From a phage: a stretch of 64,000 nucleotides of DNA. The translations under genes were made by a program, and so were the position numbers. A model generated the notes under the pieces. It was given only the letters and a program-made list of their open reading frames with translations, was not told where the DNA came from and made no database searches. Shown in pieces: positions 1-64,000 of this stretch. How positions within the stretch are numbered: position 1 is the first letter of the stretch; every line of letters begins with the position of its first letter. Where the stretch lies: the NCBI GenBank assembly GCA_020241125.1, contig GCA_020241125.1_4708.1; one strand, given 5' to 3'.

Positions 1-69
1 GAGCAGTGCGAGTTCGAATGCGTTTTTATTGACGTTATCAAAAAGAGAGATGCGGGCCATGTTAGTTCC

Positions 70-1410
70 TTAACCTTTGGTATAAGCTTTAACGAGAGTG
101 TTGATAAATGAGGTCAATGCACGAAGATATTGGTAAGCGAATTGGTTTTCAATACGGTTCTCTTTACCGCAAAGCAGAATCGCGCGCTTAACGAGCTTAG
201 GATAGATCTCAACGTACGGTTGGTAGCTCGCATCAAAATTCTGCTCGTTGAAGCGTTTCATGGTAACGTATTGGATGCGTTCCATGGTACGGATTTTATT
301 ACGAGAGAATATCTCAGAGAAAGCACGCCCACGTTTTGTTACCATCAACAGATCTTTCGCGAACGTCAGTTGTCGAACGCTACGCAAATCGTCAGGTGTC
401 GGCAGGACGTACGTTTCCGGGTCACTATCCCATTCAACATCTTCAACGACAATATCCAAATCGAGGTAACGTTTAACCGCATCGATGATATTGTCTTTTG
501 ACGCATCGAATTCTTTCAAGAAGACTGCACCGTTGACGTAGCGGATGCGTTTTCCGGAAACCGTTGGGGTGATAACGTCAGTACCTTCCACGGAACCGCG
601 ATTTTCCAGTGTCGATTTGACAGCGTTCAAGAAAGTCAGATAATCAACGGGAAGTTTTTCAACTTTATCTAAATGGAAGTCGATGATGTTTAATCCTAAC
701 CCATCAATAACTGAATAACCGTCCGATTTAAGGAACATCTGATTGAAGGTATCGATGTTGCTTTTCAGCGCGTCTACACCACCAACGTTGTTACGGTTAG
801 GGAAAAGTGTCCGCCACTCCGCTTTAAACGCAACTTCTTTATTTTCCTCGTATTTGCCTTTAGGCATTTGTTCGAGGTCTGCAACGGCTTTCTGAAAATT
901 GCGCGTCTCGTCGTAAACAAGACGGGTAAGCTTCTCGAAGGCTGCTGCCAGAGTCAGGGCAATATCAACGATGATATCCCAGATCTTTTTCATGGCTTTT
1001 ACAACGGTGTCCTTAAACCCTTCAACAACCAAAGCTTCTCCAACCTCAACACGATCGGTTGGGGTCAGCAATGCTTCGGAGGGTAGACCCAGAGCAATCG
1101 ATGCGGATTCTTGAACGTTACGAACTAATGCAACGTCACTGTAGTTAGCCGATTCGATAGTCGGAGCAACATCAAAACTGATTTCCCGCAGTGCAGCAAC
1201 AGCAGGGAAAGCACGATCAAGTGCATCTTCATGTTCGTCGATTGTCGCTAAACGTAATTCAACACCATCGGCGTCGATGACTTCAGTGGTAGGCTCCACG
1301 GCAAGCGCCTCAGCAACAATAGGATCTTTTTCAAACGCCTCAAGGCTGATATCGCCCTGGGTCGCAAATAGCGGTATGTGTACCATGTGTTGTCTCCAGT
1401 AATGATTCAA
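70..1410 (-). CDS. Hypothetical large acidic protein; candidate virion internal protein (LVxEGF family member)
   Basis: 446-aa ORF; probable true start at internal Met (ATG at 1386) preceded by GGAG; acidic N-terminal ~120 aa followed by LVVEGF and an amphipathic KKIWDII helix shared with the 9751 and 12603 proteins. Confidence 0.55.
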   Translation of the reverse strand: MNHYWRQHMVHIPLFATQGDISLEAFEKDPIVAEALAVEPTTEVIDADGVELRLATIDEHEDALDRAFPAVAALREISFDVAPTIESANYSDVALVRNVQESASIALGLPSEALLTPTDRVEVGEALVVEGFKDTVVKAMKKIWDIIVDIALTLAAAFEKLTRLVYDETRNFQKAVADLEQMPKGKYEENKEVAFKAEWRTLFPNRNNVGGVDALKSNIDTFNQMFLKSDGYSVIDGLGLNIIDFHLDKVEKLPVDYLTFLNAVKSTLENRGSVEGTDVITPTVSGKRIRYVNGAVFLKEFDASKDNIIDAVKRYLDLDIVVEDVEWDSDPETYVLPTPDDLRSVRQLTFAKDLLMVTKRGRAFSEIFSRNKIRTMERIQYVTMKRFNEQNFDASYQPYVEIYPKLVKRAILLCGKENRIENQFAYQYLRALTSFINTLVKAYTKG

Positions 1411-1434
1411 AAGATAAACCTGAGCGGCATAGAA

Positions 1435-1466
1435 CCCTCTCCCAACCCGTAAGGGAAGGGAGAGGG
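1435..1466 (-). terminator. Conserved GC-rich palindromic hairpin (family member 1)
   Basis: CCCTCTCCC-aaCCCgtaaGGGaa-GGGAGAGGG with CATAGAA/ATATG flanks, between two minus-strand genes. Confidence 0.6.
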
Positions 1467-1488
1467 GATATGTCAGTTTATTAACTGA

Positions 1489-2811
1489 TTACTGCTGTGC
1501 TGCGTCAGCCGGTTTCTCAGCCGCCTGGCCGCCGTACTCTTTCAGCATTTTAGCAACGCCATCCAGGACAGCGTTACCTGCCTGAACACCGTATTTCATC
1601 AGACCGGTCTGCGGGTTCACGTAGCAGGAACGTGCGTCTTTCAGTGCAGACAGTACAGCTTGAACACGCTGTTTTTCCTGAGCGGAAACTTCGCCTTTCT
1701 TAGACAGATCGGCTTCCATATCGTCACCGAATTTAACAGCGTCTTTGAAGCCCTGGGATTTCTTACCGATGTTGCCTTTCAGCGCCAGCAGTTTGTCGGC
1801 CAGTGCTTCAACACCGCTAACCGCAGCAGCCAGCTGATTCAGGGACAGGACGGTAGCTTCAACTTCTTTTGCTTCGCCAGAGCGTTCCCAGGTTACTTTA
1901 CCATCATTGGCTTTGAAACCCCAACCTGCCGGGCCAGCAACGTCAGCAATCGCCGGAGCGTTCAGTTTATCAGCGTACTCGGTGTGAGATTTAGCAACAA
2001 CGGTACCAACGAATTTATCAGCACGATCGTCAGCAGCCTTCATTGCTTTCTCGAAGGTGTCAGCGATTTTGGTCGCGCCGGTAACCAGATCATCACCACC
2101 GATGTAACCAGAAACGCCGCTACCCAGTTTAACTTTGGTATTTTTAGCAGCGCCTTTACGCTTGGCGATCATTTCTTTCAGTTTAGCAGCACGTGCTTTC
2201 AGTTTGGTCGCGCCGTCGAAGATGCGATCCATGAACTTCACGAAGGTTTCCCAGGAAGTCTTCAGGAAGTTCTTGATGGTTGCCCACAGTTTCTGCCACC
2301 ATTTTTGTTCTTCCAGGAAGATCATGTTGGTTGCATCGTAGCGGGAAGCGGAACCACCGAAGCTTTCGAAGGAAGGCATGGTTTCCGGCAGTTTGAAACC
2401 GATAGTACCACACAGACGTTTCAGATTACGCATGTGTTCTTGCGCGGTCTGTGCAGACATACCACCGTCTTTCAGGTAGCTTTCGGTTGCAACAACGGTT
2501 TCCGTCAGTTCATCCATGGCTTCGTCCATGGCTTCTGCGGTTTCGTCGTCTTTTGCAATTTCGATAACAACAGCATCAACCTGCTCGATATCACCACGAA
2601 CTTCGATAGCCAGTTCGGTTTCAGCTGCGGTATCTTCAGCGATTTCAGCACGTTCGGTCAGTTCAGCCACAACGGTTTCATCCGCTGGTGCAGCATCAGC
2701 TGCCGGTTCTGCTTCAACGGTTGCCGCTGCATCCGGGTCGATCTCAGCAGCCAGTTGAACCAGCTGTGCGTTAGATGGATTTGCGACAAGACGATCAAAA
2801 ATAGAAGGCAT
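1489..2811 (-). CDS. Hypothetical acidic/coiled-coil protein (scaffold-like or internal virion protein)
   Basis: 440-aa ORF; AAGGA Shine-Dalgarno about 10 nt upstream of ATG at 2811; strongly acidic Ala/Glu-rich N-terminus; WQKLWATIKNF helix resembles motif in neighbouring large proteins. Confidence 0.55.
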   Translation of the reverse strand: MPSIFDRLVANPSNAQLVQLAAEIDPDAAATVEAEPAADAAPADETVVAELTERAEIAEDTAAETELAIEVRGDIEQVDAVVIEIAKDDETAEAMDEAMDELTETVVATESYLKDGGMSAQTAQEHMRNLKRLCGTIGFKLPETMPSFESFGGSASRYDATNMIFLEEQKWWQKLWATIKNFLKTSWETFVKFMDRIFDGATKLKARAAKLKEMIAKRKGAAKNTKVKLGSGVSGYIGGDDLVTGATKIADTFEKAMKAADDRADKFVGTVVAKSHTEYADKLNAPAIADVAGPAGWGFKANDGKVTWERSGEAKEVEATVLSLNQLAAAVSGVEALADKLLALKGNIGKKSQGFKDAVKFGDDMEADLSKKGEVSAQEKQRVQAVLSALKDARSCYVNPQTGLMKYGVQAGNAVLDGVAKMLKEYGGQAAEKPADAAQQ

Positions 2812-2854
2812 AATTTGTTTCCTTTACAATAAATTGCACATTAGCTAATGCGGC

Positions 2855-2879
2855 TTAAGTGAACCGTCAGCTCACTTAA
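2855..2879 (-). terminator. Hairpin at end of gene 2876..3406
   Basis: TTAAGTGA-accgtcagc-TCACTTAA, 8-bp stem overlapping the stop codon; no clear U-tract. Confidence 0.3.
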
Positions 2880-3406
2880 AAGCCCTTAAAACCCGGTGCC
2901 ATAGGTTGCCCAAACACCGCATTCAAAGTACATATGATGTCCTGGATGCCATTGTCCCAATGGAGCCAAGTACGCACCATCTCTTCGTCTGACAACGTGA
3001 TATAACTCATAAGTTTACCGCTGCTTTCCAGGCGTTGGTGTGAACTTAACGACTGACGATCTGACCAGTTATCAATCAATTGACCAGCAATCTGAACGTT
3101 CGTGTCTCGTCTACCCGTGTGAATGAACCGTAGCGTATCACGGATAAACTCCAGACTGGTGAAGTTCAGATTTGGGTTATGGCTGTTCATTTCCACCCAA
3201 TCGGTGATGGGGTACATCAAACGATAAAGGGTAGAAAGAACCTGGCGTTCATATTTCCAGTCATCGAGAGGAGTACCGTCGACCAGACGCTGATACAAAC
3301 TAACAACGTCACGATCGTAGTTCTCCTGGCGTTTTACACCGTTAACCGGAAATCCGAAGAACCCGGTACCGTATAACGTTAAAGGGACGTCACGAAGTGC
3401 ATTCAT
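2876..3406 (-). CDS. Hypothetical protein
   Basis: 176-aa ORF; 4-nt overlap with upstream gene (3403..4305), consistent with translational coupling. Confidence 0.5.
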   Translation of the reverse strand: MNALRDVPLTLYGTGFFGFPVNGVKRQENYDRDVVSLYQRLVDGTPLDDWKYERQVLSTLYRLMYPITDWVEMNSHNPNLNFTSLEFIRDTLRFIHTGRRDTNVQIAGQLIDNWSDRQSLSSHQRLESSGKLMSYITLSDEEMVRTWLHWDNGIQDIICTLNAVFGQPMAPGFKGF

Positions 3407-4305
3407 ACAGCCGCCTCTTCTTTTCGTTTAATATCATAACGAAGTTTCTTCAGTCGCTCTTCGTGATATTCGATCTGCTGCTGGATTTTTGGATCGTTGC
3501 CCGCATTCTGCTGTTTTTGCTTCAGTGACAAAATCCAATACTCCAACGCTTGGGCTTCTTCTTTGGCTGCTTGTAACGACGCTTCTTCACGTTCGCTGCG
3601 CCAGATGCGATAACGGTAAATAAGCGTGTTGGTCATTTGAGTGTCGGACCATGAGCCCATACGCATCGGGTCAGTATTACCCGCGTTGTACAATCCATTA
3701 CCAACACCGTCTTCATCAGAAACCACAACATCCGGGATTTTATCCAACCCAGCAAGGATCTGTTGTTTCTGTCCACACAGCACCTCGGTGGCGATGGCGA
3801 AACCGTACATGTTGGCGGTCAGGTAAGCAATCTCGTTTTTGGTGAAGAACTCACCAAGTGCTTTATCACCACCTGGCATGCTTTCGCAGATGACCGTCGC
3901 ACGAAGCAGCGTACGAGCGTAGCTAACGTAGAAGCCCAGGGACTCAACAAGACGTACCAGAGCGGCTTCTTTGAAACTCAGACCGTCAGCAGCAACATCG
4001 ATTTCCAGGTTTTTGTTAACACGTTTAACAATTTCTGGAATCAGATCAACAGCATTACGTAGCGCTAAGTGAACGTTTTCTACCCAGCTTCCAGAGCGAA
4101 CGCGGGTTAAACGCTGGTGCAGATCCTTATCAGCAAGTTTCCATAAGGCGCTTTCTCCCTTTTGGAGAAGCGAAGCGGATGTCTCGTAGTAAGGAATCGC
4201 GGTGTTGTTGATTTCGTCACGGATTGATTCAAGTGCGTCAGCAACACCGGTGCGTTTAAAAAGCGGCTTCAAACCGCGAATGAATTCTTTAAAATCGATT
4301 GCCAT
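3403..4305 (-). CDS. Hypothetical protein
   Basis: 300-aa ORF in same-strand operon; no recognisable motif. Confidence 0.5.
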   Translation of the reverse strand: MAIDFKEFIRGLKPLFKRTGVADALESIRDEINNTAIPYYETSASLLQKGESALWKLADKDLHQRLTRVRSGSWVENVHLALRNAVDLIPEIVKRVNKNLEIDVAADGLSFKEAALVRLVESLGFYVSYARTLLRATVICESMPGGDKALGEFFTKNEIAYLTANMYGFAIATEVLCGQKQQILAGLDKIPDVVVSDEDGVGNGLYNAGNTDPMRMGSWSDTQMTNTLIYRYRIWRSEREEASLQAAKEEAQALEYWILSLKQKQQNAGNDPKIQQQIEYHEERLKKLRYDIKRKEEAAV

Positions 4306-4344
4306 GAGTGAGCACCTATGCTATTTCGAAACAGGTTGCGTATA

Positions 4345-5451
4345 TTAACGAATCTGTGGGACGTTTCCGGTACGGAGCGCCTGGAGGATCGTCAGGAGAT
4401 CGGAACCCGAGGTTGACGAACTGTTGGATTTTTCCAGCTGCTTGAAGCTTACGGTGGTCCCTTGATCCAAGCTGTGGAAATAGAAGGTCACCATCTCTTC
4501 AGCTTCGTCGATGATGATCAACTGCATTGCGAGGGCTTCAGCCATGACTTTCTGACGTGTGGTATAATCAGATAAACGACGTCCGATCTTACGCTCGATG
4601 GCTTCCTGGTTAGCCTTAGAGATGATATAGGTGGAGGCGATGGCTCCAGAAGAAGGGATCTTTGTGCTCGCTGCAGCTTTTGCGGCATTGATGCGCGCAG
4701 CATTAACAGCCTTACGGATACCCTCTTTATCCATGCGTGAGATTCGTTTGTGTTCGCGAACCAGATCGCTAAGCAGGATCATATCGCTCCAGAAAGACAG
4801 CTCACCGGCCATCATGCGATGCCAACGTGCTCGCCAGGTGTTCTGTGGGCCGCCAATCGCTAAAATCGACGCAAGCACTTCCGCTGGAGAGCTTGCAATA
4901 CGCATGCTGATGTTCAACGGCATTTTCATCGTTGCCTGACCATCGGTCAGCGTCACGGTTAAGAACTTGCCGGTGACCGCGTTTGCATCTTTGTTCAGCA
5001 ATTCGATCGCCGCGTCGCTGGCTCCAACATCGAGGCTATTTTTTTGTTTCCCCTGTAGGTTGAATCCTTTGTCATCAAGGAAAACAAGGCTTTTGCTATC
5101 CGCACTTTCCAGCGCTAATTTAACGGCCTTATCCATCAGGTTAGCGTTACGGTTTGGGTTCACACGACCCAGCGTTTTATCGACACTGATGTTACCCACC
5201 TGCATGATGGTATTCAACGCCAGTAAATAGAACCCGGTATACATGTTTTCAGCGGTGCGCATGCAGTTGCCTAACGCATTGCGTGCGTCGCTATAATACA
5301 ACTCACGTTCAAAGATCAACGGCGCGATAACGCGTGAAGGTTGTGAGAGTTCAACCAGCGAACCTGGCTGGATAAGTTTATTAACTTCGTAGACTTTAGC
5401 GATACCTGACGCAACAACATTAACAGCGTCGGCAATTTCTGATGCTACCAT
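4345..5451 (-). CDS. Hypothetical protein (possibly structural)
   Basis: 368-aa ORF; head of minus-strand block diverging from plus-strand gene at 5453. Confidence 0.5.
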   Translation of the reverse strand: MVASEIADAVNVVASGIAKVYEVNKLIQPGSLVELSQPSRVIAPLIFERELYYSDARNALGNCMRTAENMYTGFYLLALNTIMQVGNISVDKTLGRVNPNRNANLMDKAVKLALESADSKSLVFLDDKGFNLQGKQKNSLDVGASDAAIELLNKDANAVTGKFLTVTLTDGQATMKMPLNISMRIASSPAEVLASILAIGGPQNTWRARWHRMMAGELSFWSDMILLSDLVREHKRISRMDKEGIRKAVNAARINAAKAAASTKIPSSGAIASTYIISKANQEAIERKIGRRLSDYTTRQKVMAEALAMQLIIIDEAEEMVTFYFHSLDQGTTVSFKQLEKSNSSSTSGSDLLTILQALRTGNVPQIR

Positions 5452-5452
5452 A

Positions 5453-6691
5453 TTGAAATCCTTATTTACAAATAAAGGAAAGAAAATGTCTAATTACTAC
5501 GACCAAGCTATTCAAACCATTCAGGAGAATAATGCGTCGTTAACACCCGAAGCTGTGGAGGCAGCGGGCAATGCGGTGTTATTCACTGATTCGGATTGGG
5601 CAATAGCGCGGAAGAATATTCGTACCAGTGTCGGTCAAGGGACATACGAGGACAGTATCGCCAGACGGTATCGGAATGTGTCGCCTATTCCTGGTAACAG
5701 CCCGATCCCGATTAACCGCGATCATGCCGGTATTACCTTCTTCACACGACCTAATTTACATCTTACCGACGCGAACTTAAAACGAGATCGACGTTTGTGG
5801 TCGTTACGTACGGATAACCCTAACAGTATTCAGGCTGTTGTCCGTGACTACTTGGACCCTGTGGGTGCCAGAAAGCGGAACCATCGAGGACGTGCCATCG
5901 TCGATGAGCGCAATCCATTCATAAGTATACTGACGGACAACCTGACGGATATCAGCGGTTTCAATGACATGGAAATGCAGGTCTATCAGGGTAAACCGGG
6001 ATTACGCCAAGAAACCGTTGTGATGGCTGACGGTTCAGTGGATATGTTCCAGCCTTATAACCTGAACGCGACGTTCAAGAACATCATGGGTAACCCCATC
6101 ATGTTCCTTCATTATATTTGGTTGATTTACATCGCAGGCGTGCATAATGGTGAACTGACGCCAAGCCCTCAGGCCATCATCGACAATGAAATGGATTACT
6201 GGACAAGATGCTATCGTATCATCCTGGATCCGACTGGGATGTATGTTCGTTATATCTTCGCACCGACCGCGATGTTTCCTGTCGGGTTACCGATTGGTAA
6301 TATGGCTAACTACAGCATCGATAAACCCTTCACGCAAGATAACGAACGTATCACTATTCCATATCAGGCGGTTGGTAACAACGCGTTCGATGAGATTCTG
6401 AAGGATGAATTCAATCGACTTGTCCTGATGTTCTATTACGGTGAGAACGATACCCGTACGTTCCTTGAAGATGAGGAGCTGGTACCTATCTCACCCTACG
6501 AGCGTCGAATCATGTCGTATCGTGTCGATATGTATCCATTTATTCATCCGTTGACCTCAGAGCTTCTTTGGTTCGTACCCGCTGATGATTACAACGAATT
6601 CTATCTGGATCTTGAGCCGTCGGCGTTACCACCGGATACGTTCAGTCGCGATCTTGTCCGTACCACCATTCCGCAAAATTACGAGGGATAA
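5453..6691 (+). CDS. Hypothetical protein
   Basis: 412-aa ORF; likely true start at ATG 5486 (MSNYYDQ) preceded by AAAGGAAAG; followed 4 nt later by next gene. Confidence 0.55.
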   Translation: MKSLFTNKGKKMSNYYDQAIQTIQENNASLTPEAVEAAGNAVLFTDSDWAIARKNIRTSVGQGTYEDSIARRYRNVSPIPGNSPIPINRDHAGITFFTRPNLHLTDANLKRDRRLWSLRTDNPNSIQAVVRDYLDPVGARKRNHRGRAIVDERNPFISILTDNLTDISGFNDMEMQVYQGKPGLRQETVVMADGSVDMFQPYNLNATFKNIMGNPIMFLHYIWLIYIAGVHNGELTPSPQAIIDNEMDYWTRCYRIILDPTGMYVRYIFAPTAMFPVGLPIGNMANYSIDKPFTQDNERITIPYQAVGNNAFDEILKDEFNRLVLMFYYGENDTRTFLEDEELVPISPYERRIMSYRVDMYPFIHPLTSELLWFVPADDYNEFYLDLEPSALPPDTFSRDLVRTTIPQNYEG

Positions 6692-6694
6692 TAA

Positions 6695-9688
6695 ATGAGC
6701 GTAACCAACAAAGATCTTGCTGAACAGCTCAATCGCTATATGCTTTCACCTATTGAAATGCAGGCTGTTGCAAGCGATATGATCCGTTTGGCCTCTGATG
6801 GCGAGTTAACCCTGGTTGACCCCAGCTGTCCGTTTGTTTATCTGCTGGAGGTTGCAACGGCAACGGCTGCGAACCAGAACGCACGAGATGAGTCCCGTGT
6901 TCGCGAACTGTATCCGAAGCTTGCAACCAACTGGAGCCAGCTCTATCGTTGGATGTATGATGAGTCGTACGTCGGACGTTTCGCAATGCCGGGTAAAACG
7001 GAAATCATTTATTCGTTAGGGTATCAGGAAATCCTCGATCGCGCTGTAGAGATTCCCAACACCATCGCCTCCGATGATTTGAGCCGTTCTTACAGCCGTA
7101 AGTTAGTGATACCACGTACGACAGCGTTTACGGTAGCCGGAATGGATTTCGGGTTACATTATCCCATCGAAATCCAAGTACAAGCGCACGACCAGATCCG
7201 CGTCGTTTATAACACCGATAACATCAGCCCATTGCAAACCTTGGAGAGTAACCAAGTTGAGTACGGGGTCGTTCGTGTAAAAGCGGGTAAAGTGTTGGTG
7301 ATGCGTATCCCGCTGTTCCAGTTTAAAACGCTGGTAAAAGATGTGCCGTTTAACAGCGTTCACGGGATGAACAGCAGTATTACCTTCGAAGATCAGTTTT
7401 ACCATTGTCGTGCGTATATGTCGTCGGATAACGATACCTGGACGGAGATAGCGACAACGCACAGTCAACAGATCTACGATCCGTTAACACCAACCATCGC
7501 GTTACAAGTAGAAGGGAACAAACTTAACTGGCGTGTTCCTGAAATTTATTTGTCTCAAGGTACGATGGATAAAAGCACCATTCGACTTGAGGTGTTGACG
7601 ACGAAAGGGAAAATCAGCGTCGACCCGTCTGATTACGACGTGACCGACTGGAAAGATAATTACATCGATTTGTCACCAAAAGCCGAACAGAAATACAGTG
7701 CGCCGCTAAGTGCATTCAACATTAAAGGGATTTATAGCGAGGGGGCGTTGTCTGGTGGGCGATCCGCGTTAACGTTCGAGGAACAACGTGAACGCGTTAT
7801 GGCGGGAGTGAACAAAACCAAGGTACCAATCACAGGAACGCAGGTCGAGCTGGTGCTTCAAGATGCGGGTTATGGGATGGTGACCACCATCGACAACGTA
7901 ACCAATCGTTCGTTCCTGGCAACCCGAGATTTACCGCAATTGAGCGACAGCGTGCCGCAAGCCGGTTCGTTGATGGGGTCTTTCTATACGTCAGCTGCAG
8001 CATTGGTGAAAAGTAAGTTTGTCGCTGATAACGGCGACAGTATTACGATTAAACCTGATTGCTTGTATCGTGACAGTAACGGAAGTATCACGCTGTTGTC
8101 AGACGATGAAATTGACCGTATTAATGCAGGTGACTCTGATGCGAAGTTGAACGCGGTAAACAACGCCATGTTGTTCTACAGTCCGTTTCATTACGTATTA
8201 GATGCGACAAGCGATTTCGACATCCATGCTTATTACCTGGATGCCCCTAAGATCGGCACACAAGCCTTCCTCGACGCGAACGAGACAATCCCGTTAACCG
8301 CTATGGTGACCGGATACCGTCTGGATCGTATCGCCGAAGGATATCGTCTAAGCCTCATTGTAGAAGGTAACGACGCATGGAAAGCGCTCGACGATAAAAA
8401 CGTGCACATCCAGCTGGGGTTCAATCCGCGTGGTGAGGGTGATTACGCAACGATGTTAGCATCGCCTACAACCGATGAACAAGGTCGTCGTTTGTTCACT
8501 TTCGATATCACCACGAATTATGATTTTACGCGAATCCTGGCCGATGATTCCACGGCGTATGAACCATATATCGCATTGACTTCGTTCTCGATGTATGAAT
8601 CGACACCGCGGGATTATTGGGCATCACTGCAGCAGTATTTGGAAATATTCCATGTGGTGACGGATTACGCACCGGAAGATGTCGACGGTATTTTACACAG
8701 CGCTTCCGATAATTACCTGGTTAAGAAACTCACGCTTCAAAATGGGTATTGTTTCTACCGTGAACGTCTCACCGCAACCTTTGGTTATGATCTGGATGGT
8801 CTTTGGATGCGTTCTCGTACGGTAGCCTCGGAGATCACGTATAAACGTTACACCGAGAACATTCCGTGGGTGTATGATGAAGATATCCCAGCGACGGATG
8901 AGACCGGTTCTGTTATCATTGAGCAAGGCGATGATGGTACGTTGTCGGTTAAATATCTGCATCGTAAAGGAGATCCGAAATTAAACAGTGATGGAAGCCA
9001 AGCCTATCGTTACCTGAAAGGCGACATCATGAAAGATAATTACGGTAATCCGATCCCCGTCGATGAACGTGAGGTTCTGCGTAACCTGGACATGTTCTTT
9101 ATTGATGCGTCGTATCTGTTAGCGAACGATACAGACGTGATTGAGTACCGTAATGCGATTCCTACGCAGCTTATCGAATGGATCCAGAACGATATCGACA
9201 CGTTCAGGAATTTCTGTTATGAAGAAACAGAGATTTCACTGTATCCTAAGCAATCGCTGGGGTATGTGGATGTTATTGTGGAAAACGGATTGGAAACGAC
9301 GCTTCCTGCTGCCTTATCGTTCAACGTGACACTGTACTTACCAGCTAAGCAATACGCCGACCTGGATTTACGTCAAGTCCTTCAAGCGATGGTGTCGAAA
9401 GTCATCAATGAATGCTTGACATCCCGTACGGTGGCTAAAGCAGAAATGATCGCGATGATTCGTGAGGAGGGCGGTGACGACATCCTTAACGTTGAAATCG
9501 ATGATTTTGGACCAGGTAAGAACCTCAGTGTTTATACCGCGAAGAACGACGGTGTTCGTTGTGCGGTGAAGAAAGAGCTTTATGTGAAAGCGGATGGTAT
9601 CTTGTCCGTACGTGAAGCGATCGATGTAAGTTTTGTGAAACACGCACAAAGCAACAGTTCAGCGCTAGCGCAAGGCCTTCGTGTCTAA
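6695..9688 (+). CDS. Hypothetical large protein (997 aa)
   Basis: Long uninterrupted ORF; ends at convergent junction carrying palindromic hairpin 9710..9741. Confidence 0.6.
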   Translation: MSVTNKDLAEQLNRYMLSPIEMQAVASDMIRLASDGELTLVDPSCPFVYLLEVATATAANQNARDESRVRELYPKLATNWSQLYRWMYDESYVGRFAMPGKTEIIYSLGYQEILDRAVEIPNTIASDDLSRSYSRKLVIPRTTAFTVAGMDFGLHYPIEIQVQAHDQIRVVYNTDNISPLQTLESNQVEYGVVRVKAGKVLVMRIPLFQFKTLVKDVPFNSVHGMNSSITFEDQFYHCRAYMSSDNDTWTEIATTHSQQIYDPLTPTIALQVEGNKLNWRVPEIYLSQGTMDKSTIRLEVLTTKGKISVDPSDYDVTDWKDNYIDLSPKAEQKYSAPLSAFNIKGIYSEGALSGGRSALTFEEQRERVMAGVNKTKVPITGTQVELVLQDAGYGMVTTIDNVTNRSFLATRDLPQLSDSVPQAGSLMGSFYTSAAALVKSKFVADNGDSITIKPDCLYRDSNGSITLLSDDEIDRINAGDSDAKLNAVNNAMLFYSPFHYVLDATSDFDIHAYYLDAPKIGTQAFLDANETIPLTAMVTGYRLDRIAEGYRLSLIVEGNDAWKALDDKNVHIQLGFNPRGEGDYATMLASPTTDEQGRRLFTFDITTNYDFTRILADDSTAYEPYIALTSFSMYESTPRDYWASLQQYLEIFHVVTDYAPEDVDGILHSASDNYLVKKLTLQNGYCFYRERLTATFGYDLDGLWMRSRTVASEITYKRYTENIPWVYDEDIPATDETGSVIIEQGDDGTLSVKYLHRKGDPKLNSDGSQAYRYLKGDIMKDNYGNPIPVDEREVLRNLDMFFIDASYLLANDTDVIEYRNAIPTQLIEWIQNDIDTFRNFCYEETEISLYPKQSLGYVDVIVENGLETTLPAALSFNVTLYLPAKQYADLDLRQVLQAMVSKVINECLTSRTVAKAEMIAMIREEGGDDILNVEIDDFGPGKNLSVYTAKNDGVRCAVKKELYVKADGILSVREAIDVSFVKHAQSNSSALAQGLRV

Positions 9689-9709
9689 AACAAAATAGCA
9701 TGAGCATAA

Positions 9710-9741
9710 CCCTCCTCCAACCCAACAGGGAAGGAGGAGGG
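9710..9741. terminator. Conserved palindromic hairpin (member 2) at convergent gene junction
   Basis: CCCTCCTCC-aaCCCaacaGGGaa-GGAGGAGGG flanked by GCATAA/ATATGC. Confidence 0.6.
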
Positions 9742-9750
9742 AATATGCTG

Positions 9751-12543
9751 TTATCTTACGTTAGTGTTATTCTGTTGTTCACTGAACCAACCATACACCT
9801 TGAGATCGGTACCGTATCTCAGTGCGATATACGCATTCAGCGCAGCACAGAACAAAGACGCGAATGCCCATATCAGCGAAGGATCAACATCTTCCGTTAC
9901 CACTGGGAGAGTATTATCCGGTTCCCATGATGGTGAACTGTCCATGAACGTTGCGTACCATCCCCGCCGTTGTTCTTCAGTGGTAAAGTCGCTATGAGGT
10001 TCCAACGCTTCTTTTGCCAGACGTCGATATTCGAACATATGCGTTGCTAAAGCCGATGAGTTACCAGATTCGCCTTCATAGTTCGGATCCACCGCATAAC
10101 AGAGTTCTGTTGAATCTAACAAAGCAACCGCCTGTGTGATGCTGTCGGCAGTACCTGCACCATAGAGCTCGATAGACCGCGAAAGCTTCTCACAGAACGC
10201 ATTTAACGCGGAAGGATTGGACACCTGAAGGTCAAGGCCTAATGTCCACGGATAGTTACTGAATACACCCGTAAACCGCGGCATAACACCCAACAGATGT
10301 TGTCCGATTACAGCACGGTTATAAACAGCCCTGTTATAGACTTGAAACGCAGCCTCCAGGGCTTGGTTATAATGACGACGAAGTTCGTCACGCGAGTTGC
10401 GGAATCTGTTTGCCGCAAGACTCGTGGCTGCGACGCTACAAACATCGTAATTGGTGGACGAGAGCACAACTTCGTTAAGATCGAACGCTTCCTGTTTCAA
10501 TGTTCCGCTAACAGCCGCTGCTTCGCTGTTCGCTTTATCGACAACTGTACTCAAAGCGTTAATATAACGTTTAGCTCGGACTTCCAACCATTGTGCGATA
10601 CCGAGAATATCCACCGCAGCTTTAGCAAGATCGCGTGCGTTCACGATTTCGTTCTTCAAAGCCCCTAAACCTTTATTTTCAGGCGATGAGGCTTGTTGAC
10701 GAATCATGCTGTTTAACATGGTAAGCAGATTATCCAGCTCATGTCCGCTGACCTTGTTGCGCGCATCGGTAATCGGCCCTTGCAGGAATTTACGGCAACC
10801 ATCGTTGTATCGAATCAGTTTATCCACATCGATAGATTCGTTCGTGGATTCCTTGAACTGATCCTTCAATTCTTCACGGTAGTCATGGATTTCACTTGCG
10901 AGATTATCGATAGTGATACCGTTATGTCCAAGAAGAACTTTATTGAAGTTACCTTTCTCGAATGCCAGAGCAAGACCTTCACGAATCTTAGCGAGTTTAT
11001 CCTGATCGAGTTCACGACCGTTCGATAGCTCTTTCACTTCCGAGCTGATTAATGCCGAAACGTTACCCAGATTGTCGGTAACCCCTTTGAACGCTCCCGA
11101 CCAGATCGTTCCTGCTTCAGCATATTTCGCAATGGTCTGAATACCGACGGTGTGCAGCGACGCTAAACGTTTCTTCGTGCCTTCGGTAAGCAGAGCGTCT
11201 TTAGCTCGCGTAAGCTGACTGTTATTAGCTTCCGCCTGCTGAATCGCTGCTTTCGCACTTCCATTACGCCAGCTCTTAACTAACCAATCAACCAAACGTT
11301 TTAGGATATTGACGGTGTATTCCATTGTCCGCCGTAACGTTTCCCACGCGCTTTCTGCGGTATAGATGCCGTACCCTTCCATCTTCGTTGGGTCAAAGAA
11401 ACCTTCCTGCACGAGATCGATACGTGTGTAGCCATCAGCAGCTTCTACTTCCGCCTGGGTTTTATCCCAGAAGTCGTCGCTCTTTGCAGCAATCGCTGTA
11501 TCTTTAACGTCCAGGATGATCTGACCAACCGTTTGTGCAAACAGCAAGGCCGCACGTACCGATTGTGCGAACATCCGCTGATATTTGATTCGAACGCATT
11601 GCATCTGGGTTAGCAGATTCAGTTGTGCGATCCCATCCAAGGTGCTATCCTGAGCAAGCCCTTCGGCTTTAGCGATAACCTGTTTTACACGTTCAGCGAC
11701 ATCACCGTACTGCTGGCAAACATCCCGCAGAATACGTGTTGCGAAGACCCCGGTACCGATATAGTTCAATAGGTCTTTTAACGACCATTCGGTCGGACAA
11801 TCGGTCGGCGCAATAGGGAGTAAGCAACCATCACCGTCCATGAATCTCTCTAATGCGCTAATATCCTGATTTTCTACGCTCATGGGGATATCGACATCAG
11901 CCGCTTGCAGATCCAGCATCTGTTGTAGGATGTTGGTATCGGCTTGTACAAGCGTCGCAAGCGCTTGGCTGTGTGCGATTATTGGTAACGCAGGCGACCA
12001 TACTGCAGCAAGCTTGTCGGCGTGACGTTGAATGGCATACCCCATATCCTCGATCACATCGGGATGCTCGATAACCCCCTGAAGCGTTTGATGTAGCTCA
12101 CCGAGTTGCTGAGACAGATCGACCATCATGGTGTTGAAGGTTTCGCCATCCTCTTTGTGGTTGTCCAGACGCTCGAGTTCATGTCGAAGCAATATGACGA
12201 GCTGTCCGTTGCCTTCTTGCTTCAGCTTGCTTTCCATTAACGTAATGGCTTTATCGACGATCTGGCACGCTTCACGAAAACCGGTTGTGGAAGGAAGCTC
12301 TGTCCATAACGCCAGCGGTTTACCGTCAAGGGCTTCCGGCATCGATAACGAAAGCATAGACAGTTGTTGACGTGATACTTGCTGTTCACAGTGTAATGTT
12401 TCTTTTAACGCCAGGAGATCGTCAAGAAACGCGCCGTTAAGGGTGGTCGTACGCGGTGTTGAATTAATACCGTCAGTTAACGATTCAAGCACCAGGAGAC
12501 CGTTATCAGCTGAAGAGAGTCCCGCGGCAAGATATTTGTTCAT
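9751..12543 (-). CDS. Hypothetical large helical protein; candidate internal/ejection protein (LVxEGF family)
   Basis: 930-aa ORF; contains LVQEGFFDP and a downstream LVDWLVKSW helix resembling motifs in the 70..1410 and 12603..15398 proteins; predicted highly alpha-helical. Confidence 0.55.
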   Translation of the reverse strand: MNKYLAAGLSSADNGLLVLESLTDGINSTPRTTTLNGAFLDDLLALKETLHCEQQVSRQQLSMLSLSMPEALDGKPLALWTELPSTTGFREACQIVDKAITLMESKLKQEGNGQLVILLRHELERLDNHKEDGETFNTMMVDLSQQLGELHQTLQGVIEHPDVIEDMGYAIQRHADKLAAVWSPALPIIAHSQALATLVQADTNILQQMLDLQAADVDIPMSVENQDISALERFMDGDGCLLPIAPTDCPTEWSLKDLLNYIGTGVFATRILRDVCQQYGDVAERVKQVIAKAEGLAQDSTLDGIAQLNLLTQMQCVRIKYQRMFAQSVRAALLFAQTVGQIILDVKDTAIAAKSDDFWDKTQAEVEAADGYTRIDLVQEGFFDPTKMEGYGIYTAESAWETLRRTMEYTVNILKRLVDWLVKSWRNGSAKAAIQQAEANNSQLTRAKDALLTEGTKKRLASLHTVGIQTIAKYAEAGTIWSGAFKGVTDNLGNVSALISSEVKELSNGRELDQDKLAKIREGLALAFEKGNFNKVLLGHNGITIDNLASEIHDYREELKDQFKESTNESIDVDKLIRYNDGCRKFLQGPITDARNKVSGHELDNLLTMLNSMIRQQASSPENKGLGALKNEIVNARDLAKAAVDILGIAQWLEVRAKRYINALSTVVDKANSEAAAVSGTLKQEAFDLNEVVLSSTNYDVCSVAATSLAANRFRNSRDELRRHYNQALEAAFQVYNRAVYNRAVIGQHLLGVMPRFTGVFSNYPWTLGLDLQVSNPSALNAFCEKLSRSIELYGAGTADSITQAVALLDSTELCYAVDPNYEGESGNSSALATHMFEYRRLAKEALEPHSDFTTEEQRRGWYATFMDSSPSWEPDNTLPVVTEDVDPSLIWAFASLFCAALNAYIALRYGTDLKVYGWFSEQQNNTNVR

Positions 12544-12557
12544 AAAACACTCCGTTG

Positions 12558-12590
12558 GCCTAGGGGAAGGTTTTCAGCCTTCCCCTAGGG
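12558..12590 (-). terminator. Palindromic hairpin (member 3)
   Basis: CCTAGGGGAAGG-ttttcag-CCTTCCCCTAGG perfect 12-bp stem with CATAAA flank. Confidence 0.55.
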
Positions 12591-12602
12591 TTATAAACAC
12601 AA

Positions 12603-15398
12603 TTAAGCTAATTTACCGAAACCGGCTTTCTGCAGTTTCTCGTTGATGATTTTCGCTTCAGCGAAGACGTAATCGCGGTAGGCGGTCACTAACGCATCCA
12701 CACGTGAACGCAAGGCTTCTTCGAAGCTATACCACGCTGCGATTTCACGAATCTGTGCGTTGATATAATCAACGGTTGAGCGAAGCTCGGTTGCGTTTTC
12801 TTGCGGAACGGCTTTCACCTGGCGAGCAACGTCATTTAAACGGCGGAACTGTGTTTCGATTTCTTTAAACTTACTGTCGGCAAGTTTGCTGAATTCGTCA
12901 CCAGAACGGGTAAATAACAGATAGCTGTTGCCGTCAAGTGCGGTCGCTAACTGCTGAAGTACGTTGGTGTCCGGATACACAGGAGTACCGCTTTGCAGTA
13001 CTTTCTCACCGAATTCCGCGAAGTCCTTCGGTGGTAAGTGTGCAGACGTTGTCAATTCGTTGAAACGGAAAGTCAGCGAATTATCATACAGCATCCGGTA
13101 CGCTTCCATACCCTGTTTCATGGTACCGGCCAGGTTAGCCAGACGCGGAGCAATCTCGCCTTCTTTAGCGCGTTTCTGGTCTTCTAACGCCCCTTCGAGT
13201 TCTTTACACTGGTCGTTCAGATACACGATACGATCAGGACGTAGACGACGCATCTCACGAAGAATAGTATCCAGCTTACCTTCCTGGAAATAACCCAACG
13301 TTAAAGACGTACACGCTTGCTGAAGACGATCGAACACCGGTAAGGTTACCATCTCCTTACGGATACCATCAACAATCGCAGAAACAGCCGAAAGTTTCTG
13401 TTCTGTAGTCAATGGAACATCAGAGGCCGACTTGCTGGGTGCACCAACAACGTTACGCATTGCGTCGGTATCCTCGGTTTTATCAACCTCTTTACGAACA
13501 TGCTCATCAGGAACATAAACGTTCGCGTTACGTTTCGCCTGCTTGATGGCGTCGTTGGCCGCTTTTTCGGTGGCCGCTACGCTATCGGCACGTTTCTTCA
13601 AGAGTTCAATAATCCAGAGCAACAGACGACGAATCGCAGTGTAGGCTGTCGTGATGATGACACCGATAACAGCCATCTTCATGATACCGAACGATTCCAT
13701 GGTCGGCTCTAACGCTTGGTCTGGCATATACCGTTCACGCAGCTCCAGATAGATCTGCTCATCTGGTTTGCTGACCTCACCACGATGCGAAGTCCGATAA
13801 ATGGCTTCGTCAATCTCAACAAGATCTTTGCGTGCCTGACGGTCAGATTCTGTTAGGTAAGCACAACCGGATACGTCGTCTTCGAAGCTTAAGAATTTGA
13901 AAAAGTCACTGACGTCGATCTTGATCTTCTTCGCTTCATTATCGACATCGATAACATCTTTTTTCTGTGCCTGATATTCCGCTTTGATGTCGTTCACCGG
14001 CTTCAACGCACGTTCTTTTAATACCTGCACGATCTGTTTCCAGTCGGCGTCACGCTCAAGAACAAGGAAGTAATTCTTGAGTTCAAAAGCACGGTAACGC
14101 GCAACGAGTTGTTCTACCTGAATATGAGCGAGTTGCACATCCATCAGCCAACGCGACATTGCTGAGATCAAACGGCTATAAGCAAGCAATGTCTGATATG
14201 TTAGCTTCATGTGCTTTTCGTACAGCTCAATATCGCCGTCTTGAATATCAGCCGTTGGGTTCATTTCCTTCGTTGCTTTGAAGATCTGTTCGGCCTCATT
14301 TAACGTTTGTTCGAATTTGACTTCATTAAACGTGTCAAACGGTTCAGCCAACTCCATCATTCGATCGTGAAGCTCACGAACCCAGGCTTCCTTATTGTTG
14401 CGAATAGCTGCGTCATCGTGAAGTTCAGTTTGATGTTTCTGTACCCATTCTTCGACGATATCAGCGGCGGCAACAATTCCTGTACCATCGGAAACTAACG
14501 GAACAACTCCAGCAAGTACGCCTACACACGCCGGGGTTTTCCAATAATCGTTCAAAGCGTTTCTGAATTCAACGATGGATTGTACGTTTGGTACCGTATC
14601 CAAAAACGTACTGCCGTTACGGCTCATTGTCGTTACGATATCAGCGAATTCCTTCTGCTTAGCGGTAACAAAAGGAACCAGGACCATAAGCCATTCAGCA
14701 ACCGACTTCGCTTTCTCTTTCAGATTTTTGTCAGCGATTTCCTTAAGGTTTATCGCACCACCGTAACCTGCAAGCTCTTTATATACGTCGCTAAGGGTCA
14801 TCTGTTTATCCAACATTTCTTTGAAACGTGGGTAATCAGCACCTAACGCATCGACAATATCGTTGATTACGTCATCAGTTGTTGCGATAAACTTCTTCGT
14901 ATCAACGTTTGAATATTTCCAGACGTATCGTACTGCTTTCTTGATTCCTGCAAAGATAAACGCCCAGATACGCTTGATGAGTTCCCAGACTTTCTTCGCG
15001 CCATCGACAAACAGTTTAGAGACCTTGGCAACGAATCCTTCCTGCACCAATTCAACGCCGTTACGTGATGGGATTTCCGTGAAGAAAGCATCCGGCAGTT
15101 GTTTCGGGAATGCGTCACCAAGACGCATACGCAGTTCCGGTACATCAGCACGAGAAATACCGCGTGTTACTAATTGTTCGTGAAGACGAACGTTTTCTTC
15201 ACCAGAGGTCACGAATTCGTCAACATCGAAGGAGACCATTGTTTCCTGATCTTCGGTGGTAACGACGCTTGAACCATCACTGGTTTGGATGTCTTCGTCA
15301 GGGAATGCCATGAGCATACCGTGACGCATTTCAACCACCCCGTAATCGGTTGCTAAACCGAATTCGTTGTGGTCTGGGGTAATAACTGGGATACTCAT
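12603..15398 (-). CDS. Hypothetical large helical protein with a hydrophobic segment; candidate internal/ejection protein (LVxEGF family)
   Basis: 931-aa ORF; acidic N-terminal ~110 aa then LVQEGF and KKVWELIKRIW helix; hydrophobic stretch IMKMAVIGVIITTAYTAIRRLLLWII. Confidence 0.55.
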   Translation of the reverse strand: MSIPVITPDHNEFGLATDYGVVEMRHGMLMAFPDEDIQTSDGSSVVTTEDQETMVSFDVDEFVTSGEENVRLHEQLVTRGISRADVPELRMRLGDAFPKQLPDAFFTEIPSRNGVELVQEGFVAKVSKLFVDGAKKVWELIKRIWAFIFAGIKKAVRYVWKYSNVDTKKFIATTDDVINDIVDALGADYPRFKEMLDKQMTLSDVYKELAGYGGAINLKEIADKNLKEKAKSVAEWLMVLVPFVTAKQKEFADIVTTMSRNGSTFLDTVPNVQSIVEFRNALNDYWKTPACVGVLAGVVPLVSDGTGIVAAADIVEEWVQKHQTELHDDAAIRNNKEAWVRELHDRMMELAEPFDTFNEVKFEQTLNEAEQIFKATKEMNPTADIQDGDIELYEKHMKLTYQTLLAYSRLISAMSRWLMDVQLAHIQVEQLVARYRAFELKNYFLVLERDADWKQIVQVLKERALKPVNDIKAEYQAQKKDVIDVDNEAKKIKIDVSDFFKFLSFEDDVSGCAYLTESDRQARKDLVEIDEAIYRTSHRGEVSKPDEQIYLELRERYMPDQALEPTMESFGIMKMAVIGVIITTAYTAIRRLLLWIIELLKKRADSVAATEKAANDAIKQAKRNANVYVPDEHVRKEVDKTEDTDAMRNVVGAPSKSASDVPLTTEQKLSAVSAIVDGIRKEMVTLPVFDRLQQACTSLTLGYFQEGKLDTILREMRRLRPDRIVYLNDQCKELEGALEDQKRAKEGEIAPRLANLAGTMKQGMEAYRMLYDNSLTFRFNELTTSAHLPPKDFAEFGEKVLQSGTPVYPDTNVLQQLATALDGNSYLLFTRSGDEFSKLADSKFKEIETQFRRLNDVARQVKAVPQENATELRSTVDYINAQIREIAAWYSFEEALRSRVDALVTAYRDYVFAEAKIINEKLQKAGFGKLA

Positions 15399-15835
15399 GC
15401 ATTCTCTCCTTGCAGTGCGTTAGCGAAAGCCGTTGCGAGTTGCGCAACCAGCTTAGGATCAACACCTTCGATAACGTCGGGCAGCCCTGCGGTTTCTTGG
15501 TCACGAACGGCGGAGGCTAATAACAGCATGGTTTCAGGTGCGGTCGGCTCATGCACCATGCGGTAACGCAGGCACCAGAAGTAGCGGGCAACGTCTAACG
15601 CATCGGCCAGCCCAATAACCAGTACCTTGTTCAGCTTATCCAGCCCTTCACGGATTTTAGGGAGATGTTCGCGAACGAAAATGCTATCTGCGGTCAGATC
15701 TTCTTTTTCAGCGAATACGGGCATGCTGTAACCAGCGATATAACCTGCGGCAATACTTAGCGCACGGGTCTGTTGTTCGGCTGGGAAATCACGTACCAGG
15801 TCTTTCAGCTGAACGGCGAAATCAGAAATATTCAT
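15395..15835 (-). CDS. Hypothetical protein
   Basis: 146-aa ORF; 4-nt overlap with downstream gene. Confidence 0.5.
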   Translation of the reverse strand: MNISDFAVQLKDLVRDFPAEQQTRALSIAAGYIAGYSMPVFAEKEDLTADSIFVREHLPKIREGLDKLNKVLVIGLADALDVARYFWCLRYRMVHEPTAPETMLLLASAVRDQETAGLPDVIEGVDPKLVAQLATAFANALQGENA

Positions 15836-15867
15836 GTTAAATTCCTTTATAGTAAAAATAGAAGAGA

Positions 15868-17178
15868 TTAGGCGATAATGGAGTCAAGAGTCGCTGCGGT
15901 TTTGAACAGATCGCTGTTCATTGTAGAAGAAAGGACTTGCTGAATTTCTTCCTGTTTAACCGCTTTACGAACCCCAGGACGAAGGATAAGCGTAACCATC
16001 TGTGAAAAGGTACGATTATTGTTCATCGCACTCAGCGTTTCATCGATTGTTTTGATGGCATCCAGCGTCATGGAACGAACATCGCTTGGGATATCACGAT
16101 CTTTCAAGCGTATAATTAAATCTTGTTTGATTTTACGGAATCGTTCCATGTCGTTATCGTAAATGCTGTATGTCGGATCTAACCAAACAGAAAGCGCGGT
16201 TACAGCGACAACAACCAACACGCCGATAGCACCAACAGAAGCTAAACCTATCGCCATCATAGAAGCTATAGTAGCATCCATGATGAAGGAGAGCCAGAAC
16301 ATCGTTTTGGACTTCACGGAGTCTTTGCTATAAAGCCGATACATTTTAGCAAGCCCGCTAACGAGATACTCCCCACCGCCATGACGCGTAGCGAACTGAT
16401 CAGCCATGAATTCGGAAGCAACGTCGGTATATCGTCCAGCGTTGTTTACGTTTCTTAACTGCATCGCTCTGTTAGACACGTAAACCGTGTACCAGACACT
16501 ACCGTCGTCTGAATCACTGATTTTGTCTACGTCGACGTTGGTATCCAACGTTTTGTTTAACGCTTTCGCCAGTTCGATACGTTTTACCTTATCGGTTGTC
16601 CCCAACAGTTCACGCTGTACGGTCATGATTGAGGCTTCGACACGAACCGTTTCCGACAATGTTTCAAGGAAGGTAAATGCGTGCCCGATTTCATGCAGCA
16701 TTATGGCTGCTTTTTCTTCCGGAAGAAAGGGTTCTGTCGCCGTTAGCAGTTCATACGTGATGGCAGAACGAATCTTCAATTCTTCAAAAATACCGTAAAC
16801 ACGACCTTTTTCTAAATCGACGTAACCGACAGGTGTATCTTTAATCTTCTTAAGGAGCGTAACACCATCAGCACCGCGCATCCATAACCGATGATAGTCT
16901 GCCAGGATTGTGTTGTTTGTCGAAATATCCGGCGGGTACACGTAGGCATTCATCCGGCCCATTTTCACGTCGACCGAGAATTCGATGTTCAACCCCGTAT
17001 AGCGTTTAACCATCTCGGTTAAACGACCGTCCTTGAAAACGTTTAAAACCTCTTTTTTATCCAGTCCCTGTTTGCTTCTGAAGAACTCGGTCATTTCCTT
17101 GAACAAGGAACCATCTTGAAACTTGATGGCCTCCATCGTTAATTCGTCATGACCATACACGCGTTGTAGTAATGACAT
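15868..17178 (-). CDS. M48-like zinc metallopeptidase with C-terminal hydrophobic segment
   Basis: HEIGH zincin motif (MLHEIGHAF) followed by EFMADQFA, matching the HExxH...ExxAD zinc-ligand arrangement of M48 (HtpX/Ste24-type) peptidases; long hydrophobic segment MFWLSFIMDATIASMMAIGLASVGAIGVLVVVAVTALSVWL. Confidence 0.6.
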   Translation of the reverse strand: MSLLQRVYGHDELTMEAIKFQDGSLFKEMTEFFRSKQGLDKKEVLNVFKDGRLTEMVKRYTGLNIEFSVDVKMGRMNAYVYPPDISTNNTILADYHRLWMRGADGVTLLKKIKDTPVGYVDLEKGRVYGIFEELKIRSAITYELLTATEPFLPEEKAAIMLHEIGHAFTFLETLSETVRVEASIMTVQRELLGTTDKVKRIELAKALNKTLDTNVDVDKISDSDDGSVWYTVYVSNRAMQLRNVNNAGRYTDVASEFMADQFATRHGGGEYLVSGLAKMYRLYSKDSVKSKTMFWLSFIMDATIASMMAIGLASVGAIGVLVVVAVTALSVWLDPTYSIYDNDMERFRKIKQDLIIRLKDRDIPSDVRSMTLDAIKTIDETLSAMNNNRTFSQMVTLILRPGVRKAVKQEEIQQVLSSTMNSDLFKTAATLDSIIA

Positions 17179-17190
17179 TGTACACTCTCT

Positions 17191-17206
17191 AAATTTACGT
17201 AAATTT
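17191..17206. promoter_or_regulatory. Perfect 16-bp palindrome AAATTTACGTAAATTT (candidate operator)
   Basis: Exact self-complementary 16-mer 12 nt upstream of the M48 peptidase start codon, in the divergent region shared with the PolB gene. Confidence 0.4.
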
Positions 17207-17399
17207 AAGGGTTCATGGATCGGCTGGCCGCACCAATCACAATGTGTCCGCTGCTATGCAACGGCATTCATAGAAATACCTTTTGACGGTAACATCACCG
17301 TTCATACCCCAAGCAATAAGAGTGGTCGGTTAAAAACAACAGAACGTGAGGATGATATAGAAAATCACCTTTTAACACTTATTACGAGTTTATCAAGCC

Positions 17400-19151
17400 A
17401 TGAGCGAACAAGAACGAAAACCTAAGAAGAAACTGCTCGGTATTCAATGTCGACACATCAGCTATAACGAAGCGAACGATGGCAGCAAGAACGACCTCAT
17501 GATCGCAAAAGAGATCATGTTCTTCGATGATAATACGCAAGCGACGAACCTTCGCTTCTTCGAGAATTACAAACGTCCGTTTTGGGTGACGGTAGAGAGT
17601 AAACGTAAGAACAAATATAAAAAGGAAAGCGAGAAGCTCTCGCATGTGCGTCGCTACGATGTCCGCCAAAGCGAACTGGTTGAAAAGATCAGCTCGGTAC
17701 TTTATAAAAGACGTGCTGACGATAACACCCGTTTACAGCAGCTTGCACGGAGTCCATACCTCTATGGAACGGACGTTAGCGCCAGCTGTTATTTAAAAAC
17801 CCAGTACAACACAAAATGGCCGGAATACGTCGATAAATTACCCGCTTCCATTGCCTGTTTCGATATCGAAACCGACGTTGTCCACGGACACGGTAAGATC
17901 GTTTGTATGTCTATTACAATGGGATACAATGCGATACTTTGCTATACCAAGGACTTCGTTGGTCATATTCCGAATGCCATTGAGAAAACCCATGAGAAGA
18001 TTCGATATTACCTGGCCGAACGTCTGAATACCAAAGAAGATCCCCACGCATTCGAAAAATATCAGTACGATGTTCGAATCGTAGAAAGCCCGGCACAAGC
18101 GGTCATCCAATGCATGCAGAAGGTTCACGAATGGCAGCCGGATTATCTCCTTGGCTGGAATATCGCGTTCGATATTCCGCGCATGCTCCAGGCACTGAAC
18201 GAGGAAGGGTATCGTCCCGAGGATGTTTTCTCCGATCCCCGTATACCACCTAAATATCGTATTGCTCGCTGGGTACCACCGAAGACCGACAAGGTATCTG
18301 CTTCAGGTCGTAAAACCAACCTTACCCTTGAGCAAACCTGGCCGATGTTTTATACGATGGCTACGTATCAGGTTATGGATGCGATGTGTGGCTATAAGTT
18401 CGTTCGTTTAGGAAGACCGGATGAAGGACGCTATTCACTCGATGCGGTGTTAGAGCGAAATAAATGCCATACGAAATTAAAAGCTATTCCTGGTACAGAG
18501 GGGTTCACGGAGCTTGCCTGGCACGAAGAGATGCAAACGAACCATCAAATCGACTACGGCGTATATAACCTTTGGGATAACCAGGGTATTGAGGCGTTGG
18601 ACCAGAAAACAAAAGACTATTCGATGACCATCCCTATCCGTTTAGCGGCGTCGGATTTGAAAGATTTCAGTTCTAACCCTAAACGTATCTGCGATAAACT
18701 TTTCTTCGTTTATCTTAACCGTGGGGAAGTCATGGGATGTACCGCTGACGACATGACCCAGGAAGAAGATAAGTGGGTTATCTCACGAGCTGGACATATC
18801 GTCACATTACCATGCGATCTCATGGCTGACAACGGCATTCATCTCTTCTGGGATATGCCGAACCTGAGAAGTTATATCCGTCTATTCGTTGCAGACCTTG
18901 ACATTAGCAGTTCATACCCGAATGGGCAGATCCTGTTGAATCTATCCAGAGCGTGTGTTTTTCGCGAGCTCTCACGCATTGAGGGCGTCTCTGACTATCA
19001 ATTCAGGAAGTTAGGTATCAACTTTATTACCGGAGGTAAAACGAACGCTGTAGACTTCTGTAGAATCGTTTATAAAGCACCATCGATGTTTGAACTTTTA
19101 GAACATTTCGATGCAACGCGTCCAAAAGAGGAAGCGCGGACCATCGAATGA
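17400..19151 (+). CDS. Family-B DNA polymerase, N-terminal part (3'-5' exonuclease domain plus motif A); appears split or truncated
   Basis: Exo I-like FDIETD, Exo II-like GWNIAFDIP, possible Exo III YSLDAV, and pol motif A DLDISSSYPNG (DxxSLYPS-like); no motif B (KxxxNSxYG) or motif C (DTDS) before the stop; flanked by opposite-strand genes. Confidence 0.55.
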   Translation: MSEQERKPKKKLLGIQCRHISYNEANDGSKNDLMIAKEIMFFDDNTQATNLRFFENYKRPFWVTVESKRKNKYKKESEKLSHVRRYDVRQSELVEKISSVLYKRRADDNTRLQQLARSPYLYGTDVSASCYLKTQYNTKWPEYVDKLPASIACFDIETDVVHGHGKIVCMSITMGYNAILCYTKDFVGHIPNAIEKTHEKIRYYLAERLNTKEDPHAFEKYQYDVRIVESPAQAVIQCMQKVHEWQPDYLLGWNIAFDIPRMLQALNEEGYRPEDVFSDPRIPPKYRIARWVPPKTDKVSASGRKTNLTLEQTWPMFYTMATYQVMDAMCGYKFVRLGRPDEGRYSLDAVLERNKCHTKLKAIPGTEGFTELAWHEEMQTNHQIDYGVYNLWDNQGIEALDQKTKDYSMTIPIRLAASDLKDFSSNPKRICDKLFFVYLNRGEVMGCTADDMTQEEDKWVISRAGHIVTLPCDLMADNGIHLFWDMPNLRSYIRLFVADLDISSSYPNGQILLNLSRACVFRELSRIEGVSDYQFRKLGINFITGGKTNAVDFCRIVYKAPSMFELLEHFDATRPKEEARTIE

Positions 19152-19199
19152 TTCAAGTAGGTTGATCCTCGCTTAACAAAAAAGAAAACACATGCGAAG

Positions 19200-19231
19200 C
19201 CCCTCCCCCTGGCGGAAGCCGGAGGGAGGGG
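19200..19231. terminator. Palindromic hairpin (member 4) at convergent junction after the PolB fragment
   Basis: CCCCTCCCCCTGGC...GCCGGAGGGAGGGG imperfect inverted repeat. Confidence 0.5.
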
Positions 19232-19237
19232 TGAGGT

Positions 19238-19723
19238 TTATGCGCGTTCGTTACCAACCGTTACTTTGTAGTCAGCGTCGGTTAAGAAAATAGACAGGAA
19301 TCCATGTTCTTTGCAAATCTTACTAAGGATGTCAGCAATGATTTCGTTGATCATCGGCTTGTTTGCAAGGGCATAGATGTACCCGGGTGTAAAAGAAAGT
19401 GCGTGATTGATCATAGGCTCATGAGAAGCCAAGATAAGGATCACATGATGCTTCCCATCGTCGGTAACGACCGCTTGCGTAGACACGAAGAAATCAGTGA
19501 AGCAGCAGCGATCACAGGCTTTAGGTATATACAAGTCACCCAGAGCTTCGTCACGTGCTTTTACGTGTGTTTCAGGGGTGATGCTGCTAAGTTGATCTTC
19601 AGCGAGATCCAAGACATCCTCAATCGTTTTAAGAATAGCGTTGCGGAAATCCTCACGGTAGAATGGGATGATATCACGATCGTTCATGTAATCGCCGGAT
19701 TCGATAGTAAAGTTGATGTTCAT
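19238..19723 (-). CDS. Hypothetical small protein
   Basis: 161-aa ORF, first gene of a long same-strand array of small genes; AGGAG upstream of start. Confidence 0.5.
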   Translation of the reverse strand: MNINFTIESGDYMNDRDIIPFYREDFRNAILKTIEDVLDLAEDQLSSITPETHVKARDEALGDLYIPKACDRCCFTDFFVSTQAVVTDDGKHHVILILASHEPMINHALSFTPGYIYALANKPMINEIIADILSKICKEHGFLSIFLTDADYKVTVGNERA

Positions 19724-19793
19724 TGAATGCTCCTAGTGGTTATGTCGATTGATCGATGTATTGATTTATGTTTGAAGGTGTTGTTCACCTTCG

Positions 19794-20258
19794 TTAGATA
19801 TCGTCATCCGTGGTGCCGTAGGACATATGCTGAATTAATTTTCTCGGCTCGATGAAAATACGACATGTGATAAACACATCGGGATCGTATTGCTCCACGC
19901 AACGTCCGAAGGTTTGTTTTGCGGCTTGGCGCATCGATGTTATTTCCTGATCGTTCATCGCATTATCGAATTCGATGTTGATCGCGATTTTATCGGGAAA
20001 TAAATAGATAAAGTAATCGCCGCTGATACCACCATCATCAAAGTGACGTTCATTGTAGCACTGGACGAGCTTACCTTCACGTTCTTTCTGATACCACCCA
20101 AGGATACTATTAAGACCTCTGTCCACGCATTCGAATGCTTGAGTAATAACATCCTCAACGACGGATGCAGGCGTGGGACCATTGAATAGACGATCTAAGC
20201 GCTTTTTCATCGATTTGGTTTTCTCGTTCATGATTTCTTTTCCTGTTATAATCGGCAT
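19794..20258 (-). CDS. Hypothetical small protein
   Basis: 154-aa ORF in small-gene array. Confidence 0.5.
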   Translation of the reverse strand: MPIITGKEIMNEKTKSMKKRLDRLFNGPTPASVVEDVITQAFECVDRGLNSILGWYQKEREGKLVQCYNERHFDDGGISGDYFIYLFPDKIAINIEFDNAMNDQEITSMRQAAKQTFGRCVEQYDPDVFITCRIFIEPRKLIQHMSYGTTDDDI

Positions 20259-20262
20259 ACAA

Positions 20263-20293
20263 CCCTTCCCCGGCCTGATGGCTAGGGAAGGGG
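20263..20293 (-). terminator. Conserved palindromic hairpin (member 5)
   Basis: GCATAcaa-CCCTTCCC-N14-GGGAAGGG-gcTATGC. Confidence 0.55.
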
Positions 20294-20306
20294 CTATGCT
20301 ACGTTG

Positions 20307-20705
20307 TTATGCTTCGCAATCAGCTGAAGGCGTCGCGCCTTTCTTACCAGCGATACGCCAAATCCGACACGCTGGGTAATGGTTAACCTCTAGAGAGCAA
20401 GGAATGTTATATTTCTCTTCCAGCGCATAAAGACATTTCGTTAGCTGCTCCAGCGCGTTCTCGTCGTGTCGTAACGCGTGGTGGCCTAATCGATGTTGGT
20501 CGTTCTTTATATACGCCTCGAAGAGAACATGTTGGCGATGTACGCTGACGTTTACAGCCTCGAGTATAGCTTGGTCGAGCATACGACTAAAGCACATCAA
20601 CGAGTCAGATACGTTTTCTCGCTTAACCAGATCGATCATGGCGGGAATATACGAATGGTCGATGTTATCGATGACCGCTTTAGCGACGGAATCAGCAACG
20701 TTCAT
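20307..20705 (-). CDS. Hypothetical small protein, paralog A of tandem pair
   Basis: 132 aa; clear similarity to adjacent 20743..21138 product (shared VKAV-DNIDH, MID, EEKYNIP-SLEVN motifs). Confidence 0.6.
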   Translation of the reverse strand: MNVADSVAKAVIDNIDHSYIPAMIDLVKRENVSDSLMCFSRMLDQAILEAVNVSVHRQHVLFEAYIKNDQHRLGHHALRHDENALEQLTKCLYALEEKYNIPCSLEVNHYPACRIWRIAGKKGATPSADCEA

Positions 20706-20742
20706 CTTTTTTAATCCCTAGTTTGTTATTGATCACGTATAT

Positions 20743-21138
20743 TTACTCTTTGACGTCAGTTGTCGTTTCGACATGCTTCTCACTACTGACGTACCAGAGC
20801 AGGTACGCTGGGAAAAGATTGACCTCTAAGCTAAATGGGATATTGTATTTCTCTTCCATTTTACAGAGATGTTCTTTAAGTAAATTTCTCGCGTCTCTGT
20901 CACCACGAACAGAGTGCCAGTCTAGTTCTTTGTTCTCCTTTACCAGGACCTCTACGATGATACGTTGCTCGTGAACCTCGGTTTTCACAGTGAAAAGTAA
21001 ATCGCTGCTATCCAAACGGGTAAAACGAATGTATGAACCAGGTGTTTTTTCTTGTTTAATAATATCGATCATGGTAGAAATGCGCGGATGATCGATGTTG
21101 TCGTTAACAGCTTTAACGATGGATTCTACAATGCTCAT
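20743..21138 (-). CDS. Hypothetical small protein, paralog B of tandem pair
   Basis: 131 aa; paralogous to 20307..20705 product. Confidence 0.6.
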   Translation of the reverse strand: MSIVESIVKAVNDNIDHPRISTMIDIIKQEKTPGSYIRFTRLDSSDLLFTVKTEVHEQRIIVEVLVKENKELDWHSVRGDRDARNLLKEHLCKMEEKYNIPFSLEVNLFPAYLLWYVSSEKHVETTTDVKE

Positions 21139-21170
21139 TTTTTATCCTTAATGTTATCGATTTGGAAATA

Positions 21171-21938
21171 TTACTTATTTTTGCTTTCTTTATAGACAGT
21201 TGTTACCCACGATGGGAAAGCCGGATGGAAACAGAGCGTGAACGTAACTGTCGTATCGTATTTAAACGCACAGTTCACTAACCGGGTATCTAACGTTTTC
21301 CTTAATCCGTCATCATCGTTATCGATGATGGTCATATCTCTTAATATCCCAAGCACGTTAACGCCATCGGGTGTCTGGGTTACGACAAGTCGTCGTAATG
21401 GCCCGCATGTATAGTCACGTACAAATCCTTTCTTCGGGTCCGATACCCTGTTTAACGCATCGTGATTTTTGATGAATTCATCGGCGATACAATAGGTTTG
21501 TTCCCTTGCTTTATCGGGATCGTATTCTGCTAATAGTTCCTTCGTGTCGAATGTTATCGCGTTATTAGCATTCGATTCAGAAGGGAAACATAAAACTAAA
21601 CGAACAGGGTATTCATATTGATCTGTTCTCGTTTCGAAAGCATTAGCTAAACACGGCTTGTATGCCTTTGCGTCGACATTGTCCAAACACGGATGCAATA
21701 ATGCGTGAATAACGGCACCATCGTCAGTTAAACCGAATTCCAGAAATTGTGTTTCATCGACATCCGTGACGGTTTTCTGAAGATACGCTTTACCGTTAAC
21801 GATATCGGTATCCCACATATCGTCGTTTAACGATTCTTCAAACTTATCGAATATATGGTTTACGAAATTGATGAGTTCATCAATACGACACTGTTGGTTG
21901 AATTCGATTAATCGTTGAACTTTATCTCTGATAGACAT
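21171..21938 (-). CDS. Hypothetical acidic protein
   Basis: 255-aa ORF, Asp/Glu-rich. Confidence 0.5.
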   Translation of the reverse strand: MSIRDKVQRLIEFNQQCRIDELINFVNHIFDKFEESLNDDMWDTDIVNGKAYLQKTVTDVDETQFLEFGLTDDGAVIHALLHPCLDNVDAKAYKPCLANAFETRTDQYEYPVRLVLCFPSESNANNAITFDTKELLAEYDPDKAREQTYCIADEFIKNHDALNRVSDPKKGFVRDYTCGPLRRLVVTQTPDGVNVLGILRDMTIIDNDDDGLRKTLDTRLVNCAFKYDTTVTFTLCFHPAFPSWVTTVYKESKNK

Positions 21939-21940
21939 GA

Positions 21941-22405
21941 TTACTCCTTAGTTCCTTCTTCGTTGGACGTATATTCCACATAGTGGAATTCACGGCCGTC
22001 GATAAACTTGAGTGCTACTGTAATAGGGAAATCACACGGCATAGCGGATTTCGTAAATGCGTTATCAGCAACATCAGATAACCGACGTATGGTATTCTCC
22101 CCTTTTGCTATGAATGGGAATTTAATGTTAATAAGGATACGGTGTTTGTAAATAGTAAAGACGACAGTGCTGTCGAAATGTACCCCAGTTAAAGTCATTG
22201 TTGGGATACGTTTTACAACGGAGAAATGTGTCCCGTCAATATCGCTACTTCCCACTGACCATTCATCGGAATTGCGTAGACTTTTCTTGAGGATATCAAC
22301 GCTTTGCGTGACCACCTCAGCAACTTGTACGACGTACGTGTCTTTATGCATGTCGAAAAGTTCGTTGACGTTAGATTTGAATGAATAAACCGTTGCCATT
22401 ATCAT
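21941..22405 (-). CDS. Hypothetical small protein
   Basis: 154-aa ORF; 4-nt overlap with upstream gene. Confidence 0.5.
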   Translation of the reverse strand: MIMATVYSFKSNVNELFDMHKDTYVVQVAEVVTQSVDILKKSLRNSDEWSVGSSDIDGTHFSVVKRIPTMTLTGVHFDSTVVFTIYKHRILINIKFPFIAKGENTIRRLSDVADNAFTKSAMPCDFPITVALKFIDGREFHYVEYTSNEEGTKE

Positions 22406-22860
22406 ACCTCTTTTTTCATCTTCATCGGAACAGCGAGTGCAGCACTCGCTGTTCCATTATCCGGCTCATATTCCAATGTAACGAGATTGCAGCCGTCCGA
22501 TAATTCATAATCGATCGCTAGGGGGAACGAGATACCGTGCGACTTTATGCATTTACCAAATGTCTCGTTGGCTGTATACATTAGAAGTTGCTTTGCGGCA
22601 AGCCCGTTTACGCTGAAAGGTAATTGTGCTGTCGCAGCGATACGATTATTGTAAACTCTGATATCGGTGATATCTACAATCGTAGCATTGCCGTGTTGTG
22701 TTGATGGAACGGATAGGTTGTAGAAGTAAGGTTCGGAGTCGGAATCGGGCTCGTTAAATAATTCCCAGCACCCGTCCTCCTGCAATCTTACTTCGAGTAT
22801 TTCAAAGCTTTTAATTATCGATTCTACCAGCTGCTCACCGTAAGAATCCCATGTCGTCAT
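22402..22860 (-). CDS. Hypothetical small protein
   Basis: 152-aa ORF. Confidence 0.5.
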   Translation of the reverse strand: MTTWDSYGEQLVESIIKSFEILEVRLQEDGCWELFNEPDSDSEPYFYNLSVPSTQHGNATIVDITDIRVYNNRIAATAQLPFSVNGLAAKQLLMYTANETFGKCIKSHGISFPLAIDYELSDGCNLVTLEYEPDNGTASAALAVPMKMKKEV

Positions 22861-22931
22861 TTTTTAACACCTTCGACACCTTTTAACCGATACGTGTCCC
22901 ATCTAACAAGGGACACGATATCGTTGATTAA

Positions 22932-23432
22932 TTACTCTTCTGTGTTTTCATTGTCAGGATCGTAGTGGAATTCGAACAGCCCTGAACCGTCGTGTCCGTT
23001 GATTGTTAGTATAACGGGCATATCGAATCCTCGGACACGCGAATGAAAACATTGTGCTAATTTTAGTTTGGCGTATGCCGCTACTTCATTGACAGCAATA
23101 CACGATTCACCTGTTATACTCAGTATAACGTCGATACTAACAATGTTGTCGTGCAACGCAAAACGCCAGCGATCGATACGATTATTATCTTTATCGGTTG
23201 TCTCGTTTACGAGATAGACTTTATCGTCAACCGACAAAGCGGGACTCCAGCAACGATCGTTTATTAAATTCGCCTGGAGTTTTAGTATCGTCTGATCGAT
23301 AATATCCCAACACGTAACCAGCGTGGTGTCAGGCACTGAGTAGAGAAGGGCGTGCACTTTATCCTTTATTTTAAGTGCTTCCGCAGGACGTCCGCAAATA
23401 CCATGCATTTCGACTTTCTTATTCATATTCAC
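22932..23432 (-). CDS. Hypothetical small protein
   Basis: 166-aa ORF. Confidence 0.5.
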   Translation of the reverse strand: MNMNKKVEMHGICGRPAEALKIKDKVHALLYSVPDTTLVTCWDIIDQTILKLQANLINDRCWSPALSVDDKVYLVNETTDKDNNRIDRWRFALHDNIVSIDVILSITGESCIAVNEVAAYAKLKLAQCFHSRVRGFDMPVILTINGHDGSGLFEFHYDPDNENTEE

Positions 23433-23470
23433 TTCTTTCTTAATCTAAATGTTAGTTGGGGGTGGGATGC

Positions 23471-24103
23471 TTACATGCTTTCTAGCATATTGACGATCAT
23501 GGAACCCATACCGAAACTCGGTCTCTCACCGATATACTCAGCAAGCTGGCGATGGACGTCTTTTGGATTTCCTTCTTCACCGTCAGCATCGATGTAGACT
23601 GAAAAAGAAACCGAATCGGAATCCACGCTGATAACCAGACGACGTTCATTGCGTTCCTTGAGCGTGTCGACGATAGATGCTTTCAGTACCGGGATCGCAT
23701 TCATCGCGTGCAAGATATCTCCATCGGGTTTCGGCAGATCGATCTTTTCTTTCAGGTCGATATTGATGTTGGTTACAATTGGGTTGAGGTCGACCTTGAC
23801 GTAATCGTTAGGGTACATGCGAATAATCGCACGATCGATATCTGAACCGTAAAAGTCAACACGTGGCTTTAACACTTCTTTGTTTGGATCCATGTTTTCA
23901 TCCATACCCGCCTGCAAGAAACGTTCTACGTTATCCAGTTCACGATAAACTAACGCTTCGATTTCTTTCAGATAGTTGGCTGCGGTTTCATGTTCTTTAC
24001 GCAGCTCGTCTTTAAGGAGCTGTACGGTGGTTTCACTGGAACGAATGCTGTTCGCGAATTGGGTAATTGACATATCGAATTCCTTAAATTCTCTTGAGTT
24101 CAA
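23471..24103 (-). CDS. Hypothetical protein
   Basis: 210-aa ORF; start may be the internal Met (MSITQ). Confidence 0.5.
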   Translation of the reverse strand: MNSREFKEFDMSITQFANSIRSSETTVQLLKDELRKEHETAANYLKEIEALVYRELDNVERFLQAGMDENMDPNKEVLKPRVDFYGSDIDRAIIRMYPNDYVKVDLNPIVTNINIDLKEKIDLPKPDGDILHAMNAIPVLKASIVDTLKERNERRLVISVDSDSVSFSVYIDADGEEGNPKDVHRQLAEYIGERPSFGMGSMIVNMLESM

Positions 24104-24120
24104 TTAATGATGAAAAGCTG

Positions 24121-24146
24121 TAAAAAAAGGTGGGGCGAACCCCACC
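24121..24146 (-). terminator. Intrinsic terminator
   Basis: GGTGGGG-cgaa-CCCCACC hairpin with plus-strand A7 run (U-tract on the minus transcript) immediately downstream of gene 24172..24597. Confidence 0.75.
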
Positions 24147-24171
24147 AAAACGTCAGACACACGCGGGAAAA

Positions 24172-24597
24172 TTAATTCAGTGATGCATATAAGGCATAAC
24201 GACTGTAGATCTCAACCGCCGGTCCGTTATGCGTTAACAGACCGTCTCGGCTGTAATACTGGAAAAATGAATAACGTTTGTCGAAGTGATAAACAAAAGC
24301 AATGTCTTTGCCGTCAAAACCTGTGATGCGTGGTCTGTTTTTATCTAGCAATGCTTTGACTTTTAACAGTGTTGCCGCACGTGCTTTAACGTTAGGGATC
24401 AAGCCATCACAATCGATATAAACAGTGTAACCTGTTTCAGATGTTGCGACGGTCGTATTGCGATTGACGCGGAAGATTTTTGTTTCGTATGTACTATCTT
24501 CAAGAATTGGGTTTTGTTTTTCGTATTTTCGTTTACGCAGAAATTCTACAACGGTGATATAGTTAGCGGTAATATGCCCGGTTATAGCTTGTAACAT
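24172..24597 (-). CDS. Hypothetical small protein
   Basis: 141-aa ORF; preceded by conserved promoter/leader element (copy A) and followed by canonical terminator. Confidence 0.55.
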   Translation of the reverse strand: MLQAITGHITANYITVVEFLRKRKYEKQNPILEDSTYETKIFRVNRNTTVATSETGYTVYIDCDGLIPNVKARAATLLKVKALLDKNRPRITGFDGKDIAFVYHFDKRYSFFQYYSRDGLLTHNGPAVEIYSRYALYASLN

Positions 24598-24690
24598 CTT
24601 GACATCCTTTTATATTGGATTGGTTGCAATTGTCTTAAATAGATGATAAGATATTTTGCTCTTATCACTAAGGTAATGTAGTCGCGAAAT
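24598..24690 (-). promoter_or_regulatory. Conserved promoter/5' leader element, copy A
   Basis: Two blocks shared with 52806..52895 at the same spacing from the ATG: proximal (minus orientation) CAATCCAATATAAAAGGATGTCAAG-ATG and distal TTTCGCGACTACATTACCTTAGTG about 69 nt upstream. Confidence 0.5.
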
Positions 24691-24725
24691 AAACTGCGTT
24701 AACACGAAATAAAAAACAGCATAGA

Positions 24726-24768
24726 ACCCTCCTCCCACATCCTTCAAGAGGACGGTGGGAAGAGGGAG
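24726..24768 (-). terminator. Conserved palindromic hairpin (member 6)
   Basis: CATAGAA-CCCTCCTCCCAC...GTGGGAAGAGGG, one mismatch. Confidence 0.5.
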
Positions 24769-24771
24769 AGA

Positions 24772-25173
24772 TTAAATGTCGTGGACGGCAATGCCGTTTA
24801 ACCAGCAATACAGCTTAACGCGACAGGAATACCGCTTCGTTGCGGCAACCATTTCATCGCGTAAACGCTGGTATATTTCATCCTGGTGTTCACGATCAAT
24901 GGGGTAATCAGCCCAACATTCGATCATGACGTCACCATTCGTCAGAATCGTCGTACGCATCCTGTCCTGGATACGGCGGTCTTTCCCGGCATTAGGGAAA
25001 TACATTCCTTCAGTACGAATAAGGTCGCCGCAAGGCATGACTAACCATTCGTTCGTTTTGCCGGTATTCTTATAATCCATTACAGCTTGCATTGCGGTGT
25101 CAACGCTAAAAGAAACATAATTCCAAACGGATGTCCAACGATAGATTGCGGGTTGTTCGAGTGTTTCGTTCAT
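24772..25173 (-). CDS. Hypothetical small protein
   Basis: 133-aa ORF. Confidence 0.5.
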   Translation of the reverse strand: MNETLEQPAIYRWTSVWNYVSFSVDTAMQAVMDYKNTGKTNEWLVMPCGDLIRTEGMYFPNAGKDRRIQDRMRTTILTNGDVMIECWADYPIDREHQDEIYQRLRDEMVAATKRYSCRVKLYCWLNGIAVHDI

Positions 25174-25226
25174 GGAGTGCTTTTCCTATTTTTATTTTCT
25201 GCACAGGATAAATTCAACGGCATAAA

Positions 25227-25260
25227 GCCCTTCCCTGCCCTTATATGGGGCGGGAAGAGT
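25227..25260 (-). terminator. Degenerate palindromic hairpin (member 7)
   Basis: CATAAAG-CCCTTCCCTGCCC-ttatat-GGGGCGGGAAGAG-TTTATG; imperfect stem. Confidence 0.4.
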
Positions 25261-25387
25261 TTATGACCGCAATGAGAATCTCTCACGACAAGCTCACGAC
25301 GATTATCGCATCACCCCGCGAGTGAGGGAGATCAGGATCACCTCCTACGTCGTAACGACAGTAATCCCGTTAACGTCGCCTTAGGCA

Positions 25388-26014
25388 TTATGCGAAGCGA
25401 CGCATGTAACCTGCCAGATAGTTACGTGTATCGAAGTAAGCAATTTCAGGAATTGCGATATTAAGGTCGATAGCACGGATTTCAACCTGGCGACGGCTTT
25501 CATCATAGATCGCATCCATCAGACGCAGTACTGTCAGGAAAGCCATGCGGGTATGGTAGTCCAGCGGCATGTTATCGATGCCACGATACAGATAACGGTT
25601 TGCATTAAATGCTCCTTCGCTGTTATCTTTCCAGATCTTCAGAATATCAGCAAAGGCGGTGCGGAAAACCTCAGGATTATCCACATCCAGTAACGCACGG
25701 AAGGCAGACATTAAAGACCGCTGATGGCGGATCAACGACTGCGGTGTTTGCGGCATGGTCGGACCCATTTCTTCCGCATATTTCTGGAACGGGGCAACCA
25801 GGGTTGCGGCACGAGAAGCCACGATAGAAACAGCAGGCGATTCTTTCACCGCTGGTTTCGCAGGCTTTTCTTCAACAACGGTTTCCTTCTTCTCAACAGC
25901 GACCGTTTCCGGCTGTGCTACAACATCACCAACCGGAGCATCTGCAACGGTGGTTTCTACCGCAGTAATCTCCTCGTCCATTTTTGCAGAACGTTGGTCT
26001 TTATTCTTGCTCAT
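25388..26014 (-). CDS. Hypothetical protein with acidic low-complexity N-terminus
   Basis: 208-aa ORF; AAGGAAATAAAC upstream of ATG. Confidence 0.5.
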   Translation of the reverse strand: MSKNKDQRSAKMDEEITAVETTVADAPVGDVVAQPETVAVEKKETVVEEKPAKPAVKESPAVSIVASRAATLVAPFQKYAEEMGPTMPQTPQSLIRHQRSLMSAFRALLDVDNPEVFRTAFADILKIWKDNSEGAFNANRYLYRGIDNMPLDYHTRMAFLTVLRLMDAIYDESRRQVEIRAIDLNIAIPEIAYFDTRNYLAGYMRRFA

Positions 26015-26039
26015 GTTTATTTCCTTTCATTTAACAAGG

Positions 26040-27341
26040 TTAACTAATATAAAGTTCGGGATCGTAAGGCGCTAACGATACACTGGCGTTATGCATTGCT
26101 TTCATCATAGTGTTCATGAAAACGTTGTTTACACCGGTGATCTCTGCCCCGATCGCGTCTGGGGTTGGAGCCATCGCGTTACCGCAACAGGTAGCACAGT
26201 ATTCCAGTGGGCCTGCTTTACAACGTTGAGGATCACGTAACTTGATGGTCTGTCCTTCCAAGGAAGCAAGTAATTCAGCATCAATAAGTTTAAGCGCTGC
26301 GCCGTCGATCATGTAACGGCCGACAAGCAGCTTATCTTTGATATGATCGCGGTTTACCGTGAACAGAATATGTTCGTGGGTACCACAGTCGTCCATCGTG
26401 ATTTTAAGGTTCTGTGTCGCACGTTGTGATTCTTTCGCCGTCTGTCCCGCTAAAGCGGTCAGTGCGCCACGTGAGAACGAACCTGCACGTGCGCTGTTGT
26501 TGTACTCCGCCCAATGGTCGACACGCATCCCTTCAGCCAGGCTGTGTGTGATAACGTTACGTTTACCAGGGTCAACGAAGTCGGCTTCAACCCCCATCAT
26601 GATGTGCGTTTTCTTTCGAGTATTACCGAAACTCTTACCGGGGTTAATATAGAACCCTTCCGATTCATCACCCTTAAAGGATTCCTTATCCATTTTGGTC
26701 AGCGTGGCTTCGAGTTTGATCAGTTCTTCAGGCGTGAACTTACCTTCCTCTTGTAAGCGTGCTAACTCTTTATCGCGATAGGCAATAATATCATCATCGA
26801 CCGTTAACGCTTTATCACTCATTGATGGAACAATTAAACGGTTGATAGCGGTTAACGCACTAATATTGTTGGTGAATTTCTTCACTTCGCTTGCGTACAA
26901 CGGACCAATTGGACGTTCGTTAGGATCGGGTATTCCCTCTTCAGGATCGTCAGCGACGCGTGGCGCAATCAGTGACTCCAGTGTACCGCTGGTCAACCGT
27001 CCTGCCTGGTATTCAATCTGAATACCGAAAGCATCATAAAGGACGTACATATTGAACAACGCTTCACCGAAGGTTGTGGTGGTTGTATTCTTAACCGACG
27101 GTAGATCACCAGGTGCAAGCTCCAATGGCTCCCAGAAACTCAACAGGGGTTTTGTTGGCTCGGTTTCCCATTGGTGTTCTTCACCGTCGATGGTAACCGT
27201 AACGACGTTACCTTGACGACGTAATTTAGGCTGATACTTCTCAGCGCCGCCTTCCGTAAAAGCAAATGCGTCGTTAATCCATTCAAGATAACGGTAGTGC
27301 CCTTCACGCATCGCGTAAAGGAAATATTCACGAGGTGTCAT
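26040..27341 (-). CDS. Hypothetical protein with C-terminal Cys cluster
   Basis: 433-aa ORF; Cys cluster CKAGPLEYCATCCG suggests metal binding; otherwise unrecognised. Confidence 0.5.
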   Translation of the reverse strand: MTPREYFLYAMREGHYRYLEWINDAFAFTEGGAEKYQPKLRRQGNVVTVTIDGEEHQWETEPTKPLLSFWEPLELAPGDLPSVKNTTTTTFGEALFNMYVLYDAFGIQIEYQAGRLTSGTLESLIAPRVADDPEEGIPDPNERPIGPLYASEVKKFTNNISALTAINRLIVPSMSDKALTVDDDIIAYRDKELARLQEEGKFTPEELIKLEATLTKMDKESFKGDESEGFYINPGKSFGNTRKKTHIMMGVEADFVDPGKRNVITHSLAEGMRVDHWAEYNNSARAGSFSRGALTALAGQTAKESQRATQNLKITMDDCGTHEHILFTVNRDHIKDKLLVGRYMIDGAALKLIDAELLASLEGQTIKLRDPQRCKAGPLEYCATCCGNAMAPTPDAIGAEITGVNNVFMNTMMKAMHNASVSLAPYDPELYIS

Positions 27342-27354
27342 GTAACAACTCCTT

Positions 27355-28233
27355 TTAAACCCGGGTCAGGTCACCGTGACATGAAACGAACTCTGATAAC
27401 GCTCGGGTTGCTTCTTTGGATTCTTCAGCCATCGGGAAGTTTGCGGTAATAAGTTCTCGTAAGACAGGGACGAGTTCATTATCTTCGAGATCGGAAGCTA
27501 AGGCGAATGCAATCAGTTCTTGGGTGTATGCATACGGTTGCTGACGTAATGCAGTAAGCTGATCCCGACACTGCGACATTAGCAGGTCCAGTGGAACCGC
27601 TATCGTACCCCCTTCATCAATATACTGGCTGAACACTGGTGGGAACGCATCGCTGATGACACGAATACGTCGACGAATATGATCCGGAATCTGGACGTTT
27701 TCTTCATCGACGACGTTTTCGCTATCTTTCTCCAGCTTCTTGGTCAGTACCTCTTGAATGCGTGGAAGTAAGCTTGAATGCACGAAACCGATTAATGGGG
27801 TTACGTTAACAGCATCAACGCCGTAAATATAATGCGCGCATTCCGCTAGCGCTTCAGCTGTGGTGTAGTCTTCATCTTCAACGATAGCGAGTAGAAAAGC
27901 GGTATCGTCGTGTGTTTCCAGGTCTAATAACGTAGACGCTAGCGCATGAAGATATTTCAGGCTATCCAGAGTTAGCTGCCCTTCGTTAATTCGGATCCCG
28001 AAGGCAAGCAATTGTTGTTTATAAAGTTCGATACATCCGTTTGTTAAAATGATGTCTAATTCGTTTAAATCGTATTGTTCCCCAGCACCTGACAACATCG
28101 TACTGCAGAACGTTTCCAGTTGTTCACATTTAAAATCTTGGTATAAACGATGTATGCAGTGCTGTAACAGCGTACGCCTTGTTTCAGGGATCTTACCTTC
28201 TAACAAAGCCAAGACGGAATCAATCATATCCAC
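27355..28233 (-). CDS. Hypothetical protein
   Basis: 292-aa ORF; ORF-track start is GTG, true start probably the ATG 6 nt downstream. Confidence 0.5.
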   Translation of the reverse strand: MDMIDSVLALLEGKIPETRRTLLQHCIHRLYQDFKCEQLETFCSTMLSGAGEQYDLNELDIILTNGCIELYKQQLLAFGIRINEGQLTLDSLKYLHALASTLLDLETHDDTAFLLAIVEDEDYTTAEALAECAHYIYGVDAVNVTPLIGFVHSSLLPRIQEVLTKKLEKDSENVVDEENVQIPDHIRRRIRVISDAFPPVFSQYIDEGGTIAVPLDLLMSQCRDQLTALRQQPYAYTQELIAFALASDLEDNELVPVLRELITANFPMAEESKEATRALSEFVSCHGDLTRV

Positions 28234-28323
28234 TCCGATGCGGTAAATGTCTACTAGCTCTCATAATCTATTGAAGAAACTACCAGCTTACGCCAACTTA
28301 GATTAATCAGGAGTAACCATCCC

Positions 28324-28797
28324 ATGCCAGTTTCATCCAAACCAAGAAAAAAATCCGTAGGAAACCCTAAAGCTCAGGAAACAACAGCAATTCGTTGGGA
28401 CGAGTTACGTGAACCTATCGAAAACTGCGAATTGTTATTAGGTACCCTGGGTGCAGCTATTTACCAAGCGACGCAACCCTGTCGTTTACGATTAACCCAA
28501 AACAAACGTGATGAGTTCGTTGCATTATCAACAAGCACGAATAAAGATCTGACCGAACTTCAAACCGAGTTGACGACGATCAAGAACTCCATCACGCCGA
28601 TGTACGGTAAAGAAGTTGATGAACAAAGTATTCTGTTACAGTACAACTACGGGATGTCGTTAATGAACATCCTGGAACGCGCATCCGATATTCTGCGTCC
28701 TGACGTTGCACGCCTAAGCCAGCTGCGTGTCGAAGGGATGGAGAACCAGATCCGATTCGCTAACAGTGTTAAATCTCAAGGAGCCACCGAAGCATGA
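28324..28797 (+). CDS. Hypothetical protein
   Basis: 157-aa ORF; AGGAG about 11 nt upstream; 4-nt overlap with next gene. Confidence 0.5.
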   Translation: MPVSSKPRKKSVGNPKAQETTAIRWDELREPIENCELLLGTLGAAIYQATQPCRLRLTQNKRDEFVALSTSTNKDLTELQTELTTIKNSITPMYGKEVDEQSILLQYNYGMSLMNILERASDILRPDVARLSQLRVEGMENQIRFANSVKSQGATEA

Positions 28798-30458
28798 GCG
28801 AACAAGAAAAAGAAGTCGTGACGAATCAGGAAGCCGTTGAGCGTTCAGAGTCGTCCGTTGAAACAACGATTCCGGCAAGTTCCGAGCCTGTTGGTTCCAC
28901 ACAGCAGGAAAGTAAAGACGAAGTAGTGGCTCCAGAAGCAACCCGTGAAGAAGAACCATCACATCCACCGCTGGTCGATTTCTCGAAGGCAACGATACGT
29001 TTCCAATGCGAAGACATTCGTCCTAAGAGTCCGAAGAAAACAAAACGTCAGCCGTTGGTGTTACCGCTGTATTCTCCACGTGTGCAGACAACGTATTACC
29101 GGGAATACATCAACGAAGCAATGGATACCGTGCAAGCCATTGTCGCTCAACGCGGTAAACCGACAGACGAACAATTTGATAAATTCAGTAAAGCGGTGGT
29201 GCAATCGGTTGCTGATGGACAATATCATCCGCGTGGCCCAGCTCACGATCGCGCCTTGGAACGTAAGGGCAGTCAGTGGACTAACGTACCCGTAGACTCA
29301 TCGGGTGTTGGTCGCGTTATTCCTGGCATTCCACAACCGAACCATATCCCTGATGATGTCGAAGCGCCGCTGACAGGAACCGATGCGATCTATTTTGCCA
29401 TCCGTAATACGAAATCAGGTGCGCCTGCGGTAATGCCGTTATGGCATAGCGGTATTAAGCTGCAGTTTAATCCGCCGTCAAATGAACGTGTTGCAATTAT
29501 GCACGAACGTATTGCACGCGATAAAATCCTGGGTGGACGTGATAGTACCGGTTTCCTGTTTTCAGCAACCTCGATTATCACCATGAAGCACGCTATCGAA
29601 TTAGCATTAGAATGCTGCTACATGGCCAACGTACCGAACCTGGATATCCAGCGTTTGAAAGACATTATTCCGGTTACCGATGTTCCAGCGTTATTGCTGA
29701 ACGTGCTGGTAACCATGTACCCGTACGGATATCCTTACGTACAGACCTGCTATCAGAATCCAGAAACCTGCGACTATCGTGTTGAAGATACCGTAAGCTT
29801 TGCGAAACTCTATCAAGTTGACAACAGCGCGATAACCAAACGTATGCGACAGATCATGACCGAAGGTCCGGTCATGACGGATGAACTTTTGCGTGAGTAT
29901 GCAAACGAACTGGGTGAAACAAACTCCCGTACGCTGGATCTGTCCGACAACGGTTCTGTTATCATTGAACTTGAAGTACCGAAGATTTCACGTCAGATCG
30001 CCATGGGCGAACGCTGGTTAAGCGATACCCTGGAAGATCTGCGTGATATTCTATCGCGTCCGTCAATGACCGAAGAAGAGCGTGATCGTGTTATTCGTGA
30101 ACGTCAGTTCTATAGCTGGATGCGTCAGTATGATGCGTGGATCAAATCGATGCACGTGTCAGTAAACGGTACCATGCGTCGTGTAAGCGATGCAGATACG
30201 GCAACGGTATTAGCACAGCTGTCACGAGACAGCGACCTTCGTGAACGTTATATTGACGGGTTGATGCAATTCATCGGTGATTCGACGATTGCGCTCGCAG
30301 CGATGCCTGCCTGGAAATGTCCGAAATGTAATGCCGATATTGCTGACAATCTGCGTGACCAGAAATACTACGATCTGATTGCTTTGGATGTACCCCAGCT
30401 TTTTTTTACCCTAAACTCCGTCCAATCTCTTCAGGAGGGGATGGACGCGGTATTCTAA
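28794..30458 (+). CDS. Hypothetical protein with C-terminal CxxC motif
   Basis: 554-aa ORF; acidic N-terminal tail; WKCPKCNADIADN near C-terminus. Confidence 0.55.
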   Translation: MSEQEKEVVTNQEAVERSESSVETTIPASSEPVGSTQQESKDEVVAPEATREEEPSHPPLVDFSKATIRFQCEDIRPKSPKKTKRQPLVLPLYSPRVQTTYYREYINEAMDTVQAIVAQRGKPTDEQFDKFSKAVVQSVADGQYHPRGPAHDRALERKGSQWTNVPVDSSGVGRVIPGIPQPNHIPDDVEAPLTGTDAIYFAIRNTKSGAPAVMPLWHSGIKLQFNPPSNERVAIMHERIARDKILGGRDSTGFLFSATSIITMKHAIELALECCYMANVPNLDIQRLKDIIPVTDVPALLLNVLVTMYPYGYPYVQTCYQNPETCDYRVEDTVSFAKLYQVDNSAITKRMRQIMTEGPVMTDELLREYANELGETNSRTLDLSDNGSVIIELEVPKISRQIAMGERWLSDTLEDLRDILSRPSMTEEERDRVIRERQFYSWMRQYDAWIKSMHVSVNGTMRRVSDADTATVLAQLSRDSDLRERYIDGLMQFIGDSTIALAAMPAWKCPKCNADIADNLRDQKYYDLIALDVPQLFFTLNSVQSLQEGMDAVF

Positions 30459-30520
30459 TCGATCCGCGATACGGGTTACATGACGGACAACTTGTTCGTA
30501 ATGATGAAAAAATCTGGGAA

Positions 30521-30880
30521 TTGCTATTAGCCCGTAAAGGCGACGGTGGCATGAAACTGAACATCGAAATGGGTATTGCGTACGATACCATGTTTGGCTT
30601 GTACGATCGTGTTAACGACTGGACGCCGTTGAAATGGGTTGCTCAGCATCCCGCTGAAGATCCCTGGGACAGATTGGGGATTAAACCCTTAATCGAAGAT
30701 TATGTCCGATTCGGTATTAAAGAGTTCATGACGCTGGATGCGTTTTTACAAGCACCGTATCCTTACGCGCAAACGGTACTCAAAATCGCACAAGACGAAC
30801 TGCGGAAACGTAGTGCGGTACTGGACGACGATGAGGACAAGTTACGACGAGAAGAAGAACGTTTACGAAACGGAAAATAA
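30521..30880 (+). CDS. Hypothetical small protein
   Basis: 119-aa ORF; start may be internal Met (MKLNIEMG). Confidence 0.45.
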   Translation: MLLARKGDGGMKLNIEMGIAYDTMFGLYDRVNDWTPLKWVAQHPAEDPWDRLGIKPLIEDYVRFGIKEFMTLDAFLQAPYPYAQTVLKIAQDELRKRSAVLDDDEDKLRREEERLRNGK

Positions 30881-30881
30881 A

Positions 30882-31391
30882 ATGGCGAGATTTACCAGTT
30901 TGATTGGGTTGGATATTTGGGAAACACCGGCTGACGTTCGGGTTATTCCTGTTAACACCGTCGGTGTGATGGGACGTGGTCTTGCCAAACAGGCAGCCGA
31001 TCGTGTACCCGGTCTTCTTGAAGCGTACCGTAAGCAATGTCAAGATGGGTTTAAGGTGGGCGAAGTCGTGTCGTATCAACACGGTGATAACGATCAACTC
31101 ACCTACGTGTTGTTTCCATCAAAATCGGATTGGCGTGAAAGAACACGACGCGAGTATATCGTTAACGGTTTACTGGCGTTAAAAGCATGGTTACTGGAGC
31201 TTCAGTTCGAAAGAGACGGCTTCTCATATCGGCGTCCGGCTGAACCGCTGATCGTTGCAATTCCTCCGGTTGGTTCTGGTTGCGGTAATATCGGTTACGG
31301 ACAATCCGAAACAATCCAGCCTCAGTGGGTACGCGCACAAATCAAACAGTATCTTGCCACCGTACCGAACGTTCATTTCTACTTGTTCTAA
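30882..31391 (+). CDS. Macrodomain protein (TARG1/DarG-like ADP-ribose processing fold)
   Basis: MARFTS... start immediately after stop of upstream gene; VIPVNTVGVMGRGLA, KVGEVV and IAIPPVGSGCGNIGY...W align by eye with TARG1 CISEDCRMGAGIA, KSGEVAV and MPRIGCGLDRLQW; the longer ORF-track start (30738) overlaps the upstream gene. Confidence 0.55.
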   Translation: MARFTSLIGLDIWETPADVRVIPVNTVGVMGRGLAKQAADRVPGLLEAYRKQCQDGFKVGEVVSYQHGDNDQLTYVLFPSKSDWRERTRREYIVNGLLALKAWLLELQFERDGFSYRRPAEPLIVAIPPVGSGCGNIGYGQSETIQPQWVRAQIKQYLATVPNVHFYLF

Positions 31392-31407
31392 CGCAACGGT
31401 AACATAA

Positions 31408-31439
31408 CCCTCTCCCTTCCCTGCTGGGTTGGGAGAGGG
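31408..31439. terminator. Conserved palindromic hairpin (member 8) at convergent junction
   Basis: CATAA-CCCTCTCCC-ttCCCtgctGGGtt-GGGAGAGGG-cTTATG. Confidence 0.6.
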
Positions 31440-31456
31440 CTTATGCTGTTATGCTA

Positions 31457-31831
31457 TTAATGTTCGTTCCAGATGGCATCTTCCGGTGGAACAATAGGAT
31501 CTTTCTTCGGCATTGATGGCACTTCATGGCGATGTTTACGGAACTGCCTATCAATAACCTCACGAAGCCGGTACGCATCAACCCATGTTGATTTATTGAA
31601 CAGCTCCAATGTCACAGTTAATCGTGTTCTTGACATTGAATAGCTTTTCTTTGCAATCAAATTGGGATAATTCAGTTGAGCGAACCACGCACGTATTTGT
31701 GCTTCGGTAAAAGCGATGCTGTAATAACTAAGTTTACCGTCATTAAAATCGTGCGCGTGGGTGTAACGTCCAGCGTAACGCCAGACAAGATGCACATTCA
31801 GATCGATCCATGGTGGGGTGGTATCAGCCAT
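31457..31831 (-). CDS. Hypothetical protein
   Basis: 124-aa ORF. Confidence 0.45.
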   Translation of the reverse strand: MADTTPPWIDLNVHLVWRYAGRYTHAHDFNDGKLSYYSIAFTEAQIRAWFAQLNYPNLIAKKSYSMSRTRLTVTLELFNKSTWVDAYRLREVIDRQFRKHRHEVPSMPKKDPIVPPEDAIWNEH

Positions 31832-31840
31832 GTGTTACCC

Positions 31841-32410
31841 TCAACGATTCTTCATCACTTTACCCAGGCTTTCGATATTATCCCAAAAGCGATTTTTACT
31901 TGGCGCATCGCCGACGATAACCGACATCAAATCACGACGTTCGCGACTGATGATGCCTTGTGATTTCCAGATCACCATCGTCCAGCAAGCGGCCAGAACG
32001 AACAGATGGTTAATGCTCGGTTTGGTTTGCGCGATGAACGCAAGCCATGCCCAGATACCGGTGTATACTAGCGTCACTAAAAAGAGCGAGATTGTTGCAA
32101 CGACAACAACGAAGTTTTGGACAGCGGGTTGATTAGCGTTATCATGAATAGCGGTAAGATCAGGAAGATTACCTTCAACTGAACTCGTTTCATCGATTTC
32201 CAATTCTTCGATTTCTTTTCGTGTGTCAGGAGCTAATCCAGCATCATCGAGATGCTTTTTTAACCGCTGTATGCTTAATCGTTGACCGACAGGAATGTTG
32301 ATGTTGTCGTAACTATTAAGCGCATCAACCAGGGAGCGTCCATCAACGAGAACCAAGCTCGCGGTACCCATCGTTTGCGGTTTTATTTTGTAAAGGTCTT
32401 TTACTTTCAT
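31841..32410 (-). CDS. Hypothetical protein with internal hydrophobic segments
   Basis: 189-aa ORF; hydrophobic stretch VVVATISLFLVTLVYTGIWAWLAFI. Confidence 0.5.
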   Translation of the reverse strand: MKVKDLYKIKPQTMGTASLVLVDGRSLVDALNSYDNINIPVGQRLSIQRLKKHLDDAGLAPDTRKEIEELEIDETSSVEGNLPDLTAIHDNANQPAVQNFVVVVATISLFLVTLVYTGIWAWLAFIAQTKPSINHLFVLAACWTMVIWKSQGIISRERRDLMSVIVGDAPSKNRFWDNIESLGKVMKNR

Positions 32411-32431
32411 GTAGACACCACCTCCAACGTG

Positions 32432-35044
32432 TTAAGCGTCCGGCGTAAAATCAAAAGGAATGTCCGTACGAATGATATCATAACGTTTTCCGAGGAAATA
32501 AAACTCTTCGGGAACCTGACCGGGAATAATGCTATCACCGATGAACTGCGGATACGCCCAGATGTACTGAGTGAGTCCTTCGAACATATCCAGGTTATTT
32601 GCGTGGTTACCCATGATACGTTTCCAGAGTTCGCGTTTATACGGCGTTTTAACATCGAAACCATAAAGCGGTGCAAGATCTTCACCAGGAACAAATCCCA
32701 GGTAATAGTGAATCTGACTAACCGGGAAACCAAGCGTATCTCGCGGAATGGTGATCGCTTGCTCAGCTTTGGTGACATGCGTTTCAATAATCCAGTCGTA
32801 ACACTCTGAATAGAACCGATCGAATTTCTCTGGATTATACCACGCTTTGGGAAGATTCAGTTTCTCCGTGAACGCATTCGACATGATCGTCGGTAAGAAC
32901 GGAAGAACACCGGTTTTGATCTGCGTGTATTTCGATTTTACCCGGTTAACCAAATTCCAGCAACTGTATCCTAACTGTTCGTTACAAAACTCAACGTAGA
33001 GATCGTAATCACCGCCGGATAATGGGTTGTTGATATCACCAATGTCTGCAGCGTATTTGTTGGGATATCGGTTATTGAAAGCCAGTTTGGTTTGGTAATC
33101 GTAGATACACGGTTTGTTGTTCGCTGTATTGATCCACCACCAGGGTTCACCCACCTGTACACAAATGTCCTGGACATGAGGGTAAATAATATCGGCAAAC
33201 GCGGTTAACACATCCCCTAACCACGCCATCGCCTGTTGGTTACATGGAGACAGCAACCAGGACGGTGGTGTATATCCGGTTGCTGCGATGTTTCCTTCCC
33301 AATCCTGCTGCGCCCACTCGAACGGGCAGGCTGTACTCATCAATTCGTAACTTAAACTGATGGTGACAGAGAAATGGTGTTTTGCAGCATATGCGGCGAA
33401 AGCTTCATGCCACGCGATACAGGGTGGATTTAATACATCCGTGGTGTTCACCAGTAACTTACCCGCACTTGGCGTCCAGACAGTATCGTAGAAATGCGAC
33501 ATTCCAACATAATGCACTAATTCATCTTGATACCCCGCATAAACCAGGTTCTCAAATACACGCTCTGGCGTGATGTTGTAATGGTCATCGTAAGCGGTTA
33601 TCGCACGAAGTTCGTGTGGTGTACAGTGGTGACGATTAACCGTCATTTCCTGATACACCCCATCGATAGGAAGAATCTCGAGGGTTAAACCGAGGTCGAT
33701 TGGCGTTTCCAGATAGGTCGTTTCAGTCGCACCTTCCTTATAATGTCGAGAACTCATGCTGAACATCAACGATGCTACCGATTCGAGTTCGATAGGCTCG
33801 TCAGCATAGAACCCCGCCATTGCGTCATTGAAATCGATCGTTACGATTGCGCTTCTACCGTCTTCAGAGACATCGGTGGCGTATCGGGTTAATGAGATAT
33901 ACTGACGGCTATCGTCTTTGTGTACGACGGTTAAAACCGGCGGGTTTTCGGTATCTGCAAAGTTACGCTGATCGCCAGTAAACGTGATCTTCGCTTTAAA
34001 GATCAAACCGAATAACGACGTCATGGGATCATACGCAATACAACCGTGATCCAGCGTATCCGTTGTCCGCCATTCTATCCCGACCAACCCGTTAGCGGTA
34101 TGGCATCGCATATACGCATTAAGGACCATGTCTTCACTGACAACCGCGAAGTTCTCTGTTGACTGACCGTTGATAATCCAATACATCGGTTGCCAGAGGT
34201 TACGCGTACCTTTTGCGTAGCGGTAGGTTGGTGCGCCTTTAGGGTTGCCGTTATTGAGATGGAATACGGCAGTACCTTGATAATGGTCGTTCGTATTAAT
34301 CGGAACACTGTAAGCGTCACCGAGGTCCGTACGTTCCACCTTCGTGACCGTTGCGTTTTCAAATAACCCACGCAACGCTGGTAAACCGATATCTTCAGGC
34401 GCGTTTTCTCGACGAATCGCATCCGCGATGCGATGGGCTAAGGCGGGGTAAATAGCTTCACCCTGTTGTAGGTTTGCAAGACCTACAAAGCGATCAGGGT
34501 CGATACCAGCAATCAATAACTCAACATCACCCTTCGTTCTATCGTCGTTAAGATATTTCAGTCCGGTAAGGTCAAGATGCTGAATAAGCGACAACAGGTT
34601 GTATTTACGGTTTTCAACAGTTAGTACAAGATCGCCTGCCCAAACCAAACTTCCCTCATCCGCTGTTACTTTAACGGATTGTCGGCCTGTGGTAGACGTT
34701 GTTGTCGTTTTATTTAATTGTCCTTGTAGGAAGTCGGTTGCGAGGTCAAAGGCAATACCGTAACGGTCAGCGACCGCTTGCATGATTTCACGTAACTGGG
34801 TATCTTCTTCAATGATAATCTTGACAGGTATTCCCAGGAACGCTTTAGCGAGGTCTCGTTTAACCAACGAGACGAATACGGATTTGTAGTATCGGCTTCC
34901 ATCTTTCCCTTTAAAAAGAATGGAGGTTGTTTCGGGTGCCGATAGAACACGTGCAAATTCAACATCGTCGAAAGTAAGAGAAAGTCCGTTTTTCTCGTTG
35001 GTCAATCTTAGTATTTCATTTTGCGCGGTTTCATGTAACTTCAT
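32432..35044 (-). CDS. Receptor-binding protein (tail spike/fibre) with shared N-terminal anchor domain
   Basis: 870 aa; N-terminal ~110 aa (Y..VKRDLAKAFLGIP..I....YGIAFDLATDF) homologous to N-termini of the 40698, 41384 and 46786 products. Confidence 0.55.
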   Translation of the reverse strand: MKLHETAQNEILRLTNEKNGLSLTFDDVEFARVLSAPETTSILFKGKDGSRYYKSVFVSLVKRDLAKAFLGIPVKIIIEEDTQLREIMQAVADRYGIAFDLATDFLQGQLNKTTTTSTTGRQSVKVTADEGSLVWAGDLVLTVENRKYNLLSLIQHLDLTGLKYLNDDRTKGDVELLIAGIDPDRFVGLANLQQGEAIYPALAHRIADAIRRENAPEDIGLPALRGLFENATVTKVERTDLGDAYSVPINTNDHYQGTAVFHLNNGNPKGAPTYRYAKGTRNLWQPMYWIINGQSTENFAVVSEDMVLNAYMRCHTANGLVGIEWRTTDTLDHGCIAYDPMTSLFGLIFKAKITFTGDQRNFADTENPPVLTVVHKDDSRQYISLTRYATDVSEDGRSAIVTIDFNDAMAGFYADEPIELESVASLMFSMSSRHYKEGATETTYLETPIDLGLTLEILPIDGVYQEMTVNRHHCTPHELRAITAYDDHYNITPERVFENLVYAGYQDELVHYVGMSHFYDTVWTPSAGKLLVNTTDVLNPPCIAWHEAFAAYAAKHHFSVTISLSYELMSTACPFEWAQQDWEGNIAATGYTPPSWLLSPCNQQAMAWLGDVLTAFADIIYPHVQDICVQVGEPWWWINTANNKPCIYDYQTKLAFNNRYPNKYAADIGDINNPLSGGDYDLYVEFCNEQLGYSCWNLVNRVKSKYTQIKTGVLPFLPTIMSNAFTEKLNLPKAWYNPEKFDRFYSECYDWIIETHVTKAEQAITIPRDTLGFPVSQIHYYLGFVPGEDLAPLYGFDVKTPYKRELWKRIMGNHANNLDMFEGLTQYIWAYPQFIGDSIIPGQVPEEFYFLGKRYDIIRTDIPFDFTPDA

Positions 35045-35066
35045 TAAAAACCTCAGCCCTTTAGAA

Positions 35067-35708
35067 TTAAATGTACTGCTTACCGCCCACGAAGGAAGTT
35101 AACCAGTTCCCGCTGACGAGTTGTGATACCCAGCCTGGAACGGCTCTACCATTCTGGCTCATGATGTTACCACACCAACCAGGGAATCCGGGACGGATGT
35201 AATAGAAAGTTAAATTGTAGAGATGGCAATTCCATACCGCAACGTTATGTTTACCAGAAACCGCTTTAAAGACAAACGCGACAGGTAACGGAGACGATAA
35301 CAATTCGGTCACAGGGACGGCTGACCAGTTCGCATTCGCGTTCCATGGTTGCCAGGTATGGCTGCGCGAGTCGCAATATACGTTACCGTTGTTACCGCGC
35401 CCACCCGCATTCCACCACAGCGACGGACTCATGTTCTTAAGTGAGGTAAATTGCTGCGGTGGAATATTAGGAATAATAACAGGGTTGGTACCTTGCCCAT
35501 GTTTCTTTTCTTTTGCGTTCACATACCCGCTTATCGATTCGAGGTATTTGACACCAGGATAATTATTCTGGACTTGTGTCGCAATATCACGAACATCGAA
35601 CGTCCAGCAGATCATGGTGTTGTAGTAAGCATCGGTGTTGTCGTACCATGCGTTACCATCTTGTAAACGTGCGCCACTATTCGGTGTTTTATCTGTGTTT
35701 ATAGCCAT
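35067..35708 (-). CDS. Hypothetical Trp/Asn/Gly-rich protein, paralog 1 (conserved C-terminal module)
   Basis: 213 aa; C-terminal ~45 aa (RPGFPGWCGNIMSQNGRAVPGWVSQLVSGNWLTSFVGGKQYI) nearly identical to C-terminus of 35820..36572 product. Confidence 0.55.
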   Translation of the reverse strand: MAINTDKTPNSGARLQDGNAWYDNTDAYYNTMICWTFDVRDIATQVQNNYPGVKYLESISGYVNAKEKKHGQGTNPVIIPNIPPQQFTSLKNMSPSLWWNAGGRGNNGNVYCDSRSHTWQPWNANANWSAVPVTELLSSPLPVAFVFKAVSGKHNVAVWNCHLYNLTFYYIRPGFPGWCGNIMSQNGRAVPGWVSQLVSGNWLTSFVGGKQYI

Positions 35709-35819
35709 AGTGTTGTCCTATACTGCGATGATTGAGATATCGGATGCCGGATGTGTGTTGCCATCAGGTGGTACGTACAGAAACACCCACAGATAAAACA
35801 GTAGCTTCTCTAACTTCAA

Positions 35820-36572
35820 TTAAATTGAAGTTAGATATTGTTTACCTCCAACAAACGACGTTAACCAATTACCTGAAACAAGTTGCGATGCCCAGCCAGG
35901 CACTGCCCTACCGTTCTGGCTCATCACGTTACCTGCCCATCCCGGAAAACCAGGTCGGAAAATATATACTTGAATATGTGTTAAAGCGTTATCATTACCA
36001 CCGCCAACAGCAACGTTACGACTCCCAGATGACGGGAAATATTCTTTTAAGAACAGAGGATCGGTTGCTAATAAAGATGCGGGCCAAGGGTTCGCGGATG
36101 CATCAACATCGAATTCGGTCCATCGCCATTTACGTCCCGTGTCGAACCATGTCGATGTACCACCACCCCTCACGGCAAGATTGCGCGCATCACGGACATT
36201 ATAAATTGATTCGATGTTACGCCATCCACCTTTTGCAGCGTTTGCTGCATAGCAAACCGCATTACCACCATTCTTCTTCTCGTAAACGGTTCGTTTGATA
36301 TGAACACGGTCGATGAACGCTTCACCGTATTTGTTGACGAGCGTTTGTGCGATATCACGAAGATCGTGCATGTGAAAAGCGATGTCTTCGTTATGGAACC
36401 ATGTTGTCTGGTTCCAGACGGTACCGTTTGGTTCGGCACACATCGATCGGATATTGTTGCGTTGATTAATCGCGATAAAACCCATTGTATACCTCGTTCC
36501 TATTCTCAAAAAGGAAATTTCATACGATGACGCCATAGCAGCTCCTCCTTCCCTTACGGGTTGGAGGAGCAT
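35820..36572 (-). CDS. Hypothetical Trp/Asn/Gly-rich protein, paralog 2 (conserved C-terminal module)
   Basis: 250 aa; shares C-terminal module and DVRDIAxxVxN-Y motif with 35067..35708 product. Confidence 0.55.
   Translation of the reverse strand: MLLQPVREGGAAMASSYEISFLRIGTRYTMGFIAINQRNNIRSMCAEPNGTVWNQTTWFHNEDIAFHMHDLRDIAQTLVNKYGEAFIDRVHIKRTVYEKKNGGNAVCYAANAAKGGWRNIESIYNVRDARNLAVRGGGTSTWFDTGRKWRWTEFDVDASANPWPASLLATDPLFLKEYFPSSGSRNVAVGGGNDNALTHIQVYIFRPGFPGWAGNVMSQNGRAVPGWASQLVSGNWLTSFVGGKQYLTSI
36541..36570 (-). terminator. Conserved palindromic hairpin (member 9)
   Basis: CATAGCA-GCTCCTCC-ttCCCttacGGGtt-GGAGGAGC-ATAC. Confidence 0.55.
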
Positions 36573-36578
36573 ACTTAA

Positions 36579-37085
36579 TTACTCGCTGATAACCTCAACG
36601 GAATTGGGATCAGCGATCATCGCACGGTCAGTAGAACAATTGAAGAAGACCATGCCGACACCATCGCCGTTCGAGTTCAGGGTTGAACTTACGTAAGACA
36701 GGGTTGGTTTATTCATGCGGTAGAAGCGTTCGCTGGTTGCGGTATTGAACCCCAGGTCAACGTAGTCTTTCACCGTGGTGTACAACTGTGTGGACTCGAA
36801 AACGGTTACCGGAGAGTCGACGGTAAATTGACTACCTTCGTCTACAACCAGAACTTTATCGTTCCAGATTTCAGTGGTTGAGAACTTCGGTTTCCAATGT
36901 TCGAATTCCTGGGTTGCACCCCAGCAAGAATACACAGCGAGATTGCTGTTCTTCTCAACAGGTTTCAACCCCACCAGTTGTGTCAGGTCTTTATCCAGGT
37001 TCGGTAAGCCTTCCAGCGTAGCACACCCACCCAGAGAAAGTACCATCAACATACCAAGAACGATCGCACAAAGTTTCTTCATCAT
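36579..37085 (-). CDS. Putative lipoprotein
   Basis: 168 aa; N-terminus MMKKLCAIVLGMLMVLSLGGC is a classic signal peptide with lipobox (LGGC). Confidence 0.6.
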   Translation of the reverse strand: MMKKLCAIVLGMLMVLSLGGCATLEGLPNLDKDLTQLVGLKPVEKNSNLAVYSCWGATQEFEHWKPKFSTTEIWNDKVLVVDEGSQFTVDSPVTVFESTQLYTTVKDYVDLGFNTATSERFYRMNKPTLSYVSSTLNSNGDGVGMVFFNCSTDRAMIADPNSVEVISE

Positions 37086-37133
37086 TAGATTTCCTTATGT
37101 GTTAACGGAAGTGACTTCCATAAGGATTGATGA

Positions 37134-40100
37134 TTACTTTTTGAGCGCTTTAAGTTCTTCTTCCATCGCTTCCACTTTTGCCGTAAGCTTCTGTACTTGT
37201 TTGATTAATGGAACCACCAAACGTTCGTACATAACACCTTCGGCGACGAGTCCGTTAGAAGAAACGATAGCGGGGTCATCTTCTTCGGTTGCATCACGCC
37301 AATGCACGTATTGTGGTGCGATCTCACCAACCTCTTCGGCAATCAACCCATACCAACCCCAATCCTTGTTGTCGGCTTCGCAGGTAGAACGATACCAGAC
37401 AGGACGCATCTCCAATACTTTATCCGCTTGTTCATCCGTGATATTCTCGATATCTTTCTTATAGCGCCGCGACGACGTTGAACGAAACACATTGTTGATC
37501 CCAGCAGTAGGACTGATATACATATTAGCCCCGCTGGTTGTAGTGCTAATGTCCCATACCGCAAATCCGCCGTTACTCCCATTTCTCACGACCAACGTAT
37601 TGGCAATAATATCCAGGTTATTGTTGTAACCGGTTAACTGGTTTTCGGTGACAAAATCGGATAAGTTAACGGAGTAGTTCTTGCTGTTATAACAACGACG
37701 CCATCCTGGGCTGTTGGTGCTGCCATTATAGTTGTCGTAGCTATAAATGAACTCGGAGTTGGTTTTCGCACCACTGACGGAAGACGTGGTTGCGGTGGTA
37801 ACACGGATAGTGTAGTTCGTCATCCCGAAGCTAACGACCTCGATAACCGCACCAGCCAGAGGAATAATACCACATTTGGTTTCACTGTCTGGGATGTATG
37901 CGCTATCGGCAGCAGCGAAGGAGCAACGTGCGACCCAGGCACGGGTATTGAATGCACCTTGGTTCTGTAATAACGTAATAAACGATGAGGTCGTAATCGA
38001 GCTGTTATTATCACCTGTGATCAACCAGCCGGTTGGACATGCGGTAGCACCAACGTTTTTCGCTGTTAGCGTGATGTTCTTCGATCCGTCGAAGGCTACG
38101 CCGCTGATGGTACGTGCAGTCTGTAGCTTCGTCGCCGTTGCCGCGTTCCCTGATGTGTTCTGGTTGCCTGTTGTATTCACACCCGGGATACTATCCTTAG
38201 ATGTGTAGATCTGTGCCCATTCCGACCATTTCGCATCGGTTGAATCACGACGTGAACGTAGGTAAGCTGGAGCGTGTGCACCCGAGGTACCTGACCATCC
38301 AATGAGGATTTCACCTTCGCCGACCGATGAAGCGCCTTTAAGATGAACAACGTTACCGTAGGCTGTAGGGTATCCGTTATTGTACGCTTCATACATCTGG
38401 ATACCCGTATTGCTGCCCTGGGTCGCATTAGCTAAAGCGGTAACCCGTCCCTTGGAAGCGAGCACGTTAATGCTAAAGCTAATATCGGTTGTACCGTCAA
38501 AGGCGACCCCATTAATCCTCCGCGCTGTTTGGAGTTTCGTGGCAGTAGCCGCATTACCAGAGGTACTCTGATTGCCTGCTTTGTTCACACCTGGTAAATC
38601 AATGTTGGCGGTTCCATCAAAGGACACGCCCCCTATGGTTCTCGCCGTCTGAAGTTTTGTTGCTGAACCAGCGTTTCCGGAAGTGCTTTGATTACCCGTC
38701 GCGTTGACACCTGGTAGGTTAATGCTAGCAGAACCATCAAAAGAAACTCCACCGATCGTAATAGCTGTTCGCAACTTCGTGGCTGTCGCAGCGTTACCCG
38801 TCGTATTCTGATTACCAGCTGCATTGACGCCAGGTAATGCGATATCAGCTGTGCCATCGAACGCGACACCTCCGATTTTACGGGCGGTTTGTAGCTTGGT
38901 TGCTGTAGCAGCATTACCGCTGGTATTTTGCGTACCGGCTTTATTTACACCAGGAAGATCGATGTTAGCAGAACCATCGAAGCTGACGCCACCTATCGTT
39001 CTTGCAGTAGCAAGTTTAGCGGCTGTAGCAGCGACGTTACCGACTTTTAACCATTCTCCCCATGGACCATCCACACCGTTCCATGATGCCGTTAAACTGC
39101 GCACGTATATGTTTCCTGTACGTACTGTGTAACGTTGTGTTCCACCGAATTGACCGGCTGGGAGCACTTCGATGTAACCTACAGCATTTGCTTCAGGGAA
39201 ATTGTGGGCAGCATCGGCATTCGTTGATGTTTGTTTGGACCAAATACCCACAGACGCTTCAACCGGACCGTAGGTATCCAGATTTGCATCGGTGGGGAGC
39301 TGTCCTCGAAAACGTCGGAATAATGAAGCCGATAACCCCAACGTTGTTTGCATCCCTTCAATGCTTGACTGCGATAGAAGCGCCCGAGCTGTCGACGTGA
39401 TGGCCGCTAAAGCAACCTTATCCGTACCGGTAAAAAACGGGAATTTGTTTGCTGATGTTGCTAAACCTGAAAGGGCGGTCAGTAATGCGTTAAGGGGTTG
39501 TTTCCCGGCTAGCGCGTTAGTCACAGTCGTTGCAAAGTTTGGATCATTACCTAACGCTTGAGCTAACTCGTTAAGCGTATTTAGCGCTTCTGGAGACGAG
39601 TCGATCAGCGACGCGATAGCACGCATCACAAATTCCGTGTTGGCGATCTGTTGACTGCTATCGTTCTCTGCAGCCGTAGGTGCTGCTGGGATACCGGTGA
39701 ACACAGGGTTATTAAGATCCGCCTTAAGGGCGATGAGACGTCTAAGTGCTTCAACATCGACTTTCAGGTTTTCCCATCCGACGAGATAACCATCACCGGT
39801 TGTGTGATAACGGTTGTACCAAAAATCGCCATTAACGCCAAAATAAAATATTCCCTTCTCTTCGTATTGTGGGCCAGAACTGTTCCGTGATGAGCTAATG
39901 TATTTTATTTCGATAAGGCCGTTGAATACCACTCCTGGGATAATTTTGTCGTTTCCAGACGATTGCGATACCTGGTAAGCCCCCGGTGTTGTGGCTCTAA
40001 CCCAAGTCAAGAATTCTGATGTTCCAGCGTTACCGCTAAAACGCTTGACGTCGGTAAGTATCGCACCAAAACCGAACATACCGGGTAAAGCAACTCGCCC

Positions 40101-40691
40101 ATCGGTACGGTCACGAATATCTGTTGCAACAACAGGCAACTGCTTACGAACATCATTAACTGCTTTAGGTGTCGCTGATTTTGTCTCATCGTCGCTATCG
40201 ATATCACTGCTCAGGATGGTCAGTCCTCGAGTATCTGTGGTTGCATCAGGAAGAAACGCGTTATCTAACACCTTAAGCTGTATCGCATCCGTGTTATTAA
40301 CAACAACATACACTTGACAGTTAAGAACGCTGGTTGCGCCTTCGGTAGGCACAGGCTTGTATCTTTCTGGTGCACTGCATACGGCGACCAGAACACCTTG
40401 ATTGTCATACAGACCGATCTCACGTACCCAGAACCCACCTTGACTGGCAGGAATAATACCCTCAACAATAATCCTGGTTGTGTCGTCAACATCAATACGG
40501 ATGTTGGAAACTTCCCCACGATAAACTTCGTGTACAAGTGCTGTTTGGCTAGCATCGGGGGTTGGTGTAGAACCGTTGCCATCACCAACGGCAAAATGCG
40601 TAATTCTTAGTTTCTCACCGTCAGGAAGTAATGCTGCGGTGATACGTTCAGCGCCTTTATCGGTAATGACCGTTTTATAAGTTGTACTCAT
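37134..40691 (-). CDS. Long tail fibre protein with C-terminal intramolecular chaperone (peptidase S74-like) domain
   Basis: 1185 aa; N-terminal region resembles phage tail-fibre N-termini (P2 gpH-like; LIDSSPEALNTLNELAQALGNDPNFATTVTNALAGKQP); about 6 tandem ~38-aa repeats (GGVSFDGSANIDLPGVN...ATATKLQTAR); C-terminus SSRRYKKDIENI...WYGLIAEEVGEIAPQYV...LVVPLIKQVQKL matches S74 chaperone domain pattern. Confidence 0.75.
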   Translation of the reverse strand: MSTTYKTVITDKGAERITAALLPDGEKLRITHFAVGDGNGSTPTPDASQTALVHEVYRGEVSNIRIDVDDTTRIIVEGIIPASQGGFWVREIGLYDNQGVLVAVCSAPERYKPVPTEGATSVLNCQVYVVVNNTDAIQLKVLDNAFLPDATTDTRGLTILSSDIDSDDETKSATPKAVNDVRKQLPVVATDIRDRTDGRVALPGMFGFGAILTDVKRFSGNAGTSEFLTWVRATTPGAYQVSQSSGNDKIIPGVVFNGLIEIKYISSSRNSSGPQYEEKGIFYFGVNGDFWYNRYHTTGDGYLVGWENLKVDVEALRRLIALKADLNNPVFTGIPAAPTAAENDSSQQIANTEFVMRAIASLIDSSPEALNTLNELAQALGNDPNFATTVTNALAGKQPLNALLTALSGLATSANKFPFFTGTDKVALAAITSTARALLSQSSIEGMQTTLGLSASLFRRFRGQLPTDANLDTYGPVEASVGIWSKQTSTNADAAHNFPEANAVGYIEVLPAGQFGGTQRYTVRTGNIYVRSLTASWNGVDGPWGEWLKVGNVAATAAKLATARTIGGVSFDGSANIDLPGVNKAGTQNTSGNAATATKLQTARKIGGVAFDGTADIALPGVNAAGNQNTTGNAATATKLRTAITIGGVSFDGSASINLPGVNATGNQSTSGNAGSATKLQTARTIGGVSFDGTANIDLPGVNKAGNQSTSGNAATATKLQTARRINGVAFDGTTDISFSINVLASKGRVTALANATQGSNTGIQMYEAYNNGYPTAYGNVVHLKGASSVGEGEILIGWSGTSGAHAPAYLRSRRDSTDAKWSEWAQIYTSKDSIPGVNTTGNQNTSGNAATATKLQTARTISGVAFDGSKNITLTAKNVGATACPTGWLITGDNNSSITTSSFITLLQNQGAFNTRAWVARCSFAAADSAYIPDSETKCGIIPLAGAVIEVVSFGMTNYTIRVTTATTSSVSGAKTNSEFIYSYDNYNGSTNSPGWRRCYNSKNYSVNLSDFVTENQLTGYNNNLDIIANTLVVRNGSNGGFAVWDISTTTSGANMYISPTAGINNVFRSTSSRRYKKDIENITDEQADKVLEMRPVWYRSTCEADNKDWGWYGLIAEEVGEIAPQYVHWRDATEEDDPAIVSSNGLVAEGVMYERLVVPLIKQVQKLTAKVEAMEEELKALKK
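38080..39060 (-). repeat. Intragenic tandem coding repeats (~114 bp units) within the tail fibre gene
   Basis: Repeated peptide unit visible in translation; DNA units diverged but periodic. Confidence 0.6.
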
Positions 40692-40697
40692 GGCGTT

Positions 40698-41225
40698 TTA
40701 TCCCGGGTAAATAGTGATGACATCACCGATGACAGTTGCCGCACCGGCGCAAAGATACGCTGGTGATGTATCACGCTGGTTTGTCACGATAAGATCCAAT
40801 TGCCCACGCCAAACCATGGAGGTATTCGCGATGGGAATCGAGATCTTCTTGGAAGTATCGTCACGAAAATTAATGGCGGTAGCAAGGGTAGCTGAATCAA
40901 AATCAACGTCGGGTTCAAAGTTGAAACCGTATTGATCCGAAATAGCTTGAATAACCGCTCTTATGGTTGTTGTTTCAACCGACTCCAAAACGATTTTTAT
41001 CGGTATTCCTAGAAATGCTTTCGCTATATCACGCCGTGTGTAAGTGATAAAACTTTCACCACACCACCTTGTTCCTTCATTTGCTGTGACGATCACTTTT
41101 GCCCTGTTAACACCAGAACTCCCATCCAGGGTTAAAGTGAGATCGGAGTTGCTGAATACACTACTGTTACGTTGGTTTATCAACGTAATAAGTTCGTCTT
41201 TCCATGGTGGGTAAAGTGAACGCAT
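40698..41225 (-). CDS. Short protein carrying only the shared receptor-binding-protein N-terminal anchor domain
   Basis: Start set at ATG 41225 (MRSLYPPWKDE) preceded by GGAGGAGGG; ORF-track start at 41408 would run through the upstream hairpin; product shares RRDIAKAFLGIPIKI...YGFNFEPDVDF with other RBP N-termini. Confidence 0.5.
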   Translation of the reverse strand: MRSLYPPWKDELITLINQRNSSVFSNSDLTLTLDGSSGVNRAKVIVTANEGTRWCGESFITYTRRDIAKAFLGIPIKIVLESVETTTIRAVIQAISDQYGFNFEPDVDFDSATLATAINFRDDTSKKISIPIANTSMVWRGQLDLIVTNQRDTSPAYLCAGAATVIGDVITIYPG

Positions 41226-41338
41226 AAGCGCACCCTCCTCCAACAATCGAATTAATATGCAAAAACGCCTCGAAACAGGAGTGCGATTCGAGGCTAACGT
41301 AAACAGTCTTAACGACCGCATAAAATTCCGCGCATATT

Positions 41339-41371
41339 GCCCCTCTATCCCGACAAAGCGAGATAGAGGGG
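41339..41371 (-). terminator. Palindromic hairpin (member 10)
   Basis: CATATTG-CCCCTCTATC-ccgacaaagcga-GATAGAGGGG. Confidence 0.5.
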
Positions 41372-41383
41372 AGGATAATACGA

Positions 41384-43153
41384 TTATGCTGCTACATATC
41401 CAGGCCAACGTTCTCTTGGCCAGTTTGTTGCGCCCTGTCCAACGTTGTCCTTACCAGAAATTACATTACTTACGTCCCAACCACTAAGATCCTGGTTAAA
41501 TGCGGTGTTGTTACGCATCATGAGGTCGATATTACGTAATGATTGGGTATTCCAGCCGGAAATGTCTTGGTTGAATGCCGTGTTGTAAGCAAACATGTTA
41601 ACAACGTTTTGTAATTTTGAAGTGTTCCAGCCGCTAATATCGCCATTGAACTGCATGCTCGAGAACATACTGCTAGCATCGATAAGACTATCTGTTTTCC
41701 AGTTAACCAGCTTGTTTTCATCAAGTGCGTTGCAACTACTGAACATGTAACTCATGTTGTTAACTTTGGATACATCCCATTTATCTAACCCGTTACCAAC
41801 GAACTCGTAACAAGCTTGGAACATCCAGCTCATGTCGGTAACCTGGCTCACATTCCATTTGCTAAAGTCGAGGTTGAGTTTTGCGCATCCGGAGAAAGTT
41901 TTATACATACTGGTGATACGACTAACATCCCATTCTTGAATGTTAGGATCATTAAGTATAGATAAGAATTGGAACAATCCGTCTAACGACGTCCATTTCT
42001 CTGGAATACGGTTTGGTACTGTACGGAGCGATGAAAGGTTATTGGTTGACGGAGAGCGGAACATACCGTTATCCCAATTTACGATTTCCGTAATGTTGTA
42101 CCCACGGATCGTTTGGCGTCCATTACCATTATACACAGACCCTGTTGCAGTTATTGTATATTCGTTTGTATCAGCATACGTATGTTCAGCCTGTGTAGGC
42201 CACTCACCTATTACATCCCTATTCCCATCACCCCAATCGATGGAAATATTTGTCCAACCATCAAGATCTAGGGTAACGGTCCCGCCATTGGTCTTCAGGA
42301 TGTATTTACCTGCATTGTCGGTATAATAACAAACGATCATCGCACCGTATAGGTTACCAATTTGCCAATCATCCTTTTCTGTTACCGCTATTTGCGCTGT
42401 ACCACGTTGTAAGAAAAGCACCGTACGGTTGTCGTCAGTCTGTAACGCGGTTAATGCTTGAGCTTTGTCGTCGCCGGTAATTTCACCAGCTTCCACTAAA
42501 GCATTTAACATTCTTTCAAAGTATTCGATGGGTAATTGGTGTCCTACAGACATGTCAACTGATGGAAGAATGAGATCATCTAATGCTGCGGCAGTTGCAA
42601 GGACTAATGATCCCTTGGTGGGGTCTGTTTCTTGGAGGTAACGTAGTCCCGTAATCTGGTATGCTTGAATGATTGTAATCAGATCCAGCGTATCGTTAAT
42701 GACCTGTATCTGTAAATGCCCAGACCAAACATAGCTGCTTTCAGCAATTGGTAATTCGACCGCCTGAATACCTGACGTTTCAAAGCTGATCTTTTTATTA
42801 AGATCGGTTTCCAGGAAATCAACCGCGAGATCGAAATTTATACCGTACTTTTCAGCGATGGAATCTACGATGTTTCTGAAAGCAACATCGGTACTTACGA
42901 TAAAACGTAACGGGATTCCTGCAAATGCATTAGAGATATCTCGACGAACATATGTGAGTGACTGCTCGAAGAAATACGGGCTGTTATCTCCAGGCTTGAT
43001 GGTTATCTGGCACACCTCAGGGTGTTCAGCTGGGATGAACGATTCGAATTTAACATCGGATTCTTTCAACGAAAGCTTGTTCTTCCGGTTTACCAACGCC
43101 AGAAGATCGGCTTTCCATCCAGGATAAACTGTAGACATAAGCACTCCAATCAT
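41384..43153 (-). CDS. Receptor-binding protein with DUF285/BspA-like repeats and shared N-terminal anchor
   Basis: 589 aa (start possibly at internal Met MSTVYPGW); N-terminal anchor homologous to other RBPs; C-terminal repeated units FxxxxAFNQDISGWNTxxLxNxxxMF typical of DUF285/BspA-type repeats. Confidence 0.6.
   Translation of the reverse strand: MIGVLMSTVYPGWKADLLALVNRKNKLSLKESDVKFESFIPAEHPEVCQITIKPGDNSPYFFEQSLTYVRRDISNAFAGIPLRFIVSTDVAFRNIVDSIAEKYGINFDLAVDFLETDLNKKISFETSGIQAVELPIAESSYVWSGHLQIQVINDTLDLITIIQAYQITGLRYLQETDPTKGSLVLATAAALDDLILPSVDMSVGHQLPIEYFERMLNALVEAGEITGDDKAQALTALQTDDNRTVLFLQRGTAQIAVTEKDDWQIGNLYGAMIVCYYTDNAGKYILKTNGGTVTLDLDGWTNISIDWGDGNRDVIGEWPTQAEHTYADTNEYTITATGSVYNGNGRQTIRGYNITEIVNWDNGMFRSPSTNNLSSLRTVPNRIPEKWTSLDGLFQFLSILNDPNIQEWDVSRITSMYKTFSGCAKLNLDFSKWNVSQVTDMSWMFQACYEFVGNGLDKWDVSKVNNMSYMFSSCNALDENKLVNWKTDSLIDASSMFSSMQFNGDISGWNTSKLQNVVNMFAYNTAFNQDISGWNTQSLRNIDLMMRNNTAFNQDLSGWDVSNVISGKDNVGQGATNWPRERWPGYVAA
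41416..41956 (-). repeat. DUF285/BspA-like coding repeats (~69 bp period)
   Basis: Repeated SGWN(T/V)S...N...MF units in translation; periodic DNA similarity. Confidence 0.5.
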
Positions 43154-43175
43154 GGGGCGGTAACCGCCCCATCGG

Positions 43176-46100
43176 TTAAATTGTTGGTTTCACGTCGCGT
43201 AATAGGGCAATATAATAGCCTAATCCTCGGAGGATCTCCCCACTCCAGAAACCAAAATACATTCCGTCTCTGCCGAGATTAGTACTATCTGGCGCAGGAC
43301 TCCACCCACCATTCATTACATCGTCAACGGTGTAACGGTTGATGTAGTTCTCAACAATCTCGTTATAAACGTTAACAGCAACAGGATAGCCTTTATCGTT
43401 GGGATGTCCGTACAACATCGCTAACGACGCGCCCGCCAACCATAATCCTGCCATGTGACCAGTAAAGTCATTAGGGATAAAAGCTGGAGGTTTATCCATC
43501 GGAAAATCCGTAGGAGATTGATAAGCGTTTTCCTGTTGATACGTGAACAAGAAATCAATCCAATGACTGATGTAAGTGGTTAACTTCTCGGGGACAGCTA
43601 AACCATGATCGAGCAGTCCAGCATAAAGCCTCACCGCTGAGAAGAAAGCCCTCGGCTGATAACCAGACCATGCTGTCTGATCGCCGAAGTGGTACATCGT
43701 AAAATCGTTGACTTTCGATCCGCTTGGCGCATCCCAACGATCCCACACGTACGCACTTGCACCCGGCCCTAAAACACCGAATTTCTGATGATACCACTGT
43801 TGTGAGTCATACCAGAAATTCACAACATTCTGGATCATGAGGTCACGTCGTTCAGCCGTTACATCCATATCCAGGAAGACCCATGGATGCTGGTAGCCAG
43901 GATAAGGCTGACCACGCCAACTGTCGAACGTCGGTGCGTTAGGGATATAGTTGTTTGAGAACGGAATAATACCTGGAGTATAAGGCAATGGATCTAGACG
44001 CTGGTTAACAATCGTGCAGTCACCAACACGTAACGTACCCTCCGCCTCAAAGGTTGCTTTTAACGTAAACAACATGGTATATCCGTCATCCGTGGCGTAA
44101 GTTGATGGTGGATTGTTGATAGCGTAGAGCTTAAATACCCCTTCAGCGATATCGCCGTCATCAGGCAAGAACAGAATTTCAGTTGAACCATCGCCCCACA
44201 CAGGTGCGGAAGGTTTAGGGTCAGTGCCAGCATGGTTAGGTTGATACCCTGAGAGCGTCCACCCATTCGCCGAAAGTGTCAATGTATTTCTTGCTGTGGT
44301 GGCTGGTAACATCTGCCACCATCGCCAACCATTTGCATCTTCTACACGAACGTTGTAGTCAATCGACGCGAAATAACTGACCTGCCTTACGATCTGTTTT
44401 GCGGTTGGATTGAATTCAAATTGTCCGCCTGCCGCAGTAAGCTGCGCTTTTAAGAACAACCCATCCCAGGAATCTTCCACTGCTTCGCTGAATTCTGTTG
44501 TGATGGCGACATCATCTTTCCAGCCGACTTTATCGGCCGATATCAACACAGAACCTGTAACAGCATCACCGGTTGACGCTGAAGCTTCATCAACCGCATC
44601 AGCAGGAATCAACGAGCCTATTTTGAAATCCCATTCTTTCGGTTCAGCGCTGGAAGGTAATACCAGCTTGTACGTTTTGGCTTTCGCTTCGGTTTTGTCC
44701 AAAGAAAGCGATAATGAGATCTCAACTGGAATTGCAACGCCTGCTGTATCTTTACCTCCGCAGGTTACACGAAGAATTGAATCACGATTGACGCGGAACG
44801 GAATGGCCTGCTGTTCAAGGTAAATTTGTGCTGAAGATGCTTGAATCACGATCCAACCATCGGTATCACGTGTGATTGTGAACGGCGCTTTCGACGGGTA
44901 TGTATACGTGTAAGCGATACCGTCGGTGTCGTAACGATCGGTTCCTTTTACTTGACGGAAGAACTTATCGTTAGCGTCAATACGGGTATATTCTTCAATC
45001 GTAAACAAAGACGCCTTGTACGCTTTCTGATAACGCTCCTGCTGCGTTAAACGGTATAAGGTGTAGGCTGCTTCACAAAACCACTGTTCAGCGTCTGACG
45101 CGTTTCCCATGTAGTCTCTGGTGACCGGCACCTGGATCGGTCGGTTATGCTGACACTCGTTCGTTTTGATAAGGTATCCGCCATATTCAACAGGAACACG
45201 CGGTGCCCATGCAACCAAGTAAGAACCGCTGACGGATTTATTTTTGAGTACGATAGTACCTACTTCATCGTCAGTACACGCTTCAAGATCGTCCCCGTCA
45301 GCACTTACGTAACGTTTTGTGCGTAACGCAACTTTCTCGATAGGGAACACCGTACCCTTTGTATCCCAGTCAATCGTCCCATCATCATTGGTTTTGAACA
45401 CATCGGCGTTCAAATTCTGCCAGCCGAGTTTACCTTCATAGACCTGAACAACAAGATCCATGTATTCCCCGAACGTTGGTGCCCCATGTGTTATTTTCCC
45501 GATACCGTTGGTGAATGTAACCGCTGTGTCATGGAAACCCCCGTGTGTTGGGTAATCGTCTTTTGCAAGAGGATAATGAGCCAACACCGGTTGCTTACCA
45601 TTAACGATCCAGTTAGCGATCCAGCGTGTCGGTGTATCCGGTGGTTCAAGGCCTGCGTAGAACGCTTTTATATACGCATCGAACGATGCCTCTGCTAATG
45701 TGAGATAATGCGCTTTAAGCTTGGTGTTGTCCGTTGTATGACTGAATATACCCGCACCCAGAATTAACAACGACTGTCCTTCTGTTGTTGCGTCACCATC
45801 CGGTTGTGCTTCTTGTCGTGTTGCTGCAATGAAATGACGGTTGTTTACCATGACCCCGCTTTCATTTAACACGTAATGATCGGTTTCTGGGTCGGTAAAC
45901 GTTCCTGTGTTTCGGGTTAAGAATCTTGCATGGCCATAACCAACGAAATTAACCGGCGACGCTGTAATCATCCATTTACCGATAAGTTGAGCAACATCAT
46001 TATAACGCTCGGATGCGGTGATTTGTTTCACGTACCAGTCTTTATGGTTAAATGTCCAAAGCAGGAAGTAATAAGTTGTATCGATTTCCATCACTGGGAA

Positions 46101-46772
46101 CGTCGGCGTTAACGGCTCCAGCGTTAAGTAGTTGCTCCAGTCAATCTGTCCGCCAACCACCGATGGGGTAATCTCTAATAACTGACACCATTCATAACGG
46201 TCCGGTACACTACTGGACGTTGTTGGTAAAGGTAACTTGTATACGCCAGTACGATTCAGATCGAACGCTTTTCTAGCCGATCCTAAATCAACATAAATAC
46301 TCGATGATGCGCTTGCACTATATGCCCCCAAAGCACCTAGCGTTGACCGATACATTGAGATGAACAACGTATCTTTCCAGTAAGGGTTATCCTTGGTTGG
46401 TTCTAAAGCGATTTGTGCGGAGATGCTGTTCCATGTCCCTAACTGGTATGTCGCATTTAAAGATTCTTCTGTGAAATAACTTTCTGCAATCGTCAGATGG
46501 AACTGCTCGTTCAATAACGCGAGTGCGGCGCGGCCAGTAACATCCTCGTTACCGGTTTCTTTTTTCACGATCGCGCCGAACGGAAACAGTGTCGCGAATG
46601 ACCGTTTTGGTTTATTAACCGTAACCGTCCCTGTGTAATTTCCAACACCGTCAAGTTTTTGACTATCGCCAACAGCAGTGACTGCGATACCATCAGCCGG
46701 GATATTTGTTTTATTTAGTACATTGAGTTGGTCAACCAGATCCTGCTTATCGTCAGGTAAGAATGTCGCCAT
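43176..46772 (-). CDS. Hypothetical very large protein (1198 aa), probable tail/baseplate-associated protein
   Basis: Long ORF embedded in the tail-fibre cluster; no recognisable motif; lacks the shared N-terminal anchor. Confidence 0.5.
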   Translation of the reverse strand: MATFLPDDKQDLVDQLNVLNKTNIPADGIAVTAVGDSQKLDGVGNYTGTVTVNKPKRSFATLFPFGAIVKKETGNEDVTGRAALALLNEQFHLTIAESYFTEESLNATYQLGTWNSISAQIALEPTKDNPYWKDTLFISMYRSTLGALGAYSASASSSIYVDLGSARKAFDLNRTGVYKLPLPTTSSSVPDRYEWCQLLEITPSVVGGQIDWSNYLTLEPLTPTFPVMEIDTTYYFLLWTFNHKDWYVKQITASERYNDVAQLIGKWMITASPVNFVGYGHARFLTRNTGTFTDPETDHYVLNESGVMVNNRHFIAATRQEAQPDGDATTEGQSLLILGAGIFSHTTDNTKLKAHYLTLAEASFDAYIKAFYAGLEPPDTPTRWIANWIVNGKQPVLAHYPLAKDDYPTHGGFHDTAVTFTNGIGKITHGAPTFGEYMDLVVQVYEGKLGWQNLNADVFKTNDDGTIDWDTKGTVFPIEKVALRTKRYVSADGDDLEACTDDEVGTIVLKNKSVSGSYLVAWAPRVPVEYGGYLIKTNECQHNRPIQVPVTRDYMGNASDAEQWFCEAAYTLYRLTQQERYQKAYKASLFTIEEYTRIDANDKFFRQVKGTDRYDTDGIAYTYTYPSKAPFTITRDTDGWIVIQASSAQIYLEQQAIPFRVNRDSILRVTCGGKDTAGVAIPVEISLSLSLDKTEAKAKTYKLVLPSSAEPKEWDFKIGSLIPADAVDEASASTGDAVTGSVLISADKVGWKDDVAITTEFSEAVEDSWDGLFLKAQLTAAGGQFEFNPTAKQIVRQVSYFASIDYNVRVEDANGWRWWQMLPATTARNTLTLSANGWTLSGYQPNHAGTDPKPSAPVWGDGSTEILFLPDDGDIAEGVFKLYAINNPPSTYATDDGYTMLFTLKATFEAEGTLRVGDCTIVNQRLDPLPYTPGIIPFSNNYIPNAPTFDSWRGQPYPGYQHPWVFLDMDVTAERRDLMIQNVVNFWYDSQQWYHQKFGVLGPGASAYVWDRWDAPSGSKVNDFTMYHFGDQTAWSGYQPRAFFSAVRLYAGLLDHGLAVPEKLTTYISHWIDFLFTYQQENAYQSPTDFPMDKPPAFIPNDFTGHMAGLWLAGASLAMLYGHPNDKGYPVAVNVYNEIVENYINRYTVDDVMNGGWSPAPDSTNLGRDGMYFGFWSGEILRGLGYYIALLRDVKPTI

Positions 46773-46785
46773 TATTTACTCCACC

Positions 46786-47616
46786 TTAATCGTAACTAAA
46801 ATAAAGTTTGCTGCTGACGCCGCTATCGGAATGAGGTTTTAACACCAGAACAGAGCTTCCGAACGACGGAAGTATTGGAACATCTAAATCGTTCGCATCG
46901 GCAACTTTTCCATTATAAACGACATTGGCTGTTGTGATGAGTTCCCAGGCTAAGGTATAACTCATTGAAATCAGCGACGAGGCTAAACGGAATGCATTGT
47001 ATCCTTCTGGAGTATCTCCAACCGACATCGTACGTATCGCATCTTGCGGCGGTAAATTTAGCTTGATGCCGTAGGTGCTGAATGTGTGGAAATCCCCTTG
47101 TTTACTATCTTCTGGATAATACGAGGTTAGCGGTTCTCGCACCGTAATCAGTTCGCTAATATCGGTACTTACCGCTTTTCGGGCGAGGAATTGAAACGTA
47201 CCGTACCACGATGCTGATGTATCAGAATGAACGGGAACAGCTATGGTTTTCTCGTCGCTTTCAAATTTAACCTGCGACACTAACGCTGAAGAATCAAAGA
47301 TCGTTAAATCGATCTTCAACCCATACTTCTTAAACAGCTGCGTTAAGCAGTCTGCTATCGTCGTCTTATCAGCAACGACAATAAAAGGTTGGTGTTTGAT
47401 AAAGAGCTTATTAATGTCTCGACGTTGAAGATAAACCTGTACGGGGTCTTCGATATAGTAAGCCGATTGTGGTGCGGGGACTATAGAAAGGCGTAACCGA
47501 CCTGATGCACCATACCAGGCTGGCGTTAACGTAACGTCTGACAGAGACAACGGGTGCTGGAGATAGGCGTTTATTTTAGATAACACTTCCTCCTGCCATG
47601 ATGCTTCAGGATACAT
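46786..47616 (-). CDS. Receptor-binding-protein family member with shared N-terminal anchor domain
   Basis: 276 aa; N-terminus YLQRRDINKLFIKHQPFIVV...YGLKIDLTIFD aligns with other RBP N-termini. Confidence 0.5.
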   Translation of the reverse strand: MYPEASWQEEVLSKINAYLQHPLSLSDVTLTPAWYGASGRLRLSIVPAPQSAYYIEDPVQVYLQRRDINKLFIKHQPFIVVADKTTIADCLTQLFKKYGLKIDLTIFDSSALVSQVKFESDEKTIAVPVHSDTSASWYGTFQFLARKAVSTDISELITVREPLTSYYPEDSKQGDFHTFSTYGIKLNLPPQDAIRTMSVGDTPEGYNAFRLASSLISMSYTLAWELITTANVVYNGKVADANDLDVPILPSFGSSVLVLKPHSDSGVSSKLYFSYD

Positions 47617-47665
47617 GCTGACCTCATAGATGATCGTTGATAGGAAAGAAACCTAATTCATACCA

Positions 47666-47733
47666 TGGGAGCCTCAAAAAAAAAAAACGAAAAAATAGGA
47701 AAACGGTGTTCATCCTTTTTAGGGATGAACACC
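47666..47733 (-). terminator. Intrinsic (rho-independent) terminator
   Basis: Perfect 11-bp stem GGTGTTCATCC/GGATGAACACC (47705..47733) followed on the minus-strand transcript by a long U-tract (plus-strand A-run 47666..47700); lies just downstream of gene 47755..48330. Confidence 0.8.
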
Positions 47734-47754
47734 GCGTACCGTTATATCGAACGA

Positions 47755-48330
47755 TTAATGAGGAATCAGATCGTTAAGCTTTTCTTCTTCAATGACAAAG
47801 AAGTTGTTCTGGTCGTCTAAATCTGTTAACAGGACTTGTCCGACAGTAAAGCACGTACCGCCCTTCTTAGGCACCCATACCGGCTCATTCGTTACCTTAT
47901 CGGGATACCATTTGAAACGATTGGTATCCAAGAAGAACGCTGCTTTGTTTGCTTTATCGGTTGAACGATAGCTAACCAATGCAGGCCACTCAATCCAGGT
48001 GTTTGTGCATGGTACATGTAAAGGATACCATGCGCGCCAGCGTTTGCCCGGACTGTTAGGATCAACCCAATACTCGGCAGTCAATACAGCATCTTTATAA
48101 TGTTTCTGCATTAACATTTCGAGCACAAGCTCATTGCCTTTTGATGCGTCTAAAGTCACTTCCGTCATATAAAGAGATTTAGGTAATTCAGACTGTTTTG
48201 CGGGTGTTACAACACCGGTAACCAACGGTCTGCTCGGTTTACGTTTCTGTTCTTTCCGACGTGTGTAAAAGAATAGTCCGATAGATACAGCAACAAGTAT
48301 AATAAACAACACTACCTTAATCCAATTCAT
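47755..48330 (-). CDS. Hypothetical membrane-anchored protein
   Basis: 191 aa; N-terminal hydrophobic segment MNWIKVVLFIILVAVSIGLFFY followed by a basic stretch. Confidence 0.5.
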   Translation of the reverse strand: MNWIKVVLFIILVAVSIGLFFYTRRKEQKRKPSRPLVTGVVTPAKQSELPKSLYMTEVTLDASKGNELVLEMLMQKHYKDAVLTAEYWVDPNSPGKRWRAWYPLHVPCTNTWIEWPALVSYRSTDKANKAAFFLDTNRFKWYPDKVTNEPVWVPKKGGTCFTVGQVLLTDLDDQNNFFVIEEEKLNDLIPH

Positions 48331-49076
48331 TCGTCAATATCTCCTTCCACAAACAGAGTCAATTTGATTTCAGGATCATAGAACATGGTAATCACATCAT
48401 CTTGCTCTACTGAACGCTGTGCTGTCCATATTAACTGTTCATCCCGAATATCAAATTTATGTCGTTCGTCACTCACCACAGCTTCCGCATCAACGTAATG
48501 GTAAACATCACCGAGAGGATTCTCAATCCAGCCGCGTACCATCAAACGTTCTTTTTGTTTACGTGTAAAGAAGCGATAGGGATCTTCGCACGTGCGCCAT
48601 ACGTCCCCCTTCTCGCTAACCAGTTCATCATAAACTTTAGAGAGTTCGTCAGGCACCGGAATCAAAATGTTATCTTGATAGTTCGACCAGAAACGACGTA
48701 CGTCTTGGATCAACTCATCGTCTGGGAGTTTAGTCGCTATGTTACTATAATCGATTTCAACAGTATCGATATCAAGACGGGTAAACGGAAGAGCGTCTAG
48801 GTTTCCCACCATGACCTCGATCTGATCATGATGGACACGAATCCATCCATCGAACCATCTGTACCCATCAGCTTGATATAACGTTGTGTGATAAGTGACG
48901 ACGTTAATATCCTCGAACGATTCTAATAAGGCTTTAGCGGCTAAAAGCGGTGAAAAGTTCTTCGATTGTCCTGGTTTACGTATTTCTTCTTTGATAAACA
49001 ATTTACCGAGCAGTGGGTGTTCGATAACAAAACCACAGGAAAGCATGATGCTTCCTTGATAACGTGCTTCTTGCAT
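48327..49076 (-). CDS. Hypothetical protein
   Basis: 249-aa ORF; 4-nt overlap with downstream gene. Confidence 0.5.
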   Translation of the reverse strand: MQEARYQGSIMLSCGFVIEHPLLGKLFIKEEIRKPGQSKNFSPLLAAKALLESFEDINVVTYHTTLYQADGYRWFDGWIRVHHDQIEVMVGNLDALPFTRLDIDTVEIDYSNIATKLPDDELIQDVRRFWSNYQDNILIPVPDELSKVYDELVSEKGDVWRTCEDPYRFFTRKQKERLMVRGWIENPLGDVYHYVDAEAVVSDERHKFDIRDEQLIWTAQRSVEQDDVITMFYDPEIKLTLFVEGDIDE

Positions 49077-49194
49077 TTTTTATTCCTTAAACAAAAGATT
49101 GTCTTTTACGCGACATGATTACAAGTACACAGGTTACTGAATTTCTGTAAAAGTTAATTTTCGTAAACTAAAAGAAAATGTATCCGTGTTTCCT

Positions 49195-49231
49195 GGTTCT
49201 TCCCCTCCACAGCCTCAGGAAGAGAAGAACC
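49195..49231 (-). terminator. Hairpin downstream of gene 49252..49500
   Basis: GGTTCTTC...GAAGAACC outer stem with alternative inner pairings (TTCTTCC/GGAAGAG). Confidence 0.4.
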
Positions 49232-49251
49232 GTTTGCTAAGTTGTTATGTA

Positions 49252-49500
49252 TTAAAATGCATTGATTGGACTGTTCAACGCTTTATCACGGATTTGAATC
49301 GCCGCCAGCATTGCTTTCTGGTACGAATCGTAGGCATCGACAGAAACAGTCGTATCAACCAATTCCTTTAATGCGGATTCAGCCGCTTTTACACGGACGC
49401 GGAACTTGGTGATTGCGTTATCTTTGTTACGATAAACCGTGATGTGGTGCAGCGGTTGAACTTTGGTTTTAACGGATTTAGTTGCTTTGATCGTTTTCAT
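49252..49500 (-). CDS. Hypothetical small basic protein
   Basis: 82-aa ORF bounded by hairpins on both sides. Confidence 0.45.
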   Translation of the reverse strand: MKTIKATKSVKTKVQPLHHITVYRNKDNAITKFRVRVKAAESALKELVDTTVSVDAYDSYQKAMLAAIQIRDKALNSPINAF

Positions 49501-49552
49501 GATGATTTCCTTCTTTATTAGGATGATTACATTTAGTCAGTTTAACAGCATA

Positions 49553-49580
49553 AGCCCTTCCCACCTTACGCAGGAAGGGC
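49553..49580 (-). terminator. Conserved palindromic hairpin (member 11)
   Basis: CATAA-GCCCTTCC-caccttacgca-GGAAGGGC-ATAC. Confidence 0.55.
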
Positions 49581-49593
49581 ATACGGATTTGTT

Positions 49594-50091
49594 TTACGTG
49601 TGTCGTCGTTTACCAAAGAAAATGTGGCTATCTACCACGGTGATATTGGTAGCATGTTTTCTGAAATGTTTAGGGCGAAGATGTTTCGCGTTAAAGAATA
49701 CGGCTCCTCGTGTTGGGTCGGCTTTATGGTAAGCCGCAATGTCAGTATAACGTAATGTTGCGACCTCTCGTGCTATTGCTCTTGCTCGCTCAAAAGCAGC
49801 ATGATCGCGTATGACAATACGCCTTTGTTTTGTCCAGGGGAATTGACCTCTTTGCAGTACGACGTCTCTGACGTTCGTAGGGAATCGGTAGTCCATAGAT
49901 CGATTATGTATTAAAAACGCCACGGAGTATTGCCCTTTTACAGATTCGCCTCTGGCTTCCATATACACAGCGCATGCGACGATCTCTTTCCGGCAATCGA
50001 TTCTAGGTCCTGCGTTCACCGATGCTTGACTGAACGGTGTGATAAGCAACATAACAAGCCCTAAAATCAACGTGTGTAAAATACCTTGCAT
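49594..50091 (-). CDS. Secreted SleB-like cell-wall hydrolase (candidate endolysin)
   Basis: N-terminal signal peptide (MQGILHTLILGLVMLLITPFSQASVNA); CAVYMEARGES matches the hallmark YxEARGE motif of SleB/CwlJ-type hydrolases. Confidence 0.6.
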   Translation of the reverse strand: MQGILHTLILGLVMLLITPFSQASVNAGPRIDCRKEIVACAVYMEARGESVKGQYSVAFLIHNRSMDYRFPTNVRDVVLQRGQFPWTKQRRIVIRDHAAFERARAIAREVATLRYTDIAAYHKADPTRGAVFFNAKHLRPKHFRKHATNITVVDSHIFFGKRRHT

Positions 50092-50344
50092 CTTAATAAC
50101 CTCACGATAAGGTGCTGTCCACTGGCGTCTTGATAACGCATCCCGTCTATCGGGTTGTTCTATTCAGCGGGCAGCAGGTTAGCGTCAGATGTTTGCCCGA
50201 CATCCACGACAGAAATAAACGGTACTGAAAATACGGTCTCCTCTGGTTTGGCAATAAACATAACGTTGGATAACAGAACCCATTTCCCGCATCCAACGCG
50301 GTAAAGGTGTACATCGTTTGAAGTCATATAGTTTCTCAAAGATG

Positions 50345-50749
50345 TTAACCTCTACCGTCGAGCCATAGGTTGTATTTATCCCGAACATACGGCTCACGAT
50401 AAATACGTCGATAGACTTGATGCGGTATAAACTTGCAATGTACGAGTTCGTCGCTTAATTTATGCCGTCGCTCCATACCGTTGTGAATACGACGTATCTC
50501 CCGGATATTAAAGGTTGTTTTATTCAAGAGAATAGACATAATGGCGGATCGATGATCCAGATTAAAGATCGCCATCACGCTTCGTATCTCGCGTAAAACA
50601 ACTTCTCTATCGACAAGGATGCGATTAGTTAACTTAAGATTCTCCGTGATACCCATAACCTTCATCCTCGACACGTCGACACATCGGTAAAAATAAACAC
50701 CAGCTTGTTGCACTGAGGACCGCCGTTGCGACGATATTTGCGATATCAC
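50345..50749 (-). CDS. Hypothetical protein (uncertain)
   Basis: 134-aa ORF overlapping neighbouring ORFs in other frames; start uncertain. Confidence 0.3.
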   Translation of the reverse strand: MISQISSQRRSSVQQAGVYFYRCVDVSRMKVMGITENLKLTNRILVDREVVLREIRSVMAIFNLDHRSAIMSILLNKTTFNIREIRRIHNGMERRHKLSDELVHCKFIPHQVYRRIYREPYVRDKYNLWLDGRG

Positions 50750-51005
50750 TCAATCGAGCATCGGCTTGCCACATAACAAGCATGAAAAGAACGTACGCGA
50801 ACCCATACACGACAAACCGTTTTATGTTACGCGTCGACCATGTACAAATATACAAAAGGGGAAGCTGCCCTATAACACAAACGATGGTTCGGATAACGTA
50901 ATAAACGCGTTCCGTCGTTGTTTCAAAATCGATATTCGTTGCAGAAATCCCAATCATTATAAAAGTGAAAATGAAATAGATTTTTGCGTATGTCTTTAAA
51001 CTCAT
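50634..51005 (-). CDS. Small multi-pass membrane protein (holin-like candidate)
   Basis: 123 aa with several hydrophobic segments (IYFIFTFIMIGISA, VIRTIVCVIGQLPLLYI, VVYGFAYVLFMLVMW). Confidence 0.45.
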   Translation of the reverse strand: MSLKTYAKIYFIFTFIMIGISATNIDFETTTERVYYVIRTIVCVIGQLPLLYICTWSTRNIKRFVVYGFAYVLFMLVMWQADARLSDIANIVATAVLSATSWCLFLPMCRRVEDEGYGYHGES

Positions 51006-51021
51006 GGCTTTTCCCGATCGT

Positions 51022-51255
51022 TTATTTGTGTTTTCCTACATTCCTCAACAAGGTAACGATAACGAATACCGCTATCATCAAGAAGACGAACCATAACCCT
51101 ACGTTAATTCGGGCAGCAGGTTCATCGACCATGAAGAACATCATCCCACAAAACCCAATGACCATCCATGCTAGAACCATCCCCGTTAATCCCCGTAGTA
51201 GCATATGTCCCATCATGAACTCCTTCTTACTTTTTCTGATAAAGCGATGATTCAA
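51022..51255 (-). CDS. Small two-TM membrane protein
   Basis: 77 aa; hydrophobic segments LTGMVLAWMVIGFCGMMFFMV and LWFVFLMIAVFVIVTLL. Confidence 0.45.
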   Translation of the reverse strand: MNHRFIRKSKKEFMMGHMLLRGLTGMVLAWMVIGFCGMMFFMVDEPAARINVGLWFVFLMIAVFVIVTLLRNVGKHK

Positions 51256-51389
51256 ATTTTAGAAACATCACTAACGCGAATGCGAGTAATAACGCACGTA
51301 CCCACATACCTCCTTGACAACTGTTGTACAACATAAAGACCAGAGCGATGCCGCCCATATGCAGGCGGCACTTATCGAACAGTGTTGGT

Positions 51390-51617
51390 TTATACATAAG
51401 AGATCAATCGTTGAATGATTTTTACTTTGCCTTTGCCTGGACCTTTCTTGCGGCGATTCAACAGACGGATACTGTTTCCAGTTACGGTGTCGCCATCATA
51501 ATCAGCCCGGAACTGTGATAAAAAAGCAGGTTGTATCTGATCGACACCAGGATTGCTGTGGAAAGGATTGAGACTTAAAAGAGGGTTAGCTGGAATCATC
51601 GTATTGTCCTTACTCAA
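51390..51617 (-). CDS. Hypothetical small protein
   Basis: 75-aa ORF. Confidence 0.35.
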   Translation of the reverse strand: MSKDNTMIPANPLLSLNPFHSNPGVDQIQPAFLSQFRADYDGDTVTGNSIRLLNRRKKGPGKGKVKIIQRLISYV

Positions 51618-51968
51618 TTATTTACCCAGATAGAGATATTCAGCGCCCTGAACAACGCCGGTTGTTGGATCAACCAGTACGCGAACCCGTGCGTAGGTCT
51701 TGAAAGAGGGATTGAAAACTTCGAAGTCGGCCACTTTCAATTTCACGCTGGGATTGATAGGGTTCTTAACTCCTGGAAGTTCTTTCGGTAATCCGAAGTC
51801 GACTCCATATTCTTCAAGGTCTGCTGGCGTCATGCTCTCCATGGCCATGTAGACCGCTTTTGCTTTATCGTAAACTTCCGGGCTATCCAACAATCCAGCC
51901 TGCGCTGAACCGACAACACTACCGAACAGAATAGCAACAGCAACAAACAATTTAGTTAACGTTTTCAT
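51618..51968 (-). CDS. Small secreted protein
   Basis: 116 aa; signal peptide MKTLTKLFVAVAILFGSVVGSAQA. Confidence 0.5.
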   Translation of the reverse strand: MKTLTKLFVAVAILFGSVVGSAQAGLLDSPEVYDKAKAVYMAMESMTPADLEEYGVDFGLPKELPGVKNPINPSVKLKVADFEVFNPSFKTYARVRVLVDPTTGVVQGAEYLYLGK

Positions 51969-52006
51969 GATCGTTTCCTTAATAACTTAAATAAACCAAT
52001 TTAGTA

Positions 52007-52429
52007 TTAACGTACGGCCGCTACACTGTTAGCGCATGCCTGAATATCATCGGTATTTACGATGATGGTTTCGTTAAACGCACGAATACGCGCACGACGT
52101 GCTTCTTTAAGGCTGGCGATTGCGTTAGCAGCTTGATCTGTATTCGCAAGGCTAATAACTGGGATCAAGCGCATGTCCGGACTGCAGATATTCAATGCCT
52201 GGTATACACGTCCATTGATTCCTACGGTATCAGACATCGGATAGTGCGCACGGCATTGAAATTGACCCATGACAACAAGCGAACGATCTGAGATACCAAT
52301 CTGATAACGACCATCTTCACTGTAGGCGTAGCAGTTATTCCCACGAGCCATCCAGTTAGCCTGTGCTTGCGTGCTAACAAAAGCCAGGGTGGTGACGATA
52401 GCGAATACGATATTTTTGAACAGTTTCAT
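52007..52429 (-). CDS. Small secreted protein
   Basis: Start set at internal Met (MKLFKNIVFAIVTTLAFVSTQAQA signal peptide) because the ORF-track start at 52498 runs through a terminator hairpin. Confidence 0.5.
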   Translation of the reverse strand: MKLFKNIVFAIVTTLAFVSTQAQANWMARGNNCYAYSEDGRYQIGISDRSLVVMGQFQCRAHYPMSDTVGINGRVYQALNICSPDMRLIPVISLANTDQAANAIASLKEARRARIRAFNETIIVNTDDIQACANSVAAVR

Positions 52430-52465
52430 GATAAAGATCCTTATTGAAATAAAATCGGTATAAAG

Positions 52466-52482
52466 GCCCCCATTTAGGGGGA
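52466..52482 (-). terminator. Short GC hairpin, putative terminator
   Basis: CCCCC-ATTTA-GGGGG hairpin immediately downstream of gene 52488..52805, followed by U-rich sequence on the minus transcript. Confidence 0.45.
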
Positions 52483-52487
52483 CCTGA

Positions 52488-52805
52488 TTAGTTTGCACGT
52501 AAGAAATGACCTAGAACCGTTACAATTGGAAACAGTCCTGTAACCGTATTATCACCCGAAAACATCATCTTTGAGTCGTTAACGGTGATGAAACGGATGT
52601 CGGTTGCGGATCCGTCGATAGCGACAAAACGCATTGAGTTCGGTGGAAGATCCTCAACAACTTCCACGAGGTGTTCACGATTTTCAAAGGCTTCTTTAAC
52701 ACGACGCATGAAACGAATCAATGTTCCTTCAGCGTCGGCTTCCAAATGACCTAAGATATCGCGATTATTGCGAATAGCGAATACAGACATTTTAAACATA
52801 CACAT
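52488..52805 (-). CDS. Hypothetical small protein
   Basis: 105-aa ORF; preceded by conserved promoter/leader element (copy B). Confidence 0.5.
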   Translation of the reverse strand: MCMFKMSVFAIRNNRDILGHLEADAEGTLIRFMRRVKEAFENREHLVEVVEDLPPNSMRFVAIDGSATDIRFITVNDSKMMFSGDNTVTGLFPIVTVLGHFLRAN

Positions 52806-52895
52806 CTTGACATCCTCTTATATTGGATTGATTGCTAATAATTCAAGGTGAAGCTGATTACTGCATTGCTTCACCTAGGTAATATAGCCGTGAAA
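52806..52895 (-). promoter_or_regulatory. Conserved promoter/5' leader element, copy B
   Basis: Proximal CAATCCAATATAAGAGGATGTCAAG-ATG and distal TTTCACGGCTATATTACCTAGGTG about 67 nt upstream; near-identical to copy A. Confidence 0.5.
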
Positions 52896-52910
52896 ATTAA
52901 TGCATTAATT
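52895..52910. promoter_or_regulatory. Perfect 16-bp palindrome AATTAATGCATTAATT (candidate operator)
   Basis: Exact self-complementary 16-mer between the stop of gene 52914..53939 and promoter element copy B. Confidence 0.4.
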
Positions 52911-52913
52911 TAT

Positions 52914-53939
52914 TCACGACTTCGCCATGTAGGGTTGAATCGCATGGAAGCGTTTAACCACAACTTCAGGAAAAAGTTTGATGATTTCATCAGGCGGTGC
53001 TGCACCTTCTGTCCAACGATAGCGTTCAACCTTCTCGATGCGTGGACTCCCTCCGACGTCAGCGATACGAAAGATACAGGCGATGCCTAAATCAAAACAC
53101 ACGCTGTAAATATCTTCCGTGCCTCCTTTATCAGCAAGTATTTTCGCAAAATGCTCGTTATCAGGAAGAATGGCTAAATTACGTATACGCCAAACATTAT
53201 TACCCATTTCTTCAAGGATTGGGTATGTTAAAGTGTGTCCGTGTCGTGTTAACCATCGATGATTTTCGAGGTAGAAGTCCTTATCCCCTGGCCGGTAACC
53301 CATAATCACTCCCGTGTAGAAGAGATTGGGCATATCGAGCAGTTCTTGAATCGTTGGGCCGGTATACTCCCAGAGACAGATTTGTTTGCGGTCTATATCG
53401 TAATCTGTAACGTTACTCACCTCCCAACTTATCGTAAGTTCGTCGATAACATGCCAACCTAAAGTGTGTTCGCAACAAAATAGATTAACAATGGCTGATA
53501 TCTCATACTTGTCAAATACCCCCAAATTACACGGTGGTTGCATCGTACGTAACGGCTCCCATAACGCACTGTAATCATAGAGCAAGTGCCGACACAAACT
53601 TTTTGTTAGTGGTGTCTGTTCAGTAAACAGTGGAAGAATCACCTTATCCAATAACAGACGTAACGGATGGTCGTCTGGTGGTAGAGGAGCAACTAGACGA
53701 CCTCCTTCTTTAGGGTAATCAGGGCCAAACCCGTAACGCTCCGAAATGAGTGCAATCAACACTTTTGCTACGCGATTACGTAGCATGCGATGGATATCAT
53801 CACTGTAACTGAATTTCGGTTTATTTCCGCAAACGAAGGTGAAGTATCTAGGTGATAGCTTAACCATAATCTTTTCCTTAATCCAAATAGTACGTGATGG
53901 ATAGGTCTTTTCCATTGAATACAATATCCGTACAGTCAT
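52914..53939 (-). CDS. Hypothetical protein
   Basis: 341-aa ORF; no recognisable motif. Confidence 0.5.
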   Translation of the reverse strand: MTVRILYSMEKTYPSRTIWIKEKIMVKLSPRYFTFVCGNKPKFSYSDDIHRMLRNRVAKVLIALISERYGFGPDYPKEGGRLVAPLPPDDHPLRLLLDKVILPLFTEQTPLTKSLCRHLLYDYSALWEPLRTMQPPCNLGVFDKYEISAIVNLFCCEHTLGWHVIDELTISWEVSNVTDYDIDRKQICLWEYTGPTIQELLDMPNLFYTGVIMGYRPGDKDFYLENHRWLTRHGHTLTYPILEEMGNNVWRIRNLAILPDNEHFAKILADKGGTEDIYSVCFDLGIACIFRIADVGGSPRIEKVERYRWTEGAAPPDEIIKLFPEVVVKRFHAIQPYMAKS

Positions 53940-54324
53940 GGATCGTCGGTAATACCATTTTGGCGGCTATCGGAACATACGCCTGCAACTCCATGAAGTT
54001 ATCCATACGGAATGCACGACGCACCATCAACGGTGTTAGTGTAAACGTTACGCTGACGTTACCGCCCGGAGTCAAGTGCATTATCGCATGCCCATGATCG
54101 CACCAACAATGGTTTTCGATCCATCCAGTGTAAATCAGAATATTTTTATCCTCATCGTAATAAGCAATGCCAGTCTGCTTTAAACGGCTGGTAAATCGAG
54201 AGGCCTGCTCATAGCCCGCACGCAACATTCGAGCAACCAGGCGAGTGTTGTTAGCGATTCGATTCTGTTCGTTGGTTTTTGTGGTTTTGAAAAGTTCGAT
54301 ACGTTCTGCTTTTGTAATTTGCAT
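53878..54324 (-). CDS. Hypothetical protein
   Basis: 148-aa ORF; overlaps downstream gene by ~60 nt so the boundary is uncertain. Confidence 0.4.
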   Translation of the reverse strand: MQITKAERIELFKTTKTNEQNRIANNTRLVARMLRAGYEQASRFTSRLKQTGIAYYDEDKNILIYTGWIENHCWCDHGHAIMHLTPGGNVSVTFTLTPLMVRRAFRMDNFMELQAYVPIAAKMVLPTIHDCTDIVFNGKDLSITYYLD

Positions 54325-54329
54325 GATTA

Positions 54330-54743
54330 CTAACCTAATGAATTGCGTTTAAATAATTGGATGTATGGGGTACCAAATAAAGGACTGTATGAATGTATTC
54401 GGTTCTCCTCTGATTCGTAATACTCGATAGGCCACGATATTGGTTTAGGTAAACGATCTAACGCTTGCAACACGGCGAGTTTAACGCTATTACTTTCGAT
54501 CGGATACGGAAGTACCGTTGACGAACAGAACACACGTGTTCGATGTAAATAAATGAGATGCTGCTGTAGCTTAGACGAACGCCTACGCTTGATTAAGAAA
54601 CCAGTTACGCGGCAATCGGAGTGATCGTAGTGATAACGTGCGCTATCGAAATAAACCTGTTCTCCTCTAACAATGAGATACTTTATCGCTTGCATGAAAG
54701 AGTAACGGCGTAATTCTCCATTAGCCAACATGACACGAATCAT
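54330..54743 (-). CDS. Hypothetical protein
   Basis: 137-aa ORF. Confidence 0.45.
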   Translation of the reverse strand: MIRVMLANGELRRYSFMQAIKYLIVRGEQVYFDSARYHYDHSDCRVTGFLIKRRRSSKLQQHLIYLHRTRVFCSSTVLPYPIESNSVKLAVLQALDRLPKPISWPIEYYESEENRIHSYSPLFGTPYIQLFKRNSLG

Positions 54744-55342
54744 TACTTATGTTCCAGTGTTGGTCCAAACAACCAGAATGTCAGGCGCTGATAGACCTGT
54801 TCGCTGACCGCGGCTTCTGTTTGCTCTTCTAGTGATTTCCCTTTTTTATGCTGTATTTCTGGCGGGATGTCGCCCGTGTAAACATACCCTGTTGAGAAGT
54901 CCCACGCCAGCCGTTTACCGAATGTGGGTAAGAACACCTCTTCGAATCGGAACGCTTTCGAATTCCAATGAAGCAGCTGATCGGATTCAACACGTAATGC
55001 TTTATTACGTTTGCTTGGCATGTTTCCGAAGTACTGAACGATGGCTGACTTCATAACCCGATCAGCGAAGTCTTTGGCTTCGGTCTCATCGAGGGGAGGC
55101 AGGCGATGCGATAGATTCAGCTTGCGTTGTTCAACATCAATCTTACGCATCGCTTTAATCAAATCACTAGGGACGATTTTACCCTTATGTCCTTCCTGTC
55201 GGTGTATGAAACACCCCTGGAATAACACGCAAAGTTCTTGAGGTGCGGTACTTTCCATTCGTCCGTAAGCAACGATCACCGAACGGCGACGGTCGATAAC
55301 TTCGCGGATAAACCGCGGCTCAGTAATACTCACCACTGTCAT
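54743..55342 (-). CDS. Hypothetical protein
   Basis: 199-aa ORF. Confidence 0.45.
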   Translation of the reverse strand: MTVVSITEPRFIREVIDRRRSVIVAYGRMESTAPQELCVLFQGCFIHRQEGHKGKIVPSDLIKAMRKIDVEQRKLNLSHRLPPLDETEAKDFADRVMKSAIVQYFGNMPSKRNKALRVESDQLLHWNSKAFRFEEVFLPTFGKRLAWDFSTGYVYTGDIPPEIQHKKGKSLEEQTEAAVSEQVYQRLTFWLFGPTLEHK

Positions 55343-55386
55343 TTAAAGCCCTCTTTATCTTTTTCCATTTCTCTTTACATAACCAC

Positions 55387-56112
55387 TTAAGACGTTGCCA
55401 TCTTATCTTCCAGAGACTTCTTCGGTAAACCATGGATAACTCCTTCCGGGGTTAAGAACACACAGTCTGGATTCTGCGTTCGCGAACGGTCGTCTGGAGT
55501 GTTCAACGAGAACAACAACGCAGAAATACCTTTCGTCCGGTTTAACGTCGCTACGATCACGTCAAGCTGCCGTAGTGCATCCGATACCGTTCGATGAGGA
55601 ACGATACGTGACTGTTTGAAGCTGGCTAACCGCCAAGTCTCGAACAAACAACGCAGTTTAAACACGTCAGACGGAACAGCAGTAGATCCCTGTTCGATAA
55701 CCTCAACCCGATCAGCTTCAGGATAACCTACGGCAACCGCACTAAAGTGTCTTACCCCATTATGAAAATCATCGATAGATGCTTCAGCGTATTTACATAC
55801 CGTGCCAGAAACGACCATCACTTTTGCTAAACCGCGATAATTGATCGTCAACGGAATACGAAATACACGTAAAGCATGTTCCGGATTTAATGAGACGTCG
55901 TTAACCTTCGTTGCGGTCAGCTTACCACGCTCGTAACGTGCGGTGAACGGCAGCCCGTCATAAACGGGATTGATTACAACGCCCCCTGGGGAGGCGTTAG
56001 CGTTAAGATGGACATTAAGCCAATCGGATACTTCCTGTCTACTAGTTACGATTAACATAAAACGGTCCTCCATTTCTTTTCCTTTATTCATGACGAGTAT
56101 CTTCCAAATCAT
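55387..56112 (-). CDS. LigA-like nucleotidyltransferase-domain protein lacking the catalytic lysine (candidate pseudo-ligase)
   Basis: NPVYDGLPFTARYERGKLTATKV and RVFRIPLTI align with [23 protein letters not shown] and the downstream region of the full-length LigA in this window, but the KxDG lysine is replaced by Val. Confidence 0.4.
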   Translation of the reverse strand: MIWKILVMNKGKEMEDRFMLIVTSRQEVSDWLNVHLNANASPGGVVINPVYDGLPFTARYERGKLTATKVNDVSLNPEHALRVFRIPLTINYRGLAKVMVVSGTVCKYAEASIDDFHNGVRHFSAVAVGYPEADRVEVIEQGSTAVPSDVFKLRCLFETWRLASFKQSRIVPHRTVSDALRQLDVIVATLNRTKGISALLFSLNTPDDRSRTQNPDCVFLTPEGVIHGLPKKSLEDKMATS

Positions 56113-56734
56113 CCCTTTGTTTTGTAAATTCTGATTGCTTGCGATAAACCGTCCACGAATCGTATATGCCGTGAAAGTTCAAATGACGTGCATTTAAGTT
56201 AACGGTGAATTCTTCCACAGAGGAGAAATCCGAACGAAGCATCGAATGGAAGGCGTCATCTCCGGTGCAGCCCCCGTATCCCTCACCCTGATAGATCAAA
56301 AGCTGATGTGGTTGAATACGCGCGGCAACCAGCGCAGCTTGTGGTTCGCAGTAAGGCGGCCACGACAGTAAAATAACATCGTACTGTGAAAGATCGATGT
56401 TCGTGTAGTCGACCTGCTGAATGTCCTCGATAAACGGGTGGGGATGTAATTCCGTATCGTAGGCGGTAACGTCCTCAACACCAAGTTTACGTAGTACATA
56501 AGTCAGGTAACCTGTCCCACAACCCAAATCAGCGACACGTCGCCCGTAACAGATATTCGCTAACTGGAGCGCGGTATCCATGGTTAACAACGACCATCCA
56601 ATGTGCTGGGTACATTCTTCACGCACACTCCATTGTTGATGGTACGTCATGGGTTCTATGATACTAGCAAGCTGCTGGTACGGCAATGGCATTCTGGTTT
56701 CGCCTTGCGTGAGTAATGCAATAACGTTGTTCAT
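56084..56734 (-). CDS. Class I SAM-dependent methyltransferase
   Basis: Motif I VADLGCGTGYL, acidic residue after beta-2 (AYDTE), and YDVILLSWPPY. Confidence 0.6.
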   Translation of the reverse strand: MNNVIALLTQGETRMPLPYQQLASIIEPMTYHQQWSVREECTQHIGWSLLTMDTALQLANICYGRRVADLGCGTGYLTYVLRKLGVEDVTAYDTELHPHPFIEDIQQVDYTNIDLSQYDVILLSWPPYCEPQAALVAARIQPHQLLIYQGEGYGGCTGDDAFHSMLRSDFSSVEEFTVNLNARHLNFHGIYDSWTVYRKQSEFTKQRDDLEDTRHE

Positions 56735-56760
56735 TTTGTTTCCTTTTTTATCAGCATAAA

Positions 56761-56779
56761 CCCTCCCGTGCCGGGAGGG
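56761..56779 (-). terminator. Short palindromic hairpin (member 12)
   Basis: CATAAA-CCCTCCCG-tgc-CGGGAGGG. Confidence 0.5.
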
Positions 56780-56784
56780 TACGA

Positions 56785-57213
56785 TTATTCATTTTCAATA
56801 ACTTTAAGATTCGGCGTACCGAGTGTTTTCTTGACCAACGCCTCAGCAACGCGTTTCTCGATGAAATCGGTCGCATTGCTTCCGTCTATCGTGCGCATGT
56901 CACCACGGAAGTTATTGAAGACCATAAACAAGTCGCAACCGTCGATAGGTATCGCAAGATCATAACTGACTTGTGATGCCGTGAAATGGACACCGACGAC
57001 AACGGCGGGAACGAATTTAACCGCTGTGTTATCTCCTTCTTCTCCGGTTCCGAACGGAAGCTCAACCCGATCACCGATAGAAAATTGCGCAACATCACCA
57101 ATGATGCGAGTTAATGCTGCTCGTTGCATGTCGGCGATATTTTCCTTATTCGCGTCGCAAGGTAGGTCTAAGACTTCTTCCAACGTGAAGAATTTACGAT
57201 CGAACCAGCTCAT
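56785..57213 (-). CDS. Hypothetical protein
   Basis: 142-aa ORF. Confidence 0.45.
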   Translation of the reverse strand: MSWFDRKFFTLEEVLDLPCDANKENIADMQRAALTRIIGDVAQFSIGDRVELPFGTGEEGDNTAVKFVPAVVVGVHFTASQVSYDLAIPIDGCDLFMVFNNFRGDMRTIDGSNATDFIEKRVAEALVKKTLGTPNLKVIENE

Positions 57214-57214
57214 G

Positions 57215-57748
57215 TTAAGCTCCTTTCTGTTTGATTGATGATGTTAACCACGATGATCTTACCGTGAAACCCTCGGACTCGTAGAACGCCTGGGCTTCGT
57301 CGTTATCAGCACGAACATCCAGGCCGATAGAATGCCCGCCGCATCGGTAAGCGATGTTACGTGCTTCGTTCATCAAGGCGTGGCCGATCCCGCGTCCACG
57401 GTATTCCGGTTTTACAACAATCGATGTAACATCATGAATGCCCATATGGCTCTCTGTATTCACTTCCAAGAGGCCTACCGGTATCGAAGCGATGGTGTCG
57501 ATCATAACGACCAACTTTGCGGTGTCCGGTAAACGCTTCTCTAATTCTAAGGCATCGTACTCGCGTTTTAAATCGGGGATATTCTCAAACATAAACGTGG
57601 TTGCCCATGCCTCTGATTCTACATCATCGAGAATACGGTACAGCTCACGAATCTGTCGTTTATGTGGGTAAAGGTGTGGATCGGCAGCCGTTGAGGCGAT
57701 AACGCAATAGAACGGCCGTTCATTAATAACTACTGTTTTGATGCTCAT
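57215..57748 (-). CDS. GNAT-family N-acetyltransferase
   Basis: Acetyl-CoA binding motif RGRGIGHALMNEA followed by AQAFYESEGF. Confidence 0.65.
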   Translation of the reverse strand: MSIKTVVINERPFYCVIASTAADPHLYPHKRQIRELYRILDDVESEAWATTFMFENIPDLKREYDALELEKRLPDTAKLVVMIDTIASIPVGLLEVNTESHMGIHDVTSIVVKPEYRGRGIGHALMNEARNIAYRCGGHSIGLDVRADNDEAQAFYESEGFTVRSSWLTSSIKQKGA

Positions 57749-58251
57749 GCTAAAATTCCCTCATTACCTAACAGTCGATTACGGTGACGTCGGTACATTT
57801 GACAAAGTGTTGTGATTTGATAAAGTTTGTTATAACGTAATTCGATACGTTTTTGCACCTCTTTCCATGAAAGTTTATCATATTGCCGATAACGATGGAT
57901 TTCATTCAACATCCGAAGACGCGTAGGATCGGTATTCTTTATTGTTACGAGCTTCACGCGTTGGTATCCGCGCTGCAACCCCGATTCAGAATACGTAATG
58001 CCGAACTCATCCTGAATGATAGTAATGATCTCCCGCCATCGGCGCTTCTCGCCGTCACGTAAATGGACAACCCGCGATAAGATATCGTTCCGATTACGAT
58101 GACTCAGTTTAATGTTAAGCATTGAAGCAATCGCGCTAATTGCTCTCTGACTCCGCCCTAACGCCTCACCGATCTCTTTCGATGTCATGACGCCAGCGTT
58201 TCGACGTATGAATGCGATTTCGGTTGTTGTGTATTCTTTACCTGCCGCCAT
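57745..58251 (-). CDS. HTH-repeat DNA-binding protein, paralog 1 of 6 (Myb/SANT-like)
   Basis: 168 aa; YTTTEIAFIRRNAGVMTSKEIGEALGRSQRAISAI HTH unit plus basic C-terminal unit; homologous to five upstream neighbours. Confidence 0.55.
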   Translation of the reverse strand: MAAGKEYTTTEIAFIRRNAGVMTSKEIGEALGRSQRAISAIASMLNIKLSHRNRNDILSRVVHLRDGEKRRWREIITIIQDEFGITYSESGLQRGYQRVKLVTIKNTDPTRLRMLNEIHRYRQYDKLSWKEVQKRIELRYNKLYQITTLCQMYRRHRNRLLGNEGILA

Positions 58252-58715
58252 TTCTTACCACGCGTGTTATAATAGTAACGTTGACAAAGATGTGTGTGAT
58301 GGTACTCCCGTTTGAACTCGACATTGATAATGCGAGCAACTTCTCTCCAGCTAACCCCTTCATGTCGAAGTGTCGTGATACGGTCTGAAATTTTGCACCA
58401 TTCACCAGGATCGTATCGTCGCAGTTTATGACGTCGTATTACGGAGGCGACGCTCGCTTTCGAGCGACCAAGATGATTCGACATTCGTTTAATCGAGTAT
58501 CTATGGATATTATCGCGAATATAGGAAAGCTCGTTGTCTGTATACGTCGCGTTGGTTCTCGGCGAAGGGAACAATACGTATAACTTATTCTTAATCGCGC
58601 TTTCTGTGCGTTGAAACACGGTAACCAGTTCACTAATCGATGGTCTAGGTATTTGATACGCGTAATTCTCGAGGCGTGAGAGTTCCTCATCTGTCCAGCG
58701 GCGGTATTTGCGCAT
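58185..58715 (-). CDS. HTH-repeat DNA-binding protein, paralog 2 of 6
   Basis: Start set at internal Met (MRKYRRWTDEEL) to avoid overlap with upstream gene; three units, e.g. WTDEELSRL...ISELVTVFQRTESAIKNKL. Confidence 0.55.
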   Translation of the reverse strand: MRKYRRWTDEELSRLENYAYQIPRPSISELVTVFQRTESAIKNKLYVLFPSPRTNATYTDNELSYIRDNIHRYSIKRMSNHLGRSKASVASVIRRHKLRRYDPGEWCKISDRITTLRHEGVSWREVARIINVEFKREYHHTHLCQRYYYNTRGKKWRQVKNTQQPKSHSYVETLAS

Positions 58716-59190
58716 GGGCAACTCCTTTGTTTTTCGTGTAATAACACCAACGTTGATACAACGCATGTTTATTCGTTGTAATCCCAAATTTAACAACAAC
58801 GTCGTATGTGATAATATTCCAATTTTGGGTGACGTTAAGTCGTTCCGCGATAAACGCGATAATCGCTTCCCGTTCTTGCTTGGTTAACGCACGACGAATT
58901 CCATTAAGCCGTATAAACTGACGAACCGAGTCATACGAACGGTTTAAATCATACGCAATCTCCCTCAGCGATTTTTGTTTGATTACGGACTTGATGTACG
59001 CACGTTCTTCTTCCGTATACGGTCGATGCTTCTGGCGTTGACGTATTCCCAAACGCCCCAGACACGCGTCGATGCTGGCGTATGTTCGTCCTGTCCGTTG
59101 TGCGATTTCATCAATCGTCAGCGGCGTGTTCAAGTACATGTGTGTAACATCTTTTAACTCATCGTTACGCCACGGCCGAGGTCGTCCCAT
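58687..59190 (-). CDS. HTH-repeat DNA-binding protein, paralog 3 of 6
   Basis: 167 aa; WRNDELKDV...IDEIAQRTGRTYASIDACLGRL and two further units. Confidence 0.6.
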   Translation of the reverse strand: MGRPRPWRNDELKDVTHMYLNTPLTIDEIAQRTGRTYASIDACLGRLGIRQRQKHRPYTEEERAYIKSVIKQKSLREIAYDLNRSYDSVRQFIRLNGIRRALTKQEREAIIAFIAERLNVTQNWNIITYDVVVKFGITTNKHALYQRWCYYTKNKGVAHAQIPPLDR

Positions 59191-59668
59191 CTTGTATCCC
59201 TCTTTTCTTTCTATGATGCCACCAACGCTGATAAACAGCTTGCTTCGTCCGTGTTATGCCAAAATGCGCATTAACCCGTTCAGCAATGTGGTACCAATCC
59301 TGCGTTTCTTCTAACAATGCATCAACGAAGGCTATGAAGATCTTAGTATCATCCTCGCTTAACCGCTTGAAGCCATGGCGGTGTGCTATTGTTCGAATAC
59401 TGTTTGGATCTCTGTTTAAATCGCGTGCGAGCTGTTTGTAACTTTTGTGCTTACAGTGTAGTCTGATATGTTCTAATTCATCGACGCTGAAACGTTTATG
59501 CGGTTTACGGCGTTCGACGTTTAAGTACCTCAACCTTGATTCGATTGCACCGTACGTCGTTTCCATGATTTCCGCGATTTCACGGATTTTTAATTTCGGG
59601 CGACGATCGTATAGTTTCAGCAACTGCTCATCGTACTTACGATTCCATCGTCGTACTGGGGGTTTCAC
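59165..59668 (-). CDS. HTH-repeat DNA-binding protein, paralog 4 of 6
   Basis: 167 aa; same three-unit architecture, C-terminal ...HFGITRTKQAVYQRW conserved with paralog 3. Confidence 0.6.
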   Translation of the reverse strand: MKPPVRRWNRKYDEQLLKLYDRRPKLKIREIAEIMETTYGAIESRLRYLNVERRKPHKRFSVDELEHIRLHCKHKSYKQLARDLNRDPNSIRTIAHRHGFKRLSEDDTKIFIAFVDALLEETQDWYHIAERVNAHFGITRTKQAVYQRWWHHRKKRGIQDGTTSAVA

Positions 59669-59670
59669 AA

Positions 59671-60150
59671 CTAGATTTCTCCTGTTCTACGCGTTTTTAA
59701 TGCTTGAGTGTAGTAAAGGGTATGAACACCGCTTAACGTGTAATGGGTGTTAAATTCGTTATTGATGATATTCTGTATTCTCTCCCAGGTTTTCTTCTCT
59801 TTTCTAAGAGTATGTATTCGGTGATAGATCATCTCTCGACGTTGCGCTTTGCACGCGATAATACCGTAGCGGTAGCAGAGTTTAGCGATCGCATCCACGC
59901 TACGATTGAACATTACCGCGGCTTCTTTCACGCTGTGCGTCTTGAGATAATCGGCTAACATCACGCGTTCTTCGAAACAACAATAGCGGTGACGCGACGT
60001 GAGTTTCCAGCGCTTGCGATTACGGTTAATTCGACCTTGAACCGAACCTTCCGTTCGGCCAAGTCGTACCGCAATCTCTTGCATCGGTATACCGTTTCGG
60101 TACAGGGTAATCAACATCGCATCTTCTTCGGGTGTCCAGTCCTTGACCAT
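59671..60150 (-). CDS. HTH-repeat DNA-binding protein, paralog 5 of 6
   Basis: 159 aa; WTPEEDAMLITLYRNGIPMQEIAVRLGRTEGSVQGRINR fits Myb/SANT consensus W-T-x-EED-x-L...IA..L.GRT. Confidence 0.6.
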   Translation of the reverse strand: MVKDWTPEEDAMLITLYRNGIPMQEIAVRLGRTEGSVQGRINRNRKRWKLTSRHRYCCFEERVMLADYLKTHSVKEAAVMFNRSVDAIAKLCYRYGIIACKAQRREMIYHRIHTLRKEKKTWERIQNIINNEFNTHYTLSGVHTLYYTQALKTRRTGEI

Positions 60151-60162
60151 AATGCCACCCCA

Positions 60163-62853
<2,691 letters not shown>

Positions 62854-62933
62854 AAAATTGTCAAAATGTACATCGGCATAACGCCCGTGCCCGCCCGTGA
62901 TGGGAGGGACACAGGCAATACGCTTTTATTTCA

Positions 62934-63566
62934 TCAAGACTTCACAACGCATTCGACTTCGTCGTTCATATAGGCTTCGTATAAAGACAGTACTTCCTTC
63001 ATTTTAATTTCAGGTAACGCAACAGAACGAATCGCTTTCAGGATATTCCGTGTCTGATGATGTTTAACCTTCGCTTCACGTAGTTTACAGAATTGACGGA
63101 TGCAGGTATTAACTTTACCACCTTCCGCACGTTCGAGGGCGACGTGCAGTTTCAGATCCAGTAATACTTCCGTGAGTTCCTGGGTGGCAGGATCGTTACG
63201 AATAAGTCGCACCGTCCGTTCATCCGGATTCAACATCGTGAGGAACTGAAGCTTGATCTGTTCAGGTACGGGTTTCGTGTTCATCATGATGGCGTCAAAC
63301 TGTTCCTTAACATCCAACTCATTGAACACATAACGTTCGATGTGTACGACGTGTGCTTTTCCCGACTCACCGTAAATCGCCATCGCACGATAGTCATCGA
63401 ACAACACGACATACATCAGATCTTGTTCCGGTCCGATGGTACCATCCATGAGCTTCGGGGCGTGTTTCCTAAAGAAGCCGTAGCGAACCGCTTCATCCGG
63501 CATGAGCGTCCACGCATTAACGGGCTGTTTTACGAGTTCCATGTAACACCTCATCAAGATTATCAC
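62934..63566 (-). CDS. Hypothetical protein
   Basis: 210-aa ORF. Confidence 0.45.
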   Translation of the reverse strand: MIILMRCYMELVKQPVNAWTLMPDEAVRYGFFRKHAPKLMDGTIGPEQDLMYVVLFDDYRAMAIYGESGKAHVVHIERYVFNELDVKEQFDAIMMNTKPVPEQIKLQFLTMLNPDERTVRLIRNDPATQELTEVLLDLKLHVALERAEGGKVNTCIRQFCKLREAKVKHHQTRNILKAIRSVALPEIKMKEVLSLYEAYMNDEVECVVKS

Positions 63567-63825
63567 TTACGCCAGGCGGTACCACAATACCGGTACGAAT
63601 CACAGCAGCAACTTCCTGCATGCCCTTACCCTTCAACGCATAGGTTTCATGTACCACATTACGTCGAGTCGTTAATCCAACAAATTTACATACAACCATG
63701 TTGTTTTCTGAAAGATAAGCGGTGTCGAGTTCACCGTGCAACAATTCTTTTTCTTTGGTATCAATACCTAATAACGCAATTTGATAAGCAGAAAGTTTCC
63801 AATAACGCATAATCGTCCTATTCAT
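63517..63825 (-). CDS. Hypothetical protein
   Basis: 102-aa ORF; start uncertain (overlaps downstream ORF). Confidence 0.4.
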   Translation of the reverse strand: MNRTIMRYWKLSAYQIALLGIDTKEKELLHGELDTAYLSENNMVVCKFVGLTTRRNVVHETYALKGKGMQEVAAVIRTGIVVPPGVSDNLDEVLHGTRKTAR

Positions 63826-64000
63826 AAACTATCAAATATTCTGAAACCAAGTTTCTTGTTTCTACTTTTGCCGAAATCGTTCTTCGTACAGTTACAGGGT
63901 ACAATTTTGTCGCCGAACTATAAATCTCTTCAGTCAACGCACAAGCACTGTTGCTAATGATTGTAGGAATTCCCCGCGAGCGCAAGTTGTCAGCCTTTTC

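Follow-up and report, generated by a model that had tools for sequence, protein, structure and literature searches.

Several phage tail-fibre systems serve as points of reference for the gene described here. Phage P2 has a separate assembly protein, gpG, and phages Mu and P1 have the separate assembly proteins U/U', together with an invertible segment by which the fibre tips are switched. The S74 domain, in turn, is released in the endosialidase of phage K1F, in T5 pb1 and in the appendages of phages GA-1 and phi29; in the K1F endosialidase literature the serine nucleophile is spaced such that the lysine of the Ser/Lys dyad lies five residues on, and the residue following the nucleophile is an aspartate. 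The structure 3GW6 is that of the K1F endosialidase chaperone, and the L-shaped fibre pb1 of T5 is another S74 example. Goslarviruses infect E. coli, Salmonella and Shigella; they are jumbo phages that form a nucleus, and hundreds of them have recently been found in clinical isolate assemblies. Bacterial assemblies are known to contain them (PMC12768965), and gp90 of Goslar (Goslar_00090, QBO63883.1, annotated as 'tail fiber repeat protein') has been detected by virion mass spectrometry (Goslar cryo-EM preprint).

The DNA analysed here (the window, a stretch of 64,000 nucleotides) is from a bacterial isolate assembly, and on sequence comparison it is a Goslarvirus (Chimalliviridae), co-assembled with E. 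coli O157. Its tail-fibre gene, as seen from the ORF list and the translation, starts with an ATG, lies 6 nt beyond the stop codon of the preceding gene and codes for 1185 residues plus stop. In a megablast search the gene matches Goslar only, with 86% identity across 60% of its length, and it has the same genomic position and the same neighbours as the gp90 gene, the flanks being collinear with Goslar and 95-97% identical. Residues 1-869 are orthologous to gp90 (81-87% DNA identity), and the last 316 codons are unrelated to it (blastp E 0.26). Judged from the position and the N-terminal 869 codons, the gene is that of the long tail fibre and the ortholog of Goslar_00090. The features of the gene are as follows.

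37134..40691, minus strand: the whole tail-fibre gene (ORF translation, megablast to Goslar, synteny with Goslar).
40269..40691, minus strand: P2 gpH-type N-terminal domain (PF12571), aa 1-141 (Pfam, tblastn to P2 H).
40146..40241, minus strand: single 'Phage_fiber_2' motif (PF03406), aa 151-182 (Pfam, one stretch only).
39768..40055, minus strand: first globular shaft domain, mixed alpha/beta, aa ~213-308 (AlphaFold2; boundaries approximate).
39306..39755, minus strand: helix-rich shaft segment, aa ~313-462 (helices predicted by AlphaFold2 at low confidence).
39036..39305, minus strand: beta-rich segment before the repeats, aa ~463-552 (low-confidence strands; kept in Goslar).
38478..39035, minus strand: four complete repeat units and positions 1-26 of unit 5, aa 553-738 (autocorrelation, HMM, 120-nt DNA spacing).
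38190..38477, minus strand: 96-aa globular insert within unit 5, 'knob 3', aa 739-834 (HMM match broken at position 26/27).
38064..38189, minus strand: positions 27-40 of unit 5 and positions 1-28 of unit 6, aa 835-876 (HMM; docking point of the tip cassette).
37671..38063, minus strand: globular knob like that of Mu S'/P1 S, aa 877-1007 (PDB 8JU3, P1 S, AlphaFold2 with pLDDT 75-86, Foldseek).
37473..37670, minus strand: short 66-aa stalk/tip, aa 1008-1073, ending at the predicted cleavage residue Ser1073 (predicted mature C-terminus).
37458..37475, minus strand: predicted Ser/Lys autoproteolysis motif S-S-R-R-Y-K, Ser1073-Lys1078 (aligns with PF13884 position 1).
37137..37472, minus strand: 112-aa intramolecular chaperone domain with predicted release from the fibre, aa 1074-1185 (PF13884, AlphaFold2, Foldseek).

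The three modules named in the preliminary description, a P2 gpH-like N-terminus, a repeat block and an S74 C-terminus, are thus all present, as seen from Pfam, autocorrelation, HMM and P2 H homology. Taken together, the data are probably explained by a trimeric, modular Goslarvirus long tail fibre with exchangeable parts, having a predicted self-cleaving chaperone at the tip and a repeat array that acts as a spacer and as a docking site.

The N-terminal region matches PF12571 (aa 1-141, E 8.7e-42) and, in a tblastn comparison, P2 gpH (aa 1-178, 39.6% identity, E 1e-29); by analogy with P2, this region presumably links the fibre to the baseplate. It is followed by the PF03406 match (aa 151-182, E 1.7e-7). 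The full-length AlphaFold2 model, calculated with 35 close relatives as input, has a mean pLDDT of 32.7 and is left out of the fold searches; its sole confident part is the first globular shaft domain (pLDDT 58-80). Because this model is uninformative, the shaft domain boundaries are approximate, except for knob 3, which is defined by sequence, and knob 4, which is modelled. Within the helix-rich segment, the PDB sequence search gives a match of residues 355-413 to chain 9d93 ('tail collar fibers gp4', E 7.7e-9). This segment is an indel hotspot with respect to Goslar, which has 32 additional residues near aa 448. The beta-rich segment is possibly a second knob. Pairwise blastp and phmmer comparisons of the four putative knobs give no significant similarity, and therefore paralogy is not claimed.

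The periodicity of the array is seen in a BLOSUM62 autocorrelation of aa 541-900, which peaks at lags of 40, 80 and 120 (1.33, 0.87 and 0.64), against a maximum over all lags of -0.07 in 200 shuffles. An HMM derived from four units locates full units at aa 553-592, 593-632, 633-672 and 673-712 (85-89 bits each) and partial units at aa 713-738 (positions 1-26), 835-848 (positions 27-40) and 849-876 (positions 1-28). The array consists, therefore, of four full units, a fifth unit that is split by the 96-aa insert and a truncated sixth unit. The preliminary description of at least six tandem repeats of about 38 residues is right as to the six units and their periodicity, but the period is 40 residues (120 nt) and the sixth unit is split off by the insert. 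Knob 3 is absent in 13 of 121 relatives and is hence optional in the population.

The repeat copies share 62-85% of their residues and 56-69% of their nucleotides, in agreement with the earlier remark that they are diverged at the DNA level and conserved at the protein level; the identity at third codon positions is 15-45%, and exact DNA matches from one copy to another reach at most 13 nt. Tandem Repeats Finder reports no repeat in the fibre gene because the copies are too diverged, whereas an ungapped repeat finder detects families spaced by 120 nt with 65-72% identity. None of the 40-residue units matches PF03406 at E <= 0.01, NCBIfam models give no match to the units, and a PDB sequence search with the array finds no significant structure match, such that the 40-residue unit is a repeat type different from PF03406. 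The designed 'Cake' propellers, which appear among the non-significant PDB matches, are dismissed as chance matches that arise from the shared 40-residue period.

The repeat number has been compared in a set of 121 related fibres. It varies from 2 to 11 units in exact steps of 40 residues, and the array span equals 0 or 16 modulo 40 in all 121 proteins. One relative (L003), having 99.2-99.9% DNA identity, is without exactly 408 bp, in register, so that one unit and knob 3 are cleanly missing; the deletion junction lies in GGTGTGAA, an 8-nt microhomology common to both units. With less than 1% DNA difference and yet one unit and a knob fewer, this relative indicates that at least one length event is recent. 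It could be argued that the array is a fixed shaft only, with copy-number differences that are old lineage differences and without ongoing variation or recombination. The synonymous sites are saturated between copies and exact matches stay at or below 13 nt, so that one would expect the copies to undergo classical homologous recombination only rarely; moreover, an architecture of 8 units dominates (53/121). However, the perfectly quantised array lengths, the in-register loss in L003 and the occurrence of near-identical cassettes on backbones that differ in similarity and in unit number make the fixed shaft quite improbable. The sequence comparisons support the earlier proposal of length variation and recombination in the repeat block, where the indels can be read in either direction, as deletion or as duplication. 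In this proposed mechanism the array would be a spacer, whose length shifts in steps of 40 residues via in-register deletion or duplication at short microhomologies, and it would also provide a common docking sequence for the exchange of different tip cassettes.

Such an exchange is suggested by the distal part of the fibre. The nucleotide similarity to Goslar in blastn stops at 38085, inside the last repeat unit, and is back to 95% identity 11 nt past the fibre stop codon. The distal cassette consists of the truncated repeat unit, the knob, the 66-residue stalk and the 112-residue S74 chaperone. The knob matches the Mu S' fibre in the PDB sequence search (8JU3, aa 877-1007, E 1.5e-20, 45% identity) and in Foldseek (E 4e-9, rmsd 2.6 Å over 119 columns), and it is 52% identical to P1 S in the phage collection, with the similarity extending to about aa 1051. 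Residues ~1016-1185 share 55-67% identity with small proteins of T1-like siphophages that carry the chaperone. The stalk is kept together with the chaperone domain in these T1-like proteins and in an E. albertii fibre of 512 residues (P0127), and it has low confidence in the monomer AlphaFold2 model, as is to be expected when folding requires the trimer. The gene is chimeric, and more so than was initially described, as it joins a Goslar gp90-like part (aa 1-869), a Mu S'/P1 S knob and a T1-like chaperone part.

Among the relatives, three types of tip cassette join at one common repeat register; counted from where the last unit begins, their tails are 337/341, 244 and 179 residues long, and downstream of the knob-only type there is no tfa gene. 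Backbones with between ~59% and 100% identity in their N-terminal 420 residues carry C-terminal cassettes that are 93-100% identical. In the window, neither a Tfa nor a glycine-rich tip is found to be encoded (tblastn with the Goslar Tfa across the whole window), and the genes downstream of the fibre have no Pfam match. These comparisons indicate that the tip swap with respect to Goslar was accompanied by a switch of folding strategy and by the loss of tfa, 'three more repeats, glycine-rich tip and Tfa' being replaced by 'knob, stalk and built-in chaperone'. An invertible segment of the Mu G/P1 C type has been considered and rejected, as the region 35000-41500 has two short imperfect inverted repeats, neither of which flanks the tip, and no second tip or invertase is found among the genes adjoining the fibre.

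A chimeric gene in a bacterial isolate assembly could in principle be an assembly artefact, in which a Goslar-like fibre is joined to a prophage fibre of the O157 host via a shared repeat motif. E. coli prophage fibres do share the knob and the repeat motif, which could mislead an assembler. This is nevertheless scarcely credible, since the identical 1185-residue protein (P0005, 'phage tail protein [E. coli O157]', on a 238-kb contig) is found on at least three independent contigs, and since 61 of the best 120 relatives, from many samples and metagenomes and on contigs of 230-250 kb, carry the same S74-type cassette. The resumption of the Goslar identity directly after the stop codon also speaks against it. 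The closest relative outside the Goslarviruses in a search of 5.8 billion proteins is only 60% identical (P0127, which matches the whole cassette and has the same repeat motif at the junction), and the top match in the phage collection is 52% identical; neither search gives, therefore, a candidate donor.

It is possible, though less likely than not, that the array is a dedicated 'adapter', constant in protein and saturated at synonymous sites such that frequent homologous recombination within a genome is suppressed, into which S74, Tfa or chaperone-free tips are plugged, with length and tip being tuned jointly to the host surface. In-register, microhomology-mediated length changes would still be allowed. 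The target of such tuning would be, for example, the depth of the O-antigen or capsule, and the repeated association of the cassette with E. coli O157 assemblies would then reflect it.

The C-terminal domain matches PF13884 (Peptidase_S74) over aa 1073-1129, which covers profile positions 1-57 of 58, with 34.1 bits (cut-off 22). All 61 S74-type relatives retain the Ser-x4-Lys motif at its start, and so do distant homologues, among them P0127, P0152 and those of the T1-like phages. The AlphaFold2 model of the domain has a pLDDT of 74-95 and ends in a long helix (residues 321-350 of the modelled fragment), which on the basis of this model is likely a coiled coil. In Foldseek the domain matches the ICA domain of the eukaryotic homologue MyRF (7DC3, E 2e-3, probability 1.0) and, weakly, the endosialidase chaperone 3GW6 (E 0.075). 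Neither the PDB sequence search nor a profile search with the cassette alignment gives a significant sequence match to solved chaperone chains. In the latter search, the matches to T4 gp34 and Mu S stem from other sequences of the alignment and are not counted for this fibre. From the Ser-x4-Lys residues, the PF13884 match and the modelled fold we infer that the fibre is autoproteolytic. With the chaperone as nucleus, the distal fibre would trimerise and fold, and the chaperone would then cut itself off after Ser1073 via the Ser1073/Lys1078 pair, as in its family, leaving a mature fibre of 1073 residues. Alternatively, the S74 domain could be structural or degenerate and be retained, uncleaved, as the distal end of the mature fibre. 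In favour of this, the P1' residue is a serine instead of an aspartate, and the structural likeness to the endosialidase chaperone is weak. Retention is nonetheless unlikely, considering the full-length PF13884 match above the curated cut-off, the conservation of the motif from the S74-type relatives to the E. albertii and T1-like homologues, the similarity of the fold to auto-processing ICA/IMC domains and the release of this domain in characterised family members.

There may be other, possibly more important determinants of host range than this fibre, because additional host-recognition fibres have been proposed. In the Goslar cryo-EM preprint the tail fibres are unresolved and a 'DUF7941 fiber cloud' is suggested to function in host recognition, and here four DUF7941 genes flank the fibre gene according to Pfam, one of them with DUF285 repeats. 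The fibre could thus be accessory, with primary recognition by the neighbouring DUF7941 proteins, which have LRR or carbohydrate-binding domains. Several observations point the other way and make this rather unlikely: the fibre locus is the sharpest drop in identity to Goslar, the cassette exchange is of a kind typical for receptor-binding proteins, the tip modules come from annotated tail fibres (of Mu, P1 and E. coli prophages), and one tip source is a small T1-like protein annotated as lateral tail fibre chaperone. Accessory and recognition roles are, moreover, not mutually exclusive. In the passages searched, a receptor-prediction preprint that covers Goslar makes no usable statement on the Goslar receptor.

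The fibre locus shows where phages that are otherwise 95-97% identical differ in their genomes, and by which exact rules: lengths change in quanta of 40 residues, and three tip types share a single fixed docking register. These rules provide a practical handle for the prediction or engineering of host range in the Goslarviruses, for example by a cassette swap at the last unit. In addition, the locus offers a clean case from nature in which a built-in chaperone and a separate chaperone gene have been swapped for one another. As a concept, it adds nothing beyond the known mosaicism of tail fibres, and the fibre is a clear but ordinary example of the shuffling of phage fibre parts.

When compared with the known systems, the N-terminal ~180 residues of the fibre are homologous to P2 gpH, including PF12571 and the PF03406 motif, and everything beyond ~180 is different. 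In Mu S' (gp52, 8JU3) the homologous knob is internal (chain residues 198-322 of 488), and, unlike in Mu and P1, the region 35000-41500 has no inverted repeats indicative of an invertible segment and the window has no assembly gene. With the S74 chaperones (PF13884) the fibre shares the C-terminal position, the Ser-x4-Lys at the start of the domain and the long terminal helix; it differs in having a serine after the nucleophile, not an aspartate, and in its mature part, where a knob with a very short stalk takes the place of an enzyme or long beta-helix. P0127 ('tail fiber domain-containing protein', from an E. albertii/E. coli prophage) has a repeat unit, knob, stalk and S74 domain, covering 98% of the cassette, but its N-terminal part is short and unrelated, and it lacks both PF12571 and a long repeat array. 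In Goslar, as in P2, Mu and lambda, a Caudo_TAP assembly protein is encoded separately downstream of the fibre (Goslar_00089); this gene is missing in the window. Moreover, gp90 has 7+4 units compared with 5+1 in the fibre described here, a 32-residue insertion near aa 448 that this fibre lacks, and a glycine-rich tip (PF21722) where the fibre has the knob, stalk and S74 domain. In both proteins, the PF12571 N-terminus, the 40-residue units and the 96-residue insert inside a unit are shared.

The fibre gene starts 6 nt past the stop codon of the upstream gene, and about 50 nt downstream of it are a ribosome-binding site and the next gene. The gene and its modules (residue numbers of the fibre) are:

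37134..40691, minus strand: fibre gene, a single ORF with an ATG start and 1185 codons
aa 1-141: tail-collar fibre N-terminus, PF12571 (Pfam E 8.7e-42, above the curated cut-off)
aa 151-182: single PF03406 motif (Pfam, above the curated cut-off)
from aa 553, 593, 633 and 673: four full repeat units (HMM)
aa 713-738: first part of unit 5, model positions 1-26 (HMM)
aa 835-848: second part of unit 5, model positions 27-40 (HMM)
aa 849-876: last unit, model positions 1-28 (HMM)
aa 1073-1129: PF13884, Peptidase_S74, 'chaperone of endosialidase' (Pfam, 57 of 58 model positions, above the curated cut-off)

The only nucleotide match of this gene is with Escherichia phage vB_EcoM_Goslar (here Goslar), a 237-kb jumbo phage of the Chimalliviridae, and it covers only the first 60% of the gene. 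The fibre belongs to a jumbo phage, a Goslarvirus. An identical protein, encoded on a contig of 238,283 bp, is already public under the generic name 'phage tail protein [Escherichia coli O157]'. Bacterial isolate assemblies are known to contain Goslarvirus genomes, of which 237 are reported, in a survey where tail fibres go unmentioned (PMC12768965). The Goslar ortholog of the fibre, gp90, is found by mass spectrometry in purified virions, and tail fibres are not resolved in the cryo-EM study of Goslar (bioRxiv 10.64898/2026.04.21.720040).

When positions 30000-50000 of the window are compared with the Goslar locus by blastn, both flanks of the fibre gene have 95-97% identity, compared with just 81-87% for fibre codons 1-869. 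The similarity stops at position 38085, within the last repeat unit, and restarts with 95% identity at position 37122, 11 nt past the stop codon. In Goslar, the counterpart of this stretch encodes three more units, a glycine-rich tip (PF21722, precomputed annotation) and, as a separate Caudo_TAP gene, the tail-fibre-assembly protein Tfa (Goslar_00089). The last 316 residues of the window fibre have no relation to this tip (blastp E 0.26), and nothing in the 64-kb window encodes the Tfa or the glycine-rich tip of Goslar. This is a tip swap, with a self-chaperoned tip in place of a Tfa-dependent one. An invertible-segment mechanism for the tip and an assembly chimera were both considered and rejected.

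The N-terminus had been called P2 gpH-like in the preliminary description, and this label is literally correct, because P2 gene H is returned when aa 1-185 are searched against phage genomes by tblastn (39.6% identity over aa 1-178). The knob (aa 877-1007) has 52% identity to P1 S and matches the S' fibre of phage Mu by sequence (E 1.5e-20; PDB entry 8JU3, the chain of which is Mu gp52, PMC11821841). In the AlphaFold2 model of aa 835-1185, calculated from an alignment of 56 diverse sequences, the knob has a pLDDT of 75-86 and 8JU3 is also its top Foldseek match (E 4e-9, rmsd 2.6 Å). The model confidence is low for the stalk (aa 1008-1073, 66 residues), as expected for a segment that folds only in the trimer. 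The modelled C-terminal domain (pLDDT 74-95), ending in a 30-residue helix, matches the intramolecular-chaperone auto-processing domain of MyRF (7DC3; Foldseek E 2e-3, probability 1.0); its match to the intramolecular chaperone of endosialidase is weaker (3GW6; E 0.075). The S74 chaperone proposed for the C-terminus is indeed present, as PF13884. It opens with S1073-S-R-R-Y-K1078, which we take to be the Ser-x4-Lys arrangement of the catalytic pair of the family, as in the endosialidase literature. This motif is kept in all 61 S74-type relatives among the best 120 matches, and in distant homologues.

T1-like siphophages have proteins of ~231 aa, with the annotation 'lateral tail fiber chaperone' or 'chaperone of endosialidase', to which residues ~1016-1185 are 55-67% identical. 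In these phages (Drexlerviridae, for example PeterMerian, tunus and tonn), it is such free-standing proteins (P0152-like), and not the end of a long fibre, that are nearest to the stalk and S74 module. Their SS-RYK motif is near residue 105, and several of the records are split or mis-annotated ('hypothetical protein (x2)').

The fibre is periodic when analysed formally: the BLOSUM62 autocorrelation of aa 541-900 has peaks of 1.33, 0.87 and 0.64 at lags 40, 80 and 120, whereas the best value at any lag in 200 shuffles is -0.07. The period is therefore 40 residues and not ~38, as had been estimated. With an HMM built from four units, the expected six units are found, of which not all are in tandem: model positions 1-26 and then 27-40 flank aa 739-834, so that these 96 residues interrupt unit 5 as an insertion and do not separate two units, and the sixth unit comes after it. 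The copies are diverged in DNA (56-69% identity) and conserved in protein (62-85%), as had been noted, with third-position identity of 15-45% and exact DNA matches of at most 13 nt. This divergence explains why Tandem Repeats Finder reports no repeats in the gene, whereas an ungapped search finds families spaced by 120 nt with 65-72% identity. The unit is not the PF03406 repeat of Pfam, is matched by no NCBIfam model and has no significant match by sequence among solved structures.

In a search of 5.8 billion proteins, the best 120 of thousands of matches are fibres of the Goslarvirus type (929-1571 aa), and many of these are encoded on contigs of 230-250 kb that come from E. coli, Salmonella, Shigella and metagenomes. 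By HMM count, the number of units ranges from 2 to 11 among 121 proteins, with a mode of 8 (53 proteins), and in all 121 the distance from the first to the last unit is 0 or 16 modulo 40. The array is therefore perfectly quantised in length, whether the 96-aa insert is present or, as in 13 of the 121, missing. Nearly all relatives are covered by three cassettes, which all begin in the last unit, at one and the same register.

Distal cassettes (lengths counted from the start of the last unit)
S74 type (knob, stalk and chaperone): 337 or 341 aa
Glycine-rich type: 244 aa
Terminal-knob type: 179 aa

The terminal knob is a relative of the window knob (38% identity), and no tfa gene is found downstream of it in the Goslarvirus contig L002. 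Among most carriers, the S74 cassette has 93-100% identity, whereas identity to the window protein over the N-terminal 420 residues spans about 59-100%, the low values being partly due to a ~91-aa deletion in some backbones. Cassette and backbone therefore have separate histories.

Four S74-type entries (P0005, P0031, P0060 and P0121) are from assemblies named E. coli O157; the first three have the 93-100%-identical cassette allele, and P0121 is a fragment from the cluster of P0005. An assembly named Salmonella Panama (P0018) has an 85%-identical allele, and the source names of glycine-rich-tip forms are E. coli, Salmonella and Shigella flexneri. These named sources, in a sample that is not dereplicated, hint that cassette and host are linked.

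The pre-repeat region also varies in blocks (P0030, P0032, P0057, P0064, P0067, P0084), the first unit beginning at aa 462, 543-553, 585, 657, 744-748, 808 or 899 among the relatives. Some longer fibres have an extra PF21446 domain (P0032, P0057, P0064, P0084; not P0030 and P0067). Whole shaft domains are therefore gained and lost, and not the 40-aa units alone.

A recent change of length is seen in L003, another Goslarvirus contig, whose fibre gene has 99.2% identity to the window gene over the first 2156 nt and 99.9% over the last 1053 nt. Exactly 408 bp are missing, corresponding to the 96-aa insert and one 40-aa unit, and the junction lies in GGTGTGAA, 8 nt common to unit 4 and the post-insert half-unit. 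This single in-register deletion or insertion is direct evidence that array length changes in register through microhomology and not through long identical tracts, in agreement with the shortness of the exact matches that the copies share. The repeat block, previously suspected as a site of length variation or recombination, is one, as seen from the quantised variation of its unit number, the docking of three tips at one register and this 408-bp change.

A 250-aa ORF at 35820-36572 (minus strand), two genes downstream of the fibre gene and without a Pfam or PHROG match, is a second variable gene. It falls in a 721-bp stretch (36481-35761) missing from Goslar, and relatives have a 218- or 221-aa ORF at this site; the 218-aa ORF of L002 is just 39% identical overall, with the last ~55 residues near-identical (…PGFPGWAGNVMSQNG-AVPGWASQLVSGNWLTSFVGGK-YL). 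A 589-aa protein (41384-43153, minus strand) has an N-terminal DUF7941 and a C-terminal DUF285 (BspA-like leucine-rich repeats), and the ~1.7-kb stretch 43141-41397 is absent from Goslar and present in L002, L003 and L004. DUF7941 proteins have been proposed as a host-recognition 'fiber cloud' (bioRxiv 10.64898/2026.04.21.720040), of which the 589-aa protein would then be a variable member. Three further DUF7941 proteins are encoded around the fibre gene (32432-35044, 40698-41408 and 46786-47616, all minus strand); the 870-aa one also has 'non-contractile tail sheath' N-terminal and TIM-barrel domains (PF23844, PF23845). Since the orthologs in Goslar and L002-L004 have 175 aa, the 236-aa protein listed with a TTG start at 41408 probably begins further downstream.

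Judging from known families, the N-terminus would anchor the trimer to the baseplate, and the C-terminal domain would nucleate trimer folding of the distal fibre and could remove itself after Ser1073, so that the mature chain would have 1073 aa; receptor specificity may be set by the tip cassette. The family knowledge behind these proposed roles is that of P2 H and T5 pb1 and, reportedly, of the work of Schwarzer and Schulz on endosialidase chaperones. As an observation the preliminary description is confirmed, and its interpretation is supported, with corrections on two points, the period and the place of the sixth unit. The Goslarvirus identity, the tip swap and the 40-aa quantisation with its single register are additions to the preliminary description, unsurprising in kind; in the searched literature, no description for Goslarviruses of a Tfa-to-self-chaperone tip swap, of 40-aa quantisation or of a single docking register is found.

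Compared with the window fibre, which has 5+1 units, Goslar gp90 has 7+4 units and an insertion of 32 residues near aa 448. A 512-aa fibre protein of E. albertii has the complete cassette (unit, knob, stalk and chaperone) with 60% identity, attached via the same repeat motif, and the fusion of knob and chaperone is therefore older than its arrival in Goslarviruses. The window fibre is a typical mosaic tail fibre, in which every module is of a known kind.

What the first reader, a model, noticed from the sequence alone, without database searches (positions are those of the whole stretch)
49594..52498. Lysis-like cluster: secreted SleB-type hydrolase with small membrane and periplasmic proteins
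A Sec-signal-bearing SleB/CwlJ-like hydrolase (CAVYMEARGES) is followed on the same strand by two small multi-TM proteins and two small signal-peptide proteins. This could be a non-canonical lysis cassette with a secreted endolysin, holin or antiholin candidates and spanin-like components. The secreted endolysin type in particular would be interesting.
Basis: partly seen in the sequence, partly recalled or inferred. Interest (0 to 1): 0.4.

Follow-up and report, generated by a model that had tools for sequence, protein, structure and literature searches.

The report
Early envelope operon with secreted hydrolase
This stretch of a Goslar-like jumbo phage of E. coli carries a cell-wall-cutting enzyme with an export signal, plus small membrane and periplasmic proteins. 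In the sequenced relative Goslar these genes are switched on early, so this is more likely an accessory envelope-remodelling operon than the phage's final lysis cassette.

Summary
The genes are real, but they lie on the minus strand, so the hydrolase is transcribed after the small proteins, not before them. The window is 94.8% identical to Escherichia phage Goslar, and the region corresponds to Goslar gp097-gp105.

**The hydrolase (49594-50091).** It is a genuine Hydrolase_2/SleB-family enzyme with a cleavable-type signal peptide. RefSeq already annotates it as 'endolysin'. More than 1000 phage records hold a match to it, and the four homologues aligned all carry a signal peptide.

**Against a classic lysis cassette:**
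- In Goslar RNA-seq the whole block gp094-gp159 belongs to the nucleus-independent (early) class.
- A cytoplasmic GH108+PG_binding_3 enzyme (gp024, outside the window) is in the late class.
- The two signal-peptide proteins are not spanins. They have no lipobox and fold as globular IalB-like and cystatin/PepSY-like domains.
- These two proteins form a conserved gene pair. It is also found adjacent in CP4-type islands of three enterobacterial genera and fused in E. coli.

**Still compatible with a lysis role:**
- gp101 has a class-II-holin-like topology.
- Vequintavirinae-type phages pair the same kind of hydrolase with a small two-TMD protein.

**Verdict.** This is an early envelope-directed operon with an accessory periplasmic muramidase or transglycosylase. 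It is a new member of a known kind. One side finding is unexplained: a nearly invariant 184-nt block just upstream of the hydrolase gene.

The parts
52806..52913 (-). AT-rich intergenic region upstream of gp105, a possible early promoter. It contains TATATTAC at 52879-52886.
   Evidence: Sequence read. The motif occurs once in the window, which is not above chance. That TATATTAC is the phiKZ early-promoter consensus is my recollection and was not confirmed in the papers read. The RNA-seq ratio steps from about 0.1 (gp106-110) to about 1.0-1.3 (gp105-gp096) at this point. Inference only.
52488..52805 (-). gp105 homologue, 105 aa, soluble. Probably the first gene of the unit. Replaced by a 30%-identical protein in lineage L021.
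52007..52429 (-). gp104 homologue, 140 aa. Signal peptide (TQAQA|N), four conserved Cys, IalB-like beta fold. First half of a conserved two-gene periplasmic module.
51618..51968 (-). gp103 homologue, 116 aa. Signal peptide (GSAQA|G), cystatin/PepSY-like alpha+beta4 fold. Second half of the module.
51390..51599 (-). gp102 homologue, 69 aa, soluble, basic C-terminus, conserved RADYDGDTVTG motif.
   Evidence: dN/dS 0.22. No family hit.
51227..51397 (-). D: 56-aa membrane protein gene, not annotated in Goslar. One strong and one weak hydrophobic segment.
   Evidence: Intact in all relatives. Called as a gene in L021-L023. dN/dS 0.15.
51022..51213 (-). gp101 homologue, 63 aa, two TMDs, basic C-terminus. 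Class-II-holin-like topology, but no match to any known holin family.
   Evidence: dN/dS 0.09. No Pfam, PHROG or PADLOC hit.
50634..51005 (-). gp100 homologue, 123 aa, four hydrophobic segments. Fast-evolving inner-membrane protein.
   Evidence: 45% amino-acid identity to L021, dN/dS 0.34. Found only in Goslar among the phage records.
50345..50656 (-). gp099 homologue, 103 aa, basic, soluble.
   Evidence: dN/dS 0.21
50161..50344 (-). Hyperconserved 184-nt block. It contains the 55-aa ORF X' (50160-50327). Function unknown.
   Evidence: Only 4 variable columns among 7 Goslar-like sequences, all nonsynonymous in the X' frame and none synonymous. 177/180 identical to L021, where flanking genes are 60-83% identical. 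No Rfam hit. Fold z=-1.1.
49594..50091 (-). gp098 homologue: secreted SleB-type (Hydrolase_2) peptidoglycan hydrolase, 165 aa. Signal peptide residues 1-23, catalytic Glu45, net basic.
   Evidence: GAGG ribosome-binding site. dN/dS 0.09.
49252..49500 (-). gp097 homologue, 82 aa, basic, soluble. Same RNA-seq class as the cluster.
47755..48330 (-). gp094 homologue, 191 aa, with an N-terminal membrane anchor and a periplasmic globular domain. Last gene of the early block.
   Evidence: Early class.
47703..47735 (-). Strong intrinsic terminator (13-bp stem, 7 G-C pairs, T-rich tail) marking the early/late boundary between gp094 and gp093.
   Evidence: RNA-seq ratio jumps from +0.6 (gp094) to -5.4 to -6.6 (gp093).

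Best explanation
The region is most of an early operon, roughly gp105 to gp096/097, inside the large minus-strand block gp094-gp159 of a Goslar-like nucleus-forming jumbo phage. In Goslar this block is transcribed independently of the phage nucleus, which the source paper attributes to the virion RNA polymerase. About half of the operon's products go to the cell envelope.

The enzyme gene encodes a small, basic SleB-family hydrolase, most likely a lytic transglycosylase. I infer that it is exported by Sec, cleaved after SQA23, and acts on the murein from the periplasmic side during infection. On this reading it is an accessory enzyme that remodels or primes the wall, not the terminal, holin-released endolysin. 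A late, cytoplasmic GH108+PG_binding_3 enzyme (Goslar gp024, outside the window) is the better candidate for that terminal role.

gp104 and gp103 are two halves of one periplasmic module. The phage shares this module with enterobacterial CP4-type islands, and it is not a spanin. gp101, D and gp100 are small inner-membrane proteins of unknown role.

Shown here: domain identity, signal-type N-termini, purifying selection, the early transcript class in Goslar, the gene-pair conservation and the predicted folds. Inferred: export and cleavage, the reaction chemistry, the timing in this particular phage, and the biological role.
For: - Identity of the phage: 94.8% nucleotide identity to Goslar, with the same gene order.
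- Hydrolase_2 domain, conserved catalytic Glu and match to SleB structures.
- Signal peptide: the hydrophobic core is 67% L/I/V/M/F and 22% G/A/S/T, with Pro at -5 and S-Q-A at -3 to -1. This is SPase I type, not SAR type.
- Timing: gp094-gp159 are ChmA-independent at 30 mpi, while gp022-036 and gp076-093 drop 8- to 100-fold. The paper reports that 164 of the 171 genes expressed under ChmA knock-down are also on at 5 mpi.
- A strong terminator lies exactly at the gp094/gp093 class boundary.
- gp024 is GH108+PG_binding_3, has no signal peptide or TMD, and is late.
- Family-wide pattern: 1035 phage records hold a match to the hydrolase. The four homologues aligned, from Arash, UPEC06, CB7 and DevonBitter, all have signal peptides. 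All four sit among early or replication genes and small ORFs. At least the CB7 and T5-like AKFV33 groups have a separate endolysin gene (PMC7344957; PMC3326045).
- gp104/gp103 are an adjacent pair in Enterobacter, Citrobacter and Klebsiella islands and are fused in E. coli.
- Enrichment of envelope-targeted proteins in the cluster: p=1.2e-4 by hand tally, p=0.07 by automatic threshold.
Against: - The expression data come from Goslar, not this phage. They are one time point with a knock-down, so 'early' means nucleus-independent, and these genes stay on throughout infection.
- An early map position does not exclude a lysis role. T5-like phages keep lysozyme and holin genes in the early region. 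Exported endolysins can be made long before lysis (Lys44 and SAR endolysins, from my own knowledge).
- gp024 is abundant in Goslar virion preparations (10 peptides). It could be an entry lysin like phiKZ gp144, which would leave gp098 as the only non-virion muralytic enzyme.
- No holin was found next to gp024.
- The CB7 homologue is reported as toxic when expressed in E. coli (data not shown in that paper), and a holin-like gene overlaps it.
- No concrete benefit of early wall remodelling has been demonstrated.
Confidence: 0.5

Rival explanations
1. It is the phage's real lysis system in a non-canonical form. The Sec-exported SleB-type endolysin accumulates in the periplasm and is unleashed when a pinholin-like protein (gp101, perhaps with D and gp100 as partner or antiholin) depolarises the inner membrane.
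For: - gp101 is 63 aa with two TMDs and a basic C-terminus.
- The same hydrolase family is overlapped by a 65-70-aa two-TMD protein in CB7 and UPEC06. The CB7 authors propose it as a class II holin.
- CB7_83 is reported toxic in E. coli.
- gp098 is absent from the virion mass-spectrometry table, whereas gp024 is present.
- No holin lies next to gp024.
- Reviews of nucleus-forming phages describe no lysis mechanism.
Against: - The whole cluster is in the nucleus-independent early class, whereas gp024 is late.
- gp101 is three genes away from the hydrolase and matches no holin family.
- gp103 and gp104 are not spanins.
- T5-like and rV5-like phages with the same hydrolase have other endolysin, holin and spanin genes.
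- The neighbours of the hydrolase are not conserved between phage families.
Confidence: 0.2
2. It is an early envelope-defence (superinfection-exclusion) operon. Periplasmic gp104+gp103 and the small membrane proteins would block entry of competing phages, for example by inhibiting incoming tail lysins in the way T4 Sp and Imm do. The hydrolase would be a separate passenger.
For: - Early expression.
- The gp104/gp103 module is shared with CP4-type islands that also carry TIR, AbiGi, SymE and CbtA genes.
- gp103 has a cystatin/PepSY-type fold, a fold often used by hydrolase inhibitors (YpeB, colicin M immunity, cystatins).
- The closest non-phage gp103 homologue lies beside PatB-like and Ape1-like peptidoglycan O-acetylation genes.
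- gp100 evolves fast.
Against: - No sequence match to any known exclusion or defence protein (PADLOC, Pfam and PHROGs all negative).
- This reading does not explain why the hydrolase is there.
Confidence: 0.15
3. There is no functional unit. The region is a mosaic of unrelated accessory genes that happen to include several envelope proteins.
For: - gp104, gp103 and gp100 are restricted to Goslar-like phages among 50,697 phage records.
- gp105 is replaced in L021.
- gp096 is present in Goslar but absent here.
- The hydrolase has different neighbours in other phage families.
Against: - The enrichment of envelope-targeted products is p=1.2e-4 by hand tally, although only p=0.07 by automatic threshold.
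- The RNA-seq ratio is uniform across gp096-gp105.
- Gene order from gp104 to gp098 is kept in all seven Goslar-like sequences, including the lineage whose gp100 and gp099 genes are only about 60-64% identical at nucleotide level.
Confidence: 0.15

Closest known systems
SleB-like hydrolase CB7_83 and its overlapping two-TMD protein CB7_82 of Pectobacterium phage CB7, with homologues across Vequintavirinae (PMC7344957)
   Same: Same Hydrolase_2 family (30% identity over the full-length alignment). Both have an N-terminal signal peptide, sit among small early-region ORFs, and have a small two-TMD membrane protein nearby. The phage also encodes other muralytic enzymes.
   Different: In CB7 the membrane-protein gene overlaps the 3' end of the hydrolase gene. 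Here the two-TMD gene is upstream and three genes away. The proteins share no detectable sequence similarity apart from the hydrolase. Neither system has been tested experimentally beyond a 'toxic on expression' remark.
Bacillus spore cortex-lytic enzyme SleB and its PepSY-domain partner YpeB
   Different: - There is no N-terminal PG_binding_1 domain.
- The protein scores 41.5 bits against TIGR02869, whose cutoff is 236.5, so it is not a SleB equivalog.
- The substrate cannot be muramic-delta-lactam cortex.
- The gp103-YpeB resemblance is at fold level only, and the fold is common.
- gp103 homologues in bacterial islands have no Hydrolase_2 neighbour.
Exported endolysins: Sec-secreted Lys44 of Oenococcus phage fOg44, and the SAR endolysins P1 Lyz and phage 21 R21 with pinholin S21 (from my own knowledge)
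   Same: A muralytic enzyme reaches the periplasm or wall without a large-hole holin. A small two-TMD membrane protein is available as a possible depolarising trigger.
   Different: - The catalytic fold differs (Hydrolase_2 rather than T4-lysozyme-like or GH25).
- The N-terminus is Leu/Ile-rich with an AXA-type cleavage site, not a Gly/Ala-rich releasable anchor.
- The genes are in an early transcript class, not a late lysis cassette.
- No spanins lie adjacent.
T4 early envelope proteins Imm and Sp (superinfection exclusion) (from my own knowledge)
   Same: Small membrane and periplasmic proteins made early by a large virulent coliphage. One of them (Sp) acts on a peptidoglycan hydrolase.
   Different: No sequence or fold similarity was shown, and no exclusion phenotype is known for Goslar.
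phiKZ gp144 and gp181 (modular endolysin also found in virions; tail lysin) (from my own knowledge)
   Same: Goslar has the equivalents: gp024 (binding domain plus catalytic domain, detected in virion preparations) and gp204 (2252-aa tail protein with a lysozyme-like domain). The cluster's hydrolase is therefore a third, extra muralytic enzyme.
   Different: gp098 has no binding domain, carries a signal peptide, is early, and was not detected in virion preparations.

Membership tests
Hydrolase_2 / SleB-CwlJ catalytic domain (PF07486) | Profile match above the curated threshold over the whole domain | tested here: met
   E=3.7e-16, 60 bits against a cutoff of 27, profile positions 1-100 of 100. 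PHROG 938 'endolysin' E=5e-16.
Hydrolase_2 / SleB-CwlJ catalytic domain (PF07486) | Catalytic glutamate in the xxE(A/S)RGE motif | tested here: met
   E45 in YMEARGE aligns with YGESRGE of SleB 4F55/4FET. It is invariant across the six aligned sequences, two of which are this phage and Goslar.
Hydrolase_2 / SleB-CwlJ catalytic domain (PF07486) | Muralytic (lytic transglycosylase) activity | not testable with these tools
   Needs a zymogram or muropeptide analysis of the purified mature protein.
Spore SleB proper (TIGR02869 equivalog) | Full-length architecture with an N-terminal PG-binding domain, scoring above the equivalog cutoff | tested here: not met
   41.5 bits against a cutoff of 236.5. 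Only the catalytic half aligns.
SAR (signal-anchor-release) endolysin | Weakly hydrophobic, Gly/Ala/Ser-rich N-terminal TMD without a signal-peptidase site | tested here: not met
   The hydrophobic core GILHTLILGLVMLLITPF is 67% L/I/V/M/F and 22% G/A/S/T. It is followed by P(-5)...S-Q-A|S. This is a rule-based reading; SignalP was not available.
Canonical late lysis cassette (holin-endolysin-spanins) | Late transcription together with virion genes | tested here: not met
   Goslar gp096-gp105 have log2FC +0.9 to +1.5 under ChmA knock-down, while late genes have -3 to -7. This was measured in the 94.8%-identical relative, not in this phage.
Canonical late lysis cassette (holin-endolysin-spanins) | A holin: a small membrane protein with one to four TMDs and a charged C-terminus next to the endolysin gene | tested here: inconclusive
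   gp101 (63 aa, two TMDs, C-terminus RNVGKHK) and D fit by size and topology. They match no holin family, are not adjacent to the hydrolase, and have no conserved dual-start motif.
Two-component spanin (i-spanin and o-spanin) or unimolecular spanin | o-spanin or u-spanin: lipoprotein signal with a lipobox Cys | tested here: not met
   No lipobox in gp103, gp104 or any cluster ORF. Both have AQA| SPase I sites.
Two-component spanin (i-spanin and o-spanin) or unimolecular spanin | i-spanin: N-terminal TMD with an extended coiled-coil periplasmic domain. u-spanin: C-terminal TMD. | tested here: not met
PepSY domain (YpeB-type regulator of SleB) | Sequence-profile membership (PF03413) or a specific structural match | tested here: inconclusive

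The most novel reading that the evidence does not exclude
The early-secreted SleB-type hydrolase is held in check in the periplasm by the conserved gp104+gp103 module, acting as a PepSY/cystatin-like plus IalB-like inhibitor pair in the way YpeB acts on SleB. Its synthesis is additionally governed by the nearly invariant 184-nt element directly upstream. Together these would form a regulated periplasmic 'wall-softening' system. The same inhibitor module in enterobacterial islands would protect cells from exogenous lytic enzymes.
Probability: 0.1. Interest if true: 0.6.

Novelty: new member of a known kind. Interest (0 to 1): 0.3.

Why it matters
How nucleus-forming jumbo phages lyse their hosts is essentially undescribed. 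Two recent reviews say nothing about the mechanism. This analysis narrows the question for Goslar-like phages to three muralytic enzymes with distinct timing and location: an early periplasmic Hydrolase_2, a late cytoplasmic GH108, and a tail lysin.

The first of these belongs to a signal-peptide-bearing family that matches more than 1000 records of large virulent enterobacterial phages. I found no experimental characterisation of any phage member. Knowing whether it softens the wall early, backs up lysis, or is the real endolysin would matter for phage biology and for enzybiotic mining.

Two further results are small, testable leads: the gp104/gp103 fusion evidence, and the hyperconserved block upstream of the hydrolase gene.

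Tried and rejected
- **Family scans of the small proteins.** Pfam, PHROGs, NCBIfam and PADLOC gave no hits for any of them.
- **tblastn of gp104, gp103 and gp100 against 50,697 phage records.** Only Goslar matched.
- **Rfam scan of 49000-53000.** Nothing.
- **RNA folding of the hyperconserved block.** Not better than shuffles: z=-1.1 sense and +0.2 antisense. The longer 266-nt leader gave z=-2.6. No covariation test was possible because the sequences are almost identical.
- **blastn of the block against phages.** Only Goslar matched.
- **Sigma-70 promoter scan.** Fewer sites than in shuffled sequence, so uninformative for this phage.
- **phiKZ-type TATATTAC motif.** One occurrence, not above chance. 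That this is the phiKZ consensus is my recollection.
- **Foldseek of the gp103 model against viral structures.** No significant match. The afdb50 library was unavailable.
- **gp027 and gp028 beside gp024 as holin or spanin candidates.** Rejected, because neither has a TMD.
- **SAR endolysin reading.** Rejected on the composition of the hydrophobic core and the cleavage motif.
- **'IVAC' at residues 37-40 of the hydrolase as a lipobox.** Rejected, because it lies after the signal peptide.
- **First tally of hydrophobic ORFs.** Weak (p=0.07), because it counted internal hydrophobic stretches of large structural proteins and missed gp101 and gp104. The hand tally gives p=1.2e-4 but was made after seeing the cluster.
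- **My own correction.** I first concluded that gp024 was absent from the virion mass spectrometry. Searching by accession showed it is present.

Full report
**What the window is**

The 4-kb region is 94.8% identical over 99% of its length to Escherichia phage vB_EcoM_Goslar, a 237-kb nucleus-forming Chimalliviridae phage. The Goslar records annotate the matching stretch as gp095-gp106, all on the minus strand. gp098 is called 'putative cell wall hydrolase' in GenBank and 'endolysin' in RefSeq. The central object of the finding is therefore already annotated in a public genome.

**Checking the observation**

ORF 49594-50091 (minus strand, 165 aa) matches Pfam Hydrolase_2 end to end (E=3.7e-16, 60 bits against a cutoff of 27). 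It also matches PHROG 938 'endolysin' and aligns with the SleB catalytic domain structures 4F55 and 4FET, including the catalytic Glu motif. It is not a SleB equivalog: it scores 41.5 bits against TIGR02869, whose cutoff is 236.5, and it lacks the N-terminal binding domain.

Its N-terminus, MQGILHTLILGLVMLLITPFSQA|SV, has a Leu/Ile-rich core, a Pro at -5 and S-Q-A at -3 to -1. By the -3/-1 rule this is a cleavable Sec signal, not a Gly/Ala-rich SAR anchor. SignalP could not be run.

gp100 (50634-51005) has four hydrophobic segments. gp101 (51022-51213) has two TMDs. gp103 (51618-51968) has the signal GSAQA|G, and gp104 (52007-52429) has TQAQA|N.

Three corrections are needed:
- All genes are on the minus strand, so the hydrolase is transcribed after the small proteins.
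- gp104 starts at the ATG at 52429, not at 52498.
- The cluster also contains gp102, gp099, gp097, an unannotated 56-aa membrane protein D (51227-51397) and a 55-aa ORF X' (50160-50327).

Metagenomic Goslar-like contigs (L011, L013, L021-L023) keep the order gp104 to gp098. Against the most divergent lineage (pS 0.42-0.66), nine of these ORFs (all except X') have dN/dS of 0.09-0.34, so they are real genes.

By my own hand classification, 7 of 13 genes between 47755 and 52805 have signal peptides, anchors or TMDs, against 3 of 58 elsewhere (p=1.2e-4). That tally was made after seeing the cluster. An automatic hydrophobicity threshold gave only p=0.07.

**Timing**

A Goslar RNA-seq table (Supplementary Table 2 of bioRxiv 10.1101/2023.09.20.558163) compares a ChmA (nuclear shell) knock-down with a control at 30 mpi. 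Genes fall into two sharply separated classes.
- gp094-gp159, including every gene of the cluster, change by log2 -1.0 to +1.5. gp096-gp105 lie at +0.9 to +1.5.
- Virion genes, including gp076-gp093 immediately downstream, fall by log2 -2.5 to -8.

The authors show that the knock-down transcriptome equals the 5-20 mpi programme, which they attribute to the virion RNA polymerase in the early infection vesicle. 164 of the 171 genes expressed under knock-down are also on at 5 mpi.

In the window, a strong intrinsic terminator (13-bp stem) at 47735-47703 sits exactly at the gp094/gp093 class boundary. The ratio steps at gp106/gp105 and at gp096/gp095. This suggests that gp105-gp096 is one transcription unit, starting in the AT-rich spacer 52806-52913. 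That is inference only.

The cluster therefore belongs to the early, nucleus-independent programme in the close relative. This was not measured in this phage.

**Other muralytic genes**

The Goslar annotation lists two more.
- gp204 is a 2252-aa tail protein with a lysozyme-like domain.
- gp024 is a 211-aa protein with Glyco_hydro_108 plus PG_binding_3 and no hydrophobic segment. It matches PHROG 315 'endolysin'.

gp024 is in the late class, with log2FC -4.7 to -5.4. This is the architecture and timing expected of a holin-dependent endolysin.

There are two caveats. gp024 is detected in CsCl-purified Goslar virion preparations (10 peptides, 41% coverage). Its abundance there is similar to that of the non-virion protein ChmC, and the authors note that non-virion assemblies co-purify. 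gp098 is not in that table. In addition, no holin lies next to gp024.

**The hydrolase family in other phages**

tblastn finds matches in 1035 phage records. These include T5-like Demerecviridae, Vequintavirinae and related large coliphages, and Salmonella phage Arash, among others.

The four homologues I aligned all have N-terminal signal peptides and the invariant Glu. All four lie among small hypothetical ORFs next to helicase, exonuclease, RNase H, phosphoesterase or tRNA genes, not in lysis cassettes.

The literature agrees:
- In T5-like AKFV33 the SleB gene is in the early region, separate from the lysozyme-holin pair (PMC3326045).
- In CB7 the SleB-like CB7_83 is one of three muralytic candidates. 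It has a signal peptide and is reported toxic when expressed in E. coli (data not shown in that paper).
- The CB7_83 gene is overlapped by a 65-aa two-TMD protein that the authors call a strong class II holin candidate (PMC7344957).

I confirmed the overlapping two-TMD gene in CB7 and UPEC06. I found no experimental characterisation of any phage member.

**The 'spanin-like' proteins**

gp104 and gp103 have SPase I sites and no lipobox.

Neither resembles an i-spanin, o-spanin or u-spanin.

Both families have homologues in Enterobacteriaceae. A 336-aa E. coli protein (P0011, WP_001348677) carries a gp104-like N-terminal half (E=2e-9, all four Cys aligned) and a gp103-like C-terminus (E=3e-15). 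It is present in 9 of 5426 complete E. coli genomes.

In Enterobacter, Citrobacter and Klebsiella the two are adjacent genes in the same order. They always lie between a WYL regulator and a DUF932 gene of CP4-type integrative islands.

gp104 and gp103 are therefore one conserved periplasmic module that exists without any Hydrolase_2 neighbour.

The closest non-phage gp103 homologue (54% identity) lies next to PatB-like (DUF459) and Ape1-like peptidoglycan O-acetylesterase genes. This is a single contextual hint of a link to control of wall-cleaving enzymes.

Both Goslar proteins were detected by mass spectrometry, so they are made.

**Most likely mechanism**

I commit to the following at about 0.5. 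The cluster is an early operon of envelope-directed proteins. Its hydrolase is exported by Sec, cleaved, and acts on the sacculus from the periplasm during infection as an accessory enzyme. Terminal lysis involves the late gp024.

The main rival, at about 0.2, is a secreted-endolysin plus pinholin-like system built from gp098 and gp101. An exclusion or defence operon and a functionally unlinked mosaic share the remaining probability.

Several points argue against my preferred reading:
- Early placement of lysis genes is known in T5-like phages.
- Exported endolysins can be made early.
- gp024 is found in virion preparations.
- The CB7 homologue is reported toxic.

If an early-secreted hydrolase really is lytic on its own, something must restrain it. 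The gp103/gp104 module is a candidate for that role, with probability about 0.1.

**Unexplained side finding**

The 184 nt at 50344-50161, directly upstream of the hydrolase gene and coextensive with ORF X', show only 4 variable columns among seven Goslar-like sequences. All four changes are nonsynonymous in the X' frame, and none is synonymous.

Window and L021 are 177/180 identical in this block. The gene upstream (gp099) is about 60% identical, and the hydrolase gene downstream shows normal synonymous divergence.

This points to constraint at the nucleotide level, or to repeated gene conversion. Rfam gives no hit, folding is not better than shuffles, and the sequences are too similar to test covariation.

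5'UTR-derived small RNAs are known in phage 201phi2-1 (PMC11512511). That is a lead, not evidence.

**Novelty and score**

The hydrolase and its signal peptide are already annotated or described for relatives, and the lysis-cassette idea has been proposed for Certrevirus. What is new here:
- Placing the cluster in the early class.
- Rejecting the spanin reading.
- The fusion evidence linking gp104 and gp103.
- Two unannotated small genes (D and X').
- The hyperconserved block.

Interest is 0.3, and the finding is a new member of a known kind.

Noticed in passing
window 50161-50344 (- strand): A 184-nt block coextensive with the 55-aa ORF X' (50160-50327) is almost invariant in seven Goslar-like sequences. 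There are 4 variable columns, none of them synonymous, while flanking genes diverge by 17-40%. No Rfam hit and no significant predicted structure.
   Followed up: partly
window 51227-51397 (- strand): A 56-aa membrane protein gene (D) is not annotated in either Goslar record. It is intact in all relatives, is called as a gene in metagenomic contigs, and has dN/dS 0.15.
   Followed up: yes
window about 49164: Goslar gp096 (501 bp, weakly similar to an Erwinia phage Stratton protein) is absent here, as a 473-bp indel. It is present in L011, L013, L022 and L023 and absent in L021.
   Followed up: partly
window 51390-51599 (- strand): The 69-aa gp102 homologue carries a conserved RADYDGDTVTG motif, reminiscent of the NADFDGD metal-binding loop of RNA polymerase beta'. 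In L013 the gene is longer (96 aa).
   Followed up: no
window 31841-32410 and 36579-37085 (- strand): Two late-class envelope proteins. The gp085 homologue (189 aa) has two or three C-terminal TMDs. The gp088 homologue (168 aa) has a lipoprotein signal, ...LSLGG|C. Both could be true holin- or spanin-type lysis factors or exclusion proteins. PHROG 9559 (unknown function) matches the lipoprotein.
   Followed up: partly
window 47703-47735 (- strand): A strong intrinsic terminator (13-bp stem, 7 G-C pairs) lies exactly at the boundary between the early-class gp094 and late-class gp093 homologues.
   Followed up: yes
window 49554-49580 (- strand): A perfect 8-bp GC-rich hairpin (GCCCTTCC / GGAAGGGC, 11-nt loop) sits just after the hydrolase stop codon and has no T-run. 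It could be an RNA-stabilising or processing element.
   Followed up: no
L015 6001-7011; L020 5001-6052; L027 3287-4339; L029 4001-4903: Enterobacterial CP4-type islands carry the gp104-like and gp103-like genes between a WYL regulator and DUF932. They are fused in E. coli and adjacent in Enterobacter, Citrobacter and Klebsiella. In the E. coli and Enterobacter loci (L015, L020) TIR, AbiGi or SymE genes lie nearby.
   Followed up: yes
L026 416-3142: In one E. coli assembly the closest non-phage gp103 homologue (54% identity) follows a PatB-like DUF459 gene and an Ape1-like peptidoglycan O-acetylesterase gene inside an integrase-bearing island.
   Followed up: partly
window 47755-48330 (- strand): The gp094 homologue (191 aa) has an N-terminal membrane anchor and a globular periplasmic domain. 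It is a further envelope protein of the early block, with no family match above threshold.
   Followed up: no
Goslar NC_048170 17700-18335 (outside the window): gp024 (GH108+PG_binding_3) is transcribed late and is also detected in purified virion preparations (10 peptides). Its role, endolysin or virion lysin, is unresolved.
   Followed up: partly

Follow-up and report, generated by a model that had tools for sequence, protein, structure and literature searches.

A possible catalytically dead remnant of a NAD-dependent DNA ligase adenylation domain in Goslar-like jumbo phages

The gp110 protein of Goslar-like phages is explained best, with modest confidence, as a non-catalytic binding scaffold maintained by selection, in which residues 1 to ~90, and probably residues 130–168, would be a very diverged remnant of the adenylation (nucleotidyltransferase, NTase) domain of NAD-dependent DNA ligase, LigA. 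The proposed remnant would keep the structural residues of that domain and would have lost those that carry out the chemistry or hold AMP. The protein may thus act as a binding module, in the manner of a pseudoenzyme scaffold, and its partner would most plausibly be a nucleic acid, or a protein for which the ligase NTase domain is the usual docking site. From sequence comparison, we infer its common ancestry with LigA, its fold and any binding function. The DNA analysed, referred to here as the window, is a stretch of 64,000 nucleotides that also encodes an intact LigA.

Gene identity and start

At 92% DNA identity over positions 53000–58000, the window is closely related to Escherichia phage vB_EcoM_Goslar, a member of the genus Goslarvirus and one of the nucleus-forming jumbo phages of E. 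coli. The first-pass annotation described a 241-aa protein at 55387..56112. This open reading frame is present on the minus strand, translates as quoted and contains NPVYDGLPFTARYERGKL and RVFRIPLTI, but the length of 241 aa is probably too great. The orthologue of this frame in Goslar, at 94.6% amino acid identity, is gp110 (HOV27_gp110), a 223-aa product listed there as a hypothetical protein. Codon 19 of the frame, the ATG at 56058 (Met19), is kept in all homologues, is the start annotated in Goslar and is preceded at 7 nt by a Shine–Dalgarno-like GGAGGA; the most likely product is therefore a protein of 223 aa that starts at Met19. The proteins of Goslar and of a further homologue, P0003, begin at MLIVT. 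The 18-codon extension shares 29 nt with the 3′ end of the methyltransferase gene upstream, whose stop lies at 56084–56086. Another ATG, at 56073 (MEDRF…), is a possible start that some gene callers choose, as in homologue P0002. The opposite strand of the gene has no competing open reading frame of 60 aa or more, and scans for sigma-70 promoters and terminators returned nothing exceeding chance. The features of the gene, and the phage ligase, are as follows.

55387..56058, minus strand: most likely coding sequence of the gp110 orthologue, 223 aa plus stop (Goslar annotation, homologue starts, dN/dS)
56059..56112, minus strand: N-terminal extension of 18 codons, probably untranslated (absent or variable in homologues)
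56066..56071, minus strand: GGAGGA, Shine–Dalgarno-like, upstream of the ATG at 56058 (read from the sequence)
55792..56046, minus strand: residues 5–89, similar to the first half of the LigA adenylation (NTase) domain (hhalign P = 6.7e-5, null P = 5e-5)
55918..55980, minus strand: motif I-like patch VVINPVYDGLPFTARYERGKL, residues 27–47, with Val32 (55963–55965) opposite the adenylated Lys of KxDG
55672..55776, minus strand: residues 95–129, acidic and least conserved (49% invariant columns), an insertion relative to LigA (~90–128) in the MAFFT alignment
55555..55671, minus strand: residues 130–168 (…IVPHRTVSDALRQLD), a weak collinear match to the LigA segment ending NPRNAAAGSLRQLD, a helix (hhalign P = 0.05–0.1, MAFFT)
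55390..55554, minus strand: residues 169–223, the C-terminal part, with detectable similarity neither to LigA nor to other proteins (hhalign P = 0.6–0.8)
60476..62545, minus strand: intact NAD-dependent DNA ligase of 689 aa with Ia, adenylation, OB, Zn, HhH and BRCT domains (Pfam, PHROG; Goslar gp121)

Distribution and selection

A word index of 5.8 billion protein clusters yielded four relatives of the gp110 orthologue at 70–97% identity; when 1.84 billion representatives were searched exhaustively with a HMMER profile, a 39-aa fragment was all that was added. Two further Goslar-like genomes with an orthologue were found in IMG/VR, and Goslar was the sole match by tblastn among 50,697 phage records. 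Distant relatives were sought in the same word index, representatives, IMG/VR and phage genomes and in the PDB sequences, and every search returned Goslar-like copies only; the gp110 family is therefore an orphan limited to Goslar-like phages among the 15 billion proteins searched. No family member matched Pfam, PHROGs, NCBIfam, PADLOC or PDB sequences, even at permissive thresholds, and these collections hold no rival family to which the protein could be assigned. Libraries of defence and anti-defence proteins likewise gave no match to the orthologue, and the literature mentions neither Goslar gp110 nor its accession.

Gene order is preserved in the two IMG/VR genomes and in L002, a Goslar-like contig of 244 kb that comes from a Shigella sample; no genome has an interrupted reading frame. 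Across four sequences, namely the window, Goslar, the 244-kb contig and a divergent 3.2-kb contig (L003), dN/dS is 0.06–0.12 with dS up to more than 1. The gp110 family is thus under strong purifying selection, and the gene is a functional protein-coding gene and not a decaying copy.

Similarity to the LigA adenylation domain

In a BLASTP comparison with the window LigA, only a 20-residue patch, VINPVYDGLPFTARYERGKL, was aligned (9/20 identical, E = 0.008 for this single pair), and the pairing sets a Val of the gp110 orthologue opposite the motif I Lys of LigA. With filters off, an HMM built from 117 diverse LigA adenylation domains gave the motif I patch 4.6–7.2 bits; in a search of the 315 stop-to-stop open reading frames of the window under the same setting, the gp110 orthologue ranked third, with E = 0.22. 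The Pfam model PF01653 matched no family member even at E ≤ 10, so that its gathering score was not reached, and the PHROG ligase families and NCBIfam were also negative. As the window-wide E-value is 0.22 and the score falls below that of a spurious reading frame, the patch by itself is not beyond chance once multiple testing is counted. The parallel with LigA that had been noted from the sequence is accordingly present, and the pairwise alignment reproduces it with Val at the Lys position, but it is insignificant on its own.

The spurious frame, 3406..4320 on the minus strand (305 aa), ranked second against the LigA HMM with 7.4 bits. Its match sets a charged, Glu/Lys/Gln-rich helical C terminus against a poorly conserved part of the model, and its sole Pfam hint is DUF6164 (E = 0.027). 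The match is a chance one and calibrates how weak such matches are.

Profile–profile comparison extends the similarity beyond the patch. When the gp110 family alignment was compared by hhalign with the 117 LigA adenylation domains, 85 collinear columns were aligned at P = 6.7e-5 and a probability of 64%; P-values that include the patch are optimistic, since the hypothesis was chosen after the patch had been seen, and the profile is thin, since the family consists of four closely related sequences. The aligned span starts with the helix (SRQEVSDW / SEEELRNW) that follows the LigA 'PMLSL' strand, crosses motif I and the 'IPL' strand and ends with motif III (VVSGTV / EVRGEV). None of 170 column-shuffled alignments reached the observed score (mean 15.0, maximum 25.6 versus 37.0; Gumbel P = 5e-5), and the reversed family alignment scored 19 versus 37. 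Correction of the hhalign value for the ~124 open reading frames of the window gives ~0.008. In single-sequence hhalign runs with 124 window reading frames, the gp110 orthologue was the best non-LigA protein (P = 0.0011; next best 0.019), and the other 123 frames behaved as a well-calibrated null. It was also the top non-LigA frame of the window by semi-global profile score.

Global collinear alignment to the LigA profile, from 'MLSL' to 'LGxTS', gave z = 6.5 against shuffled sequences (0/300) and z = 5.0 when the controls were 44 real segments, each of 223 aa, from other proteins of the window. Because the hypothesis had been picked on the motif I patch, the flanks were re-tested with the patch removed. 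The N-terminal flank gave z = 3.7, a score reached by 0/500 shuffles and 1/176 real controls, and the remainder after the patch gave z = 3.1 (1/300 shuffles, 1/44 real controls). Similarly, the best hhalign matches of sub-segments fell at the collinear LigA position for residues 1–26 (P = 0.076), 51–94 (P = 0.029) and 130–168 (P = 0.05). An unguided MAFFT alignment lays the gp110 orthologue along the LigA domain and pairs IVPHRTVSDALRQLD with a 15-residue LigA segment. Invariant columns make up 65–72% of the family alignment outside residues 95–129, and conservation within the family is highest in the ligase-like segments.

The C-terminal 55 residues, compared alone by hhalign, gave P = 0.6–0.8 and nothing at motif IV. 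A collinearity of the whole protein as far as motif IV, suggested by eye (PEGVIHGL…KMATS versus IDGMVIKLN…KLGATS), was rejected on this result for the tail. A remote relationship to the LigA NTase domain is the only homology signal from the gp110 orthologue. The similarity is statistically marginal to moderate, and the alignments suggest that common ancestry of the gp110 family with LigA is probable. The earlier proposal of a ligase-derived protein gains from a remote signal that reaches beyond the patch (residues 5–89 and, weakly, 130–168), but it is held back by the hhalign probability of 64% and by the empty C-terminal 55 residues.

Catalytic residues and predicted activity

In all 117 LigAs the Lys, Asp and Gly of motif I, the Arg of TRGDG, the Arg and Glu of the motif III sequence RGE and the Asp, Gly and Lys of the motif IV sequence DGxVxK are invariant. 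Their counterparts in the gp110 orthologue are listed below; the motif IV positions come from the global alignment.

Motif I Lys: Val32, with Val in all homologues
Motif I Asp: Asp34 in the window, Asn in Goslar and Ala in P0003 (D/N/A within the family)
Motif I Gly: Gly35
TRGDG Arg: gap
Motif III Arg: Ser84
Motif III Glu: Thr86
Motif IV Asp: Glu205 (weakly aligned)
Motif IV Lys: Gly210 (weakly aligned)
Motif V: no counterpart, as the protein ends before motif V

Replacement of the catalytic Lys by Val, as first read from the window sequence, is real and extends to every homologue; none retains Lys. The lysine nearest to Val32 is K46, 14 residues downstream, with none within 13 residues. Given the invariant Val and the distance of K46, a catalytic lysine at a shifted position was considered and rejected. 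The residues that are kept are structural: hydrophobic residues of the strands, the turns at DG and YExG, the IPL sequence and the motif III Gly. In the 223-aa protein, Pfam detected none of the Ia, NTase, OB, Zn, HhH and BRCT domains, and the protein lacks the NMN-binding domain Ia and all of the DNA-clamping domains.

With every catalytic residue lost, the gp110 orthologue cannot be a ligase and, as judged from its aligned residues, cannot self-adenylate or seal nicks. If it is homologous to LigA, the catalytic and AMP-contacting residues are replaced or missing, which makes binding of NAD+ or AMP in the canonical pocket unlikely. The suggestion that the protein could bind NAD thus finds no footing, as the Lys, the motif III Arg and Glu and the TRGDG Arg are lost, and motif V and domain Ia are absent.

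Pseudoenzymes are catalytically dead homologues that are retained for binding or regulation. In the gp110 family, replacement of the catalytic positions is combined with purifying selection in four genomes (dN/dS 0.06–0.12), a likeness to pseudoenzymes that is qualified by a homology to the parent enzyme that is no more than probable. With a conserved loss of Lys and a gene under selection, a pseudoenzyme, as proposed in the first-pass annotation, is the best available reading, but homology is unproven. No LigA-derived pseudoenzyme was found described in the literature.

Predicted structure

The NTase fold of LigA consists of two antiparallel beta-sheets around a nucleotide pocket. AlphaFold2 gave a pLDDT of 34 from the 4-sequence family alignment, and a Foldseek search of the PDB with this model returned only noise. 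Addition of 46 LigA sequences raised the mean pLDDT to 49, with only residues ~33–90 reaching 64–85, in a run that is circular. The LigA-informed model superposes on LigA structures with a TM-score of ~0.3, which is weak and equally circular. The C-terminal 130 residues were not pulled into a ligase fold, and this modelling argues against their being an ordinary half of a LigA NTase domain.

Comparison with LigA and other ligase derivatives

The intact 689-aa LigA reported near the gene was confirmed with all of its Pfam domains, and the gp110 orthologue lies 4.4 kb from it on the same strand. Its adenylation, OB, Zn, HhH and BRCT domains exceed the Pfam threshold, whereas domain Ia falls below it (PF22745, 16.3 bits versus 27) and is therefore unusually diverged. 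In a fixed alignment, the window LigA ranks only 102nd of 117 in similarity to the gp110 orthologue. Since it is not the closest LigA, there is no sign of a recent duplication of ligA within the genome, and such an origin was rejected.

The likeness of the gp110 orthologue to LigA NTase domains (PF01653; E. coli LigA, PDB 2OWO and 5TT5; the gp121 orthologue) consists of residues 5–89 in collinear order. The landmarks matched are motif I (xPxYDGL…YExGxL), 'IPL', motif III (xVxGxV) and, weakly, the NPRNAAAGSLRQLD helix, and at 223 aa the protein is about the size of one LigA NTase domain. Unlike LigA, it lacks the catalytic Lys, the motif III Arg and Glu and the lysines of motifs IV and V, stays below curated thresholds and has an unrelated C-terminal quarter.

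Phages also encode split or partial LigAs, among them the T5-like heterodimeric NAD-ligase (PR1 phage ligase, PDB 9HU3 and 9I5I), PHROG 3359 (N-terminal half), PHROG 3498 (C-terminal half) and PHROG 2561, a stand-alone BRCT 'DNA ligase'. Like the gp110 orthologue, these are phage-encoded and each represents part of the LigA architecture. In contrast, the split pieces retain the catalytic motifs and together form an active ligase, and family models detect them easily; the gp110 orthologue lacks the catalytic residues and is recognised by none of these models.

In E. coli, LigB is a second, reduced NAD-dependent ligase beside a full LigA in one genome; it keeps the KxDG lysine, ligase activity and most LigA domains. 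The gp110 orthologue resembles LigB as a second, reduced LigA-like protein beside a full LigA, but differs from it in lacking the KxDG lysine and most LigA domains and in its predicted lack of ligase activity.

Genomic neighbourhood

The gene belongs to a minus-strand run that comprises, in order, LigA, six HTH paralogues, a GNAT acetyltransferase, a gp112-like protein, a class I SAM methyltransferase, the gp110 orthologue and four unknowns. In the divergent 3.2-kb contig, the methyltransferase and the homologues of gp112 and gp109 are missing, while the gp110 orthologue stays (70% identity), together with GNAT (83%), HTH paralogues and gp108/gp107 (75–80%). Since the methyltransferase is absent there and the gp110 orthologue is kept, the two do not form a conserved functional module, and an obligate module of the adjacent genes was rejected. 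The earlier idea that the gene belongs to an accessory module is weak for the same reason, as gp112 and gp109 are lost along with the methyltransferase.

Among the genes retained in the 3.2-kb contig, the gp110 orthologue is the most diverged (70% versus 71–83%), and its surroundings are an indel hotspot among Goslar-like phages (L003:1308-2613 versus window 54330..57213). The methyltransferase (56084..56734, minus strand) shows only the SAM-binding motif of many families, with all matches below Pfam cut-offs; it matches PHROG 19090, of function not known, at E = 1e-17 and, weakly, PADLOC mad2 and MTase_II at E~1e-5. The HTH paralogues, at 57745..60510 on the minus strand between ligA and GNAT, are six tandem, partly overlapping SANT/Myb-like proteins of 115–204 aa with 22–37% pairwise identity. 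Seven genes (gp114–gp120) are annotated in this interval in Goslar, so the HTH copy number seems to differ between close relatives; the 3.2-kb contig has members of the array too.

Weighing the explanations

The principal rival, to which a substantial minority of the probability is assigned, is that gp110 is an unrelated, lineage-specific orphan, arisen de novo or diverged beyond recognition, whose likeness to LigA was picked out post hoc from chance resemblance. Such an origin would fit a protein that finds no match in Pfam, PHROGs, NCBIfam or the PDB, that scores E = 0.22 at window scale beneath a spurious frame, and whose C-terminal tail matches nothing; the structural predictions offer no independent support for a ligase fold (pLDDT 34, Foldseek noise), and even the 'D' of KxDG is not conserved within the family. 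It fits less well with the hhalign P-value of 6.7e-5, with which the empirical null agrees and which is still ~0.008 after correction for ~124 frames. Moreover, the 85 collinear columns meet three separate LigA landmarks in order, and segments outside the patch on which the hypothesis was picked also score at collinear positions.

Where LigA ancestry is accepted, the preferred reading is the non-catalytic scaffold. A more specific role, in which Goslar-like phages use the dead NTase remnant as a decoy or regulator, is considered improbable: the protein could, for example, attach to DNA ends that are nicked or adenylated, or it could occupy the partner domains of the host or phage ligase so that nick sealing is blocked or redirected. 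An active nucleotidyltransferase or ligase that employs another nucleophile (e.g. K46 or K51) or a non-covalent mechanism is very unlikely. Lysines 46 and 51 do lie just past the motif I-like strand of a gene under selection, but the rest of the motif residues for nucleotide binding and catalysis have also been replaced or lost, the Asp of motif I is not fixed (D/N/A), and the protein lacks domain Ia and OB; we know of no precedent for an active ligase with an alternative nucleophile. Least likely of all is a decaying duplicate of the phage's own ligA. Its position 4.4 kb from ligA on the same strand might suggest such a pseudogene, yet the frame is intact in all genomes and the similarity rank of the window LigA betrays no recent duplication; the dN/dS of 0.06–0.12 excludes decay.

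Implications

For the present, the annotation 'possible degenerate LigA NTase-like, non-catalytic', together with the corrected gene start, is offered for one orphan gene of a small clade, and annotation of the gp110 orthologue as a ligase or a NAD-binding protein is warned against. If both the homology and the binding role are true, the core of a DNA ligase has been recycled as a non-enzymatic protein, a class that was not found described for NAD-dependent ligases. The gp110 family would then be a stand-alone, catalytically dead derivative of the LigA core limited to one small phage clade. Were the decoy reading true, it would be the first pseudoenzyme derived from LigA and perhaps a ligase antagonist encoded by a phage. 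The proposed relationship and binding role, if true, would also offer a way into one of the many genes of nucleus-forming jumbo phages that lack annotation.

Follow-up and report, generated by a model that had tools for sequence, protein, structure and literature searches.

A methyltransferase and a GNAT acetyltransferase encoded side by side in a Goslar-like jumbo phage are probably independent accessory enzymes

We propose, with a probability of about 60%, that three genes located at positions 56084-57748 of the window (the whole 64,000-nt stretch of phage DNA analysed here) are accessory genes of a nucleus-forming, Goslar-like jumbo phage that are independent of each other and form no functional module, and that the acceptor of the methyltransferase encoded by one of them is not DNA. 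The three ORFs lie on the minus strand after six HTH genes, at the coordinates given by the sequence-only reading. They encode a 177-aa GNAT-family N-acetyltransferase (57215..57748), an acidic 142-aa protein without assigned function (56785..57213) and a 216-aa class I SAM methyltransferase (MTase; 56084..56734). The six HTH ORFs upstream of the GNAT gene (57745-60510) are mutual paralogs by blastp (E values from 1e-4 to 1e-26), and 4 nt of the last one overlap with the start of the GNAT gene.

Comparison with Escherichia phage Goslar, itself a nucleus-forming jumbo phage, revealed about 92-94% identity to the window. The same genes occur in the same order in vB_EcoM_Goslar as gp111, gp112 and gp113 (YP_009820796-98), with protein identities of 90% for the MTase (gp111), 94% for the 142-aa protein (gp112) and 97% for the GNAT (gp113). 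RefSeq labels these Goslar products as a class I SAM-dependent methyltransferase, a hypothetical protein and an acetyltransferase, respectively, and our literature search found no paper on the function of gp111-113. Compared with Goslar and with a more distant relative, the three genes displayed dN/dS values of 0.05-0.13, similar to those of the neighbouring DNA ligase gene. Therefore, all three are real genes under purifying selection. The annotated start of Goslar gp111 is 7 codons longer than ours but is out of frame in the window, where the conserved ATG start codon lies at 56734 behind an AAGGA ribosome-binding site.

A conserved GC-rich hairpin with a 9-bp stem and a 3-nt loop (56760..56780, minus strand) fills part of the 50 nt that separate the 142-aa gene from the MTase gene, and divides the latter from the tightly packed HTH-GNAT-142aa block. 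This hairpin may be a transcript boundary or a stability element; promoter and terminator scans returned signals no better than chance. The 142-aa protein was described from the sequence as an unknown, in agreement with the lack of family matches in Pfam and PHROG. Its close homologs number only seven, its homologs being confined to Goslar-like phages apart from a distant one in Erwinia phage Bue1, and its AF2 model is unusable (pLDDT 43.7).

The sequence-only reading had presented the MTase and the GNAT as a pair. This view did not survive comparison with other genomes, as no GNAT and no relative of the 142-aa protein was found within about 6 kb of the MTase gene at any of 34 non-Goslar-like loci. 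Furthermore, in four other phages that carry both families, the two genes are separated by more than 100 kb (roughly 195-200 kb by record coordinates). The MTase-GNAT adjacency is thus lineage-specific and not a conserved module. All-against-all comparison of the flanks of 38 loci revealed no conserved neighbour of the MTase; apparent common neighbours turned out to be LAGLIDADG inteins inside helicases, or a DHFR confined to one lineage.

The class I assignment of the MTase held. Residues 35-198 align with positions 32-190 of the 191-position PHROG 19090 profile (E = 9.7e-18), and judged by this match the protein is a full-length member of that family, which carries the label function unknown. 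The structure model is a confident Rossmann methyltransferase with a seven-stranded alpha/beta fold (pLDDT 86.6). Fold searches returned a flat ranking of generic class I matches, and the Pfam matches, also generic to class I, all fell below threshold. Assignment to a family by Pfam, NCBIfam and PDB profile searches was not retained, since the alignments stop at motifs I-IV; neither Pfam nor NCBIfam holds a model of this family. We found both peptides quoted earlier in the translation, VADLGCGTG at residues 67-75 and LLSWPPY at residues 122-128. Motif I (D69-L-G-C-G-T-G75) keeps its GxGxG intact, as does motif II its acid, D93, and among 95 family members the SAM site is well conserved (G73 in 93, G75 in 92 and D93 in 92). 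With no target-recognition or other extra domain, the MTase is best described as a stand-alone, single-domain Rossmann-fold enzyme predicted to bind SAM.

Taking the collected relatives to be the PHROG 19090 family, we counted 343 cluster representatives at E < 1e-30; the family is thus sizeable (hundreds of 50%-identity clusters) and it is mostly viral. Its members come from jumbo phages, from haloarchaeal viruses and from a small number of metagenome-assembled genomes (MAGs). Like the 216-aa MTase, relatives in jumbo phages and haloviruses are single-domain proteins of about 200 aa. The longer members carry extra regions without recognisable domain, except in two MAG proteins in which the MTase domain is fused to TPR repeats, a hint of protein interaction. 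Klosneuvirus proteins match the MTase at fold level only (16-20% identity). Besides motifs I and II, the family shares R38, [S/T]-W-P-x-Y past beta-4, Y-Q-G-E-G-x-G-G-C past beta-5 and H-D-x-W ahead of the last strand. In the phage protein these correspond to the motif IV loop S124-W125-P126-P127-Y128, to Y148-Q-G-E151-G-Y-G-G-C156-T-G-D-D and to D192-x-W194. The loop past beta-5 is nearly invariant, with Cys156 in 94 and Glu151 in 93 of the 95 members. These features mark out an uncharacterised family that is distinct and enriched in viruses.

The MTase is strongly acidic (pI 4.84, net charge -15), as is the family (median pI 5.3). Acidic RNA methyltransferases exist, for example E. coli TrmA, with a pI of 5.7. 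Among the 95 members we found no conserved basic patch beyond R38. The acceptor is therefore most likely not DNA, given the strong acidity of the protein and the lack of both a target-recognition domain and a conserved basic patch. Placed on the class I topology, the conserved loops, three in number, would line a single pocket adjacent to the methyl group of SAM, enriched in aromatic (W125, Y128, W194) and acidic (E151, D192) side chains. Judging from charge, the lack of extra domains and the flat fold ranking, a small molecule or a cationic amine would be the leading acceptor class, at less than an even chance; a basic protein is a tentative second candidate, RNA is rather less probable, and DNA or a nucleotide is improbable.

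Among more specific alternatives, the one that fares best, although we hold it unlikely, is modification of tRNA or rRNA by the MTase, which might serve to adjust translation or to shield tRNA from host anticodon nucleases. Consistent with this, the homolog in halovirus HGTV-1 sits within a tRNA gene array, and two tRNA genes lie about 2.5 kb from the homolog of Aeromonas phage ZPAH34. Among solved structures, METTL5 and an rRNA m5U methyltransferase (8z62) match best in sequence, the latter giving the best profile-to-PDB match (E = 9e-6, motifs I-IV only), and the size of the MTase is similar to that of stand-alone RNA methyltransferases such as METTL5 (chains of 209-215 residues). Furthermore, the presence of the family in viruses of both bacteria and archaea suggests a substrate that is probably universal. 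However, a general tRNA linkage had to be rejected, as tRNA genes were seen only in HGTV-1 and ZPAH34; the window contains none, and they are missing from the vicinity of most homologs. The acidity of the family, its lack of a conserved basic patch beyond R38 and the restriction of the sequence matches to motifs I-IV also argue against an RNA substrate, and an hhalign comparison with E. coli TrmA aligned motif I only, with a probability of 4.9%.

Less probable still is that the near-invariant Glu151/Cys156 loop and the aromatic-acidic pocket perform an unusual reaction by which viruses manipulate their hosts. Such a reaction could be a Cys-assisted C-methylation, or it could methylate a small molecule of universal occurrence, for example a polyamine, a nucleotide or a molecule of immune signalling. 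Its users would be large viruses infecting bacteria and archaea, perhaps joined by eukaryotic giant viruses, for which the matches are at fold level only. Since this Glu/Cys loop is distinctive, the family would be worth including in a biochemical screen.

The acetyltransferase assignment was confirmed. The peptide RGRGIGHALMNEA, quoted in the sequence-only reading, is present in the 177-aa translation, which passed the Pfam Acetyltransf_1 cut-off (54.9 bits against 20.7, E = 1e-14). The acetyl-CoA site is intact, with motif A reading RGRGIG (R-x-x-G-x-G), and a conserved Tyr lies within an FYxxxGF segment. We rejected RimI, the ribosomal protein S18-alanine N-acetyltransferase, as its identity, because the score against TIGR01575 (55.4 bits) is below the equivalog cut-off (86.4) and the alignment covers residues 105-163 only. 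The protein in fact scored below every curated equivalog cut-off. The best solved relatives include SpeG, PaiA and YpeA, and close relatives (at least 83% identity) were found only in Goslar-like phages. With RimI, SpeG and PaiA, its nearest characterised relatives, the phage protein shares the GNAT fold, the R-x-x-G-x-G motif and the Tyr in FYxxxGF, but it differs from them in missing the equivalog cut-offs. Its most likely acceptor would be a polyamine or an amine group of a host protein. PADLOC assigned no defence system to the GNAT or to the 142-aa protein.

It is improbable that the MTase and the GNAT cooperate on a shared target, such as ribosomal or other basic host proteins, in the manner of PrmA and RimI, the 142-aa protein serving as adaptor. 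In a diverged Goslar-like relative, the order of the GNAT, 142-aa and MTase genes is kept even though the 142-aa protein has drifted to 62% identity, so that some co-function inside the Goslar-like lineage might still exist. RimI is the best curated match of the GNAT, PrmA is among the weak matches of the MTase, and an acidic enzyme would suit basic protein substrates. Earlier work has also noted GNATs of jumbo phages that lie close to ribosomal-protein GNATs (PMC7824862). In contrast, the two families are unlinked beyond the Goslar lineage, the RimI and PrmA scores are far under the curated cut-offs, and the conserved hairpin sets the MTase gene apart from the GNAT-142aa block. In phage Bue1, moreover, the 142-aa relative stands alone beside structural genes.

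A mechanism in which Cys156 acts as nucleophile and Glu151 as general acid/base, as in C5-pyrimidine methylation, yielding m5U or m5C on RNA, DNA or a nucleotide, also appears improbable. In m5U methyltransferases, the catalytic Cys belongs to motif VI, in the loop past beta-5, which is where the near-invariant Cys and Glu of this family reside; motif VI reads YISCNP in E. coli TrmA and YVSCNP in E. coli RlmD. From the Cys to the acid ahead of the last strand there are 36 residues here and 34 in TrmA, the top PDB profile match is an m5U methyltransferase, and one homolog is encoded near ThyA and DHFR genes. Yet we rejected membership in the RNA m5U methyltransferases (TrmA, RlmC, RlmD) because the DPPR of motif IV, the SCNP Cys of motif VI and the Glu of motif VIII are missing. 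The Cys lies 8 residues past the conserved Tyr instead of 3, the TrmA alignment extends over motif I alone, the protein is acidic, and the Cys may equally be structural or metal-binding.

The sequence-only reading had noted a loose resemblance of WPPY to the (D/N/S)PP(Y/F/W) motif of amino-methyltransferases, and in location this stands: WPPY occupies the loop right past beta-4 (model strand 120-124), the motif IV site. The 216-aa MTase shares its class I fold with Dam, the N6/N4 DNA methylases, HemK/PrmC, RsmC/RsmD and METTL5. With amino-methyltransferases it further shares a Pro-containing aromatic loop past beta-4 and a similar spacing from motif I to motif IV. In residue identity the resemblance fails, as all 95 members carry Trp125 where amino-methyltransferases need the D/N/S that hydrogen-bonds the target amine. 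Position 127 is variable (D in 36 members, P in 25, C in 12). With an invariant Trp and a second Pro in only 25 of the 95, the motif of the family becomes [S/T]-W-P-x-Y. Unlike amino-methyltransferases, the family lacks a target-recognition domain and has the additional conserved Glu/Cys loop. The [DNS]PP[YFW] motif is absent from all window ORFs of at least 100 aa. No DNA-methyltransferase Pfam family matched the MTase at E <= 0.1, nor any of its 95 relatives at E <= 0.001. The Pfam families that it and its relatives match are the generic Methyltransf_23/25/11/31 and MTS. As far as this could be tested, the MTase thus groups with small-molecule or rRNA methyltransferases, an outcome that the sequence-only reading had named as counting against its proposal.

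The nucleic-acid-modifying role suggested earlier thus found no backing, and its DNA version, an N6-adenine or N4-cytosine methyltransferase that protects the phage genome or modifies host DNA, is the least probable reading of all: the motif IV position of WPPY, a weak match to the PADLOC type II methyltransferase model MTase_II (residues 55-129, motifs I-IV, E = 1e-5) and a PhiCh1 homolog that directly follows two annotated DNA methyltransferases are outweighed by the Trp in place of D/N/S, the poorly kept second Pro, the acidity of the protein and the lack of a target-recognition domain and of DNA-methyltransferase Pfam matches.

Taken alone, the trio matters little, as the same annotation already exists in Goslar and both enzymes come from very large superfamilies. 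The window also carries, at its right end (63818-64000), a gene for a Dam-family DNA methylase that is absent from Goslar; the rest of this gene lies beyond position 64000. This enzyme is a better candidate than the 216-aa MTase for any DNA methylation in the phage. Its presence would confound a methylome reading of phage DNA, and studies of DNA modification in this phage must reckon with it.

We observed that the three genes singled out by the sequence-only reading all lie on the minus strand, with the quoted peptides present: a 216-aa class I SAM methyltransferase gene (56084-56734; VADLGCGTG and LLSWPPY), a gene for an unknown 142-aa protein (56785-57213) and a 177-aa GNAT gene (57215-57748; RGRGIGHALMNEA). 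As that reading had also stated, the trio is directly downstream of six HTH genes. These ORFs (57745-60510), transcriptionally upstream of the trio and immediately adjoining it, are mutually paralogous (blastp E 1e-4 to 1e-26), small (115-204 aa as ORFs) and weakly matched to HTH and to PHROG 323 'transcriptional regulator', and are arranged in tandem between the GNAT gene and a preceding NAD-dependent DNA ligase gene. Five paralogs are called at this position in L025, a diverged Goslar-like contig, versus six in the window. The last HTH gene and the GNAT start share 4 nt, a single nucleotide lies between the GNAT stop and the 142-aa gene start, and a 50-nt gap follows ahead of the methyltransferase gene. 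In this gap, a perfect 9-bp GC-rich hairpin (56760-56780; ACCCTCCCG-GCA-CGGGAGGGT) with a fold energy of -17.4 kcal/mol (z = -3.0) stands between the methyltransferase gene and the tightly packed HTH-GNAT-142-aa block. In Goslar, L025 and L026 (a second contig of the same lineage), the stem is unchanged and the loop varies; the hairpin is single-copy in the window and followed only by UUUAU, and may act as a transcript boundary or stability element.

Over 3 kb, the trio region shares 92.2% identity with Escherichia phage vB_EcoM_Goslar, and identity to this phage across the window's first 25 kb is 94.5%. Goslar is a jumbo phage that forms a nucleus (PMC11895373). The three genes are ordinary accessory genes that are already annotated in Goslar, where their counterparts gp111, gp112 and gp113 bear the RefSeq labels class I SAM-dependent methyltransferase, hypothetical protein and acetyltransferase, respectively. 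All three have dN/dS values of 0.05-0.13 against both Goslar and the more distant L025, and are therefore functional genes; the neighbouring ligase gave 0.07-0.085 in the same comparisons. The conserved methyltransferase start is the ATG at 56734, with AAGGA ahead, giving 216 aa. The RefSeq gp111 start (MPIKGNK...) is out of frame in the window (window 56734-56756; NC_048170 117646-117666), and in Goslar the gene is probably annotated with 7 codons too many. Downstream, the gp110 counterpart (55387-56112; basic, pI 8.8) had no family match; its start is likely at 56058, giving 223 aa, in which case the methyltransferase gene is not overlapped.

The pairing of the methyltransferase with the GNAT did not hold beyond the Goslar-like lineage. 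L025 and L026 keep the order ligase, HTH array, GNAT, 142/147-aa gene and methyltransferase, with 81.5% identity for the methyltransferase and 62% for the middle protein. In the four other phages with both families (KpLz_1_41, KpYy_2_45, MJ359 and LPKP23), the two genes are more than 100 kb apart, approximately 195-200 kb in record coordinates. Furthermore, none of 34 non-Goslar-like loci of the methyltransferase family had a GNAT or 142-aa relative within about 6 kb, and no other conserved neighbour of the family was found across the compared loci. The pairing is lineage-specific synteny.

Pfam and NCBIfam matches of the 216-aa protein (METHYLTRANSFERASE) are generic class I, sub-threshold and confined to the SAM-binding half (FtsJ, Methyltransf_23, MTS, TehB, PrmA and BioC), while PHROG 19090, of unknown function, aligns end to end (E 1e-17). 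An AlphaFold model built from 13 input sequences was confident (pLDDT 86.6, pTM 0.86) and displays strands in the class I order, preceded by a helical N-terminal extension some 60 residues long. Searching 1.84 billion cluster representatives with a profile revealed 343 relatives at E < 1e-30 and 3,694 at E < 1e-10; nearly all have a single domain and a length of about 200 aa. The family occurs in jumbo phages of Aeromonas, Salmonella, Klebsiella, Serratia, Xanthomonas, Stenotrophomonas and Pseudomonas, in one Streptococcus phage and in the haloarchaeal viruses PhiCh1, phiH and HGTV-1; the match to Klosneuvirus giant-virus proteins (16-20% identity) is one of fold only. In 185,579 species genomes, no more than 18 loci were found, most of them on contigs of metagenome-assembled genomes (MAGs). 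No member was found in phiKZ, 201phi2-1 or PhiPA3, indicating that among nucleus-forming phages the family is accessory. On bacterial MAG contigs, two proteins (820-872 aa; L010:3967-6585 and L011:3949-6411) combine TPR repeats with a C-terminal family domain, which hints at protein-protein contacts; their N-terminal regions are unlike each other and without recognised domain. On another contig (L005 1578-3642; Logan contig SRR20336961_65578), a GIY-YIG homing endonuclease gene interrupts a phage thymidylate synthase gene, with DHFR and a family member just downstream.

The WPPY segment had been loosely likened to the (D/N/S)PP(Y/F/W) motif of amino-methyltransferases. Its position agrees with this comparison, as W125-P126-P127-Y128 directly follows beta-4 (residues 120-124) in the model and therefore forms the motif IV loop, but its residues do not. 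Across 95 aligned members, W125 never varies, P126 is retained in 93 and Y128 in 77, position 127 varies (Asp 36, Pro 25, Cys 12) and so does position 124 (Ser 57, Thr 17, Cys 9, Ala 8), which defines a family motif [S/T]-W-P-x-Y. In Dam, HemK and RsmD-type enzymes, D/N/S at motif IV hydrogen-bonds the target amine, whereas this family has an invariant Trp at that position; the amino-methyltransferase signature was rejected. Also near-invariant are R38 in an N-terminal helix, G150-E151 directly after beta-5, G155-C156 in the ensuing Gly-rich loop, and D192 and W194 ahead of the last strand. Judged by class I topology, the conserved loops would surround the methyl-transfer site. The earlier interpretation is partly supported. 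The enzyme falls in a viral family that is uncharacterised, and it is no canonical DNA amino-methyltransferase. What novelty remains lies in the substrate of this family.

All comparisons aimed at substrate class were flat. Foldseek against the PDB gave weak hits (best E 8e-6, TM ~0.45), headed by small-molecule N-/O-methyltransferases (CcbJ, ToxA, CypM and TehB-like proteins). The protein is acidic (pI 4.84, net charge -15), as is its family (median pI 5.3, two thirds of members below pI 6), whose sole near-invariant basic residue is R38. A small or cationic molecule, or a basic protein, is the most probable acceptor. RNA is the main alternative: when PDB sequences were searched with the 95-sequence profile, the m5U rRNA methyltransferase 8z62 came first (E 9e-6, motifs I-IV only), and the HGTV-1 homolog lies within a dense tRNA gene array and the ZPAH34 homolog at a distance of about 2.5 kb from a pair of tRNA genes, both counting for the nucleic-acid side. 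The HGTV-1 member (L029 3845-4489) overlaps the 3' end of an annotated tRNA-Leu gene.

The suggested DNA-modifying role is very unlikely, given the acidic protein, the Trp in motif IV and the Pfam scan, in which the 95 members matched Methyltransf_23 (43), Methyltransf_25 (21), MTS (20), Methyltransf_11 (11) and Methyltransf_31 (11) and no DNA-methyltransferase family at E <= 0.001. On its side, the PhiCh1 homolog comes directly after two annotated DNA methyltransferases; residues 55-129, the shared SAM-binding half, matched a PADLOC type II methyltransferase model (E 1e-5). Mimicry of C5-pyrimidine methyltransferases by the invariant Cys/Glu loop is improbable, as hhalign of the family profile with E. 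coli TrmA aligned motif I alone (probability 4.9%).

No window ORF of at least 100 aa contains [DNS]PP[YFW]. A Dam-family (MethyltransfD12) protein is, however, cut by the window end: its C-terminal 61 residues are encoded on the minus strand by the last 183 bases (63818-64000) and are 88.5% identical to a 275-aa MethyltransfD12 protein of L025 (897-1724) that carries the canonical DPPY. Its nearest relatives in the phage collection and database are enterobacterial Dam proteins (44% identity), and Goslar lacks the gene. This is a genuine DNA adenine methylase gene; any methylome of the phage would therefore show Dam-type methylation unrelated to the 216-aa enzyme.

The GNAT exceeds the Pfam Acetyltransf_1 threshold (54.9 versus 20.7 bits) and has the acetyl-CoA motif RGRGIG. 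Its best curated match, RimI, scored 55.4 bits, below the 86.4 cut-off, and the best relatives with solved structures are uncharacterised GNATs, SpeG, PaiA and YpeA (E 1e-7 to 1e-5). Close homologs (at least 83% identity) occur in Goslar-like contigs only, and other jumbo phages have distant ones (~25% identity). An earlier published survey noted, in phiKZ-like jumbo phages, GNATs whose closest relatives are ribosomal-protein acetyltransferases (PMC7824862). The 142-aa protein matched no family in Pfam, PHROG, NCBIfam or PADLOC, and its AF2 model was unusable (pLDDT 43.7). Its homologs are Goslar-like, except for one in Erwinia phage Bue1 (34% identity) whose gene adjoins structural genes.
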